This document shows positions 1 through 64,000 of a DNA stretch of 64,000 nucleotides, in pieces. How positions within the stretch are numbered: the stretch's first letter is position 1; every line of letters begins with the position of its first letter. The DNA is taken from assembly GCA_038109055.1 (NCBI GenBank), contig JAYNIM010000008.1, positions 30,866 to 94,865 on the forward strand, read 5' to 3'. Source of the DNA: a bacterium. GTDB taxonomy: Bacteria > Margulisbacteria > Marinamargulisbacteria > GCA-2716485 > JAYNIM01. The notes beneath the pieces are model-generated. The model was not told the DNA's origin. It worked only from the letters and a program-made list of their open reading frames with translations, and ran no database searches. The translations under genes and the position numbers were made by a program.

Positions 1-2218
1 GATTCTGTACTTTAAATTCGGAGACACGGATGTTTTTACCATAGCCATATTTGGTGATAATAAGTAAGGTTAGTTTTTCTTCATTTGGGTCAATAATATC
101 CATAGAGACCATTTCGTCTTCAGCTTTGATACGTATCCCACGTACTCCACGAGAAACACGACCTAGAGGCCTAGACTGTGCTTCATCAAAGCGAATTACC
201 ATACCCGAACTTGTAACCATAATAATATCTTTCGAGCCATTAGTACGACGAACCCACTTTAAGGTATCTCCAGTATCCAAATTAATGGCCATAATAGGTT
301 TGTTTTTAAAATAAGAATAAGCGCTGATTTCCGTTTTTTTAATAATCCCTTTTTTAGTCCCCATTAAGAGATAATCTGTAGTATCAAAGTTATTAATAGG
401 CATGGCAGTGGTCAGTTGCTCATCATCTTCTAATTGGAAAAAATGAGAAATAGACAAGCCTTTACCTTGTCGAGAAGCCTCAGGGATTTGATAGACTTTG
501 AATTTAAATACCCGACCTTTAGTCGTAAAGCATAGCAAAAAGTCATGGGTATTTGTAACAAGAAATTGATCAATCACATCTTCATCACGGGTGGTCATAC
601 CAGAAACGCCACGACCACCTCTGCCTTGACTACGAAACGCATTGATATTCATGCGCTTAATAAACCCTTTTTTAGAAATAACCACCGCAACCTGTTCATT
701 TGGGATTAAATCTTCCATTTCCATCGTATGCACAGCCCCAATAATTTCTGTACGACGTTGATCACCAAACTTTTCTTTAATAGCGAGTTGTTCGTCTTTA
801 ATAATGCCATAGACTCTAGAAGGCGTTGCCAAAATATCCTCTAAGTCACGAATAGTTTCAAGAAGTTGCTGATATTCTTGTTCAATTTTGTCACGTTCTA
901 GGCCAGTTAAACGCTGTAAACGCATCTCCAATATAGCGGTCGACTGTTTTTCGCTTAAACCATATTGCGCCATCAACTCGGTACGCGCAACATCGGTATC
1001 TTTAGCGGCTTTAATAAGGGCAATAATCGCATCTATATTTTCTAATGCGATACGTAAACCTTCCAAAATATGCACACGCGCCTTAGCTTTCTTTAGATCA
1101 TACTGTGTACGACGAGTAATAACTTCTCTTCGATGTTCGATATAATGACTTAAACACTCTTTCAATGTGAGAGTTTTAGGAATACCCTTAACCAAGGCCA
1201 CAACATTAGCACCAAAGTTCAATTGTAATGATGTGTGTTTGAATAATTGATTTAAGACAACATCTTTATTGGCATCTCGTTTAAGTTCAATATAAATACG
1301 CAAGCCCTTACGGTCAGACTCATCACGAAGGTCAGCGATACCTGTGAGTTTTTTATCATTAACCAGATCAGCAATTTTAACGATCAAATTAGCTTTATTG
1401 ACTTGATAAGGAATTTCATGAACGATGATAGCGTCTTTTCCTTTTTTCTTAGAGGCTTCAAAAGAAACTTTAGCTCGCATGGTGATACTACCTTTTCCAG
1501 TGAGGTAGGCTTTTTTGATACCTTCTGACCCACAAATTATGGCTCCTGTTGGAAAATCAGGACCTTTAACATAAGTTAATAGGTCTTCTGGCGGCAAATC
1601 AGGATTATCAATAAGTGCACAAATACCATCCGTTAACTCAGATAGGTTATGGGGAGGGATGTTTGTTGCCATACCAACAGCAATGCCCGCTGTACCATTA
1701 AGTAATAAATTTGGTAAACGAGTAGGTAGAACCGTAGGTTCTTGCAACGATTCATCAAAGTTTGGGGCAAAATCAACAGTTTCTTTTTCTAAATCGTCCA
1801 ATAAAGGCATGCTAATTTTAGACATACGTGCCTCGGTATAACGCATGGCAGCGGCATTATCCCCATCAATGGAGCCATAGTTGCCCTGTCCATCAACAAG
1901 CGGGTAACGCAGCGAAAAATCTTGTGCCATACGAACCAATGAATCATAAACAGCCGTATCACCATGCGGGTGATAACGCCCCAAAACATCCCCAACAATA
2001 CGCGCACACTTTTTATAAGGACGACCAGCCATAAAGCCTGAATTATGCATCGAAAATAAAATACGTCGATGAACAGGTTTTAATCCATCACGCACATCAG
2101 GCAAGGCACGACCGACGATGACAGACATCGCATACTCAAGGTAAGAGGTTTTCATTTCATCATAAATATTGATTTTTTCGATATCTTCCTCAAATAGGCT
2201 AGTCGCTTCGTCGCTCAT
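1..2218 (-). CDS. gyrA: DNA gyrase subunit A (3' end truncated by window edge)
   Basis: Hand translation from ATG 2218 (GGAGA SD upstream): MSDEATSLF...[32 protein letters not shown], with YHPHGD, AAMRYTE and a GyrA-box-like QGRGGRG. It lies directly downstream of gyrB and is absent from the ORF track because it runs off the window. Confidence 0.97.
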
Positions 2219-2227
2219 TCGGTCTCC

Positions 2228-4192
2228 TTATACATCAATCCAACGCACATCTTTGGCGTATTTTTCAATAAACGCTTTTCTAGGGTCAACATCAGATCCC
2301 ATTAATATCGAAAAGATTTCATCTGCCTGTTGGGCATCAGCTAAATCAACCTGAAGCATGCTGCGCTTATCAGGATCCATGGTAGTTTCCCAAAGTTGAT
2401 CTGGGTTCATTTCACCCAAGCCTTTATAACGTTGTAAAATGACTTTATCCTTTCCGATTTCGGCAAGTTTTTCTTCTAATTCTGTATCATTATACACATA
2501 GTGGCGAGCAGCGCCTTTTTTAATTAAATACAAAGGCGGTTGTGCAATGTACAATGCACCAGCCTCTATAATTTCACGGGCATGTCTAAAAAATAAGGTC
2601 AACAACAAGGTTCGGATATGAGCGCCATCGACATCCGCATCCGTCATAATAACAATTTTGTGATAGCGAAGCCGACTAAGCACATCAAAGGCTTCTTTTG
2701 TATCATCTGATTCTTCTTTTTCGTCATTGCTATTCATTAAGCCGGACACAGCCGACGGTCCAATAGCCGTAATTAGGGTCCGAATTTCTTCATTCGCTAG
2801 AATTTTATCCATACGAGCTTTTTCAACGTTTAAAACTTTACCGCGCAAGGGCAAAATAGCTTGAAAATTACGGTCACGCCCCTGCTTAGCAGAGCCACCA
2901 GCAGAATCACCCTCAACAATGTAGACTTCACAATTTGCAGGGTTGCTATCCGAACAATCAGCCAACTTTCCAGGTAGGGTAGTGCTTTCAAGACTTGATT
3001 TGCGTCTGACCAGATCTTGAGCTTTACGGGTTGCTTCACGTACACGCTGAGCGATCAATGCTTTATTAACAATCGCCTTGCCCACCTTTGGATGAGTTTC
3101 TAAATAGTCTCCCAGTCCTTGATCTATCAAGGAGTCAACCAGACCCTTAACTTCAGCATTGCCTAATTTTGTTTTAGTTTGACCTTCAAATTGAGGATCT
3201 CTTAATTTGATACTAATGACAGCAGTTAAGCCTTCGCGTAAGTCAGCGCCCGATAAATTACTTTGATTCCCTTTGATAAGGTCATATTTTTTGGAAAAAC
3301 TGTTAACCACTCTTGTCAAAGCCGAACGAAATCCAGAAACATGTGTGCCCCCTTCTTTTGTGCGAATATTATTGGCAAAGGAATATACATTTTCGTCATA
3401 ATGATCCGAGACATACTGTAAGGCAACTTCAACTTCGTAGGTGTCACGGGTCTTTTTTAGATATATTGCCGGTGAAAACAAGGCTTCTTTATGCTCGTTC
3501 ATCTGCTCTACATACGACTGGATACCTCCATCAAAACGATAGGTTTGCGTGTAAGGCTCTTCACCACGTAGATCATGAAAATGTATAACAACCCCACGGT
3601 TTAAAAAGGCCAGTTCTTTCAAACGATGGTCAATAACATCTTTCGTAAATTCAATATCATCAAAAATCTGAGTGTCAGGTAAAAACCGCACTTTAGTTCC
3701 AGTGCCATCTATAGAAGGCGGCAAAAAGTCACCGACTGCTTTTTTTGGAGTACCTCGAAAATATGTTTGTTTGTAACATTTGTTATCTCGATGAACCTCA
3801 ACTTCAACCCATTCAGATAAGGCATTAACAACAGAAATTCCAACGCCATGCAATCCGCCTGAAACCTTGTATCCTTCTCCTTCAAATTTACCCCCAGCAT
3901 GTAAGGTCGTCATAACGACCTCAACAGCAGGGATGCCTTTTTCTTTATGTATATCCGTAGGAATGCCCCGGCCATTATCACTTACACTACAAATATTGCC
4001 AGGCTCTAAGGTGACATGAACGTCCGTACAGTATCCAGCCATCGCTTCATCAATGCTATTATCAACAACTTCAAAGATAAGATGGTTAAGCCCCGATTTT
4101 CCTGTAGAGCCAATGTACATGCCGGGACGCTTACGAACGGCTTCTAATCCCTCTAATACCTTAATATGATCGGCTTTATATTCGTTAGTCAT
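2228..4192 (-). CDS. gyrB: DNA gyrase subunit B
   Basis: LEAVRKRPGMYIG, EVVDNSIDE, SGGLHGVG, EGDSAGG, PLRGK, MTDADVDGAHI and RYKGLGEM motifs. Confidence 0.98.
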   Translation of the reverse strand: MTNEYKADHIKVLEGLEAVRKRPGMYIGSTGKSGLNHLIFEVVDNSIDEAMAGYCTDVHVTLEPGNICSVSDNGRGIPTDIHKEKGIPAVEVVMTTLHAGGKFEGEGYKVSGGLHGVGISVVNALSEWVEVEVHRDNKCYKQTYFRGTPKKAVGDFLPPSIDGTGTKVRFLPDTQIFDDIEFTKDVIDHRLKELAFLNRGVVIHFHDLRGEEPYTQTYRFDGGIQSYVEQMNEHKEALFSPAIYLKKTRDTYEVEVALQYVSDHYDENVYSFANNIRTKEGGTHVSGFRSALTRVVNSFSKKYDLIKGNQSNLSGADLREGLTAVISIKLRDPQFEGQTKTKLGNAEVKGLVDSLIDQGLGDYLETHPKVGKAIVNKALIAQRVREATRKAQDLVRRKSSLESTTLPGKLADCSDSNPANCEVYIVEGDSAGGSAKQGRDRNFQAILPLRGKVLNVEKARMDKILANEEIRTLITAIGPSAVSGLMNSNDEKEESDDTKEAFDVLSRLRYHKIVIMTDADVDGAHIRTLLLTLFFRHAREIIEAGALYIAQPPLYLIKKGAARHYVYNDTELEEKLAEIGKDKVILQRYKGLGEMNPDQLWETTMDPDKRSMLQVDLADAQQADEIFSILMGSDVDPRKAFIEKYAKDVRWIDV

Positions 4193-4303
4193 ATAATTTT
4201 TTTTTATTCATTTAAAAGTCTAGCATAGCACAAAGCTAAAATAATGCATAGACGATATAAGAAATAAAGCGACATGTATGGCATCATTGATAAGCAAGCA
4301 GGG

Positions 4304-4519
4304 CTAAATTGAGGGGGCACCGCCACCTACAAAATGCACAATTTCCAAAACATCGCCATCCTTCACAGAAAGGGATTTGAACATGTTTTTTTGATGCCAG
4401 GTTCCATTAAGTTCAACGGATACCTGCAGCGGATTCAGATTGAAATGGGTTAAAACAGAATGGACAGAGGTCTGCTCTAAAGAAAGTGTATGAGAATGGC
4501 CATTAATAACAAGCTTCAT
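4304..4519 (-). CDS. thiS: ThiS/MoaD-family sulfur carrier protein with a C-terminal extension
   Basis: 71 aa with VELNG and DGDVLEIVHFVGGG; ends GGGAPSI. Confidence 0.85.
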   Translation of the reverse strand: MKLVINGHSHTLSLEQTSVHSVLTHFNLNPLQVSVELNGTWHQKNMFKSLSVKDGDVLEIVHFVGGGAPSI

Positions 4520-5127
4520 CGAAGAATACGCATGTGTTTAAAGGGCCAAAACGTGTACCAAGCTTTACCAACAAGATCATCTTCTGGAACAAAGCCCCAA
4601 ACACGAGAATCGGCAGAATGAGCACGGTTATCACCTAAGACAAAATAATGCCCATCAGGAACTTCAACGGGGCCATAATAGCTGTAATCCCTTTTTACCA
4701 GAACACCTGGCAAAATCAATTGCTTGCCGTTAATAAAAACTATCCCTTTTTCCAACATGACAGTTTCCCCAGGTAGGCCAATACAGCGCTTTACATATTC
4801 CTTTTTATCTTTATAGGGGGATTTAAATACCACAATATCACCACGATTAGGGGACGACCAATAGTAGGGGAGTTTATTAACAAAGAGCCGGTCTCGTATC
4901 TGTAGCGTAGGAATCATAGACCCCGTGGGAATTAACGATGTTTGGATGGCAACTGCACGAATAAATAATGCGGCAACCAAGGCAACCAAGAGAGCTTCAG
5001 CTAAGTCGAACAGATGATAAACAGCCTTTCTTTTTGTTTTTAGGCTATTTTTATAATGTTTCCAACGATGTATATTTTTTCGAATAAGTGCTATCATAAC
5101 GATGAAATTTTTAATATAAACTAGCAT
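4516..5127 (-). CDS. lepB: Signal peptidase I (start may be the ATG at 5097)
   Basis: One TM segment, then GSMIPTL (Ser), RGDIVVF, VKRCIG (Lys), GDNRAHSADSRVWG. Confidence 0.95.
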   Translation of the reverse strand: MLVYIKNFIVMIALIRKNIHRWKHYKNSLKTKRKAVYHLFDLAEALLVALVAALFIRAVAIQTSLIPTGSMIPTLQIRDRLFVNKLPYYWSSPNRGDIVVFKSPYKDKKEYVKRCIGLPGETVMLEKGIVFINGKQLILPGVLVKRDYSYYGPVEVPDGHYFVLGDNRAHSADSRVWGFVPEDDLVGKAWYTFWPFKHMRILR

Positions 5128-5147
5128 GTTTACACAAGTTCGTCGAA

Positions 5148-6428
5148 ATGATTTCTAAACTTTGCATATTTGAAGATCAAAAATATCAAGACCTTGCCCC
5201 ATTAAATTTTGTAAGGGCCTGTTATGATTTACGCACAGGCTTTGATACATTATTTGATAAAATAAAAGCCCCTTTTCCAGATGCAACCTTAAGTTGTTTT
5301 TGTCGGCCAGAAATTCAAGCCTTTGTAGCGAAAGAACATCCGAATACCTTTATTAATAAATTGAATAAAGGGAGTGATTGTTTATTTATAAATGGACGCA
5401 TTTTAATGGATTCTATCCTTGAAGAGTCTATCAAAAATATTGATACCAGCCAAAATGCATTACTCACATATCAAGGCCAGGTTATAGCTGTATTTGCAAG
5501 AGGCGATGAGTTGGAATTCATGGAGATGGCCTTAAAGAGCCCCATTGTGTCATCTGAAATCATTGCTCACTTTAGGAAAAAGGCAATATGCAAAGAATTG
5601 TCTCACTGCAGATTAATTCAATGGCCCTGGGACCTCATTTATTTTAATGCCCAAACAATCGGAAATGATTTTAAACGCTATAATCAACCAGGCATTATCA
5701 AAGGAAAAGTATGCCCTTTTACAGCGATTTATAACGAAAATCAAGTATTTATAGACCAGGATGCCTATGTGGAAGATTTTGTTGTGCTAGATGCAAGAAA
5801 AGGCCCTATTTTCATCTGCAAAGGGGCGCAGATATTAGCTCATACCCGGATTGAAGGGCCTGCATATATAGGTAATAATACCCACGTCATAGCCGGACAA
5901 ATCACAGCAAGTAGTATTGGGCCTGATTGCAAAATTGCCGGGGAAGTCAGCCATTGTGTATTTCAACGTTTTTCTAACAAAGCCCATAATGGCTTTCTTG
6001 GGCATTCATTTGTTGGAGAATGGGTTAATTTAGGGGCAAATACATGTACGTCAAATTTAAAGGCAAATTACAAAAATATAAAAGTGACGAAGGAGCTAAA
6101 AGAAACAAACACAGGGCTACAATTTTTAGGGGCTATTATAGCAGACCATGTAAAGACAAGTATTAACACAATGCTAAATACAGGCAGCATGATCAGTTTT
6201 GCTGCAACGCTTTTAGATACAGGTTTTCATAGCAAATATGTGGCGCCTTTTTCCTGGGGAAAAGCGAACAACTACGAATTAATTAAACTAAACTCTTTCT
6301 TAGAAACTGCATCATTAATGATGCAACGTCGGGGAGAGACTTTAAGCGAAGCCCAAAGTGACTGTCTATCTAAACTTCATGAAGAAGCTAAGAACAAATT
6401 AACATATAAGCATGTATTAAAAGCATGA
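5148..6428 (+). CDS. GlmU-related sugar nucleotidyltransferase/hexapeptide acetyltransferase family protein
   Basis: N-terminal LAPLNFVRACYDLRTG and a C-terminal left-handed beta-helix with NKAHNGFLGHSFVGEWVNLGANT. Confidence 0.75.
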   Translation: MISKLCIFEDQKYQDLAPLNFVRACYDLRTGFDTLFDKIKAPFPDATLSCFCRPEIQAFVAKEHPNTFINKLNKGSDCLFINGRILMDSILEESIKNIDTSQNALLTYQGQVIAVFARGDELEFMEMALKSPIVSSEIIAHFRKKAICKELSHCRLIQWPWDLIYFNAQTIGNDFKRYNQPGIIKGKVCPFTAIYNENQVFIDQDAYVEDFVVLDARKGPIFICKGAQILAHTRIEGPAYIGNNTHVIAGQITASSIGPDCKIAGEVSHCVFQRFSNKAHNGFLGHSFVGEWVNLGANTCTSNLKANYKNIKVTKELKETNTGLQFLGAIIADHVKTSINTMLNTGSMISFAATLLDTGFHSKYVAPFSWGKANNYELIKLNSFLETASLMMQRRGETLSEAQSDCLSKLHEEAKNKLTYKHVLKA

Positions 6429-7966
6429 GCCTCTTTGCTACCTTACAACAAAGCAGATTCCAGGAACAATTAAAAAAATACAACACTCAGAAAGCAAAAC
6501 TTTGTCATCTATTAACGCCACAAAGGTTAAGTAAATATGTCATCTATAATCGTTACCTGGCATATTATTATGCCACGAATCAGATAGAGACAGAGAGTCT
6601 ACAATTATTTCAAGAAATCACAGATGAATTACAGGTAATCCCCCGCTACCAGGCCTTGCTCTCAGGACAACGCAGTAACATCAGTGAAAATCGTCAGGTA
6701 AATCATCACAAAACCCGATCACAAGACCGAGGGTTTTACGGCGAACAACAAGCACGAATAGCCGATTTTGCAAAAAAAGTTCATCAAGGAAAGATCCACG
6801 CCCCGTCTGGAAAGCCATTTAAGCATCTTATCTTAATAGGGATTGGCGGCTCGTATTTATCTGTCGAAGCTTTTTATGAAGCCTTAAACGTCTATGCGGT
6901 TGCAACAGACTTACACTGTAAACTAACCATAGATTTTGTGGCCAATATTGATCCCTTGGATCTCGCAGTAAAATTACAAGAGCGCCCTTTTGATCAAACA
7001 TTGTTTCTGGTAATTTCTAAGAGTGGAAGTACGCAGGAAATTGCCGAAAATATCACCGCCTTAGAAACAGCAGCCCAAAAACAAAACATCGATCAAGAGA
7101 CCTTAGCAGAACAATCAATATGTGTCACCTGTGAAGGAAGCCCACTTGATAATCCTGCCCGATTTTGCCAACGATTTTACATAGATGATGCGATTGGTGG
7201 CCGGTATTCGCTGACCTCAGCTGTAGGGATATTGCCCTTAAGCTTACGTTTTGGTAGTAGCTGTGTCGAGGCCATATTAACAGGTGCCTTTAGTATGGAT
7301 AAGGCAGCTAAAAATCCTGATATTACGCAAAATATGGCGCTTTTAGATGCCTTTATTGGGATATGGGAACATAGTTTTTTAGGGTATCAAAGTAAAGCCA
7401 TTATTCCTTACAGTACGGCATTACATCGATTTCCGGCACATTTACAACAACTCATATGTGAAAGCAATGGCAAGTCTGTCTTAGCGACAAGCGAAGCTTT
7501 AGCCTACACAGGGAGCCCTCTCATTTTTGGTGAGCCCGGTACCCAAGCTCAGCATTCATTTTTTCAACAGCTGCATCAAGGGAAGGAGATTGTCCCTATT
7601 CAATTTATCGGCTTTAAAGAAACACTTTTGGAAACAAGCGCTGCCAAAGAGGCTCATCAAAAATTAAACACCAACATGTTAGCGCAAATGATGGCCTTAG
7701 CCTTAGGAAAGGAAAGTGAGGACCCCAATCAGCATTTTCCGGGAAATAGACCTAGTACCCTCCTGCTAGGACGCACACTAAGTCCAGAAGCCTTGGGCGC
7801 CATGTTAGCCTTTTATGAAAACAAAACCATGTTCGAAGGGTTTTTACTCGGCATAAACAGTTTTGATCAGCCAGGCGTCCAATTAGGCAAGAAATTATGC
7901 CAACGATTTTTAGAGGAGGAAGACTTAAATCCTTTAGAAAAAGGCTTTTGTAACCTGCTTGAGTAG
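6425..7966 (+). CDS. pgi: Glucose-6-phosphate isomerase
   Basis: GIGGSYL, SKSGSTQE, IGGRYS, QQLICESNGK, QHSFFQQLHQG and NSFDQPGVQLGK. Confidence 0.96.
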   Translation: MSLFATLQQSRFQEQLKKYNTQKAKLCHLLTPQRLSKYVIYNRYLAYYYATNQIETESLQLFQEITDELQVIPRYQALLSGQRSNISENRQVNHHKTRSQDRGFYGEQQARIADFAKKVHQGKIHAPSGKPFKHLILIGIGGSYLSVEAFYEALNVYAVATDLHCKLTIDFVANIDPLDLAVKLQERPFDQTLFLVISKSGSTQEIAENITALETAAQKQNIDQETLAEQSICVTCEGSPLDNPARFCQRFYIDDAIGGRYSLTSAVGILPLSLRFGSSCVEAILTGAFSMDKAAKNPDITQNMALLDAFIGIWEHSFLGYQSKAIIPYSTALHRFPAHLQQLICESNGKSVLATSEALAYTGSPLIFGEPGTQAQHSFFQQLHQGKEIVPIQFIGFKETLLETSAAKEAHQKLNTNMLAQMMALALGKESEDPNQHFPGNRPSTLLLGRTLSPEALGAMLAFYENKTMFEGFLLGINSFDQPGVQLGKKLCQRFLEEEDLNPLEKGFCNLLE

Positions 7967-8138
7967 TTGCAAAGCAGAACCTCTGTTATCAGGACACTAA
8001 GACGGATAACAGACAAGCCTAAGGAACAAGGTGGAAATGATATAAATATACCTATGAAGAATAGGTAAGTCAGCCAAGATCTAAAAACAAATAAAGTAGA
8101 GAATAAATTAGCATGAGAACATGCGGTGAAAGAATCAC

Positions 8139-8225
8139 TGGTGGAGGGAGCTGGATTCGAACCAACGTAGAGATAAACTCGGCAGATTTACAGTCTGCTG
8201 CGATTGACCGCTCCGCCATCCCTCC
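8139..8225 (-). tRNA. tRNA-Tyr (GTA), CCA encoded
   Basis: Reverse complement folds as a cloverleaf: acceptor GGAGGGA/TCCCTCC-A-CCA, anticodon arm GCAGA-CTGTAAA-TCTGC, long variable arm, T arm GTTGG-TTCGAAT-CCAGC. Confidence 0.97.
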
Positions 8226-8258
8226 AAAGAGATGGTGCATCAAAAATGCACTGATACA

Positions 8259-8287
8259 AGCCTACGAATCTTCCAGAAAACTGTCAA
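8259..8287 (-). promoter_or_regulatory. Putative sigma70 promoter of tRNA-Tyr
   Basis: TTGACA-N17-TAGGCT ending 33 nt upstream of the tRNA 5' end. Confidence 0.65.
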
Positions 8288-8330
8288 TATTCCGACCTAT
8301 AAAAATTAAAAAGAACAGTAATGAAACGAC

Positions 8331-9101
8331 TTAAGTCTTAATTCGAATTCCTTTTGCCAACATCCAATAGCAAAGACCGAACATCACACAGACCATGACC
8401 GAGAGCGTAAACAAGGCAGGGCGAACAGGAATATCACTAATCCCTAAAAAGGCATAACGAAGCAGGTTGACCAAATATAAAATAGGGTTAAATAAAGATA
8501 ATTTTTGCCAAAAAGGAGGCAGCATCGAAATAGAATAAAAGACACCTCCTAAATACGTGAACGGCGTTAAGACAAAGCTGGGGATCAGCGCAATATCGTC
8601 AAAGCGATTGGCAAAAATCCCAGTAAAAAGCCCAAAAAGAGAAAAGAGTAAGGCTGTTAAGCTGATACAAAGAATCATTAAGCTAAAATCATAGATAGCA
8701 AGGGGGACAAATAGTAGGGAAACTGTTGTAACAAGCGTGGCGACTAATATGCCACGGACAAACCCCCCACTCACATAGCCCAAAAGGATGATCAGGGGAT
8801 GTAAGGGTGCAACCAAAAGCTCTTCGATACTTTTTTGGAATTTAGAGGTAAAAAAAGTGGAAGCAACATTGCTAAACGAATTCGATACAATGGCCAGCAT
8901 AATCAAACCAGGCAAGAGAAAGGCCATATATGAAACCTCCATAAACGGCGCAATACGATCCCCAATAAAGCTACCAAAGATCAAGAAATACAAGGTAATA
9001 TTGACGACAGACGATAGCAGGGTCTGTGTCCAAATACGAAAAATACGGACGATTTCTTTTTTCATTAAGGTAAACAAGCCACACAATTGTATCTGAATCA
9101 T
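8331..9101 (-). CDS. ABC-2 type transporter permease (YadH-like)
   Basis: KEIVRIFRIWTQTL, multiple TM helices, PFTYLGGVFYSI; overlaps the ATPase stop (ATGA). Confidence 0.9.
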   Translation of the reverse strand: MIQIQLCGLFTLMKKEIVRIFRIWTQTLLSSVVNITLYFLIFGSFIGDRIAPFMEVSYMAFLLPGLIMLAIVSNSFSNVASTFFTSKFQKSIEELLVAPLHPLIILLGYVSGGFVRGILVATLVTTVSLLFVPLAIYDFSLMILCISLTALLFSLFGLFTGIFANRFDDIALIPSFVLTPFTYLGGVFYSISMLPPFWQKLSLFNPILYLVNLLRYAFLGISDIPVRPALFTLSVMVCVMFGLCYWMLAKGIRIKT

Positions 9102-10057
9102 GGGGTCACCAAATTTAAAAAGAGTTCCTCGAGACGATTTGCGGTGTTTTGAGTACGAATAACCCGAATATTTTGCTGGTTTAAGGCCAAAATAAGATCA
9201 CCTAAAGCTTGCCCACGTCCCAAACGAACTTTGAGTTGCTGATTAGACACAATACTAATGTCAAAGTCGGGAAGAACCGGTGATGGATCAAAGGGCTGAC
9301 AAAAAAGGAGTAATGTTTCTTGTTTTAAACTGTCTAGTAAGGTAGTTGTCGGGCCAGTTTCAAGTACTTCTCCTTTATCCATAATCGCGAGATGTTTACA
9401 AAGTTTTTCAGCTTCTTCAAGGTAGTGGGTGGTTAAAATAATACTTAAGCCTTGCTCGTTTAACTCTTGCAAGAACTCCCATAATAAATGTCGAATAGAG
9501 ATATCGACACCAGCTGTAGGTTCATCCAAGATAAGCAATTTAGGGGCAACCACCAAGGCCCGTACTATCATCAAACGACGCTTGAGGCCACCAGACAAGG
9601 TGCCTGCAGGCTGATTGCGTTTGTCCCACAAACCAAGTTTTTTTAAATAAATATTGGCCCGTTCTTTAGCCAGGCCCTGAGGAACCCCATAATAACCCGC
9701 ATGATTACAAATTATCTGCATACAGGGCTCGAAAATACTAAAATTAAATTCTTGAGGAACCACTCCCAAAAAACGACGAGCAGCCAAAGGCTCTGTATCT
9801 ACATCAATACCAAAGGTACGAACAGTCCCTGCACTTTTCGTGATCAACCCACATAAAATACCAATCAGGGTTGATTTTCCAGCACCATTAGGCCCCAATA
9901 AACCAAAAAAACTACCTTGCTCAATCGTTAAATCAATTTTGCTAAGGGCCACAGTGCGATTTTGGTAGATCTTATGCAGGCCCTGAATATCAACCGCAAT
10001 AGGGGGGGCGGTTGTCATAGTTGATGAGGGGGGAAACAACGGTTTGTAAAACGACAC
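9098..10057 (-). CDS. ABC transporter ATP-binding protein (YadG-like); start may be the ATG at 10018
   Basis: GPNGAGKST, LSGGLKRR, LILDEPTAGVD and TTHYLEEAE. Confidence 0.92.
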   Translation of the reverse strand: MSFYKPLFPPSSTMTTAPPIAVDIQGLHKIYQNRTVALSKIDLTIEQGSFFGLLGPNGAGKSTLIGILCGLITKSAGTVRTFGIDVDTEPLAARRFLGVVPQEFNFSIFEPCMQIICNHAGYYGVPQGLAKERANIYLKKLGLWDKRNQPAGTLSGGLKRRLMIVRALVVAPKLLILDEPTAGVDISIRHLLWEFLQELNEQGLSIILTTHYLEEAEKLCKHLAIMDKGEVLETGPTTTLLDSLKQETLLLFCQPFDPSPVLPDFDISIVSNQQLKVRLGRGQALGDLILALNQQNIRVIRTQNTANRLEELFLNLVTP

Positions 10058-10107
10058 ATATACTTTTATCCTTTAAATTAAACTAAAGAGTAAGGTAAAG
10101 TAGAAAG

Positions 10108-11070
10108 ATGGGCAAGTTTTTTATCATTTACGGAGACGAACCTTTTTTTATTGAGCAAGAGGTTCAAGCAGTAAAGTCGGCGTATAGCTCTGAACAAGTA
10201 GAGGTCATGGAATCACAGGTGCCCTTATCACACTTATACCAAAATGTGGCCTCAGACAGCTTGTTTGGAGCCCGCAAATTAATTGTGATCAACAATCCTT
10301 GGTTTCTGTTAAAAAAAACAGAGGAAAAACAATTAACGATGCTGTGGGAAACCTTAGAAACACTCAAAACGGTGGACCACGCCTTGTTACTATATTGCAA
10401 TGGCAATATTGATCAGCGTCTCAAGCAGGTCAAAACTATCTGCAAATATGCAGACGTAAAAATCTGTAAGGGGTTTAAAGCCTGGGAACAAGGGAAACTA
10501 TTGGCATGGATCAAACAACAGTTACAAAAAGCTGGCAAACAGGTCACGCAGGAGGCCTTGCTGGCATTAGAACATACGGGAGGCGTTCATTTACAACATG
10601 TCGCAAAAGAGTGTGAAAAACTTTGCATATATGTGGGTGAAAAAGCAAAGATTGAACTTGCAGATGTACAAGCCGCTTGTTCAGGATCGGCGGCAACTGT
10701 GTTTAAATTCAACGAAGCATTTCAACAAGCAAATTACCAACAAAGCATGGAGTTGGTGCATAGCTTACTTGAACAAGGAGAAGATCCTGTTCGATTGATT
10801 GGGTTGATGGCCAGTAATTTTCGCTTTTATTTACACGCACTTAGCCTCATCAATGAAAAGAAATCTACTGCAGAGATTGCCAAAGAGTTACAAAAAAATA
10901 GCTACTATTTGCAAAAGGTACTTCCGGCAATCAAAAAAGGCTTTACAATCGAAACATTAAAACAATCGATCATTCACTTAGCAACGCTAGATTTTCAGAT
11001 TAAATCAGGCCAAATAGCCGCAAAACGAGCTGTTTATCTGGCCATTAGCGGACTTTCTGGTCCATCATGA
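10108..11070 (+). CDS. holA: DNA polymerase III delta subunit
   Basis: IIYGDEPFFI, SLFGARKLIVI, EKLCIY and DFQIKSG; 320 aa. Confidence 0.88.
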   Translation: MGKFFIIYGDEPFFIEQEVQAVKSAYSSEQVEVMESQVPLSHLYQNVASDSLFGARKLIVINNPWFLLKKTEEKQLTMLWETLETLKTVDHALLLYCNGNIDQRLKQVKTICKYADVKICKGFKAWEQGKLLAWIKQQLQKAGKQVTQEALLALEHTGGVHLQHVAKECEKLCIYVGEKAKIELADVQAACSGSAATVFKFNEAFQQANYQQSMELVHSLLEQGEDPVRLIGLMASNFRFYLHALSLINEKKSTAEIAKELQKNSYYLQKVLPAIKKGFTIETLKQSIIHLATLDFQIKSGQIAAKRAVYLAISGLSGPS

Positions 11071-11916
11071 GACCCATTCTAGCGAGGAATAGCCAAAGAA
11101 AGAGGCAACAGAAAGAGCTTTTTCCGCCTGGGAAAGCGATTTTTTATCAGCTCCTTTAAGATGATATAAATCAGAAATATTCATAAAATCAACACTCATG
11201 ATGCCAGGGTTTTGATACGAATAGTGAACACGAGAGGACCAGTTTTTGATATGGCAGACATACACCGGTTTTTTATGGGAAAGATGCTGATCAATGAAGG
11301 GGAAAAGTGATTTAGAGACCTGGAAATGGTCACGATAAACTGGATGATGCAGGCCTTCGTTCGCATAGGCATAGGTAAGATATCCCGAACTTAACAACTG
11401 GGAGAGTCGGGATTGCTGTTGTTTGAAGCGTTGATCAGGAAAGCTCACCCAAGATAAGGGCCAAGAGATATGCAGGCAACAGATATTCAACAGACCAAAG
11501 GTGCGCATAAAGCCAGCAGGTCGAGGAATAAGGATCAATTGTGGAAAATGGGCAAACAAAAACAAGGCTTGCCAGGGATCTTCTCGAAGCCCCAATATAA
11601 GGCTGCCAGGAGGTAAAGGAGGGATTTTTGTGTTGTGTTTAAGCGTTCTAATGCCTCGACAATACAACAAAAAACGACATTGCCATTGCAACAAAACAGC
11701 CAGAGCTCGCTTTGTCATAGACGGTAAGAGCAAGAGAAAGGGACAAAGGCATAAAAAAGACACATAAAACAAAAAACAAACAACAGCAACGACAAAAAGC
11801 AAACGCAAACCAAAGAAAGAACGTTGTTGAACAGCATCATAATGCCTAATCGCATGCTGTAATTTTACCTGGTGATGGGCCCGTTCACGCTGCCAGTCTG
11901 GTGGATAGTCTGACAT
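11065..11916 (-). CDS. Membrane protein with a degenerate PlsC-like acyltransferase fold
   Basis: N-terminal TM segment, then blocks spaced like PlsC (W..R.LL..RG.R, ANEG for FPEG, PVYVCHI, PGIMSVDF). The NHxSxxD block is replaced by GLREDPWQ. Confidence 0.5.
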   Translation of the reverse strand: MSDYPPDWQRERAHHQVKLQHAIRHYDAVQQRSFFGLRLLFVVAVVCFLFYVSFLCLCPFLLLLPSMTKRALAVLLQWQCRFLLYCRGIRTLKHNTKIPPLPPGSLILGLREDPWQALFLFAHFPQLILIPRPAGFMRTFGLLNICCLHISWPLSWVSFPDQRFKQQQSRLSQLLSSGYLTYAYANEGLHHPVYRDHFQVSKSLFPFIDQHLSHKKPVYVCHIKNWSSRVHYSYQNPGIMSVDFMNISDLYHLKGADKKSLSQAEKALSVASFFGYSSLEWVS

Positions 11917-12450
11917 CTAAATCTCAAGTCCTTGTGCCTGATCTGACACAATTTTACCTTCGCGAAGCGTTAATTTATTTAGGTTCGTTTGACGATGTTT
12001 TAAGTGGGGCGTATTCGCACTGGGTTTAGAAGAGGTCGTTTGAGGAGATTGAGAGAGTTTGTTATCCACCGAGGGGGCCTTCTTTTTGAGAGTATGTCGC
12101 TGTGGCGTGGTTGAGCGAACTTGTATCGAACTAGAAGATAACGAATCAGATGGGGCTGAGGAGGAAGAAGGCCTAGAGGGCCTAGACAGAGGTTTAGGGG
12201 GTGTTTTGGGAGGAGAGGTAGGTACAGAAGGAGATGGAGGATCAGAAGGGGGCTGAGACCTAGCGGGTGTAACAGAGGGAGGCTTAGGGGGTGAGATAAG
12301 TTGATCTGCGTCAAAGGGCACTTCAACATAGGGCTGAGACAGCCGGCGTTGAGCATCACGCAAAAAGTGTTTTAATGGCACAAATAGTTGTTGTTGTAGC
12401 ACCTGCCCTAAACTAGAGGTGGAGGCGTCATCTGCTGCATCCTTAGACAT
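11917..12450 (-). CDS. Hypothetical Pro/Ser-rich protein
   Basis: 177 aa ORF abutting both neighbours (0 and 3 nt gaps), with a low-complexity centre. Confidence 0.65.
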   Translation of the reverse strand: MSKDAADDASTSSLGQVLQQQLFVPLKHFLRDAQRRLSQPYVEVPFDADQLISPPKPPSVTPARSQPPSDPPSPSVPTSPPKTPPKPLSRPSRPSSSSAPSDSLSSSSIQVRSTTPQRHTLKKKAPSVDNKLSQSPQTTSSKPSANTPHLKHRQTNLNKLTLREGKIVSDQAQGLEI

Positions 12451-12453
12451 GGT

Positions 12454-12768
12454 TTAGTGCTCGTCACGTGGAGACGAATCAGCTGTTTTAGGAGGGTTGT
12501 TTTGAGCATCATTGCTGGATTGTTGCTTTTGCAAATCACTGGCAATATCCATAAGGTTTTTTAAATTACTGTGGAGCATGTCTCGATTTTTTTCCATTTC
12601 TTCAAAGAGCTGAGAGCTGCGTTTTTGAGACGCATTCAGTTGTTTAAGGGCTTCTCTTTCATTGGCTTTTAAACGACGGGCACGCAACACGTCACGCACA
12701 ACAACATAGAGGCAAAGGCAACAAAAAAGTCCAATCAATACCTTATAATTAAATAATAATGTCATCAT
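12454..12768 (-). CDS. Hypothetical single-TM coiled-coil protein
   Basis: AAGGAG SD; N-terminal hydrophobic helix followed by a heptad-like segment. Confidence 0.75.
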   Translation of the reverse strand: MMTLLFNYKVLIGLFCCLCLYVVVRDVLRARRLKANEREALKQLNASQKRSSQLFEEMEKNRDMLHSNLKNLMDIASDLQKQQSSNDAQNNPPKTADSSPRDEH

Positions 12769-12801
12769 CCTATACTCCTTAATACCACAAATACAGACAT
12801 T

Positions 12802-15800
12802 TTACACCGTATTTTTTTGGGGGGCCTTTTTTTTAGAAGACCTACCAACATAATATGTTTTGATCTGATGTTTTGAAGCCGAATCTAAGAAAGGTAAAAG
12901 CAAGGTCAATAAGCGCTGAAAATCTTGGGGCTGTTGCTGAGACCGAGGTTGAGTCATATGCTGAGTAAGAGTCGCTTGAAATGTCGAAGAAAGAACAGGG
13001 TCTATTTCTAATAAGCTCTGCCATAATGTATGAAAAAAAGACTGATGTTTGAAATGACCTTGTGATAACAAACGTTGTAAAATAATCAAAGCTTCAGGTA
13101 CCTTGGTATCCAGCATCTGGTCTAAATGTCGGACAAACGCAGAGACAAAGTCCGGATCTCTCAAGGCATGATGAAAGAGTTTCTTTTGGGTAATAGACAA
13201 GCCCTGACTCCGAGAGAAACGAAGCATCCAAGTAGAGGTATCAATAAAGGAGTTATCATCCGGAGAAGGGGAAGGCGGCAATTCCGCAGAGGAGAACGGG
13301 ACTGACTCTGTAACAGAGGCCCACTGACATCCTAAGGCCAAATACAGCTCAGGCACATCATCCAAAGGTATCGACGCGGTTTTTGATTGTTCAATAACAA
13401 GCGCAGGAAGATGTGCATATTGTGGATTAAGTAAGGCCATATCTAACAACGCTTTCTTTAACGATGGCGAACGAAATGCCATAAACCACGACTTGGCAGG
13501 GAGAGATGACGCTGTTTTGCAGAGAGCCTGAGAAAAACAGGTGTTTAATCCTTCTTGAGAATCAAAAAGCAGGAACAAGGCCTGGCTATGACGGGGGTCT
13601 TGCAAAATAAGATCCAGCAATGACGAACAGTGCTCAGCCGGCAATTTTTGGCAAGCACTGGCAAAAACAACCGCTTTATCGGTGTGTTGAGTAAAGCGTA
13701 GCAAAAAACATAATTGAGCAAGCAGTAAAGGGCCTGATGTGTGACAACGACCATGGTGACAGTCTTGAAGTGTTTGGGAGAGGTGGGTATCTAAATCAGA
13801 GATATCATGACGTTTCTGCTGAACAAAACGCAAACATGTTTGGCGCAACGTAGGATCCAGAAGCACTAAGAAACCCAATAAGGTCTCTGTATCAATCGAA
13901 AGGAGTACAGGGAACAACTGCCAGTCACGAACAGAAAGCCCCGGCTGAGCTTGGTTAAGAAATAAAGCTGTTTTTAAGAAGCCTATCGCAGTAGGCTGAG
14001 AGGTATAATAAGACTGAAGAGCTGGAAGTAAACAGTGTGCAGGAAGATGGCCTTGTCCTGAATCACAATAGGCCAATAATAACTGAGCATCATCCAAGGG
14101 CAAGGCAGCGGCTATCGCAGCGGGATAAGGTTTGGAGGGATCAACGAACCCAATACAACGCAATAAATCAGGCAAGGAGATACTTGGGATCGCTAGTAAC
14201 ATGGTAAACAAGGCACTTCTTTGCAGCGCTGTCCCTCGGGAGAAAGCCCAATGAAAAGGGTGTTGAAATCCTTTGGAATCATAGCTAAACAAAGTAGATA
14301 GCAATTGCGAAAGAGCCTCTGAGTCAGACGCAATGGTGTGAGACCCCAAGGCAAATAGTAATAACTGCTTCGACAAGGATCGCCAAATAGACTCTAAGGT
14401 ATGGCCTAGCTCTTGTTGCATGAAATGCTGACGCAACAAGTGATCAAACAAGGTCCAAAGCTGAAAAACATAGGCAAAGGTAAAGCAAGGTCGGCGAGTG
14501 AGAACATTCGCGACGTCTTTATCAACACTAAGGCGAAAACGTGCTTCATAAGGGCGCAATAAAGAGAGGAGCTCCTTTAAATGAGAGAGCCCCAATGTAG
14601 GAGTGGAAACCGTATCCAAGCCAGAAAGTGCCAAGGCATCAATACGGTTAAATTGGTCATGAGTTTGAGAAGAAAAATAGCCGGTCATGCGGGTTAGGGC
14701 ATGACGAAAACGCGAAAAAGCTGGCAGCAAATGCAGGCCATCAGGAGGATGCTGAGAAAAGAGAGAGACCCAGCGCTCTTGCTGGTCACGAAGTAAATGC
14801 AAACGTTGACAAAGCGAGCGAAGATGGAGGCCAAAAGAAGCAGCCAAGGACTGCAGGGGAGCATGTTGCTGCAAAACACCTTCATGCAAACGCGCGGTAG
14901 GATAGGAAGAGGCATTAATATAGCCCTCTTTTTTCAGCGATTTAAAGAGCGATCGACACGAAGAAGCCGCCAAGGGCTGTCCCGTATCAAGACGTAAGTA
15001 GTGAAACAGCGAGGCAGAAATACGGCCATGAAAGGAGGTGAAAACAGAAGTAAACAAGGTGGAGTCCAAGAGCCACAAGGCCCAAAGCATGGTCAATCGA
15101 TGACGTTGATCCATACGACGAGCCAAGATCATCATGAGCCAGTGGTCAGGCGTTGGTGTATGTAAACAAGACAAAATTGCAACGGCATGACGCAGTAAAG
15201 GTTGAAGCTGATCAGTGATAGAGGAGGGTAAGAGATCAAAAAGGTCCTGATAGAGTTTATGATGAGGAAAGTGAGCACAGGCCAGACAAAATTGAACAAA
15301 GTAACGGGGGTGATAATAGAGGCCCTTAACCAATAACTCGGGACACGTCATCAGAAAGGTAGGGATACGCGCCAAGTGTTTTTTGTCTTGAAAAACAGAC
15401 CAGGGCTGTTCTAAAACGGATTCAAGTTGAGAACGGGTACGGCAATGGGTATATAACTGTTTCAGTAAGGCCGCATCGATCTCTGGCAGTAAAGACGTCA
15501 AGGTAGAAAACTCAAGCTCAGATAAGCTCCCTAAAAAGGCTAACCAACATCCAGAAGCCTGCCATAAGCGAAGAAGCGAGGGCTGGGTATCTAGTCGCGC
15601 GGTGATGACAGTGTGCAACCCCGTCCCGAAGAGATCTTCCTGAAAAGCGTAGCAACGTTGCAAAGAGACCTGCAAGCGGCGATTTGTGAGGCAAGGATCG
15701 CTTGCTTCGTAGAATACGGCCATCGCATGACAGGCCGCAAGCCAGAACGGTCGTTGTGCCAACTCAGTCAAAGGCTGAGAAAGTAGCGCCAGAAAGTCCG

Positions 15801-18800
15801 TATCAGATTGCGACAAGGCGTCAGAAACAAAGGCATGATCACCGGCCAAAGTATAGAGCCGCTGCAACACCTGCAAGCTACGTTGACTATGATAAGCCGT
15901 CAGGTCAAAACGAAGCGAGCCAGACAAGGTGACAGAAGAATGGCCCTGCAACCAAACCTGAAGCTGAGAGAGTGGTGTTACATACAATAAATAGACATGC
16001 AACAAAGCAGATTGCTGGGGCCATTGAGAGACAACATAGGCAACTTCGAGCAGCGAAAAGAGCGAGGCTAACGAGGGGTCAACACAGCTTAAGGAAAAAC
16101 AGTCTTCGATCAGCTGACGTTGCAAGGTGCCAGGGGGGGAATCGGGCGTCAAACTCTCTAAGGCCAACAAGGCTTTGGGGCGACCCATATCGTTAAAACG
16201 AGAGAGCAGCGCTTTAACAACCAACGCATACACCGATTCAAAACAGGCCATGGCATCCTCCGAAAGAGAGGCAAAACTGAGATCGACTAAGGCTGCAACA
16301 AGATCTTCAGACAAGGAAGAGGGGGCAAGTTGTAGAGGGGCTAGGTCAACACGATCATCAAACAAGAGATCCTCATCCTCCGTATCCTCACTAGACGAAT
16401 GGCTCTCACGCTGCTGAGCCTTTGGATGGGGGGTATTCGGATCATCATCGTCAATAGAATCAAGATTATCTGAAAGATGAGACAGTTTTGAGCGGAGAGT
16501 AGGCGATAAAAATTGGGTATAAGCAGTACGTAAAGTAGCGGTTGCCTCATCCTGCTCCATAAAGTGATTAATATCAAATTGTGGCAAAATATGAGGCGAG
16601 CTAGGATTTGCCACAATAGAGTCTAGAGAAGCGGCAATCGCAAAGGTATTAATAGCGACGTCACCTGGATCTTTAGGTTCTTTAATATATTTTTGTATTA
16701 ATTTCTCAATTCGCTTTGACTCAGCTTTATCCAGAGAGGAAAAATGTTTTTGAAACTTTTTTATATAGGCTTGGGCATGTGAAACAATCTTAGAAGCAAC
16801 AGCAGGGTCTTTTGCATCATCGCTTTCAGCAAATTTTTCAGCATATTCCTGGGCTAAATTCTCTACAGCAAAAGCCATCGATTCAGCTACAGGAGCCCCA
16901 GGAACAGGCGCACTTCCATCTGTACTAACTGCTTGAGCAGAAGTCGGAGTAGTTTGAGGCCCAAGAGCAGCCAAAGCTACAGGACCCTGAGTTTGAGACC
17001 CAGCAACAGCCATAGTTCCAGGACCCTGAGTATTTTGAGACCCAGCAACAGCCATAGTTCCAGGACCCTGAGTATTTTGAGGCCCAGCAACAGCCATAGT
17101 TCCAGGACCCTGAGTATTTTGAGGCCCAGCAACAGCCAGGCCACCAGCATTACCTGCTGGATTAGGAGAATCTGGGGCTTGTTTTTTATAAGGCTCCATA
17201 CGCAAGACAAGTTGATCCCTTTTGAATAAATCGACTTCATCTTTATCTTTTTTTCTAAGAACCTCATAGGCCTCATCTTCAGTGTCAAAATCCTCAAAAC
17301 CAGATAGCTGAGCAATGTCGGCATTAAAGGCAAGACTATCTCCTCTGAGAACATGGCCCAAAAAGCGCTTCGTTTCATCCCTAAGAATACCCCCGCCTCC
17401 TTGGTCATTAAGGTTTTTGACCCCTTCCAGGATCCTTTCTTTCGTTTGTTTATCTAAAATAGCAAAGTCTTTCTTAAGCGAAATTAAGGCATTTAAGGCC
17501 CGTTTTTCTTCGATAATAGTTTGAGGGCTTCCGGGGTCGCCAGAGGCATACTGCATTTGCCCCCACATATAGCCAATAAATTCGCGGGCCAAGACGCTAG
17601 CATTGACTGAGTCATCAGCGCGTCGCTGTAGACTTTTAAGAAACGATGAAGGGTGATCCGTCAAATGTGTCGTTTGTTCTGAGGGTAAACGAGATAGATA
17701 AGCAGGATTCTCACGGTCATCCTCATCAGCAACCTCTAATCGAGCTTGAGTGAGTTGGTCAAATAGCTGAGAAGCTATCGGATCTTTAGCCTTTCTAGTA
17801 CGAAATGTGAATCCCTTTTTAGTTCCTTCAAAATCGATGCCCACTTTCTTTTTTCGTAAGGCTTCAATATGGTCATCATATAGGGCGAGTCCTTGTTTTG
17901 AATCAGAGCTATGCAACAATTTGAGGGCCTTTTTAGGGTTTATGGAGCTCGTCCCCCCCGCACCCATCTGCCAGTTAAGTTGGCTTTTATTCAAGCTTAA
18001 CATTGAATACGCTAAGCCAATATCTTCAAAGCTAAGCGTGTCAGAGTCAAAGGAAGGCTCATCTGTCGCGCCAAGGGCATTCAGGACATTTGCGATGTTG
18101 TTAGACAAAGTTGAATCAAGGGGATTAGAAAGGCCAGTAGAGCCAAGAATTTGTACAAGATTCTGTGATGTCGTATTCCCAGATAAAAAGTTGGCTACAT
18201 CGTTCTTGTTAAAACTGCCTTGACTTAGACCCTCCCGAAGTTTCTTAAAAATAGTAGAGTCATCTGATTTAAGTTTCAGCAACTCTTCCAAGGTAGTTTC
18301 TAAGCCGCCTTCATCGCTATCACCTGATAGTTCTTTCAACTTAGAAACCAAGGACCCATCATCGTCCTCAAATGTATGCGCACTCCCTGTTTGTAAGACA
18401 TCTCCCAAAATTTGACGCGCTTCTTTTGAGCGAAAATACTTGGAAGAAGACGAATCAGCATAGTCCCGATAGGCGTCATAGCTCTGTGTAAGTTTCTGTA
18501 CCATCTCACGTCTTTCCTTCAATCCTGTGAGTCCTTTCGAAAACCCACCCTTACCCTTAGAGTCTTTTCCAAAACCGTGAATTGCCGTCTCAAATTGAGC
18601 AATAGAATCTTTAATAGAGGCCGTCGTTGAGTTAGCGTTAGCATGCTTAGCAGCTAATTGGACCGCATGTTTGCGAACCTCAGCAGCGGAGGTTTTAGGA
18701 TCAATAAAGCCAACCAGTTGCGCCATGAGTGTATCCTCTGCATTCTTGTCAGGGAGTATAGAAGTAAGGCCTTGTTTTTGCTCATCTGAAAGCTTAGTAC

Positions 18801-21800
18801 CCCCGCTAAGAAGCGCCTCTCGTTTGCCAGGATCTGTAGCATCTCTAGCAATTTTAAGACCATAGCGCAAGATACCATGAATCTCTTTTTTGCTTTTGTG
18901 AGATTGAATAGCCGCCGTTAAGCCAAGTTTATCAAAGATCTGCGAAAGTCCTTCAGCCGCATCTTGTTTTATATCATCAGATGTTGTTGTTGAAGGGACA
19001 TCCCCCAAAGCCATTAATACCCTCAGTTCTTGAGATGTAGGAGCCTTATTTTGACCATCTGTATCATCAAAATGGTCACTGACTGTTGTCTTGATGTTCT
19101 TAATATTCGCAAAAGTTGCAATTCCAGCCATATCCCCCACCTCAGCCGAAGGCTCATAAGCAGAGCCATGCTGTAAAATATGTCTACGGTCGTCTTTTTC
19201 AGTCCTCACAGCCTCTTTAAGGATGTCTTGAGGGTCAGTGGGGTTAGGGTCAGTCATAGGCCAAGCATGGCGTGTCATGCCCGTAAGCCCAACAAATCCA
19301 TCTTTCAATAAGGCCTGACTGTCCTTAGTGTGAGAAGAATTATTTACCAAAACGTCCAGAAAGGCAGTAAGATAAACCCAGTTATGGGGGAATATTAGTT
19401 TGATAAGACTTACGGGTAAAGACAGACTTAATAACACCCTTCTTAGTAGATTGAAAGGTTTGTTAGTAGGAATATCGGTTACAAGCCAGTTATGCATGTT
19501 TGTAAACGTTCGACCAATAGTAGAATTACTCCATTTTTGTCCAACTTTAAAAGAAAGATCCTTAGCGTCTCGGGACAAACGTGATTCTATGAATGGAGAC
19601 GACAGAATATCTCCCAGGCCACCAATAATGTGACTTGTAACATCACCGACTTTTGCGGTCGTAGAATCTGGTTTAGGGTTTATCTTAGATGAGATATAGG
19701 ATAAAACTTCACCTGGTACAGAAACTGGAAGAGAGGCCGCCGCCAAAATGCCATTCAGAAGCATACGTTTCTTTTTGTGACGTTTTTTGACAGCATTAAC
19801 AGCATTTTCTTTTTCTTTTTCTTTTTCCCTTTTAATAAATACTTCTTTATAAATAGAGTCTAAGAGTGGGATATCAGTATTTGGTTTATTTTGTCTAAAA
19901 TCATCAGCAGCCATCCCATATCTAGTTGCATCATCAGCAAATTTATTTTGTTGGGACGTGTTTAAGTCCTGGAATTCCAAACGAATTTCACTCGCTTTTT
20001 CTGGGTTAGTCTTTTTTTCCCATTCCTCAGCAAATTTCTCCTCAAGTTCAGCATCACTAGGATGAAAGAGGGCCTTTTGATCAGAAGGCATCTTATCAAG
20101 ATCATTGATGGGATCCAAATTAGCAAGTTTCTTCGCATGCTCCTTAACTTCTTGGGGGGTCATAAGGGCACTTTTACCATCAACCCCCATTTTTTGTGCC
20201 AGTGCACGTGTGAGCGGATTAATAAAGGGCGTCTCACCCTTATTCCAGTCATCTTCCTGGCCATCTGCAAAGAGAATATTGTTTAAATTTTTGTCATGCA
20301 TAATATCAAGACGGCGTAATTTTTTTTTCTTCTTATCTAATAAAAGGAAGGGAATAGCGCGTAATGTATTAACAAAAACAGCGGCTGTTGTAGACGTAGG
20401 GCTTGTTTTATTAAGGTAACGCTTGAGTAGAAATCTTTCGAAAACCTTTTGCATGAAATGTTGTAATGAGAGACTAATGTCAGTGGAAAACATACCTTGA
20501 AGAGCTTTCTGTTCTTTTAATAGTTCTTTTCGGATCTGAACATTTCCTTTCATAAGGTCGGCCTCAAACATCAAGTTTTCCATATCAGCAGTGGGCAGTT
20601 GATCACCTGAGATGCCTCCAGCATCTCCAAGATCAGACCCATCTTGAAACATATCTTCCGAATCAAAGGAACTTTGAAGAGCCCCTTCAGACTTAGCAAG
20701 ATTACCCAATATTCGTGCGATGAATAGTTGCAAAAACCCTGTATTTTCCGAAAAGCCCTGCGGGAACACGAGTTTATTAAAGATGAATTTAAGTTTTCGT
20801 GCAGAATTATTGGAGCTAAAAAGATTATTCTTGAATTTCAACTTGAATTTAATTCGCAGCCATTTTTTACTAAGAGCAGCCGTGGCTTTTTTTCCCTGCG
20901 AGGACGACATAACACGACCCCCAAACGCCTTAAGACCTAAGACCCCCATTTTTGTGACAAATTCAAAAACAATAGAACGAATATCATTCACAGCACGGTC
21001 GCGAGACTCTTTAAGTTGTTCTAGCTTAGCGGTTAAACGATCAAGTTTTCGTGATAACAAAGATTGAAAAGCTCCCATGCCCTTTTTTGACATTGAAAAA
21101 GCATTACCTATCACAGCACCTTGGCCAGCAACATCACTAGCACTTGCTAGCGTTTGCATGGCGCTGTCAAAAATATCCATGACCATGGTGGCACGGTTTT
21201 TCTGTTTCTTGAGTTCTAATCGTTTCTTAATAAGGGCCCCACGGTTGATAATGGTGGTTCCCATAGAAGACGTTTTAATCAATTGTGCGTCATTAAGCTT
21301 AGTCTCAACCGTGCTGCCTCCCACATTTTTAACAATATTAGAGGCACGAAGTCCGTCATCTTTTTCTCGGTTTAAGGCAGCATTTTTCTTTTTATCGTCA
21401 GTGTCGGATACGTCGTCAGTAGAGGCAGCCAATGTATCATCAACAGGAAAAAAATCAGTGAGTAAATTAGAGTGTTTAGAAGAAGCAGCATCACGAAGAC
21501 TAAAAAAACGATACAAGCCCACAACAGCTGTAGCAACTGTTTTAATCCCCTTAACCACTCGCTGGGCCGAGATTAACTTTTCTAATTTATCTTTCATGGA
21601 GGTTTTGGTTTCGGCTGTAGCACCAACAGCCGAAGCAATAACATAAGAACTAATAGCGGCAAGGTACACAGTATCAACAGCCGTCTCAAGGGTGAGGGTG
21701 GTTTTTGTGGTCAAATAATCATTATAAAGCTGTACTTGTGCTGAAAGCTCCTCAACAAATGCAGAGGATAATGCTTGTTGAACCTGAGAATACGCATCAA

Positions 21801-24800
21801 GGGCCTGCATGGCTTGTTGCATAACACCTTGACTGGAGCGATTTTCAACGCCTGAAAAGTCTCTTATGACCTTATCAACAGATTTGCGCAGGGTGTCTGT
21901 ATACATGTTAATCAACTGAAATAACTTTAAACGTTGAAGATAATCAACATTCATTTTTTCATCCATAAGGGCAAGGTTTTCAAAATTAAGCTGGGAAAAA
22001 TTAAGAGCAAAATCAAACAAAGCACTCCCGTCAGTATCATATTGAGACTCAATAGACCCATCATAAGCACGGACATCATTTTTAGTAGAATCAAAAATGC
22101 CAGTCTTAAACGTTTGTGAAGAGTTCTCAAAACGACCAGAGCGATTAATAAAGTTAGGCTGACCCTCTTCAAGAGGTTCCAAGGAACGAAAGGTGCCAAA
22201 ATTAGGGACATAGGACCCAGAGTTTGAGTCGCTTATAAAATTATTACGAGTAGCACGGCTAGTAAGTGCGGGATAGTAAAAGGGGTCCGCAGAAACAGAG
22301 CGTGAAAAAAGTTCATCATAATTACTATCCCCATTATTGCCATTAATATTAGGTTGAGATAAGGCACGAAGATTGTCCATGCTTTGAGTATGAAGACCGT
22401 TAAAGAAAGGGGTAGAGTCTGAAGTGTGATGATGAAAAAGGCTTAAAAAATCACGGGCGTGATAATGACGCTGCCCCTCATCAGACAAAGTGGCAGATTG
22501 ACCATCAGAAGATATATCTAAATCTCTAAGCGCATAGCTGGGTAAAAACGTATGAGGTGACGAGACCGAATTCAAGCGACTTTGATTAGGGTGGGAGGGT
22601 GAATTATACAAGGGCTCATTGTATTCATCATAAAAATGATGGCCAGGATTACCTTGATAAAGCTCCATATCAAAAGCAGAGCTTTGGGTACGACGCCAAT
22701 CAGCCAAGGTATTCATACGTTCATCAATACGCGGTTGTTCAAAATAGGTTGTACGCAGGTCAGAATAAGGTTGGGAATGAGAAAGGGGGCTTTCTACTAA
22801 ATCTAAAATTAAGTCTTGGGCCTCTAAGCGTTTTTTTGCGCGCATCCAAGGAATGGGTGAAATATACGCGGCAGGCCCTGTATTTAAAATTTGTCTTAGG
22901 GCATAAAGGGATAAGGAAAAGTCAAGCATCGATTCCGAAAAGTCATAATATTTTTTTCTAATAGTTTTATTAACATCGACATTATGTTTAAAGGCAGTAA
23001 TGAGCGTATCTAATTCAGATTTAAAGGTATCTTTAAGCGAGGTTTCAAAGCTAACAAGGGTAGAAAAGGCCTGTTGTAAACCATCGCGAAGTTGATCTAG
23101 AGAACTGAGAGTTAATTGATGCCTCGAACTAGTTTTAGCAAATAATTGTAAAATAGAAGCAGTTGTATTGCTAAGTGTTTCAAGGTAATGCATCCAAATA
23201 TTAAAATACATCTCTAATCCCTGCATACCTCTAAAATGGCTTTGTTCAATCATAGAAAGAGCTAAGGAATTTTTTGTAAAACCACCGCTACCCGTAGGAA
23301 GTAGGAGCGGAAGTTTTTGCGTTTCCTGCCTACCTGGGAAGGCATGCTCCAGATGTGGAATACGATAGTCAAGTAAGGCATTATTGTCATCTCCGGCAAA
23401 CCCTGTACCAGTAGGCAGCGTTTCTATGCGACCAGCAGCCAATCGACGAAGAGCAATACGAGTATCATCCAGATGAAAGTAGGATTTTGCTAAAAAATCT
23501 TGACTGAGCCTATTCTTAGCAGAAGGGGTTCCATCAAAAAACAAAGAATTACGGCGATAATCAAGCTTAGGATACTGACCTAAGAGCAAATCAGTACGCG
23601 CAGCTAGGCTGCCATTGAGACGATTAGTCATCCAAAATTGATCAGGCGTAGCTTCATTAGACCCTTGATAAATAGAGTTGTCAAAAGGCTTATGTCGAGA
23701 ATCATAGGGAGCATTATTATGATTGGCAGCAGAAAAAGAAGGAGAAAAATTAGTTAAGGAGTCAACACCATAAAATCCACCACCACGGCCAAGTGAAACT
23801 CGTGCGAGATCGTCTTCTTGGTCGTATAAAGGTGACCACTTATTTTTAGGAAACAATACGGGGTAGTATTGCAGGAGATAAGGTGTTTGATAACGATAAA
23901 AGGTTTTATGAATATTATATTCTTTTTCATCAAAGGCACGATCAACGATACCAGACCCTACACGCCAAAAAACAGGGAAACTGAATTGCTTGGGAATAGG
24001 GGGAGGCGACCCAGGGGCGGACCATGCCTTACTTGCAACCTCTAGTGCGGTAGCTAAGCCTTGTGCAATGCCAAAATTAGTAATAGCCACAGTTGATTTC
24101 GTTATATTTAATGTCTGTTCAAGATTGTTTAAATAATACTCTTGTTGATGTTTAATTAACGTATTAATCGCCTCTTTATAATCTTTGAACTGATCATTTA
24201 ATTTCTCGAGAGTCTGGTTGGCAAGGGAAAATTCAGCCATAAAGCGGGAGGACATAATTTTATTAACCGTCGTTTTTACCGGACGTGACTGAGCTCCAGC
24301 AGCCTGAGCAATCCCTGCAGCAGCATCCAGTTGATACTGTTGGATAGCGGATAACGAAATAAACAAAAGATTTAAAAAACGTTCATAGGCATTTAATTTA
24401 TCTAAAAGATCCACATACCAAAACGAATTCATATCAATAAAGGGGCTTGTACGAGTTGCCTCAGATGGAACGAGAAGTTGAGAGATACTACCAAGATCAG
24501 TCACAGAACTAATACCATTTTGGATTTGATCTAGAATTGACGCAACAATAGAAGAATCTTCTGAAAGAACATCTTCAGCATCAATATCATTACTTTTACC
24601 AAGAATGTCTTTCGCAGAAGTACCGGGCGTATATATCACATCAGATCGCATAGCCCCACGTTGATGACGCATAAAAAGCCTGCCGCTATCATCTTGGCCT
24701 GCACGGATACGGTCATCACGCATTTGAGGGTGAAAAAGGCGATAGGGTGTCGAAGCGCTTGGGTTGGAGGCAACAGCAGCTAAGTTGCCAGATAAGTCTG

Positions 24801-27800
24801 GTAACTGAAACGAGCCAGTAGAAAAGTCAATATTTTGGGTATCAATACGATCATACTCAAAATTAGCCACAAAACGTTGAATGGGCGCCATATCTGACGA
24901 CGTATTAAAGGGATTAACCGCATCAAGTGCCGTATTAAAGGTGGTTCTAAAAGAATCAAAAGCAGGAAAAAAATGTTCCAGATTAAAGTGTCTTACTTTA
25001 TTGCCCTCAAAATCTTGGGTATAACGGCTGGTGGTAAAATCTTCTTGTGACCAAAAGGCATCATCAGGTTTGCCATCTTGCAAATTGTCCGAACCATACA
25101 AAGGATCTCGTTGCAATCGACCATTTGAATACTGAAAGGTAGACCCAGGATCAGCTAAAAGTTGGTCGCTACGATCCCTTAAAGCATGATCAAGAGACGG
25201 AATAAGTTTATCTGTATAACTATCAGACCTAAGAGTAGAGTTGTCTTGGTAAGAAAGCCGCGATTTTTGGTGAATGCGAGTCATGAAATTCGTGAAATAG
25301 GCATAGATAAAGGTCATGTTTTTTTCGGTATTTTCAGTGACTAATTTTTGTAAATGAACTCGATACTCTGCACGGGTCTTTTCAAAACCAACCCCCAAGC
25401 CATCCAATAGGTCTGTTGTTGCACCATAAATAAAATTGGCAGCCATTTCTGCATAATTGAGATCATCACCTTCATTTTCAAATTCAACACGTGCATATTG
25501 ATCAATTCTTAACTCAGCCAGTTGATGCATGACGTCATTAATAGATTTAACAGACTCAAAGATTTGGTTTCGAAGAGTTGTAAATGTCGTATTTATTTTT
25601 TGTGTTAAAGCAGAAATAGTGTTATTTAAGCCTTGAAGTATTTTTTCTTTTTCAGCGGTATCAGCACGTTTTTGAGGATCTCCAGCTGCTGCAGCTGGAA
25701 TATTGGCGACGGCATCCTCCATAGTCGTAATAAAATCACTGGCTAAGGCAACAACCATTTCGACACGTGTCAATGCATCACGGATCTCAGTTCCAAGTTT
25801 ATCCAATGGATGATCAAAATAGCCGTCAGAGCTAGGCCCAATATCTTTAAAACTAAGCAATTGAATATAATCATCCATCTCATCACTGTCATAGGTGTCA
25901 ACTTCACCAGCGCCAGAAATTTTATCGGTGGTTGAGGGTCCTTTAAAATATTTTAAATTGACATTAAAGAAGGTATAGTTCCCAAAAAGATCCGTTTGTC
26001 CTTTGGATTTAAGATACGCATAATAGGTTTTATCTAAGCGAATCATAAATCGGCTCTTATTATTTTTTAAAATACTATGCAAGCCATGAAGCAAGGCAGA
26101 GCGTTCGTTGGCAGATAATCCCGATGAGGGAAAAATAGCATTCAATCGGGTAGCATCATCATCAAAAATATAATAATGAGAGCTATTATCAACCTTTGTG
26201 ATAAAGCCATGTTGGATAAGATCAGCCATTAAATTAGCTTCGCCTGTTATCCCTAAGTCTTGACGCAACAAAGAAAGTTTTTCTTCTAAATCAACTGATT
26301 TTAACTTCGTGATATAATCTCCGCCACTAGAGTCAGGGTCAGGATTATCTGCGGAGGATGTTTGAAGAGCGGAAGCAGGTGGAGTAAGCGCCGCCAGAGC
26401 ATCATTAAGCGCAGCTAATTCTTGAACCAATTGCCTAAATTGGGTTATTTCAGTGATTAATGTTTGTGCATTCGCCGGTAATTGAGCAAAAGACGCCAAG
26501 TCGAACATATCAGGGTGACTCGATAAAAAGTGAGTCATGTCACTCACAAGCGCAGTTAGATTTGTTTGCCACGTTTGAGCACTCTCTAAATCATTAACGG
26601 TTGAACCTGAGTTTTCAAAGGAGTTTAAAGATGGAAGCGCATAAAAAGTACCATTATTAAAGCGTATCCCTCTGGGGCTATCTTGATAATCAACAAATTG
26701 ATAAATCCCTTGTTGACTCTCACGACTAACAACACTCAAAACACTTGAAATAAGCGTCTGAATACTGGTATTTGAGCTTTCAATAGCAGCCTCTTTATCA
26801 CGAATTTCTGTAAGTTTTGCTTGATAAGCCGTCAAATCAGTTGTGGATGAAGAAGCGACCGCGGCTGTCGAGGGATCTTCATCTGCATCAATATACTGTT
26901 TATATAAAAGATATTCTGTATAACTGACAAAGTCATACATATACGAGCGGCTATTTCCTTTAGTTTCAATATGAGGCATTCGAAAAACCTCGGCCCAGTC
27001 TTTATTAAAAACAGCGGCCTCTACATTAGCGCCCGCTTGAAAAAGATGGTCGTGTAAACTAAATTGCGGGTCATTAGGATCGTAATGATAGAGAGAACTA
27101 ATAGGGGTGGTATCTTGAAGTCGATTGGGAGAGTGGCCAGCGAGTATAGAGGCATTAGGGGTAGCCCCAAAATTAACAGATTCACCAGCAAAGCCTAGGC
27201 CATATGCAGTATGAAAGTTTGCCGCAATTTCTTGACGTTGTTCAAAATGCTGGTCATTAAACACAAAAACAGTATCAAAATCATTGTCAGAGCGAGGCTC
27301 TAAGCCCTTGCCCAAACTAGGATCTAGGACATACTGGGCCTCAGGAAGGTTTAAAAACACCAACATATGGCCCTGAGGACCATCAGACGTTTGTGCGTAA
27401 CCTGCAGCAAGTTGAACCATGCGACGACTTTGGTCGAAGGAAATCCCTTTATAATCCTCTAAAACATGCAACAGTAACGAGGCCTGAACAATAGCTAAAT
27501 CTTCACAGTCCCCCTGTTGTGTCGCAAACGTTTCACCGATAGATTGCCAATGATCTGTTGAGCCAAGTGCATGAGTCGAGGTCTCAGAGACATAGCGAAA
27601 GCGTTTTTGAACGTAATTAAGCAATTTAACAGAGAGTTCTTCAATCGACATCCCAGCACTAAGCTGGCCACTCTCAAAAAGCTGCCGAACAGTGTCCCGA
27701 ATATGCCCATCCTGACTATTAACCAAATATTGCTGTTTACGAAAGGCCCAAGCCCGAGGGGATAAGGTTGTTTCAAACGAGGATTTAAGAGAGTCCCAAG

Positions 27801-28227
27801 GAGCAAGGTCACGCTGTTGTTGGATTGTCATCTGTTCAAGACAGGCAAGAAGTCGGTTTTGGGTGGCAATATCAATATCGAGTGAAGAAAGAGAATCCGC
27901 CTGAGAAACAAAAAAACGTTTGAGGGCAGCAAGGGTAGTAGGCGGTAAAGGGTCTGCCGAGGCCAGAGTTGTTAAGGCTGTTTTAATGCCATCACGATTC
28001 ATGTCATCATCAAAAGACAAGGCCTCAAGTTGCGAGGCCAAAGACTTTAAGGTATTGGACAAGTCAGGAGCAAGATCATAGTGTTTTGGCGCTAAGGTAT
28101 CAGATGAAGGGGTGGTCTGAGGAAAAGGAATAGGGGAAACAGGACGATTATTCTGATCGGGTGTAGACAACTCAAGCGAGTCGTCTTCAGGTTGCGCGAT
28201 AAACGATGAGTCAATATGTAATGCCAT
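12802..28227 (-). CDS. Giant 5141-aa protein: transglutaminase-like cysteine protease domain (BTLCP/LapG-like), repeated helical modules and a Leu-rich helical C-terminus
   Basis: Uninterrupted 15.4-kb ORF. DHWQ...GDCEDLAI (C241), GHMLV (H287) and YVLDP (D302). No obvious Sec signal peptide. Confidence 0.85.
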   Translation of the reverse strand: MALHIDSSFIAQPEDDSLELSTPDQNNRPVSPIPFPQTTPSSDTLAPKHYDLAPDLSNTLKSLASQLEALSFDDDMNRDGIKTALTTLASADPLPPTTLAALKRFFVSQADSLSSLDIDIATQNRLLACLEQMTIQQQRDLAPWDSLKSSFETTLSPRAWAFRKQQYLVNSQDGHIRDTVRQLFESGQLSAGMSIEELSVKLLNYVQKRFRYVSETSTHALGSTDHWQSIGETFATQQGDCEDLAIVQASLLLHVLEDYKGISFDQSRRMVQLAAGYAQTSDGPQGHMLVFLNLPEAQYVLDPSLGKGLEPRSDNDFDTVFVFNDQHFEQRQEIAANFHTAYGLGFAGESVNFGATPNASILAGHSPNRLQDTTPISSLYHYDPNDPQFSLHDHLFQAGANVEAAVFNKDWAEVFRMPHIETKGNSRSYMYDFVSYTEYLLYKQYIDADEDPSTAAVASSSTTDLTAYQAKLTEIRDKEAAIESSNTSIQTLISSVLSVVSRESQQGIYQFVDYQDSPRGIRFNNGTFYALPSLNSFENSGSTVNDLESAQTWQTNLTALVSDMTHFLSSHPDMFDLASFAQLPANAQTLITEITQFRQLVQELAALNDALAALTPPASALQTSSADNPDPDSSGGDYITKLKSVDLEEKLSLLRQDLGITGEANLMADLIQHGFITKVDNSSHYYIFDDDATRLNAIFPSSGLSANERSALLHGLHSILKNNKSRFMIRLDKTYYAYLKSKGQTDLFGNYTFFNVNLKYFKGPSTTDKISGAGEVDTYDSDEMDDYIQLLSFKDIGPSSDGYFDHPLDKLGTEIRDALTRVEMVVALASDFITTMEDAVANIPAAAAGDPQKRADTAEKEKILQGLNNTISALTQKINTTFTTLRNQIFESVKSINDVMHQLAELRIDQYARVEFENEGDDLNYAEMAANFIYGATTDLLDGLGVGFEKTRAEYRVHLQKLVTENTEKNMTFIYAYFTNFMTRIHQKSRLSYQDNSTLRSDSYTDKLIPSLDHALRDRSDQLLADPGSTFQYSNGRLQRDPLYGSDNLQDGKPDDAFWSQEDFTTSRYTQDFEGNKVRHFNLEHFFPAFDSFRTTFNTALDAVNPFNTSSDMAPIQRFVANFEYDRIDTQNIDFSTGSFQLPDLSGNLAAVASNPSASTPYRLFHPQMRDDRIRAGQDDSGRLFMRHQRGAMRSDVIYTPGTSAKDILGKSNDIDAEDVLSEDSSIVASILDQIQNGISSVTDLGSISQLLVPSEATRTSPFIDMNSFWYVDLLDKLNAYERFLNLLFISLSAIQQYQLDAAAGIAQAAGAQSRPVKTTVNKIMSSRFMAEFSLANQTLEKLNDQFKDYKEAINTLIKHQQEYYLNNLEQTLNITKSTVAITNFGIAQGLATALEVASKAWSAPGSPPPIPKQFSFPVFWRVGSGIVDRAFDEKEYNIHKTFYRYQTPYLLQYYPVLFPKNKWSPLYDQEDDLARVSLGRGGGFYGVDSLTNFSPSFSAANHNNAPYDSRHKPFDNSIYQGSNEATPDQFWMTNRLNGSLAARTDLLLGQYPKLDYRRNSLFFDGTPSAKNRLSQDFLAKSYFHLDDTRIALRRLAAGRIETLPTGTGFAGDDNNALLDYRIPHLEHAFPGRQETQKLPLLLPTGSGGFTKNSLALSMIEQSHFRGMQGLEMYFNIWMHYLETLSNTTASILQLFAKTSSRHQLTLSSLDQLRDGLQQAFSTLVSFETSLKDTFKSELDTLITAFKHNVDVNKTIRKKYYDFSESMLDFSLSLYALRQILNTGPAAYISPIPWMRAKKRLEAQDLILDLVESPLSHSQPYSDLRTTYFEQPRIDERMNTLADWRRTQSSAFDMELYQGNPGHHFYDEYNEPLYNSPSHPNQSRLNSVSSPHTFLPSYALRDLDISSDGQSATLSDEGQRHYHARDFLSLFHHHTSDSTPFFNGLHTQSMDNLRALSQPNINGNNGDSNYDELFSRSVSADPFYYPALTSRATRNNFISDSNSGSYVPNFGTFRSLEPLEEGQPNFINRSGRFENSSQTFKTGIFDSTKNDVRAYDGSIESQYDTDGSALFDFALNFSQLNFENLALMDEKMNVDYLQRLKLFQLINMYTDTLRKSVDKVIRDFSGVENRSSQGVMQQAMQALDAYSQVQQALSSAFVEELSAQVQLYNDYLTTKTTLTLETAVDTVYLAAISSYVIASAVGATAETKTSMKDKLEKLISAQRVVKGIKTVATAVVGLYRFFSLRDAASSKHSNLLTDFFPVDDTLAASTDDVSDTDDKKKNAALNREKDDGLRASNIVKNVGGSTVETKLNDAQLIKTSSMGTTIINRGALIKKRLELKKQKNRATMVMDIFDSAMQTLASASDVAGQGAVIGNAFSMSKKGMGAFQSLLSRKLDRLTAKLEQLKESRDRAVNDIRSIVFEFVTKMGVLGLKAFGGRVMSSSQGKKATAALSKKWLRIKFKLKFKNNLFSSNNSARKLKFIFNKLVFPQGFSENTGFLQLFIARILGNLAKSEGALQSSFDSEDMFQDGSDLGDAGGISGDQLPTADMENLMFEADLMKGNVQIRKELLKEQKALQGMFSTDISLSLQHFMQKVFERFLLKRYLNKTSPTSTTAAVFVNTLRAIPFLLLDKKKKKLRRLDIMHDKNLNNILFADGQEDDWNKGETPFINPLTRALAQKMGVDGKSALMTPQEVKEHAKKLANLDPINDLDKMPSDQKALFHPSDAELEEKFAEEWEKKTNPEKASEIRLEFQDLNTSQQNKFADDATRYGMAADDFRQNKPNTDIPLLDSIYKEVFIKREKEKEKENAVNAVKKRHKKKRMLLNGILAAASLPVSVPGEVLSYISSKINPKPDSTTAKVGDVTSHIIGGLGDILSSPFIESRLSRDAKDLSFKVGQKWSNSTIGRTFTNMHNWLVTDIPTNKPFNLLRRVLLSLSLPVSLIKLIFPHNWVYLTAFLDVLVNNSSHTKDSQALLKDGFVGLTGMTRHAWPMTDPNPTDPQDILKEAVRTEKDDRRHILQHGSAYEPSAEVGDMAGIATFANIKNIKTTVSDHFDDTDGQNKAPTSQELRVLMALGDVPSTTTSDDIKQDAAEGLSQIFDKLGLTAAIQSHKSKKEIHGILRYGLKIARDATDPGKREALLSGGTKLSDEQKQGLTSILPDKNAEDTLMAQLVGFIDPKTSAAEVRKHAVQLAAKHANANSTTASIKDSIAQFETAIHGFGKDSKGKGGFSKGLTGLKERREMVQKLTQSYDAYRDYADSSSSKYFRSKEARQILGDVLQTGSAHTFEDDDGSLVSKLKELSGDSDEGGLETTLEELLKLKSDDSTIFKKLREGLSQGSFNKNDVANFLSGNTTSQNLVQILGSTGLSNPLDSTLSNNIANVLNALGATDEPSFDSDTLSFEDIGLAYSMLSLNKSQLNWQMGAGGTSSINPKKALKLLHSSDSKQGLALYDDHIEALRKKKVGIDFEGTKKGFTFRTRKAKDPIASQLFDQLTQARLEVADEDDRENPAYLSRLPSEQTTHLTDHPSSFLKSLQRRADDSVNASVLAREFIGYMWGQMQYASGDPGSPQTIIEEKRALNALISLKKDFAILDKQTKERILEGVKNLNDQGGGGILRDETKRFLGHVLRGDSLAFNADIAQLSGFEDFDTEDEAYEVLRKKDKDEVDLFKRDQLVLRMEPYKKQAPDSPNPAGNAGGLAVAGPQNTQGPGTMAVAGPQNTQGPGTMAVAGSQNTQGPGTMAVAGSQTQGPVALAALGPQTTPTSAQAVSTDGSAPVPGAPVAESMAFAVENLAQEYAEKFAESDDAKDPAVASKIVSHAQAYIKKFQKHFSSLDKAESKRIEKLIQKYIKEPKDPGDVAINTFAIAASLDSIVANPSSPHILPQFDINHFMEQDEATATLRTAYTQFLSPTLRSKLSHLSDNLDSIDDDDPNTPHPKAQQRESHSSSEDTEDEDLLFDDRVDLAPLQLAPSSLSEDLVAALVDLSFASLSEDAMACFESVYALVVKALLSRFNDMGRPKALLALESLTPDSPPGTLQRQLIEDCFSLSCVDPSLASLFSLLEVAYVVSQWPQQSALLHVYLLYVTPLSQLQVWLQGHSSVTLSGSLRFDLTAYHSQRSLQVLQRLYTLAGDHAFVSDALSQSDTDFLALLSQPLTELAQRPFWLAACHAMAVFYEASDPCLTNRRLQVSLQRCYAFQEDLFGTGLHTVITARLDTQPSLLRLWQASGCWLAFLGSLSELEFSTLTSLLPEIDAALLKQLYTHCRTRSQLESVLEQPWSVFQDKKHLARIPTFLMTCPELLVKGLYYHPRYFVQFCLACAHFPHHKLYQDLFDLLPSSITDQLQPLLRHAVAILSCLHTPTPDHWLMMILARRMDQRHRLTMLWALWLLDSTLFTSVFTSFHGRISASLFHYLRLDTGQPLAASSCRSLFKSLKKEGYINASSYPTARLHEGVLQQHAPLQSLAASFGLHLRSLCQRLHLLRDQQERWVSLFSQHPPDGLHLLPAFSRFRHALTRMTGYFSSQTHDQFNRIDALALSGLDTVSTPTLGLSHLKELLSLLRPYEARFRLSVDKDVANVLTRRPCFTFAYVFQLWTLFDHLLRQHFMQQELGHTLESIWRSLSKQLLLFALGSHTIASDSEALSQLLSTLFSYDSKGFQHPFHWAFSRGTALQRSALFTMLLAIPSISLPDLLRCIGFVDPSKPYPAAIAAALPLDDAQLLLAYCDSGQGHLPAHCLLPALQSYYTSQPTAIGFLKTALFLNQAQPGLSVRDWQLFPVLLSIDTETLLGFLVLLDPTLRQTCLRFVQQKRHDISDLDTHLSQTLQDCHHGRCHTSGPLLLAQLCFLLRFTQHTDKAVVFASACQKLPAEHCSSLLDLILQDPRHSQALFLLFDSQEGLNTCFSQALCKTASSLPAKSWFMAFRSPSLKKALLDMALLNPQYAHLPALVIEQSKTASIPLDDVPELYLALGCQWASVTESVPFSSAELPPSPSPDDNSFIDTSTWMLRFSRSQGLSITQKKLFHHALRDPDFVSAFVRHLDQMLDTKVPEALIILQRLLSQGHFKHQSFFHTLWQSLLEIDPVLSSTFQATLTQHMTQPRSQQQPQDFQRLLTLLLPFLDSASKHQIKTYYVGRSSKKKAPQKNTV
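16981..17138 (-). repeat. In-frame 42-bp tandem repeat (about 3.7 copies, one unit 39 bp) encoding AVAGPQNTQGPGTM
   Basis: aggaccctgag recurs at 16981, 17020, 17062 and 17104 on the + strand. Confidence 0.95.
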
Positions 28228-28254
28228 AAGTTAGTCTTTTGATCCTTGTGGGGT

Positions 28255-28282
28255 ATATCGAAGAATACGGCATAAAACTTGT
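28255..28282 (-). promoter_or_regulatory. Putative sigma28 (FliA/SigD)-like promoter of the giant gene
   Basis: ACAA-GTTTTATGCCGTATTC(16)-TTCGATAT, 27 nt upstream of ATG 28227; compare the consensus TAAA-N15/16-GCCGATA. Confidence 0.5.
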
Positions 28283-28318
28283 ATCAAAACGGAGCTAAAC
28301 GAAAAAAAGAAAACGAAA

Positions 28319-28882
28319 TTAAGAAAGATTGAGCTTTTTTTCTTTATCCGCCTGAAAGGTATTAATACATGCATCGCCAAAATAGTGACGTAGCTCTTTT
28401 TCATGAGGCAGACTCAAACACGTCAATAAATAGGGCTGAATTTTACTAAAACCACGCGCGTTAATACAGTACCAAAAACGCGAGTGTATAGCGGGAGGAT
28501 GCTGCTCTAGGGCGGCAAGTAAGACGGGGGAAACATCATAGGGGCTATGGATCAGTCCTGCTTGAATCAAGGCAATATAGTCAGCCTTTTCACTACGGGC
28601 TAGTAAGGTAACTAAAAAATTCTGAGGGGTATAATGATGAACAGTCGCCAAGGTTGCAATACACAAGGTCTGAGCCAAGGTTGGAAAGGAATCAAAACGA
28701 GCACAGAGCTCAGGCAGTACAGAGGCCTGTTTATGACACAATATCTGAAGCGCCAAGCTAAGTTCTGCAGCAGAAGCATCTGATTGCAAGGTCTCAAACA
28801 AAAACTGGATGTCAGGCGCTTCTAACAAAAAACCATCCAAACAGCGTTCCTCAAGCAACAGTAAACGGGTTAATATGTCCAT
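28319..28882 (-). CDS. Hypothetical helical (HEAT-repeat-like) protein
   Basis: 187 aa of Leu/Ala-rich amphipathic helices; TGCTATACT extended -10 lies 10 nt upstream. Confidence 0.65.
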   Translation of the reverse strand: MDILTRLLLLEERCLDGFLLEAPDIQFLFETLQSDASAAELSLALQILCHKQASVLPELCARFDSFPTLAQTLCIATLATVHHYTPQNFLVTLLARSEKADYIALIQAGLIHSPYDVSPVLLAALEQHPPAIHSRFWYCINARGFSKIQPYLLTCLSLPHEKELRHYFGDACINTFQADKEKKLNLS

Positions 28883-28945
28883 GCTATAGCAAAGTATAGC
28901 ATGGTCATCAGTTCAGGGGTTATCTGCGGGTTTTGTATTTAATAC

Positions 28946-31900
28946 CTAAGCAAATTGTCTCTGAATATAAGCTCGTCTTGAACGAGCTGCCGTGACAAGG
29001 CGTTTGGGAGCGGTATAAGGGGATATATCTTGAATATGAGGAAGGGGTAACCCTGTATGAGAAGAAAAGGAGTGCCCTGATCCAGGGTACGAAACTACCT
29101 GTTCGTGTGTAGGAAAAGGATGTGTGCCTGTATAGGTAGACCATCTTGAAGGGGTTTTCGGGACAGGGCGGCGGGGAAAACGAACGACTGGGGGATAAGA
29201 ATACCCACTATCAATTTTTCGACGACGGAGGGCTGCTGGTTGACGAGGCATTGAACAAGGAGGTAGAGAAGGAGCTGATGGAAATGCTGGTAAAGGACGT
29301 GTAGATCTGAAAGCGGGACGGTGGTCAAGATGACCCGCAGCAAAATCTGGGCTAGAAGGGGTTGAAAAGACCGAAGAACCTTCAGAGGCATCAGAACCAT
29401 CAGAGAGATACCCTGCAGTAGTGTTTAAACATGGGTTAAGGTAGCCTTGTTTTCTTTCAGACTCAGCCAGCTGCTCACAGACGGCCCGTCCATCCAAATC
29501 AGGATTTTGTATTAATTTATCCCAAAGTTTAACACAAGTAGAAGCATTTGGGCGCTTTTCAGGTCTTTGTCGAAGACAGGCAAAACAAAACTCTTGAGCC
29601 GCTTTTTCTAAGTAATTAGAAACAGGTCTTCTAGAAATGTCATTAACTAAGGCCGCATGGAACTCTTCAGGAGTGGGGCGATAGCGAATGTCACCGAAGT
29701 GGGTCTGAATAAATTGGGCTGTTAACTCACTAGGGTGTTGTTTTTCGCAGTCGAAAAAAAATGGAAATTGTGTGCCAGTCACAAGCTCATAAATACTCAG
29801 GCCCAATGCATAGATATCAGCCTCCTTGCGTGGCGCCATCTCGTCTTTTCTACTGGGTTCGGGGCCAGTGAGTGATGACCGGGTATATCCAGCATAATGA
29901 CGACCATTTAACTGCAAAGATGAAGCGCCAAAGTCAATAAACTGGACCTTGCCAGTAGTAGGATCTTGCATGATATTTTCAGATTTTATATCACCATGAA
30001 CAATGTTTTTTGCATGAAGGTCTGCCATGGACGCCAGAAGAGTTTTTACCTGAGACGAAAGGTGAATATTTGGTAGCTTATTTTTCTCTTTAAGCACCAT
30101 ATACAGTTCTTCACTGTCAGTGCGATAAACAGCTAGGACATCGTCCGGATTAGCCTGACATGTTGCCAAAATCTCAATTAAAGCCTCTTCATACGTACAC
30201 TCTCGATGAGTATGATTTCCTGCAGTGACTCTTTTTAAAATACAAGAGTCTTCTAACCTCTGACTAATGATTTGGGCATTTTTACCCTCAAACTGATAAA
30301 CACCAGGCGCGAGTTTGTTTGAATAGCTCTTAACCTCCTGTATATTTGTAATAGTTTGAAAAGGAATCTTAAGGTTATCGATCATTCGTTGAAATTGACG
30401 ATTGATCATATCTGAACCATGCTGATGAGCAGGACAAGACTTAGCTATTGGACGCTGAGGATGAACCTCATAGCGACCAGGGTGCACGGAATGTGTGGGC
30501 GGATGATCCAATCTACGCTCAACAGTTCTGTGCGTATCTACCCCTGTACGCTGAGAAGCGTATCCAGACCAAGGGGGTGCTGCACTACGACGCCCAGCTC
30601 TACGATGGGGCACTTCGCGTTCATAGGGATGGCCCCCAAATTCACGATATTTATGGCGAGCATGAGCATGACGATCAGCTGAGATAACACAGGCAAGCTC
30701 GGAGTTATCACTAGACCTGTGTGTATTATCTTTAAAAGAAGATTGTAAGGCCTGAATACTTTCCTGAAAGTTATCTAATAGTTTGGTAACCGTTTCGTGG
30801 TTTTCGTCATCCAAATCAGTCCGAAATATAGCCGATAAGTGTTGAGTCACGGTGTCACTGTCTAATGTTTGATCCAATAGTTGATCAAACAGGGTATAAA
30901 AGTCCGCCTTAGAAGCCTCAACAATAATTTGGACAGAAAGAGGGTTCGTCATACGAGAAAAGGGGAGAATTAAATTAGCTAACAAGGTTCGTTTATAGAT
31001 GTGGAATAAATCGTTATAATTCTTTGTTTTGGCGTCTAATTGGGCAGAATCCGAAAGATCATGACAATAATAGGTCTTGAGTGTACCAGGGGTTTGCTGC
31101 GCATTTCTTGGGATACTAAAACGACCTTCAAGTTGTTTTAATTGATGGGGGGATAGCGCCATTTCTCCAGCGTAGAATCCGAGGCCACCCTGGGCATGAT
31201 TGACTTGCCAATCAGTCCCACGTCCTATCTGGGAGAGAGTACCAACAATCACATTGGGACGCAGTAAGCCCTCTTCTACAAGTTTAGCATCAGCATCATT
31301 ATGCAAGGTGCCTTGATATAAAAAAGACCCTTTTAGTTGAGAATGTAGAGCTTTTGCTCGCTCTAGGGTATCAGTGGCAACCAAGATGGGTCTAGTAGAA
31401 CGTTTATGTTTCTCTTTCTCTTTCTCAATGGCTGAGATAACAGCCTGATCAGGATTGGAACATTGTTTGTGAGTAGTCTTAATATCTGACACTTCTCTAG
31501 GAGGAATAACAATATTGGTCGTCCTAGGAGAAAGAAGCTTTTGCATGACCTGTTGCGACCCTGCTTCTATACAAGATGAGTCAGTTGGGTCAGAGAAAGC
31601 GGTTGCAGAGATGCCTATCATTGAGTTAAATTGTTTCGCCATCTCAACATAAGGAACAGTCACTCCCCGTAAGGAAGGAGCTTTAGGCGTTATTCCATAC
31701 TGACATAAGAGAAGCCCATGAGTAATACCAGACATATAAGTCCCTTCAGAATAGCGGCCATCAGGCTTCATAGGGATTAAATCAAAACCGAGGCTATTTT
31801 CTAGCTCTCTATCATTTAAATCCTTAAGTTTACCCTCAAGTTCTCCATAAGCAGATTGTAGCGTTTCTTTGGTATAAGGAAATCCAAATTGGTTCATTTC

Positions 31901-33754
31901 GCAAACAAATTTTTCAGTGACCTGACTGACGGTTTCAGGCGAAGACGATGGGTTTATAGCCTGATACCACTCACAGTCCCTAAACTCTTTTAATAATTGT
32001 TCAAGATCATCTCTATCCTGTACAGGCTGAGCATGTCGGTTCATACATTCTATTAAGACCTGTGGCGCAGATTCTTGAATATAGTAGTCTCTATTTTCAA
32101 CGAAGGCACCTGAAAAAACTTGCTTTGCTTGATGTTCTAAAGATTTAATATAAGCATTAACCGTTTCCCAATCAGATATCCCACAAGCGGCTGATAGATA
32201 CCGTCTGATAGCTGATTTAATCTGAGGAGAAAAGGTAGGAGAGCGTTCAGCATGAATCTGCTCTATAATGTTGATGAGTGAGTCCGAGTCTTTGCGCTTT
32301 TCAGAGGAATAAGCACATTGATAGATGTCTGAACTATAGATCTCATCACATTCATCAATCAACGCATCAAATTGACGGATATCAAATACATCTTGTTTAG
32401 AATCAAGAGAACGTAGCTGTTCAAAAGCAAGTTCCGTAAATGTCGTATAATTAATCATAGATTGATGATAATCAGAATTAAAGGAAGCAGGTATCTGGAG
32501 TGTCTTAAATAGGGATTCAACACTTTTGAACCCTTGTTGAGCTAAGGGTAAGTGAGTTGTAATAACAACCACTTTTTGGCCCATCATTGCTTTAATAGCT
32601 GCTATAACAGCAAAGCAAAGTGTTTTCCCTTGGGCGGTATCCATTTGAACATTCATTAAGGACTTGTGGTTCTTGGGATCAAGTTGAGCGGTCAATGTCA
32701 GCCATACCATCGCAATTTGATTGATATGAAGTGGTTTACCAAGACTAGAGGCGGCTGCAGCATAAGCCTTTTGTAAATTGTGAAAAAGATCCTGATGTTT
32801 AGGCCTGATTTGACTTGGAGATTGAGGAGACGCAGATTGAAGATGAGAGATAACATCCTTTAGTTCCTTTATAGAATCTTCAGATAAAGGCGACTTAATG
32901 TCTTTATTAGCCTTAGCAAGACGAGCGAAAAATTTAGACTTGTCAAAAGAAGCGTGAGCTGATGATGAAGATGCGCGAGACATTGCAGATGTCGCCCTAG
33001 TCAAGAGAGAGGATGGACCTGCAGAAGAAACGGGAATTTGTTCCGGAGACCAGTGGACCTGTTTTCTGAAAGGATGAGATGCCGCAGAAGCAGCCGATGA
33101 CCTAGAACCGTGTCCAATACGGGGTAAAAAATGCTGCGTATCGGCAGAGTTTGTTCGATCGGAGCGGGTATAGGTACGACGAGTGTCACTAGATCTGTCT
33201 CTTTGTTTAAGTAAACGAGCATTTGACACAGCAGTGGGCCGTTTAGCCCGTTGAGATGCCGCAGAAGAGCGAGTAGGGGTTAACGATGACCTCATAACGG
33301 TAGAAGTTGTTTGATCAGAGAGAGTAGAGGTACGACGTCCATTTGACGCAGCAGTGGATCGTTTAGCCCGTTGAGATGCCGCAGAAGTACGAGAGTAAGA
33401 GCGTTGTCCATTATGGGTTAACGATGACCTCATAACGGCAGAAGTTGTTTGATCAGAGCAGGTATAGGTACGACGAGCATTTGACACAGCAGTGGGCCGT
33501 TTAGCCCGTTGAGATGCCGCAGAAGAGCGAGAGTTAGAGCGTTGTCCATTATGGGGTAAAGAAGACGGCGCTAAACGAGCAATAAAAGCATCACGCTCAG
33601 GGCGAGATAGTGTTGTATATGGAGGTTGTTGACGACGAACAGCTGTGGATCTGTTAAGTCTCCCTGAGCCTGCTGAAATTTTATTTTGTCGACCTGGAGT
33701 TCCTGTTACAGGTCTACGAGCTCCATAAGAAGTAGATTGATTTGATATAGTCAT
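28946..33754 (-). CDS. 1602-aa fusion: disordered repeat N-terminus, SecA-like DEAD ATPase and Ser/Thr kinase
   Basis: SecA-like motifs MDTAQGKT, VVVITTHLPLA, INYTTFTELAFEQLR, LIDECDEI, RPILVAT, IGRGTDW and QLEGR. Kinase motifs IVHGDIKSENIM, FIDFG, GPE and ADIYALG. GGGAGG SD. Confidence 0.85.
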   Translation of the reverse strand: MTISNQSTSYGARRPVTGTPGRQNKISAGSGRLNRSTAVRRQQPPYTTLSRPERDAFIARLAPSSLPHNGQRSNSRSSAASQRAKRPTAVSNARRTYTCSDQTTSAVMRSSLTHNGQRSYSRTSAASQRAKRSTAASNGRRTSTLSDQTTSTVMRSSLTPTRSSAASQRAKRPTAVSNARLLKQRDRSSDTRRTYTRSDRTNSADTQHFLPRIGHGSRSSAASAASHPFRKQVHWSPEQIPVSSAGPSSLLTRATSAMSRASSSSAHASFDKSKFFARLAKANKDIKSPLSEDSIKELKDVISHLQSASPQSPSQIRPKHQDLFHNLQKAYAAAASSLGKPLHINQIAMVWLTLTAQLDPKNHKSLMNVQMDTAQGKTLCFAVIAAIKAMMGQKVVVITTHLPLAQQGFKSVESLFKTLQIPASFNSDYHQSMINYTTFTELAFEQLRSLDSKQDVFDIRQFDALIDECDEIYSSDIYQCAYSSEKRKDSDSLINIIEQIHAERSPTFSPQIKSAIRRYLSAACGISDWETVNAYIKSLEHQAKQVFSGAFVENRDYYIQESAPQVLIECMNRHAQPVQDRDDLEQLLKEFRDCEWYQAINPSSSPETVSQVTEKFVCEMNQFGFPYTKETLQSAYGELEGKLKDLNDRELENSLGFDLIPMKPDGRYSEGTYMSGITHGLLLCQYGITPKAPSLRGVTVPYVEMAKQFNSMIGISATAFSDPTDSSCIEAGSQQVMQKLLSPRTTNIVIPPREVSDIKTTHKQCSNPDQAVISAIEKEKEKHKRSTRPILVATDTLERAKALHSQLKGSFLYQGTLHNDADAKLVEEGLLRPNVIVGTLSQIGRGTDWQVNHAQGGLGFYAGEMALSPHQLKQLEGRFSIPRNAQQTPGTLKTYYCHDLSDSAQLDAKTKNYNDLFHIYKRTLLANLILPFSRMTNPLSVQIIVEASKADFYTLFDQLLDQTLDSDTVTQHLSAIFRTDLDDENHETVTKLLDNFQESIQALQSSFKDNTHRSSDNSELACVISADRHAHARHKYREFGGHPYEREVPHRRAGRRSAAPPWSGYASQRTGVDTHRTVERRLDHPPTHSVHPGRYEVHPQRPIAKSCPAHQHGSDMINRQFQRMIDNLKIPFQTITNIQEVKSYSNKLAPGVYQFEGKNAQIISQRLEDSCILKRVTAGNHTHRECTYEEALIEILATCQANPDDVLAVYRTDSEELYMVLKEKNKLPNIHLSSQVKTLLASMADLHAKNIVHGDIKSENIMQDPTTGKVQFIDFGASSLQLNGRHYAGYTRSSLTGPEPSRKDEMAPRKEADIYALGLSIYELVTGTQFPFFFDCEKQHPSELTAQFIQTHFGDIRYRPTPEEFHAALVNDISRRPVSNYLEKAAQEFCFACLRQRPEKRPNASTCVKLWDKLIQNPDLDGRAVCEQLAESERKQGYLNPCLNTTAGYLSDGSDASEGSSVFSTPSSPDFAAGHLDHRPAFRSTRPLPAFPSAPSLPPCSMPRQPAALRRRKIDSGYSYPPVVRFPRRPVPKTPSRWSTYTGTHPFPTHEQVVSYPGSGHSFSSHTGLPLPHIQDISPYTAPKRLVTAARSRRAYIQRQFA
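33216..33555 (-). repeat. In-frame direct repeats (3 copies, 120- and 138-bp periods) encoding SAASQRAKR(P/S)TA...SDQTTS.VMRSSLT
   Basis: gtttagcccgttgagatgccgcagaag occurs at 33241, 33361 and 33499, with a further decayed copy toward 33070-33180. Confidence 0.92.
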
Positions 33755-33817
33755 AATAATGTTTCCCTCCCAAAAATAACATTATCCAATATGGATAGAG
33801 ATTATTTCTTTTAGTAA

Positions 33818-33844
33818 TTAACGAAAATAAAATTAAAAAATTGC
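33818..33844 (-). promoter_or_regulatory. Weak sigma28-like element upstream of the SecA-kinase gene
   Basis: GCAA-N15-TTCGTTAA in very AT-rich DNA. Confidence 0.3.
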
Positions 33845-34117
33845 AAGAATTTAAAAAATGAAGCATATTAATGGTAACACTGCATAAAAGACAGGAGAAA
33901 ATAAACCAAATAAAGTTAAATATGCCAAGAAATATTGCTAAAAAACTACGACAATTTCCCCATAACCCAGGTAAAAACGGCCAAAACACCCAGCGTAATC
34001 ACAAAGGCTAACAAACACAGATCCACCAAGCCCATACCATAGTTTGAATTTTTCATTATTCCTATAGTAGCATAAAAAGAAACTATTGATATAAATACAA
34101 CAAAGGAGTAATAACTA

Positions 34118-35008
34118 ATGCCTATGACAGAGACAAATATATTAACCAACCTAGACTTTCCTGGCCTCACACTATTTAAAGAAGGAAAAGTTCGTTCTGT
34201 GTATGATTTTGGCAAAGAACTATTGATAGTCGCGTCAGATCGTGTATCAGCCTTTGACGTGATTTTACCAGAGGGAATTCCAGGAAAAGGGACATTGTTA
34301 AGCAAAGTATCCAAGTTTTGGTTTGACCAAACCAAATACATTGTAAAAAATCATTTGATTAGTACCGATGTAGCAGATTTTCCAGAAGAAACCAAACCAT
34401 ACCATGCACAACTAGCAGGCCGTAGTATGTATGTAAAGAAAACAGACCTTATTGAAGTAGAGTGCGTAGTACGCGGCTATTTGGTAGGATCTGGTTGGAA
34501 AGATTATCAACAAAGTGGACAGGTCTGTGGGATTACGCTCCCAGAGGGCTTACAACAAGCTGCGAAATTACCCGAACCTATTTTTACACCGGCTAGTAAA
34601 GCCCCAATGGGCGAGCATGATGAAAATATTTCATTTGCGGATATGCAAGATAAATTAGGTGAGGAACTTGCGCAAAAACTCAAAGAACTAAGCTTTCAAC
34701 TGTATACATTTGCAGCAGATTATGCCGCGGAAAAAGGGATTATTTTAGCCGATACAAAGTTCGAGTTTGGGATCTTAGACGGAGAGATTATTTTAATAGA
34801 TGAGGCACTAACGCCAGATTCCTCGCGCTTTTGGGCAAAAGAAGACCATCAATTAGGCTGTTCGCCACCCAGTTTTGATAAACAGATTATACGTGATTAC
34901 CTCGAGAATAGCGATTGGAACAAACAAGCCCCAGGACCTAAACTTCCCGAAGATATTATCCAAAAAGCAGCACAACGTTACCAAGAAGTGGTTGATCGTT
35001 TACTTTGA
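34118..35008 (+). CDS. purC: SAICAR synthetase
   Basis: GKVRSVY, SDRVSAFD, ECVVRGYLVGSGW, DTKFEFG and DEALTPDSSRFW; AAGGAG SD. Confidence 0.97.
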   Translation: MPMTETNILTNLDFPGLTLFKEGKVRSVYDFGKELLIVASDRVSAFDVILPEGIPGKGTLLSKVSKFWFDQTKYIVKNHLISTDVADFPEETKPYHAQLAGRSMYVKKTDLIEVECVVRGYLVGSGWKDYQQSGQVCGITLPEGLQQAAKLPEPIFTPASKAPMGEHDENISFADMQDKLGEELAQKLKELSFQLYTFAADYAAEKGIILADTKFEFGILDGEIILIDEALTPDSSRFWAKEDHQLGCSPPSFDKQIIRDYLENSDWNKQAPGPKLPEDIIQKAAQRYQEVVDRLL

Positions 35009-35076
35009 AAAAAATCAATACATTATTTCCAGACAAAATTACGTATATAATTATAGAATAATATGAAGGGAATGAA

Positions 35077-35388
35077 ATGGCAGGAATAAACAACAACAAT
35101 ATACCACTATCAGTCACACCAGATGGCGAGAGCATGAATCCGTCAGACTTACATTATGACGGTCCATCATTTGTATCCTTATTACTTGGAGCCTCGCAAG
35201 GAAATGCAGAAGAGAGTAAGGGAATAAATTTTACAGAAGTATTTGCAAATCTTACAGAATCTGAGAGAGTGACGTTTTTAAACAGTCCTGAGGCTATGAA
35301 AGCGGTGGAGATACTATCTTCACCAGAAAATAATAATAACGAAGATCATATAAATAGCCTAAATACCTTATTAAATACACTACCGTAA
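35077..35388 (+). CDS. Hypothetical acidic Asn-rich protein
   Basis: 103 aa ORF filling the purC-nrnA gap, with a purine-rich SD-like sequence and TATAAT upstream. Confidence 0.6.
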   Translation: MAGINNNNIPLSVTPDGESMNPSDLHYDGPSFVSLLLGASQGNAEESKGINFTEVFANLTESERVTFLNSPEAMKAVEILSSPENNNNEDHINSLNTLLNTLP

Positions 35389-35400
35389 AGAAAGAGTTGT

Positions 35401-36369
35401 TTAGGGAGCCGTGGCAGCTAAAGCGGTATCCAAGGCGTGAATAATGGTTGTGACGCACTCATCAAGGGGCATGTCACGAAATACCAACCCAGAAGCACGT
35501 ACATGTCCTCCACCTCCAAATTGATTAGCAAAGGCAGAGACATCAAAATGTTTTTTAGAGCGTAAATTGACTTTCACTTTATGACTATTCACAGCTTGAA
35601 TGACCACAAAGACATCGATATCCTTCAACTGTCGAATAAAATCAACCAATTTAAAGGAGCCTTTAGGTGCTGATAAGGGGATTTGGGTATAGGCATAACC
35701 CGCCTCTCGACAAACAATCAAGTTATCTAAGGCCAATTTAAGTAATTTAAAGGAGGATAAGGTCTTATTCTCATACATTTCTTGATAAATAATGTTTGGA
35801 TCAATACCAGTATCCAAAAGTTTAGCAACCACATGCATAGTCTGACTACGGGTGTTACTATACGCAAATCGGCCAGTATCAAAGCAAATAGCCGCATAAA
35901 GACAAGTGGCCATATCTTTAGTAATAGGCCATTTTAATGTACTGCATAAAATACTTATCATTTCCCCCACCGACGACACATCTTGCACACAGTTAAAGGT
36001 TGCAAAACGGCTATTATCGCAATGATGGTCAATATTAATACTCACAACGTGTTCTAAAATAGGATCCAGTAAGGCGTGCTGTGCTACCCGTTCTTTATGA
36101 GAGGAGTCTAAAAATACAATGCAGGCAGTATCAGAAACATTTCCCAACTTTTTGCCTACTCGGGTTAACTCGGGTAAAAAAGAAAAAGAATGATTTAAGG
36201 GCTCTGCTACCCAAATACGGCTATTAAAGCCTTGTTGGGAGAAGGCCATGTCCAACGCAAGAGCTGACCCAATCGCATCAAGATCCGGATATTCATGCAC
36301 CACAATAATAATCTCAGAAGCTGCATGAATACTATCGTGAAAAGCCTCTAAAAAAGCAGCGTCAAACAC
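35401..36369 (-). CDS. nrnA: DHH/DHHA1 bifunctional oligoribonuclease/PAP phosphatase
   Basis: HEYPDLDAIGS, NIDHH, DTGRF and GGGGHVRASG; follows rbfA. Confidence 0.92.
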   Translation of the reverse strand: MFDAAFLEAFHDSIHAASEIIIVVHEYPDLDAIGSALALDMAFSQQGFNSRIWVAEPLNHSFSFLPELTRVGKKLGNVSDTACIVFLDSSHKERVAQHALLDPILEHVVSINIDHHCDNSRFATFNCVQDVSSVGEMISILCSTLKWPITKDMATCLYAAICFDTGRFAYSNTRSQTMHVVAKLLDTGIDPNIIYQEMYENKTLSSFKLLKLALDNLIVCREAGYAYTQIPLSAPKGSFKLVDFIRQLKDIDVFVVIQAVNSHKVKVNLRSKKHFDVSAFANQFGGGGHVRASGLVFRDMPLDECVTTIIHALDTALAATAP

Positions 36370-36701
36370 TAATCAAGATCCTTAAGGGCTTCTGTCACTT
36401 CAAAGCCTTTTGCTAGCCCTTCATCCGGATAAAAGTGTAATTTGGGTAGTTTTTTTAAATAAACCTGTTTACTGAGTTGCGCTTGTATATATCCAGCCGC
36501 TGTTTTGAGTCCGTCACGTGTTTTTTTTCGATCTTTTAAGGGACCAAAATGACTATAATATACCCGAGCAGTAGAAAAATCAGGGGAAACACGAACAGCA
36601 GTAATGGTAACAAAGCCAATTCGACCATCCGCAATTTTTTTTTGGCTAATCAACGTTGCAATTGATTGTTTCAAAAGAACTTCAACCCGTTCTTTACGCA
36701 T
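36369..36701 (-). CDS. rbfA: Ribosome-binding factor A
   Basis: VTITAVRVSPDFSTARVYY and PKLHFYPD; downstream of infB. Confidence 0.93.
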   Translation of the reverse strand: MRKERVEVLLKQSIATLISQKKIADGRIGFVTITAVRVSPDFSTARVYYSHFGPLKDRKKTRDGLKTAAGYIQAQLSKQVYLKKLPKLHFYPDEGLAKGFEVTEALKDLD

Positions 36702-36707
36702 AGAGTA

Positions 36708-38663
36708 TTAAGGTTTTTGTTCCTCTTGAATATAGCAGATTAAGATATCTCCTTTTTGAATATCATCATATTTTTCAAGTGTAATTCCACATTCAAAATT
36801 CTTCTTAACCTCTTTAGCATCTTCTTTAAAACGTCTTAAGGCTAAAATTTTACCTTTATGCAGAATATCTCCTTTACGTTCCACATGAATAGAGCCGCGT
36901 CTTAAGATCATTCCGCTAGTCACCATACAACCTGCAATAGAACCTACTTTTGAGAAATGGAAGAGTTCTCTAACTTCAGCACGACCCACTTCTACATCAA
37001 CAAAAATAGATTTATAAAGACCTTTCGTCACACGAGTAAGGTCATCAATAATGTCATAAATGATGGAATAGGTTTTTAATTGGATATCAAATTCCTGAGC
37101 TTTTTTAACTGCTTCAGGCGTAGCATTGACGTTAAAAGCAAAGATAAAGGCATTAGAGGCTTTAGCCAACGTGACGTCACTCAAGGTAACTGCACCAGTG
37201 GCATCATGAATAACCTGGATTTTAACAGTCTCGGTAGACAAGCGAGAGATACTTGATTTTAAGGCTTCAAGAGAGCCATGGACATCTGCTTTTAAAATCA
37301 CAAAAAGAGTTTGCTCACCAGACTGAATGCCAGAAGAAAGGGTCTCTAAGGATATTTTTTTATGAGACAGATCATTTTTTCGAGCTAACTTCCAAGATTC
37401 GGCATGTTTCAAGCAGAGTTTTTCATTTTCATAGACCTGTATAAGTTGTCCAGGCTCAGCAACACTGGAAAAACCAAGGATTTCTACAGGCATTCCAGGA
37501 GTGGCAACAGAGAGGTTTTTGCCGTGATCATCAAATAGGGCACGAACCTTACCTGTAGACCCGCCAGCAACAAAGGTATCACCAACCTTTAAAGAGCCAC
37601 TTTTTATGAGTAAGGTAGAAAGAGGTCCTCGTGTACTTGAAAGGTGAGATTCAATAACAACACCTTTCGCAGGGCCCTCAAAAACAGCTTGCAGTTCCAA
37701 GGTTTCAGCCAGCAACAATAACATTTCTAATAAATCATCAACACCTTGTTTAGTTTTAGCAGAAACAGGCATCATAATAGTTTTACCTCCCCAATCTTCT
37801 GGGGTTAAGCCAAGTTCCGTAAGAGATTGTTTACAGGCCTCAACATTGGCATTCGGTAGGTCAATCTTATTAATAGCGACAAGAATCGGAATATTTGCTG
37901 CATTCGCATGATCAATAGCTTCTTTTGTTTGGGGTTTAATACCTTCGTCAGCAGAAACAACCAAAATGGCAATATCAGTCACCTGAGCACCACGTGCACG
38001 TAATGTGGTAAAGGCTTCGTGACCTGGCGTATCTAAGAAGGTGAGAGCTTTATCTTGAACAAGAACCTGATAAGCCCCGATATGTTGGGTAATACCCCCA
38101 CTTTCCCCTGCAATAACGTCAGATTGACGAATAGTATCAAGTAAAAGAGTCTTGCCATGATCCACATGACCCATAATGGTAATAATAGGGGGGCGGGTTT
38201 TTAATTGATCTAAATGATCTTCTATTTCTTGTTCTTCAATTTTTAACATGACATCTTTAACAGACTGATCGTCAGTTTTATTAGGCAAATCAAAGGTGAG
38301 ACGGATATTAAGTGCAGAAGCAATACGTTCAATCATTTTACGGTCTAACTCAGAATTAATATTATAAAGTTGTCCTAACGACAGAAAAAGTTTCATCAAT
38401 ATAGGAATAGTAACTTCAAACTTTTCCGATAGCTCAGAAACAGTTGCAAGCTCTTTATTTAACGTAATATCCTTGTCCACATTAGGGAATTCAGTAGAGC
38501 TTTGTTTATTTCTTTTACGTTGATGGGCTTGCCGTAGTAACTTTTCACGTTGAGGGTCAATTTTAGAACTCAATGACTTCAAGAAAATATGATTCTCTCG
38601 TGACAATTGTAAAATTTCTTTTCCAGAAATATTTAAGTCTCTTGCAAGTTCTTGAAGTTTCAA
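36708..38663 (-). CDS. infB: Translation initiation factor IF-2
   Basis: RPPIITIMGHVDHGKT, GGITQHIGAY, DTPGHEAF, NKID and ECGI. Confidence 0.98.
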   Translation of the reverse strand: MKLQELARDLNISGKEILQLSRENHIFLKSLSSKIDPQREKLLRQAHQRKRNKQSSTEFPNVDKDITLNKELATVSELSEKFEVTIPILMKLFLSLGQLYNINSELDRKMIERIASALNIRLTFDLPNKTDDQSVKDVMLKIEEQEIEDHLDQLKTRPPIITIMGHVDHGKTLLLDTIRQSDVIAGESGGITQHIGAYQVLVQDKALTFLDTPGHEAFTTLRARGAQVTDIAILVVSADEGIKPQTKEAIDHANAANIPILVAINKIDLPNANVEACKQSLTELGLTPEDWGGKTIMMPVSAKTKQGVDDLLEMLLLLAETLELQAVFEGPAKGVVIESHLSSTRGPLSTLLIKSGSLKVGDTFVAGGSTGKVRALFDDHGKNLSVATPGMPVEILGFSSVAEPGQLIQVYENEKLCLKHAESWKLARKNDLSHKKISLETLSSGIQSGEQTLFVILKADVHGSLEALKSSISRLSTETVKIQVIHDATGAVTLSDVTLAKASNAFIFAFNVNATPEAVKKAQEFDIQLKTYSIIYDIIDDLTRVTKGLYKSIFVDVEVGRAEVRELFHFSKVGSIAGCMVTSGMILRRGSIHVERKGDILHKGKILALRRFKEDAKEVKKNFECGITLEKYDDIQKGDILICYIQEEQKP

Positions 38664-40045
38664 GATGTGAACAACTCCCTGATTTTTTCTGCAAGTTCTG
38701 CAGATAATTTTGCACGGGTATTCGCAATTGTAACCCTACGATCTATGGCTTCAATTAAAGCAGTCGCTGTCTTAAATTTAAGTTCTTTAGCCAAGGCTGC
38801 CACAGAGATGAGTTCAGAATCAGTCGCAGCAACATCAGGAGACGTATTTTTGGATAAAGCAATTTTTTCTGCTAAGGACAAAGCGGGAGTAGCGGGGGGA
38901 TCATCTTCTGAAATAGTGTCTGTTTCACTTTCATTGGATTGACTCATTTTTTCTGCCAGAGAAAGGGGAGTGTCAGAAGGGTTGTATTTAGATGGATCCT
39001 TTTCATAGGTTGCTTCATCGACCACATCAAGTTGCCAACCAGTTAAACGACTAGATAGTCGAACATTTTGACCTTGTTTACCAATCGCCAAAGACAATTG
39101 GTCATTTTCAGTGACAACTAGCGCACTTTTCTTCTCCTCATCTAAGACAATGACTTGACTGATTTTTGCAGGTTTCAACGAATTAGAAATAAACGTTTTA
39201 ATGTTTTCATTCCATTCTAAGATATCAATACGTTCTTTACCCCCAAGCTCCTCAATAATAGTTTGAATACGACCACCCATAGGCCCAACACAGGTGCCTA
39301 CAGCACCGATTGATGGATTGTGACTCACGACAGCAACTTTTGCACGCTCCCCAGCTTGCCTAGAAACAGCTTTGATTTCAATAATACCATCCTGCAATTC
39401 AGGGATTTCTTGAATCAACAATTGCTCCAAAAAGCCAGAGTGAGTGCGAGAAATATAAATATTGGGGCGTCGCTGCGTTTTTTCTATTGAAACTAAATAA
39501 AATTTAATCGTTTCTTTAGCAAAAAAGTTTTGATTAGGTATACAATCACGCTTAGATAAAATAGCTTCAGTCATGCCTAAGTTCATGAGGTAATAATTTG
39601 GCTCTACACTTTGAACTGTCCCTTGAATGAGCTGACCTTCCTTAGATTTAAAGTGATCATAAACGATGCCTTTTTCTTCTTCACGTAATCGCTGAATGAT
39701 GACCTGTCTGGCGACCTGTGCCGCATAACGTCCAAAATCAGGGTCTTTCAGTTCAATGGTGAGCATCTCATCTAGTTTTGTTTGTGGGTTAATTTTTTGA
39801 GCATCTTTTAAAGAAATTTCCAAGGTGTCATCCGAAACTTCTTCAACAACAATTTTATGAAAAAAGAGCTGTAATTTGCCTGCTTTGGTATCCAGTTTCG
39901 CAGTAATATCAGCCTCTTCATTGTATTTCTTGCGGCAGGCAGAGACCAATGCTTGCTCAATAGCAGAGAACAAAACCTCCTTTGGAATGCCACGTTCAGA
40001 TTCTATTTGCGATGCAACTTGGTCTAAATTATCAATTTCAATCAT
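38660..40045 (-). CDS. nusA: Transcription termination/antitermination factor NusA
   Basis: FGRYAAQVARQVIIQR, S1 and KH domains (GTCVGPMGGRI, LSLAIGKQGQNVRL). Start reassigned to ATG 40045, which has an AGAGGA SD. Confidence 0.96.
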   Translation of the reverse strand: MIEIDNLDQVASQIESERGIPKEVLFSAIEQALVSACRKKYNEEADITAKLDTKAGKLQLFFHKIVVEEVSDDTLEISLKDAQKINPQTKLDEMLTIELKDPDFGRYAAQVARQVIIQRLREEEKGIVYDHFKSKEGQLIQGTVQSVEPNYYLMNLGMTEAILSKRDCIPNQNFFAKETIKFYLVSIEKTQRRPNIYISRTHSGFLEQLLIQEIPELQDGIIEIKAVSRQAGERAKVAVVSHNPSIGAVGTCVGPMGGRIQTIIEELGGKERIDILEWNENIKTFISNSLKPAKISQVIVLDEEKKSALVVTENDQLSLAIGKQGQNVRLSSRLTGWQLDVVDEATYEKDPSKYNPSDTPLSLAEKMSQSNESETDTISEDDPPATPALSLAEKIALSKNTSPDVAATDSELISVAALAKELKFKTATALIEAIDRRVTIANTRAKLSAELAEKIRELFTS

Positions 40046-40069
40046 ATTATGATGTCCTCTCTTAGATAT

Positions 40070-40091
40070 AAAAAAAATGGGCAAGCCCATT
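40070..40091 (-). terminator. Leader attenuator hairpin of the nusA operon (rimP-leader-like)
   Basis: AATGGGC-TT-GCCCA followed by a T8 tract, located between the promoter and the nusA SD. Confidence 0.7.
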
Positions 40092-40110
40092 ACGTTAATT
40101 TTAACTTAAA

Positions 40111-40139
40111 AAAATAACAAAACACAGCAGAATTGTCAA
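40111..40139 (-). promoter_or_regulatory. Putative sigma70 promoter of the nusA-infB operon
   Basis: TTGACA-N17-TATTTT with an extended TG. Confidence 0.65.
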
Positions 40140-40246
40140 TGAATAGAAAAACAGGCCCCGTTTAAAATAGACTTTTTTTATAGTAGAATGTATAGAAGAG
40201 TAAATTATTTTTAAAATAAACGCTCCATAAATGTACGGAGGTAGTA

Positions 40247-40573
40247 ATGACAGTAGAAAAAATTTCAGATGATAGTTTTGAGGATAAGGTATTAAAACTA
40301 AGCGACAAAGCAGCATTAGTAGATTTTTGGGCCGAATGGTGTGGCCCCTGCAAAATGTTAGCGCCAACCTTAGAAAAAACAGCCACAGAAATGGCAGATA
40401 AGGCTATTTTTTACAAAATAAATACAGATGAAAATCCTAATACAGCAGCAAAATATAACATTGCTAGTATTCCTTGTTGTATTATATTTAAGGACGGTCA
40501 AGAAATAGGGCGAATCGTTGGCTTTAAACCAGCAGAGGCATTAAAAGCAGAAATAACAAAAATACTGGGCTAA
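40247..40573 (+). CDS. trxA: Thioredoxin
   Basis: DFWAEWCGPCK; GGAGG SD. Confidence 0.97.
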   Translation: MTVEKISDDSFEDKVLKLSDKAALVDFWAEWCGPCKMLAPTLEKTATEMADKAIFYKINTDENPNTAAKYNIASIPCCIIFKDGQEIGRIVGFKPAEALKAEITKILG

Positions 40574-41031
40574 TGTCCAAGCAGCCGTCGTCAAGTTTAG
40601 TCCAAAATCGACGGGCATTTCATCATTACAGCTTTGAACAACGGATAGAAGCCGGAGTAGTTTTGGTTGGTTGCGAAGTCAAATCAATTCGTCAAGGGCA
40701 AGCCAATTTACAAGAAAGCTATGCGAGTTTTAAGGAAGGGGAACTATGGCTACATAATTGCCATATTAATCCCTTTAAAGAGGGCAATCGCTTTAATCCA
40801 GAACCCATACGGCCACGTAAGTTACTGTTACATAAAAAAGAACTTCAGAAACTTGAAGTAAAGCTTTCAAGGCAGCCACTTAATTTAATTCCCTTACGTT
40901 TATACATAAGTAAAAATAAAGTGAAAATAGAACTTGGCTTAGGGAAAAGTAAAAAAATGTTCGATAAACGAAAAGCACTCAAAGAACGTAGTATAGATAA
41001 AGAAGTAAGACGTCAATTTAAGCAACGATAA
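40573..41031 (+). CDS. smpB: SsrA-binding protein
   Basis: NRRAFHHY, EAGVVLVGCEVKSIR, RPRKLLLHKKE and KKMFDKR. Confidence 0.96.
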   Translation: MSKQPSSSLVQNRRAFHHYSFEQRIEAGVVLVGCEVKSIRQGQANLQESYASFKEGELWLHNCHINPFKEGNRFNPEPIRPRKLLLHKKELQKLEVKLSRQPLNLIPLRLYISKNKVKIELGLGKSKKMFDKRKALKERSIDKEVRRQFKQR

Positions 41032-41047
41032 CACATAGAGGCACCCA

Positions 41048-41347
41048 TCAAGCCTTATGTCTGCGGTCAGATAATACCTTGCAGACATCACGTAGGTCTA
41101 AGTGTTGATTTTCTAAAAGAATCATCAGGTGGTAAAGTAAATCAGCGGCTTCATTGCATAGTTCTGTAGAATCCTGGTTTTTAGCAGCAATAATAACTTC
41201 GCCTGCTTCTTCACCGATTTTTTTAGCGATACGATCCACACCTTCATGCAACAACTTAGCTGTATAAGAACGCTCAGGTGCATCGTGCTGCCGCTGTTTA
41301 ATAAGCGCAGACAAGTCAGATAAAATAGAAAATTGATCTAAGTCCAT
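41048..41347 (-). CDS. hisE: Phosphoribosyl-ATP pyrophosphatase
   Basis: SYTAKLL, KKIGEEAGEV and EAADLLYH. Start reassigned to ATG 41347, 1 nt after the upstream stop. Confidence 0.92.
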   Translation of the reverse strand: MDLDQFSILSDLSALIKQRQHDAPERSYTAKLLHEGVDRIAKKIGEEAGEVIIAAKNQDSTELCNEAADLLYHLMILLENQHLDLRDVCKVLSDRRHKA

Positions 41348-41348
41348 A

Positions 41349-42212
41349 CTACAATTTATTAATAAATCCTGATAATGTTTTACCCAAATCATCCATGACA
41401 CCCTGAACAGCAGTTGTTCCACGATTTAAGACATTAAGGTCTAAATTAATACGGGCAATATCCACGTTCGAAGATTCAAACTGAGCACCTAAAACTTTCC
41501 CATAGCGCGCATTTGTACCAGAAATTTTAGTATCAGAATAGCCAAATCCTGTATTCTCTCCAGAAGCAGCGGTAGCTGAAAAAGACGCACCATCAGAGCT
41601 ACCAAGACCTTGTTTATTTTGAAAAGTGGTTAATGCCAAGCGATATAATGGTGTTGCAGATTCTTCAGGGTTTTCTTTGGCACGTTCATAATTTGAGGCA
41701 AGAATACCGCCATCTAAAAATCCAATATCAACAGTATCATTCAATTGAATGGGGACAAGTTCAGTACTAGTTTGTCCTTTTTCATCAATTTTATAGCCAA
41801 AAACCACTCGGCCAAACATGTCAACCATATAACCTGAGTGAGGTTGTTTACGAAAACGCCCATTGCGTGTGTACACATAAGAGATAGCCCCACCATACTG
41901 AACTTGACTAACATCAGCGATAACAAAGAACCCCTCACCATTGATAGCCGCATCAAATTGGGTTCCGGTAACAATCGATCCTTGACCAAAGTCACGCGTT
42001 ACAGCACCTAAAGAAACACTAGAACCCAAATTCACCGGGTTTTGGGATTCTGTCCCACTGGTTAAGGCACGTTCATACATAGTAGTAAACACAGGAAATG
42101 AATACTTAAAGCCAGGGGTATTGTACTGATGCGAATTGGTAATGGCCACACGCAAGGCCCCTTCCATCGCAAAATACGCATTTTTAATATTAATATATAG
42201 ATCTAACATCAA
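41349..42212 (-). CDS. Flagellar rod/hook family protein (FlgG/FlgF/short FlgE-like) with divergent termini
   Basis: NTPGFK, RDFGQGSI, DAAINGEGFF, YTRNGRF, LALTTFQNKQGL and ESSNVD. Confidence 0.88.
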   Translation of the reverse strand: MMLDLYINIKNAYFAMEGALRVAITNSHQYNTPGFKYSFPVFTTMYERALTSGTESQNPVNLGSSVSLGAVTRDFGQGSIVTGTQFDAAINGEGFFVIADVSQVQYGGAISYVYTRNGRFRKQPHSGYMVDMFGRVVFGYKIDEKGQTSTELVPIQLNDTVDIGFLDGGILASNYERAKENPEESATPLYRLALTTFQNKQGLGSSDGASFSATAASGENTGFGYSDTKISGTNARYGKVLGAQFESSNVDIARINLDLNVLNRGTTAVQGVMDDLGKTLSGFINKL

Positions 42213-43999
42213 GCAGCCTCTGAGATTTGTTTTTCCTCTAATGACAAAGATTTAAACATGGAAGGGACAATCGCTGTTGAAATCGAACTTTCTTTTTTTA
42301 AACGCGTGAGTATCTTGTGTAATTTACGAGACTCATTTTTCAAGTGAGAGACATCAGGTTGTGCCTGAGACTGAACGTATAACTTTAAATACGCATCCTG
42401 AAGTACCGGGAAAACGCGACGATTAGCCTCATCTCGAATCATTTTTAAGTCCATCTTGCTTATAGTATAACCCAAGTGAGCCAATTGTTTGAGTAATTGG
42501 GCAATTTCAGACTGAATAAACTTAAAAACATCGCCAGCCAAGTCAGGTAACAAGGCCCTTTCTTCAAAATAATGACGCAAGCGAGACAATAACGAAAAGA
42601 TAGCCGCACGTTTAGCGTGCTCAGCCAAGGTATTCCATCGCTCTTCAGAAGAGGCAGCTTTTTTATGTTTGTGAAGATCATAGCGAAGTTTGATTTGCTT
42701 AAATAAAGAGGGGGTTGTGTATAGGCTATAAAATAACTGTCGAACTTGATTATCAGGATCACTACCTTCAAACATTGTGACGGTCGTAGGAGGTGATTTT
42801 TTTTTGCGTTGCCAATCACAATCAATCAATCCCAACGAATAAGGAACCTGAAAGAGACGTAAACCATGCAAATCAAGTTTGTGATTGAGACTTTGGGCAT
42901 AAGCTTGCGCTGGAAACTGTGAATTTTGTATCAAGGCATTAAAGCGATCCATAGCTGCCGCCAAAAATTTAGGGTCTAAACTATTCAGGCGAATATCAAT
43001 TAAGACCCTATCAAGTTCACTTGCGATAAAACTCCGTAATTCCGATTTTACATCATCTCGTAAGAATTGAAGCTCAAATTCGTGACTAGGATCTTGCTTT
43101 CCACTACGTTTAATCATCTGTCGAAAGACTTCGTATTGGTTCAAGGCATCCTGAGTAATAATGCCTTTCTTCATCTCATTAGCATCATAATACATAAGCG
43201 ATTCAAGAAAATGTTGTTTTAATTGTTTTTTTAAGTTTTTAGCCATAAAGGCCTTAACCCCCTGTTCCATTCCTTGTAAAAGCTTAGGCGAAAGACCATT
43301 TTTCTCTAAGGTTGATCGAGTATGCCTTATGGATTCTTTTTGATTTTTGTTATTTTCTAAGAGTGACTTAGCGAAAAGAACACCATAGCGGTCTAACTGA
43401 GGCTGTAGGTGTTTCGCTGAGCTGAGGGAAGGTGATGTCGAAACAGTGTTTTTTCGAAGCCGATCTGCACGTTTTGATTGTTTATGAAAATCCTGGGGGG
43501 AAAGAAGGCCTAATCCAAGTTTACTCTGCTGCTCGTGTTTATGTTGGGGAGCCACACGAGTCTTAACACGCATCTTCTGTTGCATTTTTTTGGAAATATG
43601 GGGCTGATCTATAAAAGGCTGAGAGATGGTGTCTTTGCGAGAGAGATCATTGGCATGTTGTTTGAGTTGTTGCAACATGCGTTTATTAAATGTTTGAGTT
43701 TGATATTGTTGAAATTTTTCGGCTATCCCTCGTGAAAGATCAGCAATGCCTACTTTTCGGTTGAGCAAATTAAGTGCCGAAGTCGGCGCTGTAGAACTGC
43801 TTTTTTGAGGGGTCGTTTCTTTGCCTTTGTGTTGAAACTCTTCTTTAGGGCGATGTTCACTATGCTCACCGGAGGTTGAAAGAAGTCCCTCGATGTATTT
43901 AGACTGACTTTTAGCTGTTTTATCATAGCTAATAAGTGTAAGATCGCTTTCTTCAAAAATAGAGTCTGAGTGTTCAGAAATACCCGCAACATCCATCAC
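42209..43999 (-). CDS. Hypothetical basic helical protein (596 aa)
   Basis: Long ORF with ATGA overlaps at both ends; low-complexity N-terminus. Confidence 0.8.
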   Translation of the reverse strand: MMDVAGISEHSDSIFEESDLTLISYDKTAKSQSKYIEGLLSTSGEHSEHRPKEEFQHKGKETTPQKSSSTAPTSALNLLNRKVGIADLSRGIAEKFQQYQTQTFNKRMLQQLKQHANDLSRKDTISQPFIDQPHISKKMQQKMRVKTRVAPQHKHEQQSKLGLGLLSPQDFHKQSKRADRLRKNTVSTSPSLSSAKHLQPQLDRYGVLFAKSLLENNKNQKESIRHTRSTLEKNGLSPKLLQGMEQGVKAFMAKNLKKQLKQHFLESLMYYDANEMKKGIITQDALNQYEVFRQMIKRSGKQDPSHEFELQFLRDDVKSELRSFIASELDRVLIDIRLNSLDPKFLAAAMDRFNALIQNSQFPAQAYAQSLNHKLDLHGLRLFQVPYSLGLIDCDWQRKKKSPPTTVTMFEGSDPDNQVRQLFYSLYTTPSLFKQIKLRYDLHKHKKAASSEERWNTLAEHAKRAAIFSLLSRLRHYFEERALLPDLAGDVFKFIQSEIAQLLKQLAHLGYTISKMDLKMIRDEANRRVFPVLQDAYLKLYVQSQAQPDVSHLKNESRKLHKILTRLKKESSISTAIVPSMFKSLSLEEKQISEAA

Positions 44000-44199
44000 G
44001 CGGACTCCTTATACATAGAAGAAAAGGACTGTGTGCTAAGTTGAGTTTCAATCAATTGTTTGTCTTTTTCTGAATAAGGGGTTTGCAAGCGTGTTAATAA
44101 GCGTTGATAACACAACAAACGCCCATCTATTTTTTGGATATAGGCCCGAAGCTGACGAAGTTTAAGTTGCTTTTCTTTCTTTTCATTATGTATCGTCAT
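43996..44199 (-). CDS. Small basic coiled-coil protein (67 aa)
   Basis: Fills the operon gap and overlaps the next start (ATGA). Confidence 0.6.
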   Translation of the reverse strand: MTIHNEKKEKQLKLRQLRAYIQKIDGRLLCYQRLLTRLQTPYSEKDKQLIETQLSTQSFSSMYKESA

Positions 44200-44214
44200 C
44201 TGAAACTACCTGCC

Positions 44215-45036
44215 CTACAAATAGGAGCCATCCTCTTTAATATTAACGTGATGACCTGCATTTCCTTCCCACAAATTACCAATAAAGTACTCTATATTTT
44301 TACATTCATCTTCAAATTCATCTCTAATTTTTTTAGATTGAGTAATTTTTTCCTCCAATAATCGTGATTTAGTCCAATACCCGCCATCTAATTTTTGCAT
44401 TTGTTGGAGCAATTTTTGTTGTAATAGCATCATTTTTGCACGAACAGGTCGAGTAAGTTTCTTTTTACCATACAACAGTTCAGCCAATTCTAAATTGTAG
44501 ATATTTTCTGCCATAAGGTGTATGTTTTCTTCAAAAACATCTTGTTTTGCCTGCTGTTTTAAGGCGGCTAAGTCCTGGTTGTTTAAGCCAGAAAAATGCA
44601 GCATTTTATTTAAAACAGTAGATTTAAATCCGGCAAAATCCGATAAGAAATCGTTATGTGAATAATATTGTTTAAGGGTATCAAGGTAATCCTGGGTAAG
44701 TTGTTCTTTTCGTTGTTCAGGACGAGTGTCATAACCAATTAGACGCCATAAGGTATCCTGTTGAAAAAATTTTCTATCAGGGTCTTTAACAGAGACTGTT
44801 TCTTCGGAAACATGATCCTGAAGAGATAAATCAACACGATCTTCAAAGAGTTCTTTTTCTTTTTGAGCAACCTGAAAGGCTTGAACCCCCTGCTCAATCG
44901 TTTTAGTATCAGACACACGTTCTTTTTGTTTTAACAATGCCTGCTGTTTTGCTTTGATTTCCTCTTTAATCTTTTTATGTTGAGGATGCTCTTCAAAAAC
45001 AGAGGGGTCAGTGGCAAAAGCAAGAGATGGGTTCAT
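44215..45036 (-). CDS. Hypothetical coiled-coil protein (273 aa)
   Basis: ATGA overlap with the upstream gene; GAGG SD; K/E/Q-rich helices. Confidence 0.8.
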   Translation of the reverse strand: MNPSLAFATDPSVFEEHPQHKKIKEEIKAKQQALLKQKERVSDTKTIEQGVQAFQVAQKEKELFEDRVDLSLQDHVSEETVSVKDPDRKFFQQDTLWRLIGYDTRPEQRKEQLTQDYLDTLKQYYSHNDFLSDFAGFKSTVLNKMLHFSGLNNQDLAALKQQAKQDVFEENIHLMAENIYNLELAELLYGKKKLTRPVRAKMMLLQQKLLQQMQKLDGGYWTKSRLLEEKITQSKKIRDEFEDECKNIEYFIGNLWEGNAGHHVNIKEDGSYL

Positions 45037-47663
45037 TTCTTTTTACCTCGACTTCTCATCATGAGTTGTTTGATTTCCTGTTTTTTAGCACGATTGGCTT
45101 CTTTATTTTTCTTGGAAATTTCTTGCAGTTGGGCCTGTTGCTGATCTTTTTTATCCTTGTTACGTTTTTTTCGGTTTTCAGCAACCTGTTTATAGTATGC
45201 TTGGGCTGATTCTTTGTTTTTTTGCTTAACTTCTGCAATATATTCTTTTTTGACAAGCTCTTTTTTCTCTTTTTCTTCTTTCATTTGTTGATCATGTTCA
45301 TCTTTAGATAGGGAGCTATAGATAAGATTTTCAAAGTGCTTAATAAAAATAAATTCTTCGAGATCTTCTCGGAATTGATCCGTTGCGGTTTGCATGGTCT
45401 CAGTTTCAAAGTAACGGGGAGTCGCCACGTAGTCGACAGTCACACGATACATATCACTAGAGGGTTTGATAATACGTTTAGTTGCAGGGTCCCATAACCC
45501 TTGGTTGTCGACTAACACTTCGATAGGGTGTTCAACAATTTTAAGGCCCTGATGGCTCAAAACCTTGCTGTCTTCTGTCATAAACGCAGTGACCAAAGGT
45601 TCTAAGTGGGCTAATTGACGGCGAACCTGGGTATGAAAAGCAACAAGGTCTTCCGAGTTCTCACTATAAATGCGTAAGGGTTCATGTTCTTTTTTGACAT
45701 ATAGTTTGCTATTTTCATCATACTCCATCCAAGAAGCAAGTGGAGAAACGTCCATATAGAACCCCTGTTCACTTTCTTGAATATGAGGAGCCCCAGTATA
45801 TGTATCGTGTTGAGTATCAAACCCAGTCATAGACTTAAACATATCCATAAGGATACTGTAGGCCTTATGAAGGTTATCTCGTTTTTCATCAAAGGTATCC
45901 CCTTTTTGAGGCAAAGAGAGAATATCAAGAAAATGAAAGGAATCTCCATAGGCACTTTCAATTTGAATATCATAACGTTGATTTTGTTTAGACGATGAAT
46001 CTAAAAGATCAAAATTTACCTCCTTAGAACCATAAACAGCTTCTAATAAGGCATTTTTTACCAAGAGGTCGTCGTTTTGATCAGGAAAAATTGGGCGACT
46101 TAAATCAGGGAGATTAGAGGGTTGAACCGTCCCATCATTTGAAAGAATGCCTCGTTCTATTAACTTAGAAAAAATATGAGCTCCCACAACAATATCAGAG
46201 GCATCTTTATGTAAGTGACTGGTGACCACTTTGAACGACCCTTGAAGAGGAGAGACGACAACTTTATTATAATGCATCAACGCTTTAGCTAAACCTTGCT
46301 CTTTAAAGTCTAATAAAACCCCTGCATCTGTATAAGGATTGATGCTCTGGTCAAAATACTGACGGCGAAGCCACTGTTGATTATGAAAGACCATTTGTAA
46401 TGGTTGAAAGTCCAATGGGTTAACAGTCTGCCAATCAACCGTATCAAAAAATGCAGTTACCTGAGCGATAGGTCCTTCATAGAGGAAAGAATCAGAAGGC
46501 GGCTCAAGAGGACGATAGCGAGTTTTGAGAGTTTCAACACGTTGACTGATGGTCACTAACAAGGCTTCAGCTTCTTCAGTTTTGTCTGCTTGATTATATA
46601 AATAATATAAATCACCCAGAGTAGAATCATCCGGGGCTCCATCTATTTGGTACAATGCCATAGAAATTTCCTTCTCAGTTAATCGTTGTGTATCAATATC
46701 ATCTAATAGATTAGCTAGACGTTTGCTATGTATGAGCACCTGTTCAGCATTAAGATCATGAGAAGAGTCTCGGAGAGCCCCATCGATCTGAGAGATCTCG
46801 GAAACACTGCCGAAGAGGTGGCGGGTCGTTTTTTCGAGATTTTTGATATTAGAACGGTGGCGATGCAAATACGAGTAAAATTGTTCGGCGTCCCAATCTT
46901 GGAATTCACGATCAAGCAACACTTGGTGCATGTTTTCATAAATTGGGACCGTTTGACTCTTATTATCTAAATAAATATCGGGAACGTCTGTCATCTGGAC
47001 ATCTTGTTTAACAATGAGATCCAAAGAACGTTGTACATTATCATAATGTGCCTGACCTAATATATCCAAGGTATTGGTATTCTGTGCAAAGTAATAATCT
47101 TGATAAATATCTTTATTGAGATAGTCATGTAAGCGTTCACCTTTCAACGAAAAGTTTCGTTCATTAACAGGTCCATGAAGTTGGATGTCATGGGGGGATC
47201 CATAACTAATCACATCGTATTCAAATTCATAAGATGGTTTTTTAGAACTAGGGAGGGCAAATCGAGCATAAAGTTCTTTCACAAGCACATCAGGGTCTTT
47301 CCCAGCTGCCATACCTGCTTCAAATTCAGCATCAACAAGATCTTTATATTCAAAATAATTGCGATAAAAATCATAGCTTAGGCTATCCACATTTTCAAAA
47401 TTAAGTTTTTTACCAGAACGAGCCCCGTCCATAAGTTCTGCATGACGCAGTTCTTCAAAGGGAATCTGTTGAGAAATATTATTAAGGGAAGACCCCATCC
47501 AATAAATAAACGAAGACCGTTGGTCAGAGTCTGGTAACGGACCTTGAGAGGTAATCAGACGATCTTGGTAGACATCCAAGATCATAGGGAAACGATTCCC
47601 AAACTCAACATTTTTGAGTCGCCTCTGCATTTCTTGAGGGTCCCAATGATTAAAGATGGACAT
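45033..47663 (-). CDS. Hypothetical protein (876 aa), acidic Tyr-rich body with a C-terminal K/Q/E coiled coil
   Basis: Long ORF with an AGGAG SD. Confidence 0.82.
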   Translation of the reverse strand: MSIFNHWDPQEMQRRLKNVEFGNRFPMILDVYQDRLITSQGPLPDSDQRSSFIYWMGSSLNNISQQIPFEELRHAELMDGARSGKKLNFENVDSLSYDFYRNYFEYKDLVDAEFEAGMAAGKDPDVLVKELYARFALPSSKKPSYEFEYDVISYGSPHDIQLHGPVNERNFSLKGERLHDYLNKDIYQDYYFAQNTNTLDILGQAHYDNVQRSLDLIVKQDVQMTDVPDIYLDNKSQTVPIYENMHQVLLDREFQDWDAEQFYSYLHRHRSNIKNLEKTTRHLFGSVSEISQIDGALRDSSHDLNAEQVLIHSKRLANLLDDIDTQRLTEKEISMALYQIDGAPDDSTLGDLYYLYNQADKTEEAEALLVTISQRVETLKTRYRPLEPPSDSFLYEGPIAQVTAFFDTVDWQTVNPLDFQPLQMVFHNQQWLRRQYFDQSINPYTDAGVLLDFKEQGLAKALMHYNKVVVSPLQGSFKVVTSHLHKDASDIVVGAHIFSKLIERGILSNDGTVQPSNLPDLSRPIFPDQNDDLLVKNALLEAVYGSKEVNFDLLDSSSKQNQRYDIQIESAYGDSFHFLDILSLPQKGDTFDEKRDNLHKAYSILMDMFKSMTGFDTQHDTYTGAPHIQESEQGFYMDVSPLASWMEYDENSKLYVKKEHEPLRIYSENSEDLVAFHTQVRRQLAHLEPLVTAFMTEDSKVLSHQGLKIVEHPIEVLVDNQGLWDPATKRIIKPSSDMYRVTVDYVATPRYFETETMQTATDQFREDLEEFIFIKHFENLIYSSLSKDEHDQQMKEEKEKKELVKKEYIAEVKQKNKESAQAYYKQVAENRKKRNKDKKDQQQAQLQEISKKNKEANRAKKQEIKQLMMRSRGKKK

Positions 47664-47686
47664 GAGCGTCTCCTATTGTATGTATA

Positions 47687-48205
47687 TTATCCACCACTCA
47701 TACCAGCAGATAATTTCCGTTCTATTTTTAACCCCATTTCTGGTAAGCCTTCAGTAATGTTATAGGTCGTATTGATCATCTGCATAATGACATTCATTTG
47801 CATCAGGCCCCCCATACTGGACCAATCTTCGATAACACCCCAGACAGGGTGGTCAATACGACGGTCTGTGGGGTCATTAATTTCATCAATGAGATCCATC
47901 ATACTATCAAAGTAGTTTGAAACAGCTTCAGATTTTTCTTGTGCAAAATCATAATCTCTTGTAATGGCGTATTTGAAGTCAATCCATTGTGTTAAAGCAG
48001 GCGATGTAGAACCTTCATTTTCGGCATTTGTTAACTGAATTCGAAGGTCAAATTCAAAGCTATCCGGGGTACCCGTAAATGTTTCATCAAATACAACATT
48101 GACATTAAGATTAGGCTGAGAAAGCTCTGTAACAATTTCAGCCGTATGTACCTCAGCAGGTGAACTGGGAGGCGTGATAGATGTGTTTGATGGAATAAGT
48201 GCCAT
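47687..48205 (-). CDS. Hypothetical protein (172 aa) with an inner-rod/needle-like C-terminal helix
   Basis: AAGGGG SD. The C-terminal about 45 aa align without gaps to the upstream 136-aa protein. The functional label is inference. Confidence 0.7.
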   Translation of the reverse strand: MALIPSNTSITPPSSPAEVHTAEIVTELSQPNLNVNVVFDETFTGTPDSFEFDLRIQLTNAENEGSTSPALTQWIDFKYAITRDYDFAQEKSEAVSNYFDSMMDLIDEINDPTDRRIDHPVWGVIEDWSSMGGLMQMNVIMQMINTTYNITEGLPEMGLKIERKLSAGMSGG

Positions 48206-48218
48206 AATAAAACCCCTT

Positions 48219-48245
48219 CAAGGCTGCGAGAGTTACGCAGCCTTG
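48219..48245 (-). other. Intercistronic stem-loop
   Basis: Perfect 10-bp stem CAAGGCTGCG/CGCAGCCTTG with a 7-nt loop and no immediate U-tract on the minus strand. Confidence 0.8.
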
Positions 48246-48257
48246 TAATTAAATAAT

Positions 48258-48668
48258 TTATCTTCCTTTCGCAGCAGTACCAATCTCGCCAGCAATTGAA
48301 GTTGCCTTCGATGTCGTTGCCTCGATAATACCTTTCTTAACTTGAAATTTCATATTGATTTCTTGCAAGGTAACACTTGTTTCCAAGAGTCCACCCATTG
48401 TACTTGTATTTGAACTAGCTGCCGAAGTACCTTGGGCAGTACCAGTACCAGCATTTTGATTGGTCCAAGCCGCAATTTCAAAAGAAACCGCCTTTGTCCA
48501 CTCATCCCCTGTCGCTCTGGCTTCACCTTTAATTTCTTCGTAGTTAGCCAGACTTGTAACCTGGTCTTGACCGTTTACAATGAAATTTTGGTTAAATGAC
48601 TGATCTAATTCGCCTCCCGCATCACCAAAAAGAATTTCATCCATATTTTGTCCAAAATATTCAGCCAT
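48258..48668 (-). CDS. Hypothetical protein (136 aa), filament/needle-subunit-like
   Basis: Perfect AGGAGG SD. G/A/T/S/N-rich and lacking Cys, His and Pro. The functional label is inference. Confidence 0.75.
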   Translation of the reverse strand: MAEYFGQNMDEILFGDAGGELDQSFNQNFIVNGQDQVTSLANYEEIKGEARATGDEWTKAVSFEIAAWTNQNAGTGTAQGTSAASSNTSTMGGLLETSVTLQEINMKFQVKKGIIEATTSKATSIAGEIGTAAKGR

Positions 48669-48731
48669 AAAAAACCTCCTGTATTAATGTAGTCATAATA
48701 ATCCTCCTCATAAATGTTGTTCTCATATAAG

Positions 48732-48759
48732 GAATCGATATATTTAGAAAATAAATTGC
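48732..48759 (-). promoter_or_regulatory. Putative sigma28-like promoter of the orphan operon
   Basis: GCAA-N16-ATCGATTC, with the inverted repeat ATTGAAT-N2-ATTCAAT (48760-48775) immediately upstream. Confidence 0.4.
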
Positions 48760-48849
48760 ATTGAATTTATTCAATTTTAAAAAGACAGGGATTAAACAGA
48801 ATAAAAAGGGGGCTTTTTATGGCAGATACGTAGGTGAAGGAGCCGTAAA

Positions 48850-49971
48850 TTAATATGTGCGTGATACGGGGGATCCCTGTATCCAAAAATCAGGACCACA
48901 TTTTTTAATGGATATATTCTGAACAGAAACCGCATGGTCCAAACTTAAAAAATGATTGACAGAAAAAGGAGATAAGGCGGCAGAACCAGCAATCAATGTA
49001 GGGGCCATAAAAATGTTTAAGGAATCAACAACACCTGCTGCCAAGGCTGAAGAAAAAAGTTGCTGACCACCTTCAATTAAGAGTGAACAAATACCGTCTT
49101 TATAACAGTGGGATAAAAAGGACTCCCAGTTCAAATAGCCATCTTTTTCAATGATCGGCAAAAAAGTAACATGGGGATTTCGTTGTAAAGTGGAAGAAAA
49201 AGCTGTTTTTTTACAGACAAGACAGACCGGAGCACCTTTTAAAATCAACGCCGTATCCGGGCAGTGCAAATCAGGATCAACGATATATTTAATGGGGTTT
49301 TCATAGTCATTTCCTAGTAATCGATAGCGAACATTTAAGTGAGGGTCATCTTGCAAAACAGTGCCAATACCAATCATCACAGCTTGTGTTTCACGTCGCA
49401 AGCGATGGACCATTTTTAAACTTTCTTTACTAGTAATATAGCAGCTATCACGATTACTTGGGGCAATTTTACCATCCAAACTCATGCCCATTTTCAAACT
49501 TACAAAAGGCAAATTATGTTCGTGGTTTTTAAAAAAAACATGATTGAGAGCTCTTGCCTCTTGAGCACATAGGCCTTCTTCAACATCAATGCCAGCTGAT
49601 CGTAGTGCAGCGATAGAACTATGGGCCTGAACCAATGGATTTGGGTCCTTCACTGCAAAAACAACCCGGCGAATACCTGCCCGAATAATAGCGTCTATAC
49701 ACGGAGGGGTAGCGGATTGGATACTACACGGTTCAAGCGTCACCATCAGATGCTGTCCTTCAGCCAAAGAACCCGCTTCGTTTAAGGCAATAACCTCAGC
49801 ATGAGGCCCTCCTGCCTTTTGGTGACTACCGATGCCGAGTATCTCTTGATTAGCATTATAAACAGCTGCCGCAACCATGGGGTTTGGATAGGTGAGTCCT
49901 TTTCGACGCGCAGCCAAGGTTAACAACTTTTTCATAAGTTGTTTTTCAAATTTGTCAAAAGGGTAAGTCAT
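48850..49971 (-). CDS. ribD: Riboflavin biosynthesis deaminase/reductase
   Basis: PNPMVAA, HAEVIAL, TLEPC...PPC, SLDGKIA, DDPHL and LLIEGG. Start reassigned to ATG 49971 (GGGGAG SD). Confidence 0.95.
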   Translation of the reverse strand: MTYPFDKFEKQLMKKLLTLAARRKGLTYPNPMVAAAVYNANQEILGIGSHQKAGGPHAEVIALNEAGSLAEGQHLMVTLEPCSIQSATPPCIDAIIRAGIRRVVFAVKDPNPLVQAHSSIAALRSAGIDVEEGLCAQEARALNHVFFKNHEHNLPFVSLKMGMSLDGKIAPSNRDSCYITSKESLKMVHRLRRETQAVMIGIGTVLQDDPHLNVRYRLLGNDYENPIKYIVDPDLHCPDTALILKGAPVCLVCKKTAFSSTLQRNPHVTFLPIIEKDGYLNWESFLSHCYKDGICSLLIEGGQQLFSSALAAGVVDSLNIFMAPTLIAGSAALSPFSVNHFLSLDHAVSVQNISIKKCGPDFWIQGSPVSRTY

Positions 49972-51667
49972 CAGTCTCCCCTTTAGTAATCGTAGATACT
50001 TTCTTTTCATACGCTTTTTCATCATTAAAAAAGATCGTAACAACTCCCTGAAGTTCAAGTTCAAAAGACAAGGTAGTGACATTACCAGGTGCATGAAAGT
50101 CTTCGTAAATTTTTTGAAAATGGTCCTGATCTTTAAAATATATACTTACTTTTTGAGCTTCCCAGTCAGGCAGCACCATAAATTTCATTTTAATATGCCT
50201 GGTATGGCTACGCCGCTTAAAAAAATCAAAATGGCCACGGCTATGCCACACTTCAATAGGAAATCCCTTGCTTAAAATCAAGGTAATATTACCACTAGCA
50301 TTGAGTAAATGGTTTGGGCTTGGAGATTGACCAATAACATAATTTTCAGCGTATAAATTAGAAAATTCATGCTGCGTATCAGAAACCCTTAAAGAAAGAT
50401 CCTCTAAATACTGACGTGCCTGCAAATCAGACATGCCCTGTAAGTCAGGCACGCGAATGTCAGCCAACCCTTTCGAAATAAAAAGCCGAAGATGTCGGTT
50501 TTGCTTAACCAGTCGCCCAGCGGGGGGCTTGCTACTATGAATATGGTTTTTAGGGATGTTCGAACTAACATAACTCCCAACAATTTTAAAATGAAAGCCA
50601 TGTTCGTGCAGAAGCGTACTCGCTTCTTTTTGGGATAACCCTGCCAAATAAGGAACACGAAGAGTAGGGATTGCCGTGACATAAAAAATATAAAATCCAT
50701 ACATAACAGCAACAGAAAGAAAGACAAGCGTCGCCAAAGTTCCCCAAAATAAACATTGTTTAAAACGGAGATTTTTTTCTAAATTCAAACGATCAAGTAA
50801 AGATTGTTGAAGAATGTATTCTTTATTAGAAAAAGGATTTTTATTTAAAGAGTTTTTTTTATAAGCAGCGAGTAAATTTTGAAAGGAAGAATAACGGTTT
50901 TGAGGGTCTAATTTGAGACATGTAGAAACAATATAAGTAATTTGTTGGGGCAAGCTAGTATGGCAGGGACGAAATGGAGAGGGGCCTGCAATCAACGCAT
51001 TTTTGGTTTCATCAATAGAAAGACTATCTTCATAAGGCCATTGACGACTAAAAAAGTAATAAAGCAAAACCCCAAAACTATAAAGGTCAGAGCGAGAATC
51101 TAAGCGACGATGAAGATAAAGTTCAGGCGCATAAAATAAGGTATCATCCAAATACGCAAGATTGGCTGATTGTGCTTGTAATATCAAAGAAGGTATGATC
51201 ACACGTGCTACGCAAATCTCATTCGATGGTAATACATATAAATTAGACAGAGATAAGCAACCAAAAAATAATTGATTCTCTTCTAGATATGTTCCCAAAC
51301 GCAGCAATTTAGAACTAAATTTCCACAAGGTATTCAATGGCCATTTATTTTGTTTTGCTAGCCAGACATCCAAGCAAATAGCCGCCGAAAAGTCAGGGTG
51401 AACAGTATAAAAAACATCTCCATCATACCCATAATCTAAAAGACCAAGAAGCTGAGGATGGTGGAGCGACATTAATTGATCTGCACATCGAATAAGGTCT
51501 TTAATAAGCGTATTGTTTAATAAACTTTTACGATAGCAAATGACCAAACAGGGGGTCTGTGTAGCCTTAAGAGAGGCCAAAAACCAAAATCCAAAAACAT
51601 CTTCTTTAATCAGTGTTTTTAAATATAGTTTTTCATTAAGTACGGTAGACTTACGACTCTTTTTCAT
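49955..51667 (-). CDS. PknB/PrkC-like membrane pseudokinase with two PASTA domains
   Basis: LHHP, YAPE and DSRSDLYSFG are retained, followed by a TM helix and PASTA-like VPYLAG/VPDLQG...QSPSP. HRD and DFG are absent. Confidence 0.82.
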   Translation of the reverse strand: MKKSRKSTVLNEKLYLKTLIKEDVFGFWFLASLKATQTPCLVICYRKSLLNNTLIKDLIRCADQLMSLHHPQLLGLLDYGYDGDVFYTVHPDFSAAICLDVWLAKQNKWPLNTLWKFSSKLLRLGTYLEENQLFFGCLSLSNLYVLPSNEICVARVIIPSLILQAQSANLAYLDDTLFYAPELYLHRRLDSRSDLYSFGVLLYYFFSRQWPYEDSLSIDETKNALIAGPSPFRPCHTSLPQQITYIVSTCLKLDPQNRYSSFQNLLAAYKKNSLNKNPFSNKEYILQQSLLDRLNLEKNLRFKQCLFWGTLATLVFLSVAVMYGFYIFYVTAIPTLRVPYLAGLSQKEASTLLHEHGFHFKIVGSYVSSNIPKNHIHSSKPPAGRLVKQNRHLRLFISKGLADIRVPDLQGMSDLQARQYLEDLSLRVSDTQHEFSNLYAENYVIGQSPSPNHLLNASGNITLILSKGFPIEVWHSRGHFDFFKRRSHTRHIKMKFMVLPDWEAQKVSIYFKDQDHFQKIYEDFHAPGNVTTLSFELELQGVVTIFFNDEKAYEKKVSTITKGETDDLPF

Positions 51668-52664
51668 AAGAAGAAGGTATCAATAAAATAGACGGCAGTA
51701 AGCGAGTATCTGAGAAAAGGTAAAGACGTCCTTGAGAAACAGTAAAACCTGCTAAAGAATCATGAATAGAAGAAGCAGCTAGCGTATGAAGAATGGTGCC
51801 CTTGTAAGCATCAATCAACAGGATGTTTTGTTCAAATTGACAGAGGATAAGATTTTTTTCAATGAGCATTTTTTTTACCACAGAAGCAACGGGAAGCGTC
51901 CAGTCTTCAGTAGAGTTATCAACATTAAACGAGCGCAGGTGAGACTTGAGGGGATCATAGTAAATATAATGATACCGTTGACTAATCACAAAAGGACCAT
52001 GCTGCGGAAGAGAGATGGGATCAAGTACTTTTGACGCAATATCAAAGCGCATAAGGCGATCCTTTTTGGTTAATAGGGCAGCCGAGTTCCACACACTAAG
52101 GACCTTCAATTTTTTAGACCATTCACAGGATCCTTTATCAGAGCCATCCAATACATTTAAAAAAGACAAGCGATTTTTTTGGTAACGGACACCCAGGAGC
52201 CCCTGTTGGTTAAAAGAGATAAGCTCTTTAATGGGGAGAGTAAGTTCTTTCGTCCACAAGTGATGGCCCGTTAAAAAGTCCAAACAACCAACGGTATTTT
52301 TTTGCCAGTAAAAAATATAGGGATACTGTAAAACAAAAGAGTCAATTTTTGCCTTTTCTGGCAAAAACAAGGCATCACCAGTGTCTGTATGATATGCCCG
52401 AAGATATTGTTGAGGACTACACAAAAAAAGGTGATTAAAAGCAATTTTAACGTCAGTACGTGGATGTATATCGATGTCCCACACTCTTTGGCCGTTTAAG
52501 GTGTATTTACTAAGAATATTAGAAGACGGACGGACAAAAAAATGATCAGCATAATATAAGGGGGTAGATTCGAAAGGTAAAGGGGGAGAGGCTGAAACAC
52601 AGAAGTTACAAAGACAAAAAGAAAGCACGGGGAAAAGGAGCAGTAGCTGCTTTATAAAGCCCAT
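51651..52664 (-). CDS. Exported PQQ-like beta-propeller protein
   Basis: Signal-peptide-like N-terminus; repeated blades such as NGQRVW, DFLTGHHLW, DAYKGTI. Confidence 0.7.
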   Translation of the reverse strand: MGFIKQLLLLFPVLSFCLCNFCVSASPPLPFESTPLYYADHFFVRPSSNILSKYTLNGQRVWDIDIHPRTDVKIAFNHLFLCSPQQYLRAYHTDTGDALFLPEKAKIDSFVLQYPYIFYWQKNTVGCLDFLTGHHLWTKELTLPIKELISFNQQGLLGVRYQKNRLSFLNVLDGSDKGSCEWSKKLKVLSVWNSAALLTKKDRLMRFDIASKVLDPISLPQHGPFVISQRYHYIYYDPLKSHLRSFNVDNSTEDWTLPVASVVKKMLIEKNLILCQFEQNILLIDAYKGTILHTLAASSIHDSLAGFTVSQGRLYLFSDTRLLPSILLIPSSYEKES

Positions 52665-52671
52665 ATTCGTA

Positions 52672-53079
52672 TTATCGCTTTTTTTGTTTCTTAACGATGC
52701 CTTGCTTTTTTTTCTGTTGACGCCTTAAATCAATGTGTTTTGCTTCAGCACGTTTCATGAAACTAGAAAGCTTATACTCAAAATTACCATCCTTAGGCGC
52801 TGAAGATACTGCTTTAGGGGTGACAGGGTTTTCTTTTTCCTTCACTTGTTTCATCGATAGTTCTAGTTTGCCTTGTTTATTCCTAGAAACCACCTTAACA
52901 GTCACGTCATCACCCAATGACACATATTCCTCTATATTAGAGATATAATCATGAGATAATTCTGAAATATGAACCAAACCAACTTCGGTGTTTTCTAGTT
53001 TAACAAAGGCCCCAAACTTAGTGACATTGGTGACTTCCCCTTTTAAAATTTGACCAATAAGTGAATCTTCGTCAGCCAT
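52672..53079 (-). CDS. S1 RNA-binding domain protein (YabR/YugI-like) with a basic tail
   Basis: GEVTNVTKFGAFV, GLVHISE, LELSMK and FEYKLSSFMK. Confidence 0.9.
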   Translation of the reverse strand: MADEDSLIGQILKGEVTNVTKFGAFVKLENTEVGLVHISELSHDYISNIEEYVSLGDDVTVKVVSRNKQGKLELSMKQVKEKENPVTPKAVSSAPKDGNFEYKLSSFMKRAEAKHIDLRRQQKKKQGIVKKQKKR

Positions 53080-53082
53080 GAT

Positions 53083-53340
53083 TTATAAAGAAGCGGGGCT
53101 CTCAATCTGTTTAATAGACAGTTCCAATTTTCCCTGAGGGTTTCTAGAGACAACTTTAACCTTTACAGATTCATTGACAGAAAGGTGGTCTTCTATATTA
53201 GAAACAAAATCTTTGGATATTTCCGAAATATGAACCAACCCAACCTCACCATTGGGCAACTTAATAAACGCCCCAAATTTAACAATATTATTGACCGAGC
53301 CTTCAACAATTTGACCAATAATAGATTCAGATTCATTCAT
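53083..53340 (-). CDS. Stand-alone S1 RNA-binding domain protein
   Basis: GSVNNIVKFGAFI, GLVHISEI and LELSIK; GAGG SD. Confidence 0.9.
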   Translation of the reverse strand: MNESESIIGQIVEGSVNNIVKFGAFIKLPNGEVGLVHISEISKDFVSNIEDHLSVNESVKVKVVSRNPQGKLELSIKQIESPASL

Positions 53341-53361
53341 ATATATGTACTACCTCACAAA

Positions 53362-53655
53362 TTAAAAAAATAAATAAACGTGTTCATCATGATAACTAAA
53401 ACTGAGCCGTTTTTTAATACTATATTCCAAAAATGACAGATCTTCTAGCATCATCAGTGTTTTAGTTAAATCATGCTCAACTTGATAGGCCTGCCGTAAG
53501 GAAAGTAACGTCGTCTCATACTTGTCACAGAAGGCATTATAACGAAAAATGTTTTTTATTCCAATAAGAAAAAAATAACAAAATAAAACAATAGATAAGA
53601 GAAAAAAGAGATAACGAGTAAAAGAACTAGACCGCAACACGAGAAAAAGCAGCAT
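53362..53655 (-). CDS. FtsB/DivIC-like septum formation protein (start uncertain)
   Basis: TM helix, coiled coil, then [20 protein letters not shown], similar to the E..AR..L...GE..Y motif. It lies directly after eno. Confidence 0.65.
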
Positions 53656-54907
53656 TGCCAAGGTAGTGAGCAGAGGAACCCAAGGCAGATTCGATACGAA
53701 GAAGCTGGTTATATTTCGCTGTACGTTCACCACGAGACAAAGACCCTGTTTTGATTTGACCAGAAGTGGTACCAACAGCCAAATCAGCAATAAACGTATC
53801 TTCACTTTCACCAGAGCGATGAGAAATGATGCAGCCAAAGGCATGTTGCTGGGCCATATTAATGGTGGTTAAGGTTTCACTAAGGGTCCCAATTTGATTG
53901 GGTTTAATTAAAATAGCGTTGGCACTTTTTTCTTGAACACCACGGCGTAAATAAGCAGGGTTAGTCACAAAAAGGTCATCCCCAACTATTTGAACATCCT
54001 GACCCAAGCGCTGTGTTAAGGTGCCCCAGTGCTCCCAGTCTGACTCATCCAAGGGATCTTCGATAGAGCAGATAGGATATGACGAGCAAATCTCCACGTA
54101 ATAGTCGATAAGTTCGGGTGCTGAAAGAGTACGTTCCTCACCTTTTAAATGATAGCGATCATTCTTAAAGAATTCACTAGCCGCTACATCTAAGGCAATC
54201 GAAATATCTTTTCCTGGTTCATATCCCGCCTTATCAATCGCCTTCATCAAAAAATCAATGCCAGTTCGGTTATTTTTTAAATTTGGGGCAAACCCACCTT
54301 CATCCCCCACTGCAGTTATAAAATTTTCTTGTGTAAGCAATGTTTTAAGTGAATGAAAGACTTCAGCCCCCATACGAAGGGCATCAGCAAAAGAAGAAGC
54401 CCCATTTGGGACAATCATAAATTCTTGGAAATCAATCGAGTTATCAGCGTGGGCCCCTCCGTTAAGAACATTCATTAACGGAACAGGTAAGGTGGTGCCT
54501 GGACCTAGATGGCGATAGAGAGGTTTTTGTTGACACAAGGCAGCAACTTTAGCCACGGCCAGTGAAACAGACAAAAGAGCATTTGCGCCTAATTTTGATT
54601 TATTGTCTGTACCATCTAATGCTAGTAAGCGATCATCAATCCCTTGTTGGTTAAGACTGTCCCACCCGACTAAAGCAGGAGCAATAATTTGATTAACATG
54701 AGAAACAGCTTGCAAAACACCTTTGCCAAAATAACGATTAGAATCACCATCTCTTAATTCAATCGCTTCTCTAGATCCGGTAGATGCTCCCGAAGGAACG
54801 ACCGCCCAGGCGTGTAACCCGTTTTTACAAACAACCACAGCCTCAACTGTAGGAGTGCCTCTAGAATCAAGAACTTCACGCGCTTCTATACGTTGAATTT
54901 CAGTCAT
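53627..54907 (-). CDS. eno: Enolase
   Basis: [34 protein letters not shown] and SHRSGE. Confidence 0.98.
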
Positions 54908-54952
54908 ATGAAAATTCTAACAAAATATAGATGAAATTAAAAATAATAACAG

Positions 54953-56935
54953 TCATTTTTTAACACGAGCAGGACTCTTGAGAGAAACGCCTTGATGATC
55001 AAGGATCAATTGACAGGCCTGTAAATGGGCATCACCATAACGTTTGAGTCTATTAACAACGTCAGGAAAGTCATTTTTATAGTCACGAGTATCCTGAGAA
55101 CGATACTTGTAAAGTTTTAATCGTTTATCTAAAAAGGAGATAAGTAACCAAGTGTCGTCAATAACGGCATATTTATCATCGCCATTAAAGTAGATAGCAG
55201 GCCGTTTTTCTTGTAACAAGTCGATACCAAATGTATGGTTTTCATAGGGAATCTTCAATAAGCCCAAAAGAGTGGGGCCAACATCAATTTGACCGCCAAT
55301 AGCCGCAATTTTGTCTGCTCTTTTAAAGATATGGGGGGCATAGATGATAAAGGGAGTATGGGTAAAGCTTAAGGGAATTTCATAGCGGACAGACATCGGG
55401 ACCCCATGATCAGCAATAAAGACAAAGATCGTATCAGAGTACCAGGGCTCTTTTTTAGCACGATTCATGAAGGTTTGGATGGACCAATCAGCATATTCAA
55501 CAATTTGATTTTTTATCTCTGTAGATTGAGGGGTAAAATAATTTGGGACATGGTAAGGGCCATGGTCACTAGACGTCATCAATGTAGCAAAAAAGGGGGA
55601 ACTGTTTTTTGCAATATGGGTGATTTTGGGGATAGCAAAGTTAAACATATAGTCATCCGGAACCCCCAAAATTGAGACAACTTTATCGGGAGGGTAATCT
55701 TTCTTGCAGAAAATTTTATCAAAGGCATTAGATCTCAAAAAACCACCGATATTATCAAATTGATCATCATGAGTTGTAAAGTAAACATTATAGTAGCCAT
55801 TTTCTGACAAAACATGAGGGAGCGCATAATATGTCGGGATAGGAACTTTTTTCATAGGGTGTTGTCGGAAAAGAGAAGGGAACGAAAATAGGGTGCCATA
55901 CACGCCATTGAAGGTATGGATGCCTGCTGTATAGATATTGTCAAAGGCAATGCTATCTTGGTAAAGCTGATCAAGAAAGGGGGTTAATTGATGGGAATTT
56001 CCGTAGCGTGTCATTTTATGGGCGCTCATGGACTCCATAATGACCAGAACGATATTGTATTTTTTACCTGGAGGGGAGGCGGGTTGGATCTTGCGTGCAA
56101 TGAAGTTTGGAGGAGAAAGGGGGGAGGGGGAAAGATGATGTCTGACAATCTGCAAAGCTGCTTCATCTGGCATGAGCGAAACACGGAGGTTTTCAGTTTT
56201 TTTGGATAGGAGATAACTTTTTAAAAACGTAAAATTAGCATTAAGTCCCAATTCATTAAGAAAGGGATCATGAAAGATATACGCTGTTCCAACCCGAATA
56301 GGCGATTTGTGTTCAATGCGTCCACGAGCAACAAGAACCATTAGAAGTAAAAATAAAAACGCCAACAAAAGTGTAGGAAGAATAGGCGCATTGCTAGAGC
56401 GTATGAGGATAAAATGGCGCAAACAAATTCGTTTCAATACAAAAGCAAAGCCAGCTAACAACAGAAAGAAAGGGATAAATATGAGCCAATAAAGGGGTTC
56501 TTGAAAAATCATTTTAAGTACAAATAAAGGGCTTTCCTGGATCCATTCCAGAGCAGAAATAGAAAGACGAGAAAAATAATGATTAAAGTAAGGGATATCA
56601 GCAGCAGAAATAATAAAAGAAACACAAAATAGACAGAAGATAAGGCCATACAAAGGAAACAAGACCCACCTGGATTTGAGCCTAAACAATGTAAAAAAGA
56701 TCAGCAAAAGATAGGGGATGACCAACAGATAACTACAGATAACAAGATCAAATCGCAGCCCCATCCAAAAGGCCAGGACAATATCACCCAAAGAACTGTC
56801 TGCTAAAAGGTGGCGAACCCCAACACAAAACAACGCAATACGAAACATAAAAAAAGCCACGGCTCCCAAGAGATAAAGCCTCAAGACAAAGACAAAAGGA
56901 ATCAAAGACGATAAGAAACGTAACTTCACAGGCAA
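54953..56935 (-). CDS. LTA synthase family / phosphoglycerol transferase-like sulfatase
   Basis: About five N-terminal TM helices (GLRFD), then NIVLVIMES, LTPFLD, SDHGPY, YADWS and ADHG. Confidence 0.9.
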   Translation of the reverse strand: MPVKLRFLSSLIPFVFVLRLYLLGAVAFFMFRIALFCVGVRHLLADSSLGDIVLAFWMGLRFDLVICSYLLVIPYLLLIFFTLFRLKSRWVLFPLYGLIFCLFCVSFIISAADIPYFNHYFSRLSISALEWIQESPLFVLKMIFQEPLYWLIFIPFFLLLAGFAFVLKRICLRHFILIRSSNAPILPTLLLAFLFLLLMVLVARGRIEHKSPIRVGTAYIFHDPFLNELGLNANFTFLKSYLLSKKTENLRVSLMPDEAALQIVRHHLSPSPLSPPNFIARKIQPASPPGKKYNIVLVIMESMSAHKMTRYGNSHQLTPFLDQLYQDSIAFDNIYTAGIHTFNGVYGTLFSFPSLFRQHPMKKVPIPTYYALPHVLSENGYYNVYFTTHDDQFDNIGGFLRSNAFDKIFCKKDYPPDKVVSILGVPDDYMFNFAIPKITHIAKNSSPFFATLMTSSDHGPYHVPNYFTPQSTEIKNQIVEYADWSIQTFMNRAKKEPWYSDTIFVFIADHGVPMSVRYEIPLSFTHTPFIIYAPHIFKRADKIAAIGGQIDVGPTLLGLLKIPYENHTFGIDLLQEKRPAIYFNGDDKYAVIDDTWLLISFLDKRLKLYKYRSQDTRDYKNDFPDVVNRLKRYGDAHLQACQLILDHQGVSLKSPARVKK

Positions 56936-56991
56936 AGAGTATGGAAATATAGAAAGGTTGTCAATAACCAGTAAAAGATCCTAGAGAATCG

Positions 56992-58608
56992 TCATTTCAT
57001 CCCTAGAAGTCCTGGTTCATAGTCACGAGGAACCGCAATGCCTAACAACTGGCACAAGGTTGCGGCCACATTAGCCAAACCAGCTCCCTCCGGAATGTTT
57101 AACGCATAGTCACCCTGATACAAGGGATCAACAATAGCAAAGGGGACAGGCGCTAAAGTATGGGCCGTATGAGGGATTTGAATGCCCTTATTTTCTGTAT
57201 ACATCAGGTCACAGTTTCCATGATCTGCTAAAATAACGGTGACGCCTCCCAAGGTGTTCATCGCCTCTAATAAATAGGCAACCTGTTGATCAATCGTTTC
57301 CATTGCAAGGATAGCTGCCTCTAAATTTCCAGTATGTCCCACCATATCACCATTAGGAAAATTAACCCGAGCAAAGTCAAATTTTCCTGTTTTTAACTGG
57401 CGTAACGTCTCCTGAGCAATTTCTTTGGCCTTCATGGCAGGGGCATGATCAAAAGGCAGGGTGTCAGAAGGGATTTCGATATAGGTCTCTAAGCTTTTAT
57501 CCATATAGCCACTTCGGTTGCCATTCCAAAAATAGGTGACATGGCCGTATTTTTGCGTTTCAGAAATAGCTAAAGTTCGCAGAGAATGAGCACAAAAATG
57601 TTCACCAAGGGGGTAGTCAATTTTAGGGGGAGACACGAGAAAATGTCTGGGACAACGAGTATCCCCATCATATTGCATCATGCCCACGTACAAAACATTC
57701 GGTCGTTTGTAGCGCTCAAAACGAGTAAATTCATCTTCTTCAAAGGCCTGTGACAATTCAATGGCTCGATCACCACGAAAATTCATCATGACCACGGCAT
57801 CTCCATCCTCAATACAACCTATGGCCTCACCCTCCGAGACGATTGTGAAGGGAGGGATGTATTGATCAATCAACTCAACATCCAGATCGTAAGCAGATTG
57901 AACCGCAGCACTTGCATTCGGATAAGGGTCGGCCTCTCCCAGTACCTGCGCCCGCCATCCTCGTTCGACCATGTCCCATTCTGCATTATAGCGATCCATA
58001 GTCGTGGTCATACGACCACCCCCCGAGGCAATACGAGCGTCACAACCTTGATCGCGCAACACGGCCAAATGAGATTCGAGGCTGTCAATATAGCCTAAAG
58101 CTGAACGGCCCGCCACATCTCGGCCATCCAACAAAATATGACAACGAATACGACGTATGCCATCTTTACAGGCCTGTTGGGTCAAGGCGAATAAGTGATC
58201 GATATGGCTATGGACATTGCCGTCAGACAAGAGCCCAATGGTATGCAAGGTAGAGACATTTTCTCGACAATGCAAACGTAATTTTTTATAGGTAGGAGAG
58301 GTAAAAACATCCATACTATCAAAAGCCTTTTTGACCAATGAGGCCCCTTGATCAAAGACACGGCCTGCTCCCAGAGCATTATGACCCACTTCACTATTTC
58401 CCATATCCGCATCACTGGGCATGCCAACCGCCTTGCCATGCGCCTTAAGTTGGCCAAATAAAGGGCCTGAAAAAACGCGATCCAAGGTAGGTGTTTTTGC
58501 CTGAAAAAAAGCATTCGCAGGCGTCGAGTCACCTAGTCCAACCCCATCTAAAATCAGTAATAACAAGGGACCTGAGCGGCCAGAGGATGAGTCGTTGTTT
58601 GAAGGCAT
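56992..58608 (-). CDS. gpmI: 2,3-bisphosphoglycerate-independent phosphoglycerate mutase
   Basis: ILDGVG, MGNSEVGH, VHSH, DGRD, NFRGDRA, DMVGHTG and ADHGN. Confidence 0.97.
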   Translation of the reverse strand: MPSNNDSSSGRSGPLLLLILDGVGLGDSTPANAFFQAKTPTLDRVFSGPLFGQLKAHGKAVGMPSDADMGNSEVGHNALGAGRVFDQGASLVKKAFDSMDVFTSPTYKKLRLHCRENVSTLHTIGLLSDGNVHSHIDHLFALTQQACKDGIRRIRCHILLDGRDVAGRSALGYIDSLESHLAVLRDQGCDARIASGGGRMTTTMDRYNAEWDMVERGWRAQVLGEADPYPNASAAVQSAYDLDVELIDQYIPPFTIVSEGEAIGCIEDGDAVVMMNFRGDRAIELSQAFEEDEFTRFERYKRPNVLYVGMMQYDGDTRCPRHFLVSPPKIDYPLGEHFCAHSLRTLAISETQKYGHVTYFWNGNRSGYMDKSLETYIEIPSDTLPFDHAPAMKAKEIAQETLRQLKTGKFDFARVNFPNGDMVGHTGNLEAAILAMETIDQQVAYLLEAMNTLGGVTVILADHGNCDLMYTENKGIQIPHTAHTLAPVPFAIVDPLYQGDYALNIPEGAGLANVAATLCQLLGIAVPRDYEPGLLGMK

Positions 58609-58715
58609 AAAGCTAAGTCTACTGGGTTAGACGAGAAAGATAAAGAACCAGATACATAAACAAGCGTCAGAATGTGGTCATGTGGAGCATCTATCCGATA
58701 TGCTAAGCAGGTATT

Positions 58716-59462
58716 ATGAAAAAACTACCCACGGTCAGTGTTGTTCTTACAAGTTGTGAGCGTTTTGATCTGCTTACCCAAACGTTGGATAGCTTCTTAG
58801 AGATGAATACCCATGCAATTGATGAATTTGTTATCATTGAAGATTCTAAAAGAGAAAAAGAATTAAAGCAGATCCTTGTCAATAAACCCAGCTATTTTCG
58901 CTACATCTGCAATGGCCAAAAAATAGGACAGTTACACAGTATCGACAAGGCCTATGCCACCGTTCACTCAGACTACGTTTTTCATATGGAAGATGATTGG
59001 GTGTTTTTAGAAAAAGGCTTTATTGAAAAAGGCTTGATGATACTCGAAAGGTATCCACAGTATTTATCAGTTTGGCTTAGAAATAAAGAAGAGATTCCCG
59101 CCATTTTAGATAGAAATCATTACAGGATCATTAATAACGAACGATATTACATCATTAAAGAACAGGTCTTGGGCTTTGCTCCATCGTTGATAAGCCTCAA
59201 AAACTACAAAAAAGTTGCTCCCTATGCCCAATTTAAGAAACCCATCGAGATAAATATATCAACGCAATACGAAGCCTTAGGTTTTGAAACCCTCATGACA
59301 GATAAACCTTTAGTCAAGCATATTGGCTGGCATCGGCGAGTCATGAATCCTGAAGAAAAGAAACGTTACTCGATTCAATATATGGTGGATAGATGGCTAA
59401 GAACGATTAAGGCCAAAATTTATCAGCGTTTTAAGTTGGGGAAGTTTCGAGAGTCGAACTAA
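58716..59462 (+). CDS. Glycosyltransferase family 2
   Basis: VSVVLTSCERFDLL, IIEDS and FHMEDDW. Confidence 0.85.
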   Translation: MKKLPTVSVVLTSCERFDLLTQTLDSFLEMNTHAIDEFVIIEDSKREKELKQILVNKPSYFRYICNGQKIGQLHSIDKAYATVHSDYVFHMEDDWVFLEKGFIEKGLMILERYPQYLSVWLRNKEEIPAILDRNHYRIINNERYYIIKEQVLGFAPSLISLKNYKKVAPYAQFKKPIEINISTQYEALGFETLMTDKPLVKHIGWHRRVMNPEEKKRYSIQYMVDRWLRTIKAKIYQRFKLGKFRESN

Positions 59463-59521
59463 GAAATATAGAAAAGGGGAGGATCTATGACGGAAAATAA
59501 AATATGCTATAATGTGCTGCC

Positions 59522-61165
59522 GTGAACCAGGTATTCATTAAAATAGTGATCTGCTTTTATCTCTCAACACAGTTGTTAACAGCTGGTAATGATGAAGTCG
59601 CCTTTCAACGCGCTGATCAGTCCTTTTTAAGTGAAGAACGTCAGCAGCAAGCACTTAAACGCCAGTATCAACAGGCTTATGACCTTCCAGCTCCCTTAGA
59701 GTTTAGTCAAAAAGAAGTAAAAATAGAGGCAGAATCATGGAAAGAAATGACCCTTAAAAAGGTACAGGTCGAAGGAGCCAACATGATCTCCAAGCGCCAA
59801 CAGCGCCGCCTGAATGCCGCTTATTTAAACAGAGTCGTCAACGCAAAGGATCTGCAAATGTTACAAAAAGACTACGCAGCAGCAATCATGACAAAAGGCT
59901 ATATCACAACCCGTGTATGGCTGCTATCACAGGATATAACAAAGGGGATATTACGACTAAAGGTCATCCCCGGTCGAATAACACATATCGAGATACGCAA
60001 CAAAAAGGGCTGGGCTTTGTCGCAGTGTTTAGTGATCAAAAAAGGCCAACTCTTGAATATTCGAGATCTCGAAACCTCGCTGGCAAATCTCAATCGCTTA
60101 AGTAGTCAGTCCTATCAGTCACAGTTGATAGCAGACCCAGCCGTTCCTGGTGGAACCATCGTGGTCTTAGAGAATCAGCCCAAACACCCTGTGTCGGGCA
60201 TCGTGTCCTATAGCAATATGAAAAAAAAAGATCTATACCCGGATAATTTACTCTTAAGTATGGATCAGCTATTGGGGCTACAGGAGCAATGGCAGTTATC
60301 TTTGGGTCAAAACACCACAGATGTTACCCAGTATATGTTGTCTGGTCTTACCCTGTCGTTGCCGGTGAAACGCTGGGTATTGGGGCTGGGGTTTCGTAAA
60401 TTCAAACATAGTTATTTACTCAAAAGTATGGGGCAGCGCTATTTTCATTATTTTAATACCTATCAACAGCAGTCGATAGATCTAAACTGGCGCTGCTTTC
60501 ATTGGCCAAAAGCGGCCTTAGATATTAAGGTGGCCTATAAACACAAAGAGCAAACCCGCCATATCGAAAACACTTTTTTGATCCATCAACACCAACGGCT
60601 TGAGATTGCAGAGCTATCGGCCGTTACCCGATTAACACACAGACTGGGAACCTGGCACATAACTCCTTTAATTCGCTGGGGACAGACCCGTTTTCCCTCA
60701 TTGGCCACTGATCAAGAAGCAGAGGCCCAGTTTACAGTTGGGCAGTTAAGCCTTGGATATCAGTATCATCGACGAGTAGGGCGGATACCTCTCGCATTCG
60801 AAGTTCAGTATCAGGGCTTTTATGCCGAAAAAAGCATGCTCGGAACTGAACAATTTTCCTTGGGTGACCAATATAGCCTGCGCGGCTTTGATGGGTTTTT
60901 GCAAGGAGATAAAGGCTATAGTGGAGGCCTGTCACTACGTGCCATATACCATAATTGGTTAACTCCCAAATTATCCCTAGAGGGGGGCAAGGTAAGCAGT
61001 TATGATGAGAACTCACAGACAGGAACAGTGCTGAGTTGGGCGGTCGAAAATCAGATGAGTTGGCAGTATTTATCCGCCACACTAGGCTATAGTCGGGCCC
61101 TAAAGGTGTCGGAGGGTTTGAAAAAGCAGGGGCAGGTATGGGGACAAGTAAAGGTGCAATTTTAA
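59522..61165 (+). CDS. TpsB (ShlB/FhaC/HecB) outer-membrane transporter
   Basis: Signal peptide, POTRA (GYITTRV, LNIRDLE), barrel with SLRGF and a terminal Phe; upstream of a TpsA. Confidence 0.9.
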   Translation: MNQVFIKIVICFYLSTQLLTAGNDEVAFQRADQSFLSEERQQQALKRQYQQAYDLPAPLEFSQKEVKIEAESWKEMTLKKVQVEGANMISKRQQRRLNAAYLNRVVNAKDLQMLQKDYAAAIMTKGYITTRVWLLSQDITKGILRLKVIPGRITHIEIRNKKGWALSQCLVIKKGQLLNIRDLETSLANLNRLSSQSYQSQLIADPAVPGGTIVVLENQPKHPVSGIVSYSNMKKKDLYPDNLLLSMDQLLGLQEQWQLSLGQNTTDVTQYMLSGLTLSLPVKRWVLGLGFRKFKHSYLLKSMGQRYFHYFNTYQQQSIDLNWRCFHWPKAALDIKVAYKHKEQTRHIENTFLIHQHQRLEIAELSAVTRLTHRLGTWHITPLIRWGQTRFPSLATDQEAEAQFTVGQLSLGYQYHRRVGRIPLAFEVQYQGFYAEKSMLGTEQFSLGDQYSLRGFDGFLQGDKGYSGGLSLRAIYHNWLTPKLSLEGGKVSSYDENSQTGTVLSWAVENQMSWQYLSATLGYSRALKVSEGLKKQGQVWGQVKVQF

Positions 61166-61189
61166 GTAAGGTATACACCTTCCAGAAAG

Positions 61190-61219
61190 TTGACACTAAT
61201 AATTCGTATAGAGTAGGCT
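61190..61219 (+). promoter_or_regulatory. Putative sigma70 promoter
   Basis: TTGACA-N18-TAGGCT upstream of ATG 61249 (AGGAG SD). Confidence 0.5.
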
Positions 61220-61248
61220 AAAAAAAATTGGTCTAGGAGCTTAATAAA

Positions 61249-61980
61249 ATGAAAATACTCATAAAATCTATACTTACTTTTTTGATACTAGCTAATACAA
61301 TAAGCGCAGAAGAAGTCAATATTATAACCAATAATGATAAGGCACGAGTTTTTATCAATGAAAAAATGAGAGGGAAAGGCAACGTAACATTAAATTTAAA
61401 ACCCGGATCTTACTATATTAAGGTGAAGGTAGAAGATCGTTTATTATTTTCAGAACTAAAAACAGTGAATAAAGATGAAGTGACAACCATTCTTGCAGCC
61501 AAAAAAAACTATGGGGCAACCTTTCAAAAACAAGAGATTTTAACAAAGGAAAATTGGACAGCAGCATTGATTGGTTCCACTGTAGGGGGCTTATCAATTG
61601 GGAAAAAGTTTAAGAATCAATTCGAAGTACAACCTGTATTTATGAATGGAGGCATCGATTTTTTTGGTGTCAGAGGCTTATATCGATTTGATGCACGTCC
61701 CTACCGTTTTCCTTGGTCAATATTTAGTGGAAATTTACAGGACGGTGTCGCTGTATTTTATGGGGTAGCAGGTATAGGCAGGGGAAGTGATAAATACGTC
61801 ACAGGTTTTACGAATCTCATGGTTGGAGGAGGCGTTGAATATGGTCTGAAAGAGGGCTTATTTACCTCTTTTTTAGAGATTAGTTATACGATCCAAAGTG
61901 GCTATGAGTCAGACTATTACACGAATCTTGAAACAGTGACTGGCATCGGCCTTGGGCTAGGGATAGGCCTAAAATTTTAA
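61249..61980 (+). CDS. Exported PEGA-like domain plus probable small outer-membrane beta-barrel
   Basis: Signal peptide; ARVFINEK.RG...LKPGSYYIKV (PEGA-like); amphipathic beta strands ending GLGIGLKF. Confidence 0.7.
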   Translation: MKILIKSILTFLILANTISAEEVNIITNNDKARVFINEKMRGKGNVTLNLKPGSYYIKVKVEDRLLFSELKTVNKDEVTTILAAKKNYGATFQKQEILTKENWTAALIGSTVGGLSIGKKFKNQFEVQPVFMNGGIDFFGVRGLYRFDARPYRFPWSIFSGNLQDGVAVFYGVAGIGRGSDKYVTGFTNLMVGGGVEYGLKEGLFTSFLEISYTIQSGYESDYYTNLETVTGIGLGLGIGLKF

Positions 61981-62244
61981 GGGGCTAGGCTATTCCTATT
62001 AATTAGCATCAGAACAAAAGATATTTAGCGATAGTAGCGCGATGCGGACATTAAGAAATAGACAGAGAAGGAATTAAGAAAAACAATAGATCCTTTTTTT
62101 ATATTTAAATATATAAGGGCGCTAAATTGTCAGAGGGAAGTACTACCCCCTGCGAAAGGAACGATCGGGCCTGAAAATAAATAAAAATAGCATTGACAGG
62201 TACAGGTAAAAGACAGTAGTGTATATTTAATTCACCTAAATATA

Positions 62245-64000
62245 ATGTTTCAAAAAAAGAAATTTATTCAACGAATTAAAGTACCACTATGCCGCATGTT
62301 GCTGTATGTCATGCTGCTATCCTCTGTCCAAGGGCTAGCAGCCGATATTGTGGTGCAGGATCCTGCTATTTTTGTAGATCAGGCAGCATCGGGCACCGAC
62401 ATCATCTATATCACAGAGCCCAATACAGACCAGCTATCCTATAACGCCTTCAATCGTTTTAATGTTGATGAGAGTGGCGCGGTAATCAATAATTCGGTGA
62501 ACGGTAGTTACAGTCATCTCTTGGGCCAGATGGAGGGGAACCCCTTTTTGCAGGGAAAAGAAGCAAATGCGGTTGTGTTTGATGTCCTAGGGGGGCAGCA
62601 GTCACAGGTAAATGGGCTGATGGAAATGCTTGGGCGTCGTGCCGATTTTATCCTCAGTAATCAGCATGGGATTTCGGTAGATGGCGCTGGGTTTTTGAAT
62701 ATGAGCAAGGTACTGTTAACAACAGGAAGAGCCTTGGACGAAACAAAACGCCGTTATGGAGTGCGACAAGGCGAGCTGCGTATAGGACAGAACGGCCTCT
62801 ATGCGGGTGAGTTAGATCACTTAGATCTGGCTGCACGACGAATTCACATTGAGGGCATGTTGGCGGGTGCAGACACATTACGTGTTATTGCAGGGATGAA
62901 TGAGCTTGAGTTGGCAGGCGCCATACAAACCGTAGACATACACACAACAGCAACTTCACATCCCCAACAAAAACTCGCCATTGATGCCAGTATTTTTGGG
63001 GCAGTGCAAGCAGGGTCTATTTATATCGTTAGCACAGAACATGGCTTGGGGGTCAATATCCAAGCCCCCTTACACGCCACAGAAGGCGAGCTAAAGGTCA
63101 AAAGTGCAGGCGATGTATCGATGAACTCAGCAATAGCAGAGACAAGGATAGAGGTTGAGGCAGACCAGTACCTCCAGCTATCCGGGCAAGGTAACGAGCT
63201 TGCCATCTTAAGTGCAAATCGACTGCAGTTAGAATCAGGCGCTGGGCAAGATAGCCAACAGGTTGTTTTGCAAGCCCAGCATATAGATAGTCACAGTCGG
63301 GGACATATCCATATCGATGAGAGTTTATTGACGGGGGAGACGATCAGCTTGGCAAGTGATGATGGCCTGAAGATCCAACACAGTTTTCTTCAAGCCTCAG
63401 AAGACCTTTCCGCCTTGGCCTTGGATTATATTGAGCTAGATAATAGCTTGCTACACGCCAGACAGCTACAGATAAATAGTCCACGCTTTCTGCAGACAGA
63501 AGGCGAATTAAACAGCCAAACACTGTCATTATCAGGTATCGCAGGCACAGCCTTGCAGCAGCTATCATTTTCAGGTCAGTTGCAAAGTGTAGAGGACCTA
63601 CACCTTGTGGCAGACCAGATGCAACTACAGTCAGGTATCTTGGCCAGTCAAGGCAATATAGACCTACAAGCCATAACCCTTAGTCAACATGCCCTCGTCA
63701 ATGCGGGCGAGGGCCTTACCCTAAAAGCAGAAGATCTGAATAACAGCGGCTTAGTGCAAGCGGGCCAAACCCTAGATTTGGATACCACAGACCTAAACAA
63801 TAGCGGGCTGATTCAAAGTGCGGAAGGGCTCAATTTGGAAACAATCAATTTTGAAAACAGCGGCTTAGTACAAGCAGGGCAATCCCTAGAAATTAACAGC
63901 GACACAGTGGCCAATCAGGGGCAGTTCAGCGCCAACCAGCTTGAACTAGCGGCAAATCATGTCCACAATCAGGGGCAGGTACTGGCCGAACAGATGGGGA
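62245..64000 (+). CDS. TpsA filamentous haemagglutinin/CdiA-like exoprotein (truncated by window edge)
   Basis: Hand translation from ATG 62245: signal peptide, SYNAFNRFNV, GAVINN, GNPFL, FILSNQHGISVDGAGFLN, AIDASIFGAVQAGSI, then about 20-aa L(N/E)NSGL.Q repeats. TTGACA-N18-TAGTGT lies at 62193-62222. Confidence 0.92.
   Translation, partial: MFQKKKFIQRIKVPLCRMLLYVMLLSSVQGLAADIVVQDPAIFVDQAASGTDIIYITEPNTDQLSYNAFNRFNVDESGAVINNSVNGSYSHLLGQMEGNPFLQGKEANAVVFDVLGGQQSQVNGLMEMLGRRADFILSNQHGISVDGAGFLNMSKVLLTTGRALDETKRRYGVRQGELRIGQNGLYAGELDHLDLAARRIHIEGMLAGADTLRVIAGMNELELAGAIQTVDIHTTATSHPQQKLAIDASIFGAVQAGSIYIVSTEHGLGVNIQAPLHATEGELKVKSAGDVSMNSAIAETRIEVEADQYLQLSGQGNELAILSANRLQLESGAGQDSQQVVLQAQHIDSHSRGHIHIDESLLTGETISLASDDGLKIQHSFLQASEDLSALALDYIELDNSLLHARQLQINSPRFLQTEGELNSQTLSLSGIAGTALQQLSFSGQLQSVEDLHLVADQMQLQSGILASQGNIDLQAITLSQHALVNAGEGLTLKAEDLNNSGLVQAGQTLDLDTTDLNNSGLIQSAEGLNLETINFENSGLVQAGQSLEINSDTVANQGQFSANQLELAANHVHNQGQVLAEQMG

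Follow-up and report, generated by a model that had tools for sequence, protein, structure and literature searches.

A single 5141-aa protein, encoded by an open reading frame (ORF) at 12802-28227 on the minus strand of the 64,000-nt stretch of DNA that was analyzed (the window), contains five homologous helical modules. Because these ancient repeats occur in nearly all of an uncultured phylum, usually have needle-like neighbors and are found with a flagellin-less export base, the giant is likely to be the one-chain tip and pore of an undescribed protein-injection machine. We somewhat favor the view that it is a fused, pseudo-pentameric tip plus translocon of a flagellum-derived injectisome. 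The novelty lies in the family to which the protein belongs, and the machine that it serves is a new form of type III secretion. The relevant features of the window are as follows.

12802..28227, minus strand: giant ORF, 5141 aa, with protease domain, five helical modules and variable C-terminal half
27193..27780, minus strand: LapG/BTLCP-like transglutaminase-fold cysteine protease, residues 150-345, by profile match to the PDB
25273..25830, minus strand: module 1 (M1), residues 800-985, hydrophilic, most divergent of the five
23938..24459, minus strand: module 2 (M2), residues 1257-1430, more hydrophobic than the other four, with an uncharged apolar hairpin (~30 residues) after it
22783..23295, minus strand: module 3 (M3), residues 1645-1815; its apolar hairpin has a Pro/Gly turn in orthologues and is weak in the window's copy
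21463..22014, minus strand: module 4 (M4), residues 2072-2255, apolar segment, basic linker, then second apolar helix
20893..21270, minus strand: module 5 (M5), residues 2320-2445, with an amphipathic tail and, after it, a Lys-rich stretch
12802..20760, minus strand: C-terminal half, residues 2490-5141, poorly conserved
28319..28882, minus strand: 187-aa helical protein whose gene immediately precedes that of the giant in the whole class (26 loci by BLAST; also in gene maps)
47687..48205, minus strand: small helical protein A (family of ~102 aa), orthologue needle-like by language-model features
48258..48668, minus strand: small helical protein B (family of ~88 aa), with a weak relationship to protein A by hhalign (36%)
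45033..47663, minus strand: 876-aa cluster protein (p876), in this class only among the loci seen
44215..45036, minus strand: 273-aa cluster protein (p273), two separate genes in several other classes
42209..43999, minus strand: 596-aa cluster protein (p596), adjoining the five-module gene across classes, no SctW match
41349..42212, minus strand: 287-aa short FlgE/F/G-family (hook-like) protein, last gene of the cluster (Pfam PF22692, E 9e-5)

The first-pass annotation had described five 33-residue blocks aligning without gaps. The 5141-aa ORF is present, all the peptides quoted from it were found at the residues given, and homology of the five modules was confirmed by orthologue profiles that match one another. 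The blocks themselves are no proof of the repeat. Their 10 ungapped pairs have BLOSUM62 scores of -27 to +15, which is chance level judged by other sites within residues 750-2500, and self-BLAST of the 5141-aa protein returned only the full-length match, with no internal repeat. The repeat is invisible inside a single protein and clear once orthologues are used. With profiles from 25 sequences, all six pairings within M2-M5 had hhalign values of 87-96%, while M1 matched M2 at 89% and M3-M5 at 7-35%; with 47 sequences, the corresponding values were 91-96%, 90% and 23-57%. The highest value among the controls (reversed profiles, the protease domain and a downstream block) was 5.2% over 35 comparisons with 25 sequences and 6.2% over 25 comparisons with 47. 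An HMM grown from M4 alone matched orthologues repeatedly at the module sites, as a rule 3-5 times each, and a general module HMM run against the ORFs of the genome picked out exactly the five module sites, with nothing else above 8 bits. As for the gapless register, the blocks at 1267, 1653 and 2328 are in register, the one placed at 804 should start at ~808, and the one at 2081 starts correctly but holds ~4 extra residues. PDB matches of the module profiles (GajA, E 0.02; coronavirus HR1 constructs) were dismissed as coiled-coil noise from generic heptads.

The repeat is present in 128 of the 146 genomes of the phylum (Margulisbacteria, according to the Atlas label) and in 69 of the 72 high-quality ones. 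Three genomes, G101 (100% complete), G102 and G015, have FliP, but a module search at E 0.5 gave nothing for them or a match at chance level only. The gene is usually found once per genome, as is the giant in its own, and some genomes have 2-3 copies. Five modules per protein is the norm in chains of 1,250-7,800 aa. All five are found in 57 of 116 sequences (47 non-redundant), always in identical order, and the arrangement protease-M1-M2-M3-M4-M5 is constant in the 47 non-redundant orthologues. Counts that include divergent members from other classes give 42 sequences that carry 5 modules, 38 that carry 4 and 2 that show a weak sixth; the remaining 34 have no more than 3, and many of them are fragments. 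Pfam searches of the giant (C-terminal half included) matched no family, and none recurred in Pfam on M4+M5 of 24 orthologues or in Pfam and NCBIfam on 150 modules. When an M4+M5 profile was compared with 1.84 billion cluster representatives, all 45 matches also matched the module profiles and belong to the family itself. In the Atlas, the best match of an M4 query scored 0.85 and is unnamed, and a literature search found no description of the giant protein or its system. The repeat family, with no match in Pfam, NCBIfam or the PDB, is yet a near-core gene of the phylum.

A type III apparatus and candidate needle genes accompany the gene for the module array. Gene A and the giant gene share one locus in 24 distinct sources; 7 of these are from other classes, and in all 7 both genes lie on one strand. 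In the window's genome the cluster is split, with the giant ~19 kb away from the small genes A and B. An orthologue of gene A scores 0.94 in the Atlas (197/256 features) to a PF09392 needle cluster, with 15 matches in the set. This needle identity is provisional, being unconfirmed by Pfam (hmmscan 0/16), by a PDB sequence search and by hhalign (1-2%; 1.9% to PF09392). Protein B, which has no Pfam family, is a second needle or inner-rod candidate, and the 187-aa upstream protein, likewise with none, is a candidate chaperone. In profile comparisons with SctW, chaperones and flagellar proteins, p596, p273, p876 and the 187-aa protein all remained below 5%.

FliP is present in 132 of the 146 phylum genomes and flagellin in only 15. 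A second FliP occurs in 13 of these 15 flagellin-bearing genomes (G057, G061-G072), and in G057 FlgH and FlhA are each present twice as well; the flagellin-less system is therefore a separate machine. It retains the export apparatus, FliE, rods, L/P rings (FlgH/I) and a short hook gene, and lacks flagellin, FlgK and FliD. Among five genomes tested, FlgK and FliD were found in the flagellated one and not in the 4 flagellin-less ones. MotB-like genes occur in 43/61 genomes, with three in the window's genome. No SseC-family gene scored above the cut-off in 61 genomes, so the usual major translocator was not found elsewhere in them. Since both the array and FliP are near-universal in these related genomes, their co-occurrence is not independent evidence. 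Secretins, counted irrespective of the system they serve, were seen in 73 of the 75 genomes surveyed and are uninformative here.

The five modules of a relative (G135) are predicted to fold as a single unit that resembles no known fold among the matches listed. The AlphaFold2 model of its 940-aa array (pLDDT 74.3, pTM 0.69) shows five copies of a β-hairpin, helix A, long helix B and helices C/D; where helix B ends in M4, an Asn is invariant. Comparison by Foldseek with translocators and ClyA-type toxins had been suggested, and no match stood out: for both models searched, Foldseek returned nothing at E 0.001, and neither Foldseek nor VIA-align had a translocator, tip or cap protein among the matches listed. 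Among those matches, the best VIA-align Z scores, 8.6 and 9.5 for the two models, were to unrelated helical proteins.

A hydrophobic stretch had been claimed after every module. This holds for M2-M4 and not for M1 and M5, as judged by Kyte-Doolittle values in 47 orthologues. The mean best 19-residue values are 1.09 (M1), 1.70 (M2), 1.44 (M3), 1.65 (M4) and 1.28 (M5), with a baseline of 0.99 over 267 windows downstream of M5. In 24 divergent proteins with five modules, the position-specific values are 0.63, 2.16, 1.56, 1.71 and 1.55 for M1 to M5; in comparison, SctE scores 2.36, SctB 2.13, IpaD 0.68 and SseB 0.86. M1 has no apolar segment, and M3-M5 lie at 1.3-1.7 over the two sets. In the window's own class the signal is marginal, with 60% of M2, 28% of M3 and 49% of M4 above 1.6.

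The closest parallel is the injectisome tip and translocon, formed by SctA (LcrV, IpaD, SipD), SctE (YopB, IpaB, SseC) and SctB (YopD, IpaC). In both, long helical hairpins seem to lead into apolar segments, a single hydrophilic unit stands with several hydrophobic ones, the neighbors include needle-like and candidate chaperone genes, and type III export is present. In contrast to these separate, oligomerizing proteins of 300-600 aa, the giant's family joins five diverged repeats within a single chain, to which a protease may be added; the basal body retains flagellar rods and L/P rings, and there is no detectable sequence or fold match. No homology was detected between the modules and profiles of YopB, YopD, IpaB/C/D and SseB/C/D. 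Single modules scored at most 2.2% against YopB/YopD family profiles, the same as reversed controls; in the SctB family, they reached no more than 1.6% against YopD, and IpaC values were at most 3.5%; for SctE, SseC (PF04888) recurred on 0/150 modules and hhalign gave at most 2.4%. The general module profile reached 17% over 35 columns of the YopD C-terminal helix (reversed, 0.8%) and 22% against a five-sequence SctF profile, both below significance; other comparisons were below 7%. An FlgK model matched 2/150 modules at E 0.008. The earlier suggestion that a translocon or pore is concatenated in a single chain is partly borne out. It has strong contextual support from the phylum-wide flagellin-less type III export system, the needle-like neighbors, the fixed number of five and the one-unit prediction, and has against it the missing translocator homology and fold match and the lack of an apolar segment in M1.

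How might such a protein work? Folded together, the five repeats would probably cap a flagellum-derived type III needle as its pseudo-pentameric tip and membrane pore. With no hydrophobic signal peptide visible at its N-terminus, the giant is presumably a type III substrate, and the flagellin-less basal body encoded by the phylum is its likely route of export. Small genes A and B would build the needle, on the end of which the five helix-A/helix-B hairpins would stand. Type III needles have ~5.5 subunits per turn, and known systems have pentamer caps. The hydrophilic M1, a candidate tip-like or needle-docking unit, may have a docking or sensing role. Insertion would fall to the apolar hairpins of M2-M4, perhaps also M5, which may enter a target membrane; this could be that of a protist, an animal cell or another prokaryote. 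Export of 2,000-7,800 residues through a needle would be demanding, which is a difficulty for the tip and pore reading. A broader and more tentative proposal is that Margulisbacteria possess a third kind of type III machine, with an L/P-ring basal body, a stub hook, an SctF-like needle and a one-chain five-repeat tip and pore with fused protease and cargo.

The number five and the predicted one-unit fold would also suit a single-chain pentameric cap or adhesive tip like FliD or FlgD, placed on the hook or needle end to guide filament assembly or hold a host, with its apolar hairpins buried in the bundle. FliD and FlgD occupy the flagellar-type axial tip as pentamers, LapG relatives act on adhesins, the hydrophobicity of M3-M5 is moderate, and FliD and FlgK are missing from the 4 flagellin-less genomes tested. 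We nevertheless consider such a cap unlikely: FliD, FlgK, FlgL and FliC of G057 (1-4 sequences each) match the modules at less than 1%, with 90% for the FlgL-FliC control, and M2 of divergent members reaches translocator-level hydrophobicity. The systems also differ in that there is no flagellin to cap and that FliD and FlgD caps have neither apolar hairpins nor a protease. Enzyme, pore-like region and variable cargo in one chain, together with the 2-3 copies in some genomes, bring to mind instead a type III-secreted, self-translocating protein that is released rather than kept on the needle and that pulls its protease and C-terminal domains in through its own one-chain α-helical pore. ClyA, XaxAB, YaxAB and MakA toxins have long helices bearing a hydrophobic tongue; unlike the giant, they are multi-chain and released, and their matches are weak and at chance level (MakA, 3/150 modules at E 0.03; XaxA, 2/150; YaxB, structural match with Z 8.0, rmsd 7.2 over 199, rank 21). 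This toxin-like role appears quite improbable, because a gene that is usually single copy, phylum-wide and in an operon with needle-like structural genes has the pattern of a machine part, and several divergent members have no protease.

An envelope or surface scaffold apart from type III export, with coiled-coil stalks or an anchor in the bacterium's own membrane, would make the gene linkage historical. It would agree with the absence of homology to any type III part, with the three FliP-bearing genomes without the array, and with the split cluster in the window's genome. It is nonetheless very unlikely in view of the same-strand linkage to the small genes, p273 and p596 kept across classes, the hook-like gene within the same cluster in this class and the absence of a signal peptide on the giant.

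If the giant is indeed a tip and pore, it would offer a living intermediate for the long-debated matter of how flagella became injectisomes. Abby and Rocha (PMC3459982) proposed a needle-bearing, secretin-less ancestor, which can be compared here together with the Myxococcales type III system. The likeness lies in a flagellum-derived export machine without a motility filament. The Myxococcales systems have no FlgBCDEK, FliEG, FlgH, SctF, tip or translocon (PMC3459982), whereas the Margulisbacteria machine has kept FliE, rods, FlgH/I and a short hook gene and has needle-like and translocon-like candidates. Outer-membrane passage would then be built on L/P rings, and translocon stoichiometry would be set by a single chain, which would make the protein a tractable subject where the translocon structure has otherwise defied determination. 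It would also hint at the way of life of these uncultured bacteria. On the broader proposal of a third machine, the conversion from flagellum to injectisome would have been independent or very early and vertically kept across a phylum next to Cyanobacteria, and most Margulisbacteria would depend on contact and live attached to a host or prey.

The N-terminal domain, which the first-pass annotation had overlooked, is by its Cys-His-Asp triad and LapG homology a LapG-like cysteine protease. Its profile matches PDB entries 4fgo (E 3e-8) and 4u65 (E 3e-6), with which it shares the triad and the GDCED motif region, and in 25 orthologues Cys240 and His287 are invariant and Asp302 is at least 90% conserved. 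Unlike LapG/BTLCP proteases, the domain is fused to the giant, sometimes twice, and has no signal peptide. It is absent from several divergent family members, and scans for it in metagenomes and named genomes returned ~10 family loci and otherwise unrelated transglutaminases. Together with the variable C-terminal half, it is a lineage-specific addition whose role would be to process the chain or to act on the target. The C-terminal half is a candidate variable cargo or adhesive region, and its residues ~3940-4930 are common to only 2 other proteins among the 116 compared.

The giant, a five-module protein, is encoded in the window by a single ORF (residue numbers below refer to its product):

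12802-28227, minus strand: giant ORF, 5141 aa

The first-pass annotation had described five degenerate helical modules in this protein, with 33-aa blocks starting at residues 804, 1267, 1653, 2081 and 2328, and all the peptides it quoted were found at the residues it gave. The modules (M1 to M5) are placed here from about residues 800, 1257, 1645, 2072 and 2320. The repeat could not be demonstrated on the single sequence: self-BLAST returned the full-length match alone, with no detectable internal repeat, and the ten pairs of annotated 33-aa blocks scored -27 to +15, in the same range as other stretches of the giant. We therefore gathered orthologues. Residues 1-500 were matched in 46 of 61 related genomes, almost always within an ORF of thousands of codons, and an HMM built from M4 alone produced recurrent matches in these orthologues at the annotated positions. 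When module-specific profiles were compared with each other, we obtained 87-96% among M2-M5, 89% for M1-M2 and 7-35% for the remaining M1 pairs, versus at most 5.2% in 35 control comparisons using the same test. Profiles from 47 sequences gave 91-96%, 90% and 23-57%, respectively (controls ≤6.2%). These findings confirm that the giant contains five repeated helical modules. The proposed block register holds for the copies at 1267, 1653 and 2328, but is shifted by ~4 residues for the block at 804 and within the 2081 copy. The apolar stretch described after every module is seen after M2-M4 and weakly after M5, but there is none after M1.

The modules come after a LapG-like cysteine protease domain (residues 150-345), in which Cys240 and His287 are invariant and Asp302 nearly so, and are joined by variable linkers. 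In each module, a Gly/Ser loop connects helix A to a long helix B, which ends in a conserved Asn and is followed by a helical hairpin. All five are present in 57 of the 116 sequences examined (47 once duplicates were removed), with the order protease-M1-M2-M3-M4-M5 constant throughout; the other sequences are fragments or divergent members. Residues 2490-5141 show scarcely any conservation. Within this variable half, a 14-residue Gly/Pro/Gln-rich unit occurs about four times in tandem (~16950-17150, minus strand), after which, past residue ~4000, composition changes to Leu/Cys/His-rich. A subfamily (loci L042-L061; families f13, f24 and f26) has a second protease domain placed between modules, often with two copies per genome, and three genomes (G078, G079 and G081) display 14-17 module matches each.

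With a general module model, five copies were also detected in other classes, in divergent proteins that in some cases lack the protease and are as short as 1,250-1,500 aa. Five copies were found in 42 sequences, four in 38, a weak sixth in 2 and three or fewer in 34. Among this genome's ORFs, the model matched at the five module positions only, with 1 match in the reversed set. It matched 128 of 146 genomes of the phylum, whose name here is an Atlas cluster label rather than a tree-based assignment, and 69 of 72 high-quality genomes. Three high-quality genomes (G101, G102 and G015) have FliP and no module match; the putative tip protein was possibly lost or replaced in them. A search of 1.84 billion representatives with the M4+M5 profile returned 45 proteins, every one a member of the giant's family. 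We found no description of the giant or of a comparable system in Margulisbacteria in the literature, supplements and subscription papers lying outside our search. The main text of PMC6349859 contains neither "flagell" nor "secretion"; flagellar or type III genes may be named in its supplements or in those of PMC6784892.

This genome (93% complete) carries FliF, FliE, a short FliG, rods, FlgH/I/A, FliK, FliN, FliP/Q/R, FlhA/B and a sigma factor; a flagellin-family gene, FlgK and FliD were looked for in it and none was found. Across the phylum, FliP is present in 132 of 146 genomes and flagellin in 15; 13 of these have a second FliP, and G017 and G128, with one match each, account for the rest. 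FlgH was found in 5/5 genomes tested, with two copies in the flagellated G057. A second flagellum-derived export system, one that has no filament, is therefore phylum-wide. The FliG (L153:15916-16728 on contig C1; 270 aa) lies within the basal-body operon and matches the FliG middle domain only. Three MotA/MotB-like pairs (C1:40379, C2:122676 and C2:150941) are distant from flagellar genes, with no filament gene found. The 13 genomes with both flagellin-family genes and an additional FliP (G057 and G061-G072) thus have a true flagellum beside the flagellin-less system, which offers a natural pair for evolutionary comparison.

The five-module gene is accompanied by a cluster consisting of two small helical genes and genes for 273-aa and 596-aa proteins (p273 and p596), to which the window's class adds p876 (876 aa), a short hook-like gene and an upstream 187-aa gene:

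41349-48668: conserved cluster, its small gene A (47687-48205, minus strand) ~19 kb from the giant's start

A locus with both small gene A and the giant was found in 24 distinct sources, of which 15 are genomes of the window's class, 2 are metagenome contigs and 7 are genomes of other classes; in all 7, the two genes are on the same strand. Because many other loci are too short to judge, no linkage rate is given. An orthologue of small gene A scored 0.94 against a T3SS needle cluster in Atlas, and its needle identity was not confirmed by Pfam, by PDB sequences or by hhalign with five SctF sequences. It is thus a good lead to a needle gene, rather than proof. Three small genes (104, 177 and 283 aa) lie downstream of the giant (11065-12768, minus strand), the first and last recurring in a few relatives, and acyltransferase genes occur near the array in other classes.

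The earlier proposal was a concatenated translocon or pore in one chain; no significant homology to translocators was detected. Single modules scored at most 2.2% against YopB and YopD family profiles, the level of reversed controls, and at most 4% against IpaB/C/D and SseB/C/D/E, no improvement. The general module profile reached 17% with the C-terminal helix of YopD and 22% with that of SctF, which are hints only. The reference profiles are narrow and translocators from different T3SS families are described as often unalignable with each other (PMC3459982), so the failed match lowers the case for the giant being SctE/SctB, not for its working like them. In 24 divergent five-module proteins, hydrophobicity depends on module position: M1 (0.63) resembles tip proteins (IpaD, 0.68), M2 (2.16) resembles translocators (2.1-2.4), and M3-M5 range from 1.55 to 1.71. 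M4+M5 of the window's giant were predicted as long helical hairpins with low confidence (pLDDT 59.8, pTM 0.38). The compact five-module array of relative G135 (940 aa, 32 sequences) was predicted better (pLDDT 74.3, pTM 0.69), as a beta-hairpin, helix A, helix B and helices C/D repeated five times. This pTM indicates modules set relative to one another, not beads on a string; they may form a ring. With both models, Foldseek gave no match at E 0.001, and VIA-align retrieved generic helical bundles only (best Z 8.6 and 9.5).

The giant represents an undescribed, phylum-wide five-repeat family, whose most likely role is as the distal portion of an injection machine derived from a flagellum. More specifically, we consider it somewhat probable that it is a fused tip-plus-translocon. 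Its chain would be exported through the flagellar-type gate, its five hairpins would fold on the needle end and, upon contact, the apolar hairpins of M2-M4 would enter the target membrane, the protease and C-terminal half being accessory parts. Known axial filaments carry five-fold caps, which five hairpins would match. The phylum-wide flagellin-less export system, the cluster linkage and the one-unit predicted fold argue for the translocon proposal, so that the original interpretation is partly supported.

The absent homology and the marginal hydrophobicity in the window's class count against a tip-plus-translocon; a cap or adhesin that does not insert, which we judge unlikely, would involve no membrane entry by M2-M4. 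The tip-plus-translocon reading is also weakened by MotB-like genes, present in 43 of 61 genomes, by secretins, of whichever system, in 73 of 75, and by three good genomes with FliP and no five-module array. A released toxin that translocates itself would not act from a needle end, and seems rather improbable. Co-occurrence of array and export genes is among kin, hence no independent evidence for the tip-plus-translocon; an envelope scaffold unrelated to export strikes us as very improbable.

An intracellular Marinamargulisbacterium has been reported in Trichoplax (PMC6784892). Directly upstream of the giant's partner gene, a 1602-aa protein (28946-33754, minus strand) with a SecA-like DEAD domain, a C-terminal Ser/Thr kinase and low-complexity ends appears to be a candidate effector aimed at eukaryotes. 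Another candidate effector, suggestive of a eukaryotic partner, is encoded close to the basal-body operon (L154:12710-15832 on C1): this protein has 1040 aa and contains a ubiquitin C-terminal hydrolase domain and a NADAR domain. Seven further ORFs of >2,200 aa on contigs C1, C5, C7 and C11 have no relation to the giant by tblastn/phmmer. Finally, 59522-64000 (plus strand) holds a two-partner secretion pair, in which a 243-aa PEGA gene separates a ShlB/FhaC-type transporter from a haemagglutinin-like ORF continuing past the window end.

Follow-up and report, generated by a model that had tools for sequence, protein, structure and literature searches.

A conserved operon in Margulisbacteria that may encode the outer parts of a non-motile type III system built on a flagellar basal body

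The window analyzed here is a 64-kb stretch from the genome (93% complete) of a marine Margulisbacterium. Seven open reading frames, designated A to G, occupy the minus strand between ribD and hisE with the coordinates and lengths that were originally predicted, and two further features of interest lie elsewhere in the window:

48258..48668, minus strand: gene A, 136 aa, predicted major needle-like subunit (profile ranking, leave-one-out test, and Atlas search)
48219..48245, minus strand: 10-bp RNA stem-loop between A and B (RNA folding of a 63-nt stretch)
47687..48205, minus strand: gene B, 172 aa, paralogous to A and predicted to be a minor or basal needle subunit or adapter (AF2 model and profile)
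45033..47663, minus strand: gene C, 876 aa, no family match
44215..45036, minus strand: gene D, 273 aa, all-helical and conserved (locus comparison and AF2 model of a D-E fusion)
43996..44199, minus strand: gene E, 67 aa, coiled-coil partner of D (D-E fusions in relatives)
42209..43999, minus strand: gene F, 596 aa (595 when counted from the ATG), marker of the system across the phylum (distribution)
41349..42212, minus strand: gene G, 287 aa, short FlgE/F/G-family rod-hook protein (TIGR03506)
28319..28882, minus strand: gene R, 187 aa (profile match, E 1.4e-9)
12802..28227, minus strand: giant open reading frame, 5141 aa, candidate exported substrate (BLASTP to the giants of relatives)

As had been claimed, only the last gene of the operon is recognizable. 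The G protein matched the FlgEFG family TIGR03506 (81.2 bits, cut-off 70.25) and scored highest with FlgE models, while remaining below every FlgE, FlgF, and FlgG equivalog cut-off. Searches of A to F against Pfam, NCBIfam, and PDB sequences returned nothing over the cut-off, and structure comparisons with models of B and of a D-E fusion gave no unrelated known fold; coronavirus spike heptad and EsxB matches in the PDB-sequence search were rejected as short generic helix matches. In a hydrophobicity scan of the seven proteins no 19-residue window exceeded a Kyte-Doolittle value of 1.03, in line with the reported lack of an obvious Sec signal or transmembrane helix. Of the three ATGA overlaps that had been described, only that at the C/D junction was found, whereas the E/F and F/G junctions read GTGATG and TTGATG, respectively, and are instances of TGATG coupling provided that ATG is the start. 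The 63-nt stretch separating A from B folds with −18.6 kcal/mol (z −3.25, with none of 200 shuffles equally good), and its stem-loop may raise A relative to the downstream genes. No other flagellar gene was seen on inspection by eye of the window gene list, in keeping with the original observation; the remaining machine genes are located on other contigs of the same genome.

The same order of genes recurs across the phylum Margulisbacteria. Gene F was detected in 106 of 109 phylum genomes, including all 72 of high quality, and had no Pfam, PDB-sequence, or usable Atlas match; word-index searches retrieved only 3 proteins with F and only 14 with D. Genes D and E are naturally fused at several loci (L065, L074, L084, L085, L159-L161, and L163), and in some genomes the split is placed at another point. 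The AF2 model of a natural fusion (pLDDT 81) gave no clear PDB match. The idea that D and E represent a split SctW gatekeeper (YopN/TyeA-like) was dropped, with no SctW among the Foldseek and VIA matches listed and an hhalign probability of 0.1%. Gene C varies greatly in length over the phylum (~180-2000 aa), its product ends in a charged C-terminal tail, and our guess is that it is a tip or junction protein. Homologues of G are found upstream of fliM/fliN/fliO/fliP-like genes in five loci of other lineages. In relatives, homologues of gene R lie head-to-head with the operon; R could be a chaperone, which is again a guess, and the profile that matched it also contained three unrelated DapF-like rows. 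The N-terminal region of the giant protein (~aa 140-410) is common to the giants that follow R in 11 relatives (BLASTP E 1e-7 to 1e-25), and the 5141-aa sequence had no Pfam family over the cut-off.

The proposed paralogy of the two small proteins is moderately supported by BLASTP (11/28 identities) and by alignment of the family profiles over 73-74 columns (probability 48-56%, E ~1e-4), with the probability falling to 7.7% when shallower profiles were used. Members of the A family have ~73-140 aa, and relatives possess up to four small tandem genes; the B family (~100-130 aa) is represented by 112 sequences at E<=0.001, with profile matches in 62 of the 109 genomes. An AF2 model of one B family member (L055:9961-10287, pLDDT 78.5) forms a hairpin of helices whose turn carries a beta-hairpin. 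Comparison of this model with PDB structures yielded nothing at E<=0.001; the best structural Z score (7.5) belonged to generic hairpins, WXG100 proteins and FlgE D0 were tied at 6.6-7.0, and SctF and SctI were absent among the 50 VIA matches listed. The SctF/SctI Pfam needle models scored over the cut-off for none of 21 A and 26 B members and were absent among the 25 families listed for 128 B members, and no needle sequence was matched by A or B members in the PDB sequences.

To rank the two families against needle proteins, we scored their profiles on SctF among 374 same-size decoys and included 30 block shuffles. The median SctF was outscored by 0.4% and 0.7% of the decoys for the A and B profiles, and this ranking was equaled by 0 of 30 and 1 of 30 shuffles, respectively. 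By hhalign, SctF came first among 14 T3SS profiles with A and with B alike, at a probability of only 4-10%. Reversed profiles also placed SctF high (medians of 1.7% for A and 2.7% for B), so much of the signal reflects composition and hairpin shape. In leave-one-out tests the 136-aa protein was recovered above all decoys (10.1 versus 7.2 bits), the positional A member at L163 tied with the top decoy, and that at the neighboring L162 was not recovered. An Atlas language-model search with the L163 member (L163:11921-12145), a single query picked by hand as the most needle-like, returned HrpF/SctF clusters as its top three hits (score 0.89-0.90, 186-191 shared features). In these comparisons FliE scored about as high as SctF for A (8.6 versus 10.9 bits) and about equally for B (7.9-9.0 versus 8.6 bits). 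An SctI identity for either of the small proteins scored no better than the controls, its medians of 9% and 11% lying within the shuffled range and its hhalign probability being 2%. A weak test for A/B-like hairpins at the C-termini of larger proteins gave no convincing match in the loci compared. The B hairpin, the profile ranking, and the Atlas result are weak but convergent, and they suggest that A and B may be needle-like subunits.

An export apparatus had been anticipated in the genome, and a full type III export gate is indeed present. The export and ATPase genes comprise flhA, flhB, fliPQR, fliO, fliN, and fliHIJ; those of the base, rod, rings, and ruler comprise fliF, a short fliG, fliE, flgC, flgF, flgG, flgA, flgH, flgI, and fliK; a sigma-28-like factor gene is also present, and the gene at the flgB position had no Pfam match. 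The accompanying expectation that flagellin, stator, and cap would be missing or reduced was borne out in part: flagellin, FlgD, and FlgK (over the cut-off) were not found in this genome, but it carries three MotB-plug genes next to FliG/FliF-like genes. Across the phylum, flagellin was detected in 13 and FlhA in 105 of 109 genomes, FlgD in 1 of 61, and the MotB plug was not found in 46 of 75, among them the single-contig genomes G060 and G081. The FliG of our genome has 270 aa and no FliG_C match, compared with 331 aa in Escherichia coli, and the genes that follow fliF in G060, G055, and G057 encode 159-182 aa. Flagellated relatives possess the same set alongside a separate motile flagellum: 10 flagellated genomes gave two long FlhA matches, G064 and G069 gave fragments, and G057 combines a canonical cluster, fliK-flgD-flgE(885 aa)-motAB, with a second set. 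In quick trees, the FlhA of the system groups in a single clade (SH-aLRT 100), separate from both motile FlhA and SctV. On inspection by eye, the three secretins of the genome lie among pilus/type II-like or unassigned genes and none in the flagellar clusters, and comparisons with shallow profiles gave no match to translocon, tip, or gatekeeper proteins.

On the basis of these data, we consider it rather probable that the genome encodes a type III system that is non-motile, builds a needle, and sits on a flagellar basal body, with the operon providing its exported outer parts. Rod proteins would be exported through the gate, and the rod would cross the wall and outer membrane via the P and L rings, standing in for a secretin. 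G could then form a short hook-like or distal-rod segment and B an adapter on which A polymerizes as a tube, with FliK as the length ruler; C, D/E, and F may be tip, chaperone, or switch parts, and the giant proteins would be late substrates, possibly pore-formers. A machine of this kind would be non-rotating and would make contact with a host or neighboring cell or pass proteins to it. The thin tubes and the expression data of Ruthmannia described below are in keeping with this scheme, and the separation of G from A-F in four loci counts against it. The hybrid flagellum/injectisome appendage first envisaged agrees with this scheme in its export apparatus, in the lack of detectable flagellin, FlgD, and FlgK, and in the conserved gene order, but not in the SctI identity or in the absence of a stator from this genome.

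Protein delivery is the least supported step, and we judge its chances to be a little short of even. The same tube might instead act only as an adhesion pilus or tether, or as a conduit through which proteins pass to the medium, with no injection. Consistent with such a role, translocon and tip homologues were not found, many relatives have a GT2-TPR glycosyltransferase gene within the operon, as with surface filaments, and the system is retained in groundwater and planktonic lineages without a known host. In addition, the thin tubes seen by TEM to run from Ruthmannia cells to the membrane of the host's vacuole are fimbria-like in appearance (PMC6784892). However, operon-adjacent giants of other classes contain pore-former-like hydrophobic stretches of 26-62 residues (5 of 6 tested), and many giant proteins in the genome have kinase, ankyrin, or ubiquitin-hydrolase domains. 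We regard the tether or conduit as distinctly unlikely.

That A to F are non-structural lineage markers or soluble substrates of a bare exporter basal body like that of Buchnera would fit the lack of a significant match of any of them to a T3SS part and the location of G away from A-F in other classes. In most of the class, however, A-F are co-transcribed with G, they co-occur with this FlhA clade, and A and B rank as needle-like. Expression at the matching Ruthmannia positions is also very high: peg.768 and peg.769, five and six places from 'FlgE' and corresponding by position to A/B, average ~20,500 and ~21,600 TPM (rows 12 and 10, respectively, of the sorted published table), and the same table gives 5,554 TPM for GroEL and 175 TPM for the FlgE-like gene. 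A bare exporter seems very improbable.

We give equally little credence to a rotating flagellum with a filament of A/B or some other unrecognized flagellin replacement: the genome retains rod, L/P rings, and a gene of the hook family, three MotB-plug genes have FliG/FliF-like neighbors here, and Ruthmannia carries motA-motB-fliG (with no flagellin among the 21 flagellar rows of its table), but the short FliG and the 46 of 75 genomes in which no MotB plug was found count against rotation, as do the observation of the operon in a stator-less genome, the lack of FlgD in 60 of 61 genomes, and the separate complete flagellum kept by motile relatives.

The needle-building system that we favor shares with the bacterial flagellum its export gate, ATPase complex, FliF, FliE, rod, FlgA/H/I rings, FliK, sigma-28-like factor, and FlgE/F/G-family genes. 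It differs in that searches recovered no flagellin, FlgD, or FlgK, FliG is short, no stator was found in most of the phylum, and its own FlhA clade coexists with a true flagellum. With injectisomes it would have in common small tandem subunits, predicted as helical hairpins, with profiles that place SctF at the top, large candidate substrates, and, in most phylum genomes, the lack of filament and motor. Unlike injectisomes, it retains the rod and L/P rings, has no secretin in its flagellar clusters and no significant SctF, SctI, SctW, SctA, or SctE homologue, and its FlhA falls outside the SctV clade. Filament-less basal bodies also occur in Buchnera, where flagellin is absent and the structures are thought to export proteins. 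These are reduced ordinary flagella of one symbiont lineage, whereas the Margulisbacteria system spans the phylum, has an FlhA clade to itself, and includes at least six new gene families. The 'intermediate' T3SS of Myxococcales is likewise flagellum-derived, non-motile, and secretin-less, and in the part of the account used here it lacks FlgBCDEK, FliEG, FlgH, and SctF (Abby and Rocha 2012, PMC3459982); by that description, the Margulisbacteria system differs in retaining the rod, FliE, and FlgH and in having candidate needle-like subunits. The usual division of type III systems is into flagella and injectisomes, with rod genes serving to identify a flagellum (PMC3459982), so the present system would be filed as motility.

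We found no description of this system in the literature. If our interpretation is correct, a third form of type III system extends throughout a phylum that is a sister group of Cyanobacteria, and many 'flagellated' calls there are wrong. Uncultured cells would then be likely to contact others through a needle, including an intracellular symbiont of the phylum that was reported to be without canonical secretion systems. The machine would stand midway between the flagellum and the needles with which pathogens inject, and would either record the origin of the needle or show that the needle arose twice.

A stronger version, in which the system is the sister lineage of all injectisomes and combines an SctF-type needle with flagellar rod and L/P rings in a state predating secretin recruitment, appears to us rather unlikely. 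Quick, unrooted FlhA trees that sampled 6-7 proteobacterial SctV sequences placed this clade and SctV on one side and all sampled motile FlhA on the other (SH-aLRT 98-99). The ATPase tree was also unrooted, with branches of 4-10 changes per column leading to the outgroups, and the FliI search covered close relatives only, with no outgroups. Grouping with the phylum's own motile flagellum was disfavored for FlhA (AU p 0.042) and for the ATPase (AU p 0.09).

The seven open reading frames lie on the minus strand between ribD and hisE, where the original prediction had placed them. The window occupies G000:C8:30866-94865 in a source genome (G000) of 1.82 Mb that is 93% complete.

Operon genes (41349..48775)
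Gene A, minus strand, 136 aa
Gene B, minus strand, 172 aa
Gene C, minus strand, 876 aa
Gene D, minus strand, 273 aa
Gene E, minus strand, 67 aa
Gene F, minus strand, 596 aa
Gene G, minus strand, 287 aa

As claimed, G alone was recognisable (FlgE/F/G family; TIGR03506, 81.2 bits versus a cut-off of 70.25), genes A-F gave no family match above cut-off, and a transmembrane-like window was absent from all seven proteins. One junction showed the ATGA overlap asserted for three, whereas the two others were of the TGATG type. A and B are probably paralogous, and a 10-bp stem-loop (z -3.25) lies between them.

The export apparatus sought elsewhere in the genome was found in three flagellar gene clusters on other contigs, and a fourth FlgE/F/G-family paralogue is solitary.

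Export-related genes of G000
Cluster: flhA-flhB-fliR-fliQ-fliP-fliO-fliN and a FliM/N-like gene
Cluster: fliK, short FlhB-C gene, flgF, flgG, flgA, flgH, flgI, sigma factor, flgC, fliE, fliF, fliG
Cluster: fliH-fliI-fliJ
G000:C1:261928-262737: solitary FlgE/F/G-family paralogue

Flagellin, predicted to be missing or reduced, was not found in G000, nor were FlgD and FlgK; the cluster FliG has 270 aa with no FliG_C match, and the three secretins of G000 all lie outside the flagellar clusters. Named matches of D and FliI came from Margulisbacteria or WOR-1 wherever a lineage was given, one FliI match being labelled Actinobacteria. G000 belongs to the phylum Margulisbacteria.

For one member of the B family, the AF2 model (pLDDT 78.5) is a helical hairpin whose turn carries a short beta-hairpin; fold searches with this model returned generic hairpins only, and neither A nor B had a needle match in Pfam or PDB. 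Profiles built from 48 sequences for A and 69 for B were scored against 12 SctF, 9 SctI, and 374 decoy sequences (60-140 aa). The median SctF fell in the top 0.4% (A profile) and 0.7% (B profile), block shuffles did equally well in 0/30 (A) and 1/30 (B) cases, reversed profiles still placed SctF high (1.7% and 2.7%), FliE scored about equal to SctF, and SctI did not rise above controls. Among 14 T3SS profiles, SctF scored highest with A and with B alike, and the hhalign probability of A/B versus SctF was 4-10%. When a 74-aa protein occupying the A position of locus L163 was put to an Atlas feature search, the three highest hits were HrpF/SctF clusters (0.89-0.90, recognition 3004). This query was picked for its needle-like look, and its link to the family consists of its position and a leave-one-out score that matches the top decoy's. 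The most fitting description of A and B is as needle-like exported hairpins of the FliE/SctF type, which may descend either from SctF or from a duplicated FliE. Small hairpin genes are expanded in tandem in some relatives, with six B-like matches in G077:C40 and three A copies each in L077 and L067.

We consider it probable that the operon belongs to a type III system that confers no motility, is seated on a flagellar basal body and has an outer tube of A and B mounted on G. This second system is neither a motile flagellum nor an injectisome as defined, and its predicted working is most like that of an injectisome. PMC3459982 takes FliE/FlgB/FlgC as the defining mark of flagella and proposes an ancestor that bore an SctF structure but lacked a secretin. 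A tether or conduit through which nothing is injected is a less likely alternative. In Ruthmannia eludens, a Marinamargulisbacterium living in Trichoplax vacuoles, thin tubes link the cell with the vacuole membrane, and its authors found no canonical secretion system and list 21 flagellar rows, none of them flagellin, in their expression table (PMC6784892). Six genes numbered after 'FlgE' in that table (peg.764-769) match F-E-D-C-B-A by position; peg.768 and peg.769 occupy rows 12 and 10 once the table is sorted, at ~120x the FlgE-like gene, and peg.769 bears a porin note (PMC6784892). Because the match was by position, and because of the porin note, their identity as B and A is a lead. No description of the system was found in the openly accessible literature. 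Flagellar terms are absent from the main text of PMC6349859; in the 12 of its 29 files searched, one supplementary passage describes the group as motile by polar flagella. The main text of PMC13277936 does not name the phylum.

A rotating flagellum without flagellin is improbable. The stator, predicted to be missing or reduced, is represented in G000 by three MotB-plug genes; in most of the phylum no stator was found, the MotB plug occurring in 29/75 genomes of at least 90% completeness and in neither of the single-contig genomes G060 and G081. The G000 genes (G000:C2:122379-127259, C1:38152-42006, and C2:149192-152051) stand apart from the export clusters, have neighbours that by eye resemble MotA, FliG, FliF, and FliM, and are possibly stand-alone motor modules. 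Flagellin was present in 13/109 phylum genomes (each at least 80% complete), and ten flagellated genomes had two long FlhA matches; one of the flagellated relatives, G057, carries a canonical fliK-flgD-flgE(885 aa)-motAB cluster plus the second set. In G057, E and F adjoin the fliPQR-flhB cluster of the motile flagellum, away from B (L094:4004-8282). Lone flagellin-N matches outside the flagellated families (G117:C4:62270-62632, in a genome with one FlhA, and G017:C64:1277-1687) are candidates for contamination or relics.

A bare exporter, with A-F as unrelated orphans, is just as doubtful. F was present in 106/109 of the same genomes (72/72 high-quality ones) and FlhA in 105/109; these and the other phylum counts are tallies and not tests because kin are not independent. 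The B profile matched in 62/109, likely too low a count because B is short and divergent. The predicted conservation of gene order was borne out among 38 loci gathered around G homologues, 26 of which showed F lying between an upstream D and G; the rest were truncated, had G alone with A-F elsewhere, or had G before fliM/fliN/fliO/fliP-like genes (five loci). Around F in other classes (40 loci, counted by hand), D occurred in 36/40 and a small B-like match upstream in 29/40, the usual order being giant gene, two small genes, A, B, C, D, E, glycosyltransferase, and F. The glycosyltransferase, verified as GT2-TPR in two examples and seen within the operon of many relatives (e.g. L090:9443-10495 and L063:10597-11793), may modify the tube.

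Quick, unrooted IQ-TREE trees of FlhA/SctV (60 and 23 rows) placed the second-system FlhA in a single clade (SH-aLRT 100), the motile FlhA of the phylum with outside flagellar FlhA (98-99), and SctV as a third group; outgroups were few (4-5 FlhA and 6-7 SctV, all but one proteobacterial), with long SctV branches. Forcing the two Margulisbacteria FlhA groups together gave an AU p of 0.042. The ATPase tree had the same shape with weak support (75; AU p 0.09). These trees show that the system is old and separate, not from what it descends.

A natural D-E fusion gave an all-helical model (pLDDT 81) with no clear structural match. In same-class relatives, two genes, R and a giant one, stand head-to-head with the operon, and homologues of both occur in the window.

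Homologues of R and the giant gene
28319-28882: R homologue
12802-28227: giant homologue, 5141-aa ORF

No Pfam family was found in the 5141-aa ORF, which shares only its N-terminal region with the giants of relatives. Among three same-class giants tested, a hydrophobic stretch was absent in one and short or weak in two; other-class giants, kept as a separate group, had long hydrophobic stretches in 5/6 tested. Ubiquitin hydrolase, NADAR, or ankyrin domains occur in large proteins (L010-L011 and L070; G000:C1:527710-535686 and C3:105829-107661) that are candidate exported substrates. The window also holds an effector-like 1602-aa ORF joining a SecA-DEAD-like domain to a protein kinase domain (28946-33754) and, by eye, a two-partner secretion-like pair of a transporter and a large partner running past the window end (59522-64000).

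Follow-up and report, generated by a model that had tools for sequence, protein, structure and literature searches.

The two genes described here, A and B, lie on the minus strand of a 64,000-nucleotide window (the whole stretch of DNA that was analysed) from a Margulisbacteria genome of 1.8 Mb that is 93% complete and that we call G000. Both open reading frames proposed by a first-pass annotation, which had worked from the sequence alone, are indeed present, and they stand at the head of an operon with the order A-B-C-D-E-F (Table 1). The A protein was correctly described as lacking cysteine, histidine and proline, and glycine, alanine, threonine, serine and asparagine make up 49% of its residues. 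None of the proteins C, D and E has a hydrophobic 19-mer above 1.0.

Table 1. Features of the operon, of the host genome and of related loci; bare numbers are window positions, and L, G and C numbers are our labels for loci, genomes and contigs.
Feature	Position	Strand	Length	Description
Gene A	48258..48668	(-)	136 aa	predicted hairpin of two helices, 43-76 and 91-134; likely major filament subunit
Gene B	47687..48205	(-)	172 aa	predicted hairpin, helices 87-110 and 131-170; paralogous to A; probably a minor subunit of inner-rod type
Shine-Dalgarno GGAGG	48675..48679	(-)		6 bases 5' of the A start
Stem-loop between A and B	48219..48245	(-)		perfect 10-bp stem, 7-base loop; -18.5 kcal/mol, z -5.4
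Gene C	45033..47663	(-)	876 aa	no family match; length varies among relatives; tip or cap candidate, by inference only
Gene D	44215..45036	(-)	273 aa	conserved operon member; no family match; split into two genes in several relatives
Gene E	42209..43999	(-)	596 aa	no family match; best operon marker
Gene F	41349..42212	(-)	287 aa	rod-length axial protein of the FlgE/FlgG family; not long enough to be a full hook protein
Giant gene	12802..28227	(-)	5141 aa	candidate substrate or translocator
Gene preceding the giant gene	28319..28882	(-)	187 aa	
SecA-DEAD plus protein-kinase protein	28946..33754	(-)	1602 aa	candidate effector
Two tandem small S1-domain-like proteins	52672..53340	(-)	135 and 85 aa	recognised by eye
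Ubiquitin hydrolase plus NADAR protein	L006:7710-10832			candidate effector near the basal-body cluster
NADAR protein	L006:11748-15686			candidate effector near the basal-body cluster
MotA/MotB modules	L186:4380-8564, L187:3100-5500, L188:2193-5052			G000 C2 122-126 kb, C1 39-41 kb, C2 149-152 kb
Sigma factor, FlhB C-terminal and FlgF-like extras	L005:14683-15408, L003:8305-8904, L006:39-410, L189:6929-7738			
Three tandem A copies	L124 (G035), L212 (G019)			
Two tandem B-type genes	L106, L110, L116, L118, L119, L136, L156			
Gene with CMIVKNE start between D and E	L197, L200, L201, L203, L204, L206-L208, L210-L211		315-400 aa	
Extra small genes upstream of A	L197, L200, L202-L204, L206, L207, L209, L215, L216		65-105 aa	Saganbacteria-type genomes

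The likeness of the two proteins had been noticed as a gapless alignment with a recurring residue pattern, and this alignment is exact over 42 residues, 11 of them identical. BLASTP of A against B gives an E value of 8e-6, and the best ungapped BLOSUM62 score, 62, is reached by none of 1000 shuffles of B (shuffle maximum 50), which rules out chance similarity. Among the 3538 six-frame ORFs of the genome the two are reciprocal best non-self matches, if weak ones (phmmer E 0.035-0.05). When the A and B families are compared as profiles, they align over 63 columns (probability 91.5, E 8.4e-7) with a score of 37.8, which is significant against a column-shuffle maximum of 13.9 and near the 36.7 obtained for SctF against SctI; the mutual similarity that the first-pass annotation had named as a check is thus borne out, and by these comparisons A and B are paralogues. 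The likeness had been confined to the C-terminal helix and the N-termini had been called unrelated; the helix stands but the limit does not, since the family profiles also align across the first helix, which leaves as unrelated just the N-terminal extensions of about 40 aa (A) and about 70 aa (B). Most orthologues lack these extensions, compact forms being mostly 83-105 aa long for A and mostly 94-121 aa for B, with relatives overall usually at 84-115 aa. Because the A of the window is only 11-24% identical to the compact A forms, its orthology with them rests on position and profile alignment.

A single-protein search of 61 relatives matched only the window itself, so profiles were used to find relatives, the pair being first located with a B profile of three sequences. 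At E<=0.01, iterated profiles recover A in 31 and B in 38 of 146 genomes, a few of them marginally, and E is found in 127 of the 146 and in all 72 high-quality Margulisbacteria genomes. The tandem order is conserved: in 14 of 20 E regions from more distantly related genomes, two small genes in tandem precede C and D, B stands by itself in three, and a contig end or no pair is met in three, these assignments being made by position, size and weak scores. A profile of six Saganbacteria-type A sequences reached the gene in only two of the 146 genomes, with two more marginal matches in long frames, so that in distant genomes A was recognised by its size and its place in the operon. The broad A profile retrieved 225 homologous proteins; among the 120 listed, none carries a Pfam domain and the named ones are Marinamargulisbacteria, a group whose named records have an FlhA about 60-73% identical to that of G000. 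In four of the relatives examined gene F comes after E, and in others it lies nearby or beside export genes.

Several relatives carry additional genes in or next to the operon. Two B-type genes in tandem occur in at least seven genomes, and one or two extra small genes, possibly chaperones or regulators, lie upstream of A in Saganbacteria-type genomes. Many distant relatives have, between D and E, a gene with a CMIVKNE start, which we take to be that of glycosyltransferase family 2; by analogy with the flagellin glycosyltransferases that stand beside flagellin, the filament proposed below may be glycosylated.

At 31 of 38 loci the spacer 3' of A is structured, judged by comparison with mononucleotide shuffles alone (z<=-2), and the stem-loop after A likely terminates or stabilises the transcript to the advantage of A over the downstream genes. 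Two genomes hold three tandem copies of A, and strong expression signals together with tandem copies suggest a high-copy polymer. The earlier proposal that A is the major and B the minor polymer subunit agrees with these data as to stoichiometry, polymerisation itself being a prediction. Expression values come from 'Ruthmannia eludens', an intracellular margulisbacterium of Trichoplax, whose expression table ranks genes 769 and 768 seventh and ninth of about 1460 (21,554 and 20,530 TPM; PMC6784892); five and six places away from the 'FlgE' gene 763, these two would occupy the A and B positions, judged by gene numbering alone and with gene 768 as the nearer one. In the parts of that source used here, the authors' remark on gene 769 is 'porin?', the 21 table rows containing 'flagell' comprise basal-body and export genes, several of them expressed, and no flagellin, and thin tubes are described that join the bacterial cells to the vacuole membrane (PMC6784892). 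These tubes could be type IV pili.

Away from the window, in three clusters, G000 encodes the export genes FlhA, FlhB, FliP, FliQ, FliR, FliO, FliH, FliI and FliJ and the base, rod and ring genes FliN, FliM-like, FliF, FliE, FlgB, FlgC, FlgF, FlgG, FlgA, FlgH and FlgI, as well as FliK. Every export and ring protein of this set scores higher against the flagellar model than against the corresponding Sct model (FlhA, 769.5 against 655.9 for SctV), and the presence of rod and P/L ring genes is likewise a flagellar trait. Searches of G000 for flagellin/FlgL, the hook cap FlgD, the junction protein FlgK and the filament cap FliD found none of these. Full-length FlgE was not found either: five genomes give two to four Flg_bbr_C matches each, all in frames shorter than 300 aa. 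No secretin accompanies the type III clusters, the three secretins of G000 lying on other contigs or far away; an AscD query detected no SctD, FlgH and FlgI being present instead, and seven single proteobacterial queries for tip, translocon and gatekeeper proteins, families that diverge fast, had no match. The host machine is thus no injectisome but a basal body of flagellar type that has a rod and P/L rings, a point that the first-pass annotation had missed. The same picture holds for the phylum, in which, among 72 high-quality genomes, FlgI is found in 70, flagellin in 11, FlgD in 10 and MotB_plug in 27. Incomplete assembly can be rejected as the cause of the missing flagellin, since most good genomes are alike, including G060, which consists of a single contig.

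Some further flagellar-type genes have been kept in G000. Three MotA/MotB pairs each lie beside a gene with a FliG_C domain, an arrangement unexplained in a cell without flagellin; one of these modules adds a FliF_C-like gene and a full-length FliG, and two have TPR genes. Although flagellin is missing, the genome also retains an additional FlgF-like gene, a separate protein made of the FlhB C-terminal part, and two sigma factors of FliA type, which may direct transcription of the A operon.

This machine is separate from the true flagellum. Two FlhA copies are present in all five flagellated genomes checked and two FlgI copies in all 10 high-quality FlgD-positive genomes, so flagellated relatives possess a second machine; in G057, for example, one FlhA is 65% and the flagellar FlhA 38.5% identical to the FlhA of G000. 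We built unrooted FlhA/SctV trees from 36 rows and then from 26 of those rows, using quick searches with SH-aLRT support only; seven proteobacterial SctV were included, and chlamydial and myxobacterial SctV were left out. The second Margulisbacteria copy forms a branch of its own (SH-aLRT 100), and a further branch separates second copies and SctV together from all 11-12 flagellar FlhA (SH-aLRT 97). The AU test under LG+G4 rejects a clade that would unite the second FlhA with the flagellar copies of the same phylum (p 0.008; p 0.019 with Firmicutes added), for groups that were named after the first tree had been seen. The sampled sequences suggest that the second Margulisbacteria FlhA is sister to the injectisomes.

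As the first-pass annotation had expected, AlphaFold2 models both A and B as helix-turn-helix hairpins with a long C-terminal helix (mean pLDDT 71.6 and 69.7, helices mostly 80-90), the model of B containing a small beta-hairpin within its turn. The likeness to type III needle proteins is clearest in the ESM Atlas language-model search, where the compact G009 orthologues, and not the window proteins, served as queries. With the A orthologue, 23 of 30 matches are PF09392 (T3SS_needle_F) clusters (best 0.92, 195-198 shared features), and with the B orthologue 22 of 30 (best 0.95), to be read against a baseline in which shuffled proteins reach 0.9 in 4-10 of 100 cases and 0.95 in 1 of 100; since A and B are related, the two results are not independent. 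The A/B orthologues also reach an unnamed Chlamydiota cluster at 0.89 and a PF09392/PF17401 cluster at 0.88 and 0.92.

Family models and profiles give much less. A Pfam scan at E<=10 matched PF09392 or PF17401 in none of 31 A and none of 41 B members, NCBIfam needle and rod models matched none of 10 A members, and needle/rod HMMs run against five genomes did not find the A/B genes, their PF09392 matches lying elsewhere and below the cut-off. The first-pass annotation had also been reminded of chlamydial CdsF; DUF5407, which we take to be the CdsF family, had no match in the five genomes searched, and DUF6854 matched five of 41 B members in Pfam (best E 0.0034). In hhalign comparisons with seven SctF and seven SctI, all proteobacterial and from plasmid records, the A family scored 11.2-11.7 against the seven SctF, within the shuffle range. 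The B family scored 17.8 (E 0.016) against SctI with one alignment, FliE being equal at 17.9; with a broader alignment it scored 12.6 (E 0.13) against SctI, gave E 0.021 against SctF, and matched the pooled SctF and SctI at E 0.002, the best of 15 targets, in the register of the turn plus last helix. The profile comparison that the first-pass annotation had called for is thus weakly positive for B (E 0.002-0.13) and null for A.

Searches by fold and against known structures add little. Foldseek placed chains of Shigella 8axk (export core, inner rod and needle) at ranks 1 and 2 for A, with E values of 0.9 and 1.2 that are not significant; nothing was found at E<=0.001 for either protein, and B had no matches. 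VIA-align returned only generic hairpins for A and B, WXG100 proteins included, with no needle chain in the listed top 50, and PDB sequence searches with A3, A4, A12 and A13 and with the C, D and E profiles yielded unrelated weak matches or none. The turn before the last helix reads T-L-G-T-M in the A family and T-x-G-G-L in the B family, and the proline turn of the fetched SctF and SctI (PSNP, NPES) is absent from both, A having no proline. The suspected kinship with SctF and SctI is thus partly supported: the hairpins, the tandem paralogues, a type III host genome without flagellin and the needle clusters of the Atlas speak for it, while Pfam and NCBIfam, the profile and fold comparisons and the missing proline turn do not bear it out. 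That A and B work like a needle and an inner rod is better supported than that they are members of SctF/SctI.

Our preferred reading, to which we give a probability of about 65%, is that A and B belong to a type III system that does not serve motility, A as the major subunit of its filament and B as a minor one of inner-rod type. In such a system the FliPQR/FlhAB/FliHIJ apparatus would export a rod of FliE and FlgBCFG, and this rod would cross the wall and the outer membrane through the P and L rings and not through a secretin. F, the short FlgE-like protein, would then link the rod to the filament together with a small number of B subunits, many copies of A would form a thin, hollow, needle-like filament that leaves through the P/L rings, FliK and FlhB would set its length, and C, D and E would cap, chaperone or gate it. 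The filament would not be used for swimming; it would touch a host or partner cell and probably deliver proteins to it.

Candidates for delivered proteins are named here with that proposal in mind. The 5141-aa protein, whose first 4999 aa match no Pfam family and whose gene follows the 187-aa gene, is a candidate substrate or translocator. Its conserved N-terminal part (about residues 150-360) bears a GDCED motif, presumably that of transglutaminase-like cysteine proteases, and it contains three weakly hydrophobic segments. In G009 and G044 homologues of the 5141-aa/187-aa pair are directly divergent from A, and in other relatives similar genes of 180-210 aa face A. Three further candidate effectors, one in the window and two near the basal-body cluster, carry eukaryote-like domains, and the window also contains the two tandem S1-domain-like genes listed in Table 1.

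What else could a conserved pair of small hairpins do beside such a base? They might be secreted substrates, plugs or chaperone-like hairpins that act in small soluble complexes and build no filament, comparable to the WXG100 pairs of type VII systems. Such pairs do appear among the generic fold matches (EsxAB at Z 8.2 for A, CFP10-ESAT6 at Z 6.5 for B), and A and B have no significant sequence link to SctF; yet the W-x-G motif occurs in neither protein, both orthologues lead to needle clusters in the ESM Atlas, a rod/hook-family gene ends or accompanies the operon, and the machine has no other candidate external polymer, so that we regard this explanation as unlikely. Membership of the WXG100 family proper is rejected, as neither of the two tryptophans of A nor any of the three of B lies in the motif and Pfam gives no match. 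Phage structural proteins are rejected as well, there being no phage genes nearby and the operon being conserved with flagellar-type genes.

Nor do we give much weight to the idea that A builds the filament of an appendage that rotates and has no flagellin, driven by the separate MotAB/FliG modules and used for motion or as a probe instead of for secretion. In its favour, 70 of the 72 good genomes retain the P and L rings, the bushings of a flagellum, G000 has its three MotAB pairs with FliG_C-domain neighbours, and an FlgE-like gene lies within the operon. Set against this, MotB_plug is present in 27 of the 72 genomes that all have E, G060 and G128 possess the operon and the basal body with no MotB match, the FliG of the basal body lacks the torque domain FliG_C (270 aa in G000, 151 aa in G128), and flagellated relatives keep the second machine beside a true flagellum. 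We find least probable that the machine is a Buchnera-like reduced base for secretion, in which A and B would be internal adapters, derived from FliE or from the D0 coil of FlgB/FlgL, that remain inside the cell. This would agree with the flagellar scores of the export and ring proteins, with the near equality of B against FliE and against SctI in one comparison (17.9 and 17.8), and with the hook, rod and filament chains low in the fold list of B (Z 5.8-6.0); but the system coexists with a complete flagellum, its origin as an in-phylum duplicate is rejected, FliE and FlgB are separately present, and the expression signals and tandem copies of A point to a high-copy polymer.

The machine also alters how this whole phylum, which lies next to Cyanobacteria, is to be read, since of its members annotated as flagellated most have no flagellin; supplementary file 11 of one study calls Margulisbacteria motile by polar flagella (PMC6349859), and the main text of another does not mention them (PMC13277936). 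Our search, whose scope excluded subscription journals and bioRxiv supplements, found no paper describing such a system in Margulisbacteria. The origin of the injectisome from the flagellum, and the source of its needle, is a long-standing question, for which the described Myxococcales intermediate has neither rod nor needle. Flagellar rod and rings combined with a needle/inner-rod-like pair would represent either a testable earlier step or a convergent needle on a flagellar base. A universal contact machine would also fit a symbiotic or parasitic life of Margulisbacteria, and the A and B subunits are small enough for expression, polymerisation and imaging. Only tentatively do we put forward a bolder view, to which we would not give even odds: that the type III machine of Margulisbacteria is of a third kind and a living intermediate between flagellum and injectisome, which is sister to the SctV lineage, acquired true SctF and SctI homologues in place of hook and flagellin on a rod with P/L rings before any secretin, is ancestral to the phylum and serves contact with hosts or partners.

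Compared with the SctF/SctI pairs of known injectisomes (MxiH/MxiI and PrgI/PrgJ type; PF09392), A and B are likewise small paralogous helical hairpins encoded in tandem with the major subunit first, an order also seen at mxiH-mxiI and at five more SPI-1-type loci that were retrieved. They differ in their turn, which is of the S/T-x-G-G or G-T kind and not a proline turn, and in having no HMM match; their genes are not beside sctJ/sctD, the host machine has a flagellar rod and P/L rings, and no secretin is found in the three type III clusters examined here. With the flagellum the machine shares FliPQR, FlhAB, FliHIJ, FliF, FliE, FlgBCFG, FlgAHI, FliK, FliO and a FliA-like sigma factor, and it departs from it in having no detected flagellin, FlgL, FlgK, FlgD, FliD or full-length FlgE, a FliG without FliG_C, and an FlhA on a separate branch.

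The type III system of Myxococcales has been proposed as a non-motile, secretin-less intermediate (Abby and Rocha 2012, PMC3459982), and the Margulisbacteria machine, inferred here to be non-motile, is like it also in having no secretin. According to the portion of that study drawn on here, the Myxococcales systems are without FlgBCDEK, FliEG, FlgH, MotAB and SctF (PMC3459982); the Margulisbacteria machine, by contrast, keeps FlgB, FlgC, FliE, a short FliG, FlgH and FlgI and has the needle-like pair. Because these rod and ring genes are kept, it stands nearer the flagellum by gene content. The same portion infers an earliest injectisome with SctF and without a secretin (PMC3459982), and the Margulisbacteria machine fits a step before it. 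As far as the consulted part of its description goes, the basal body of Buchnera, which keeps rod, rings and export gate, has lost flagellin and is thought to secrete (PMC8109811), is the nearest analogue of a base without flagellin. That base is a reduced remnant of the only flagellum of its cell, with no added subunit described in that part (PMC8109811), whereas the Margulisbacteria machine is phylum-wide, a second system with an operon of its own, and in some lineages stands beside a full flagellum.
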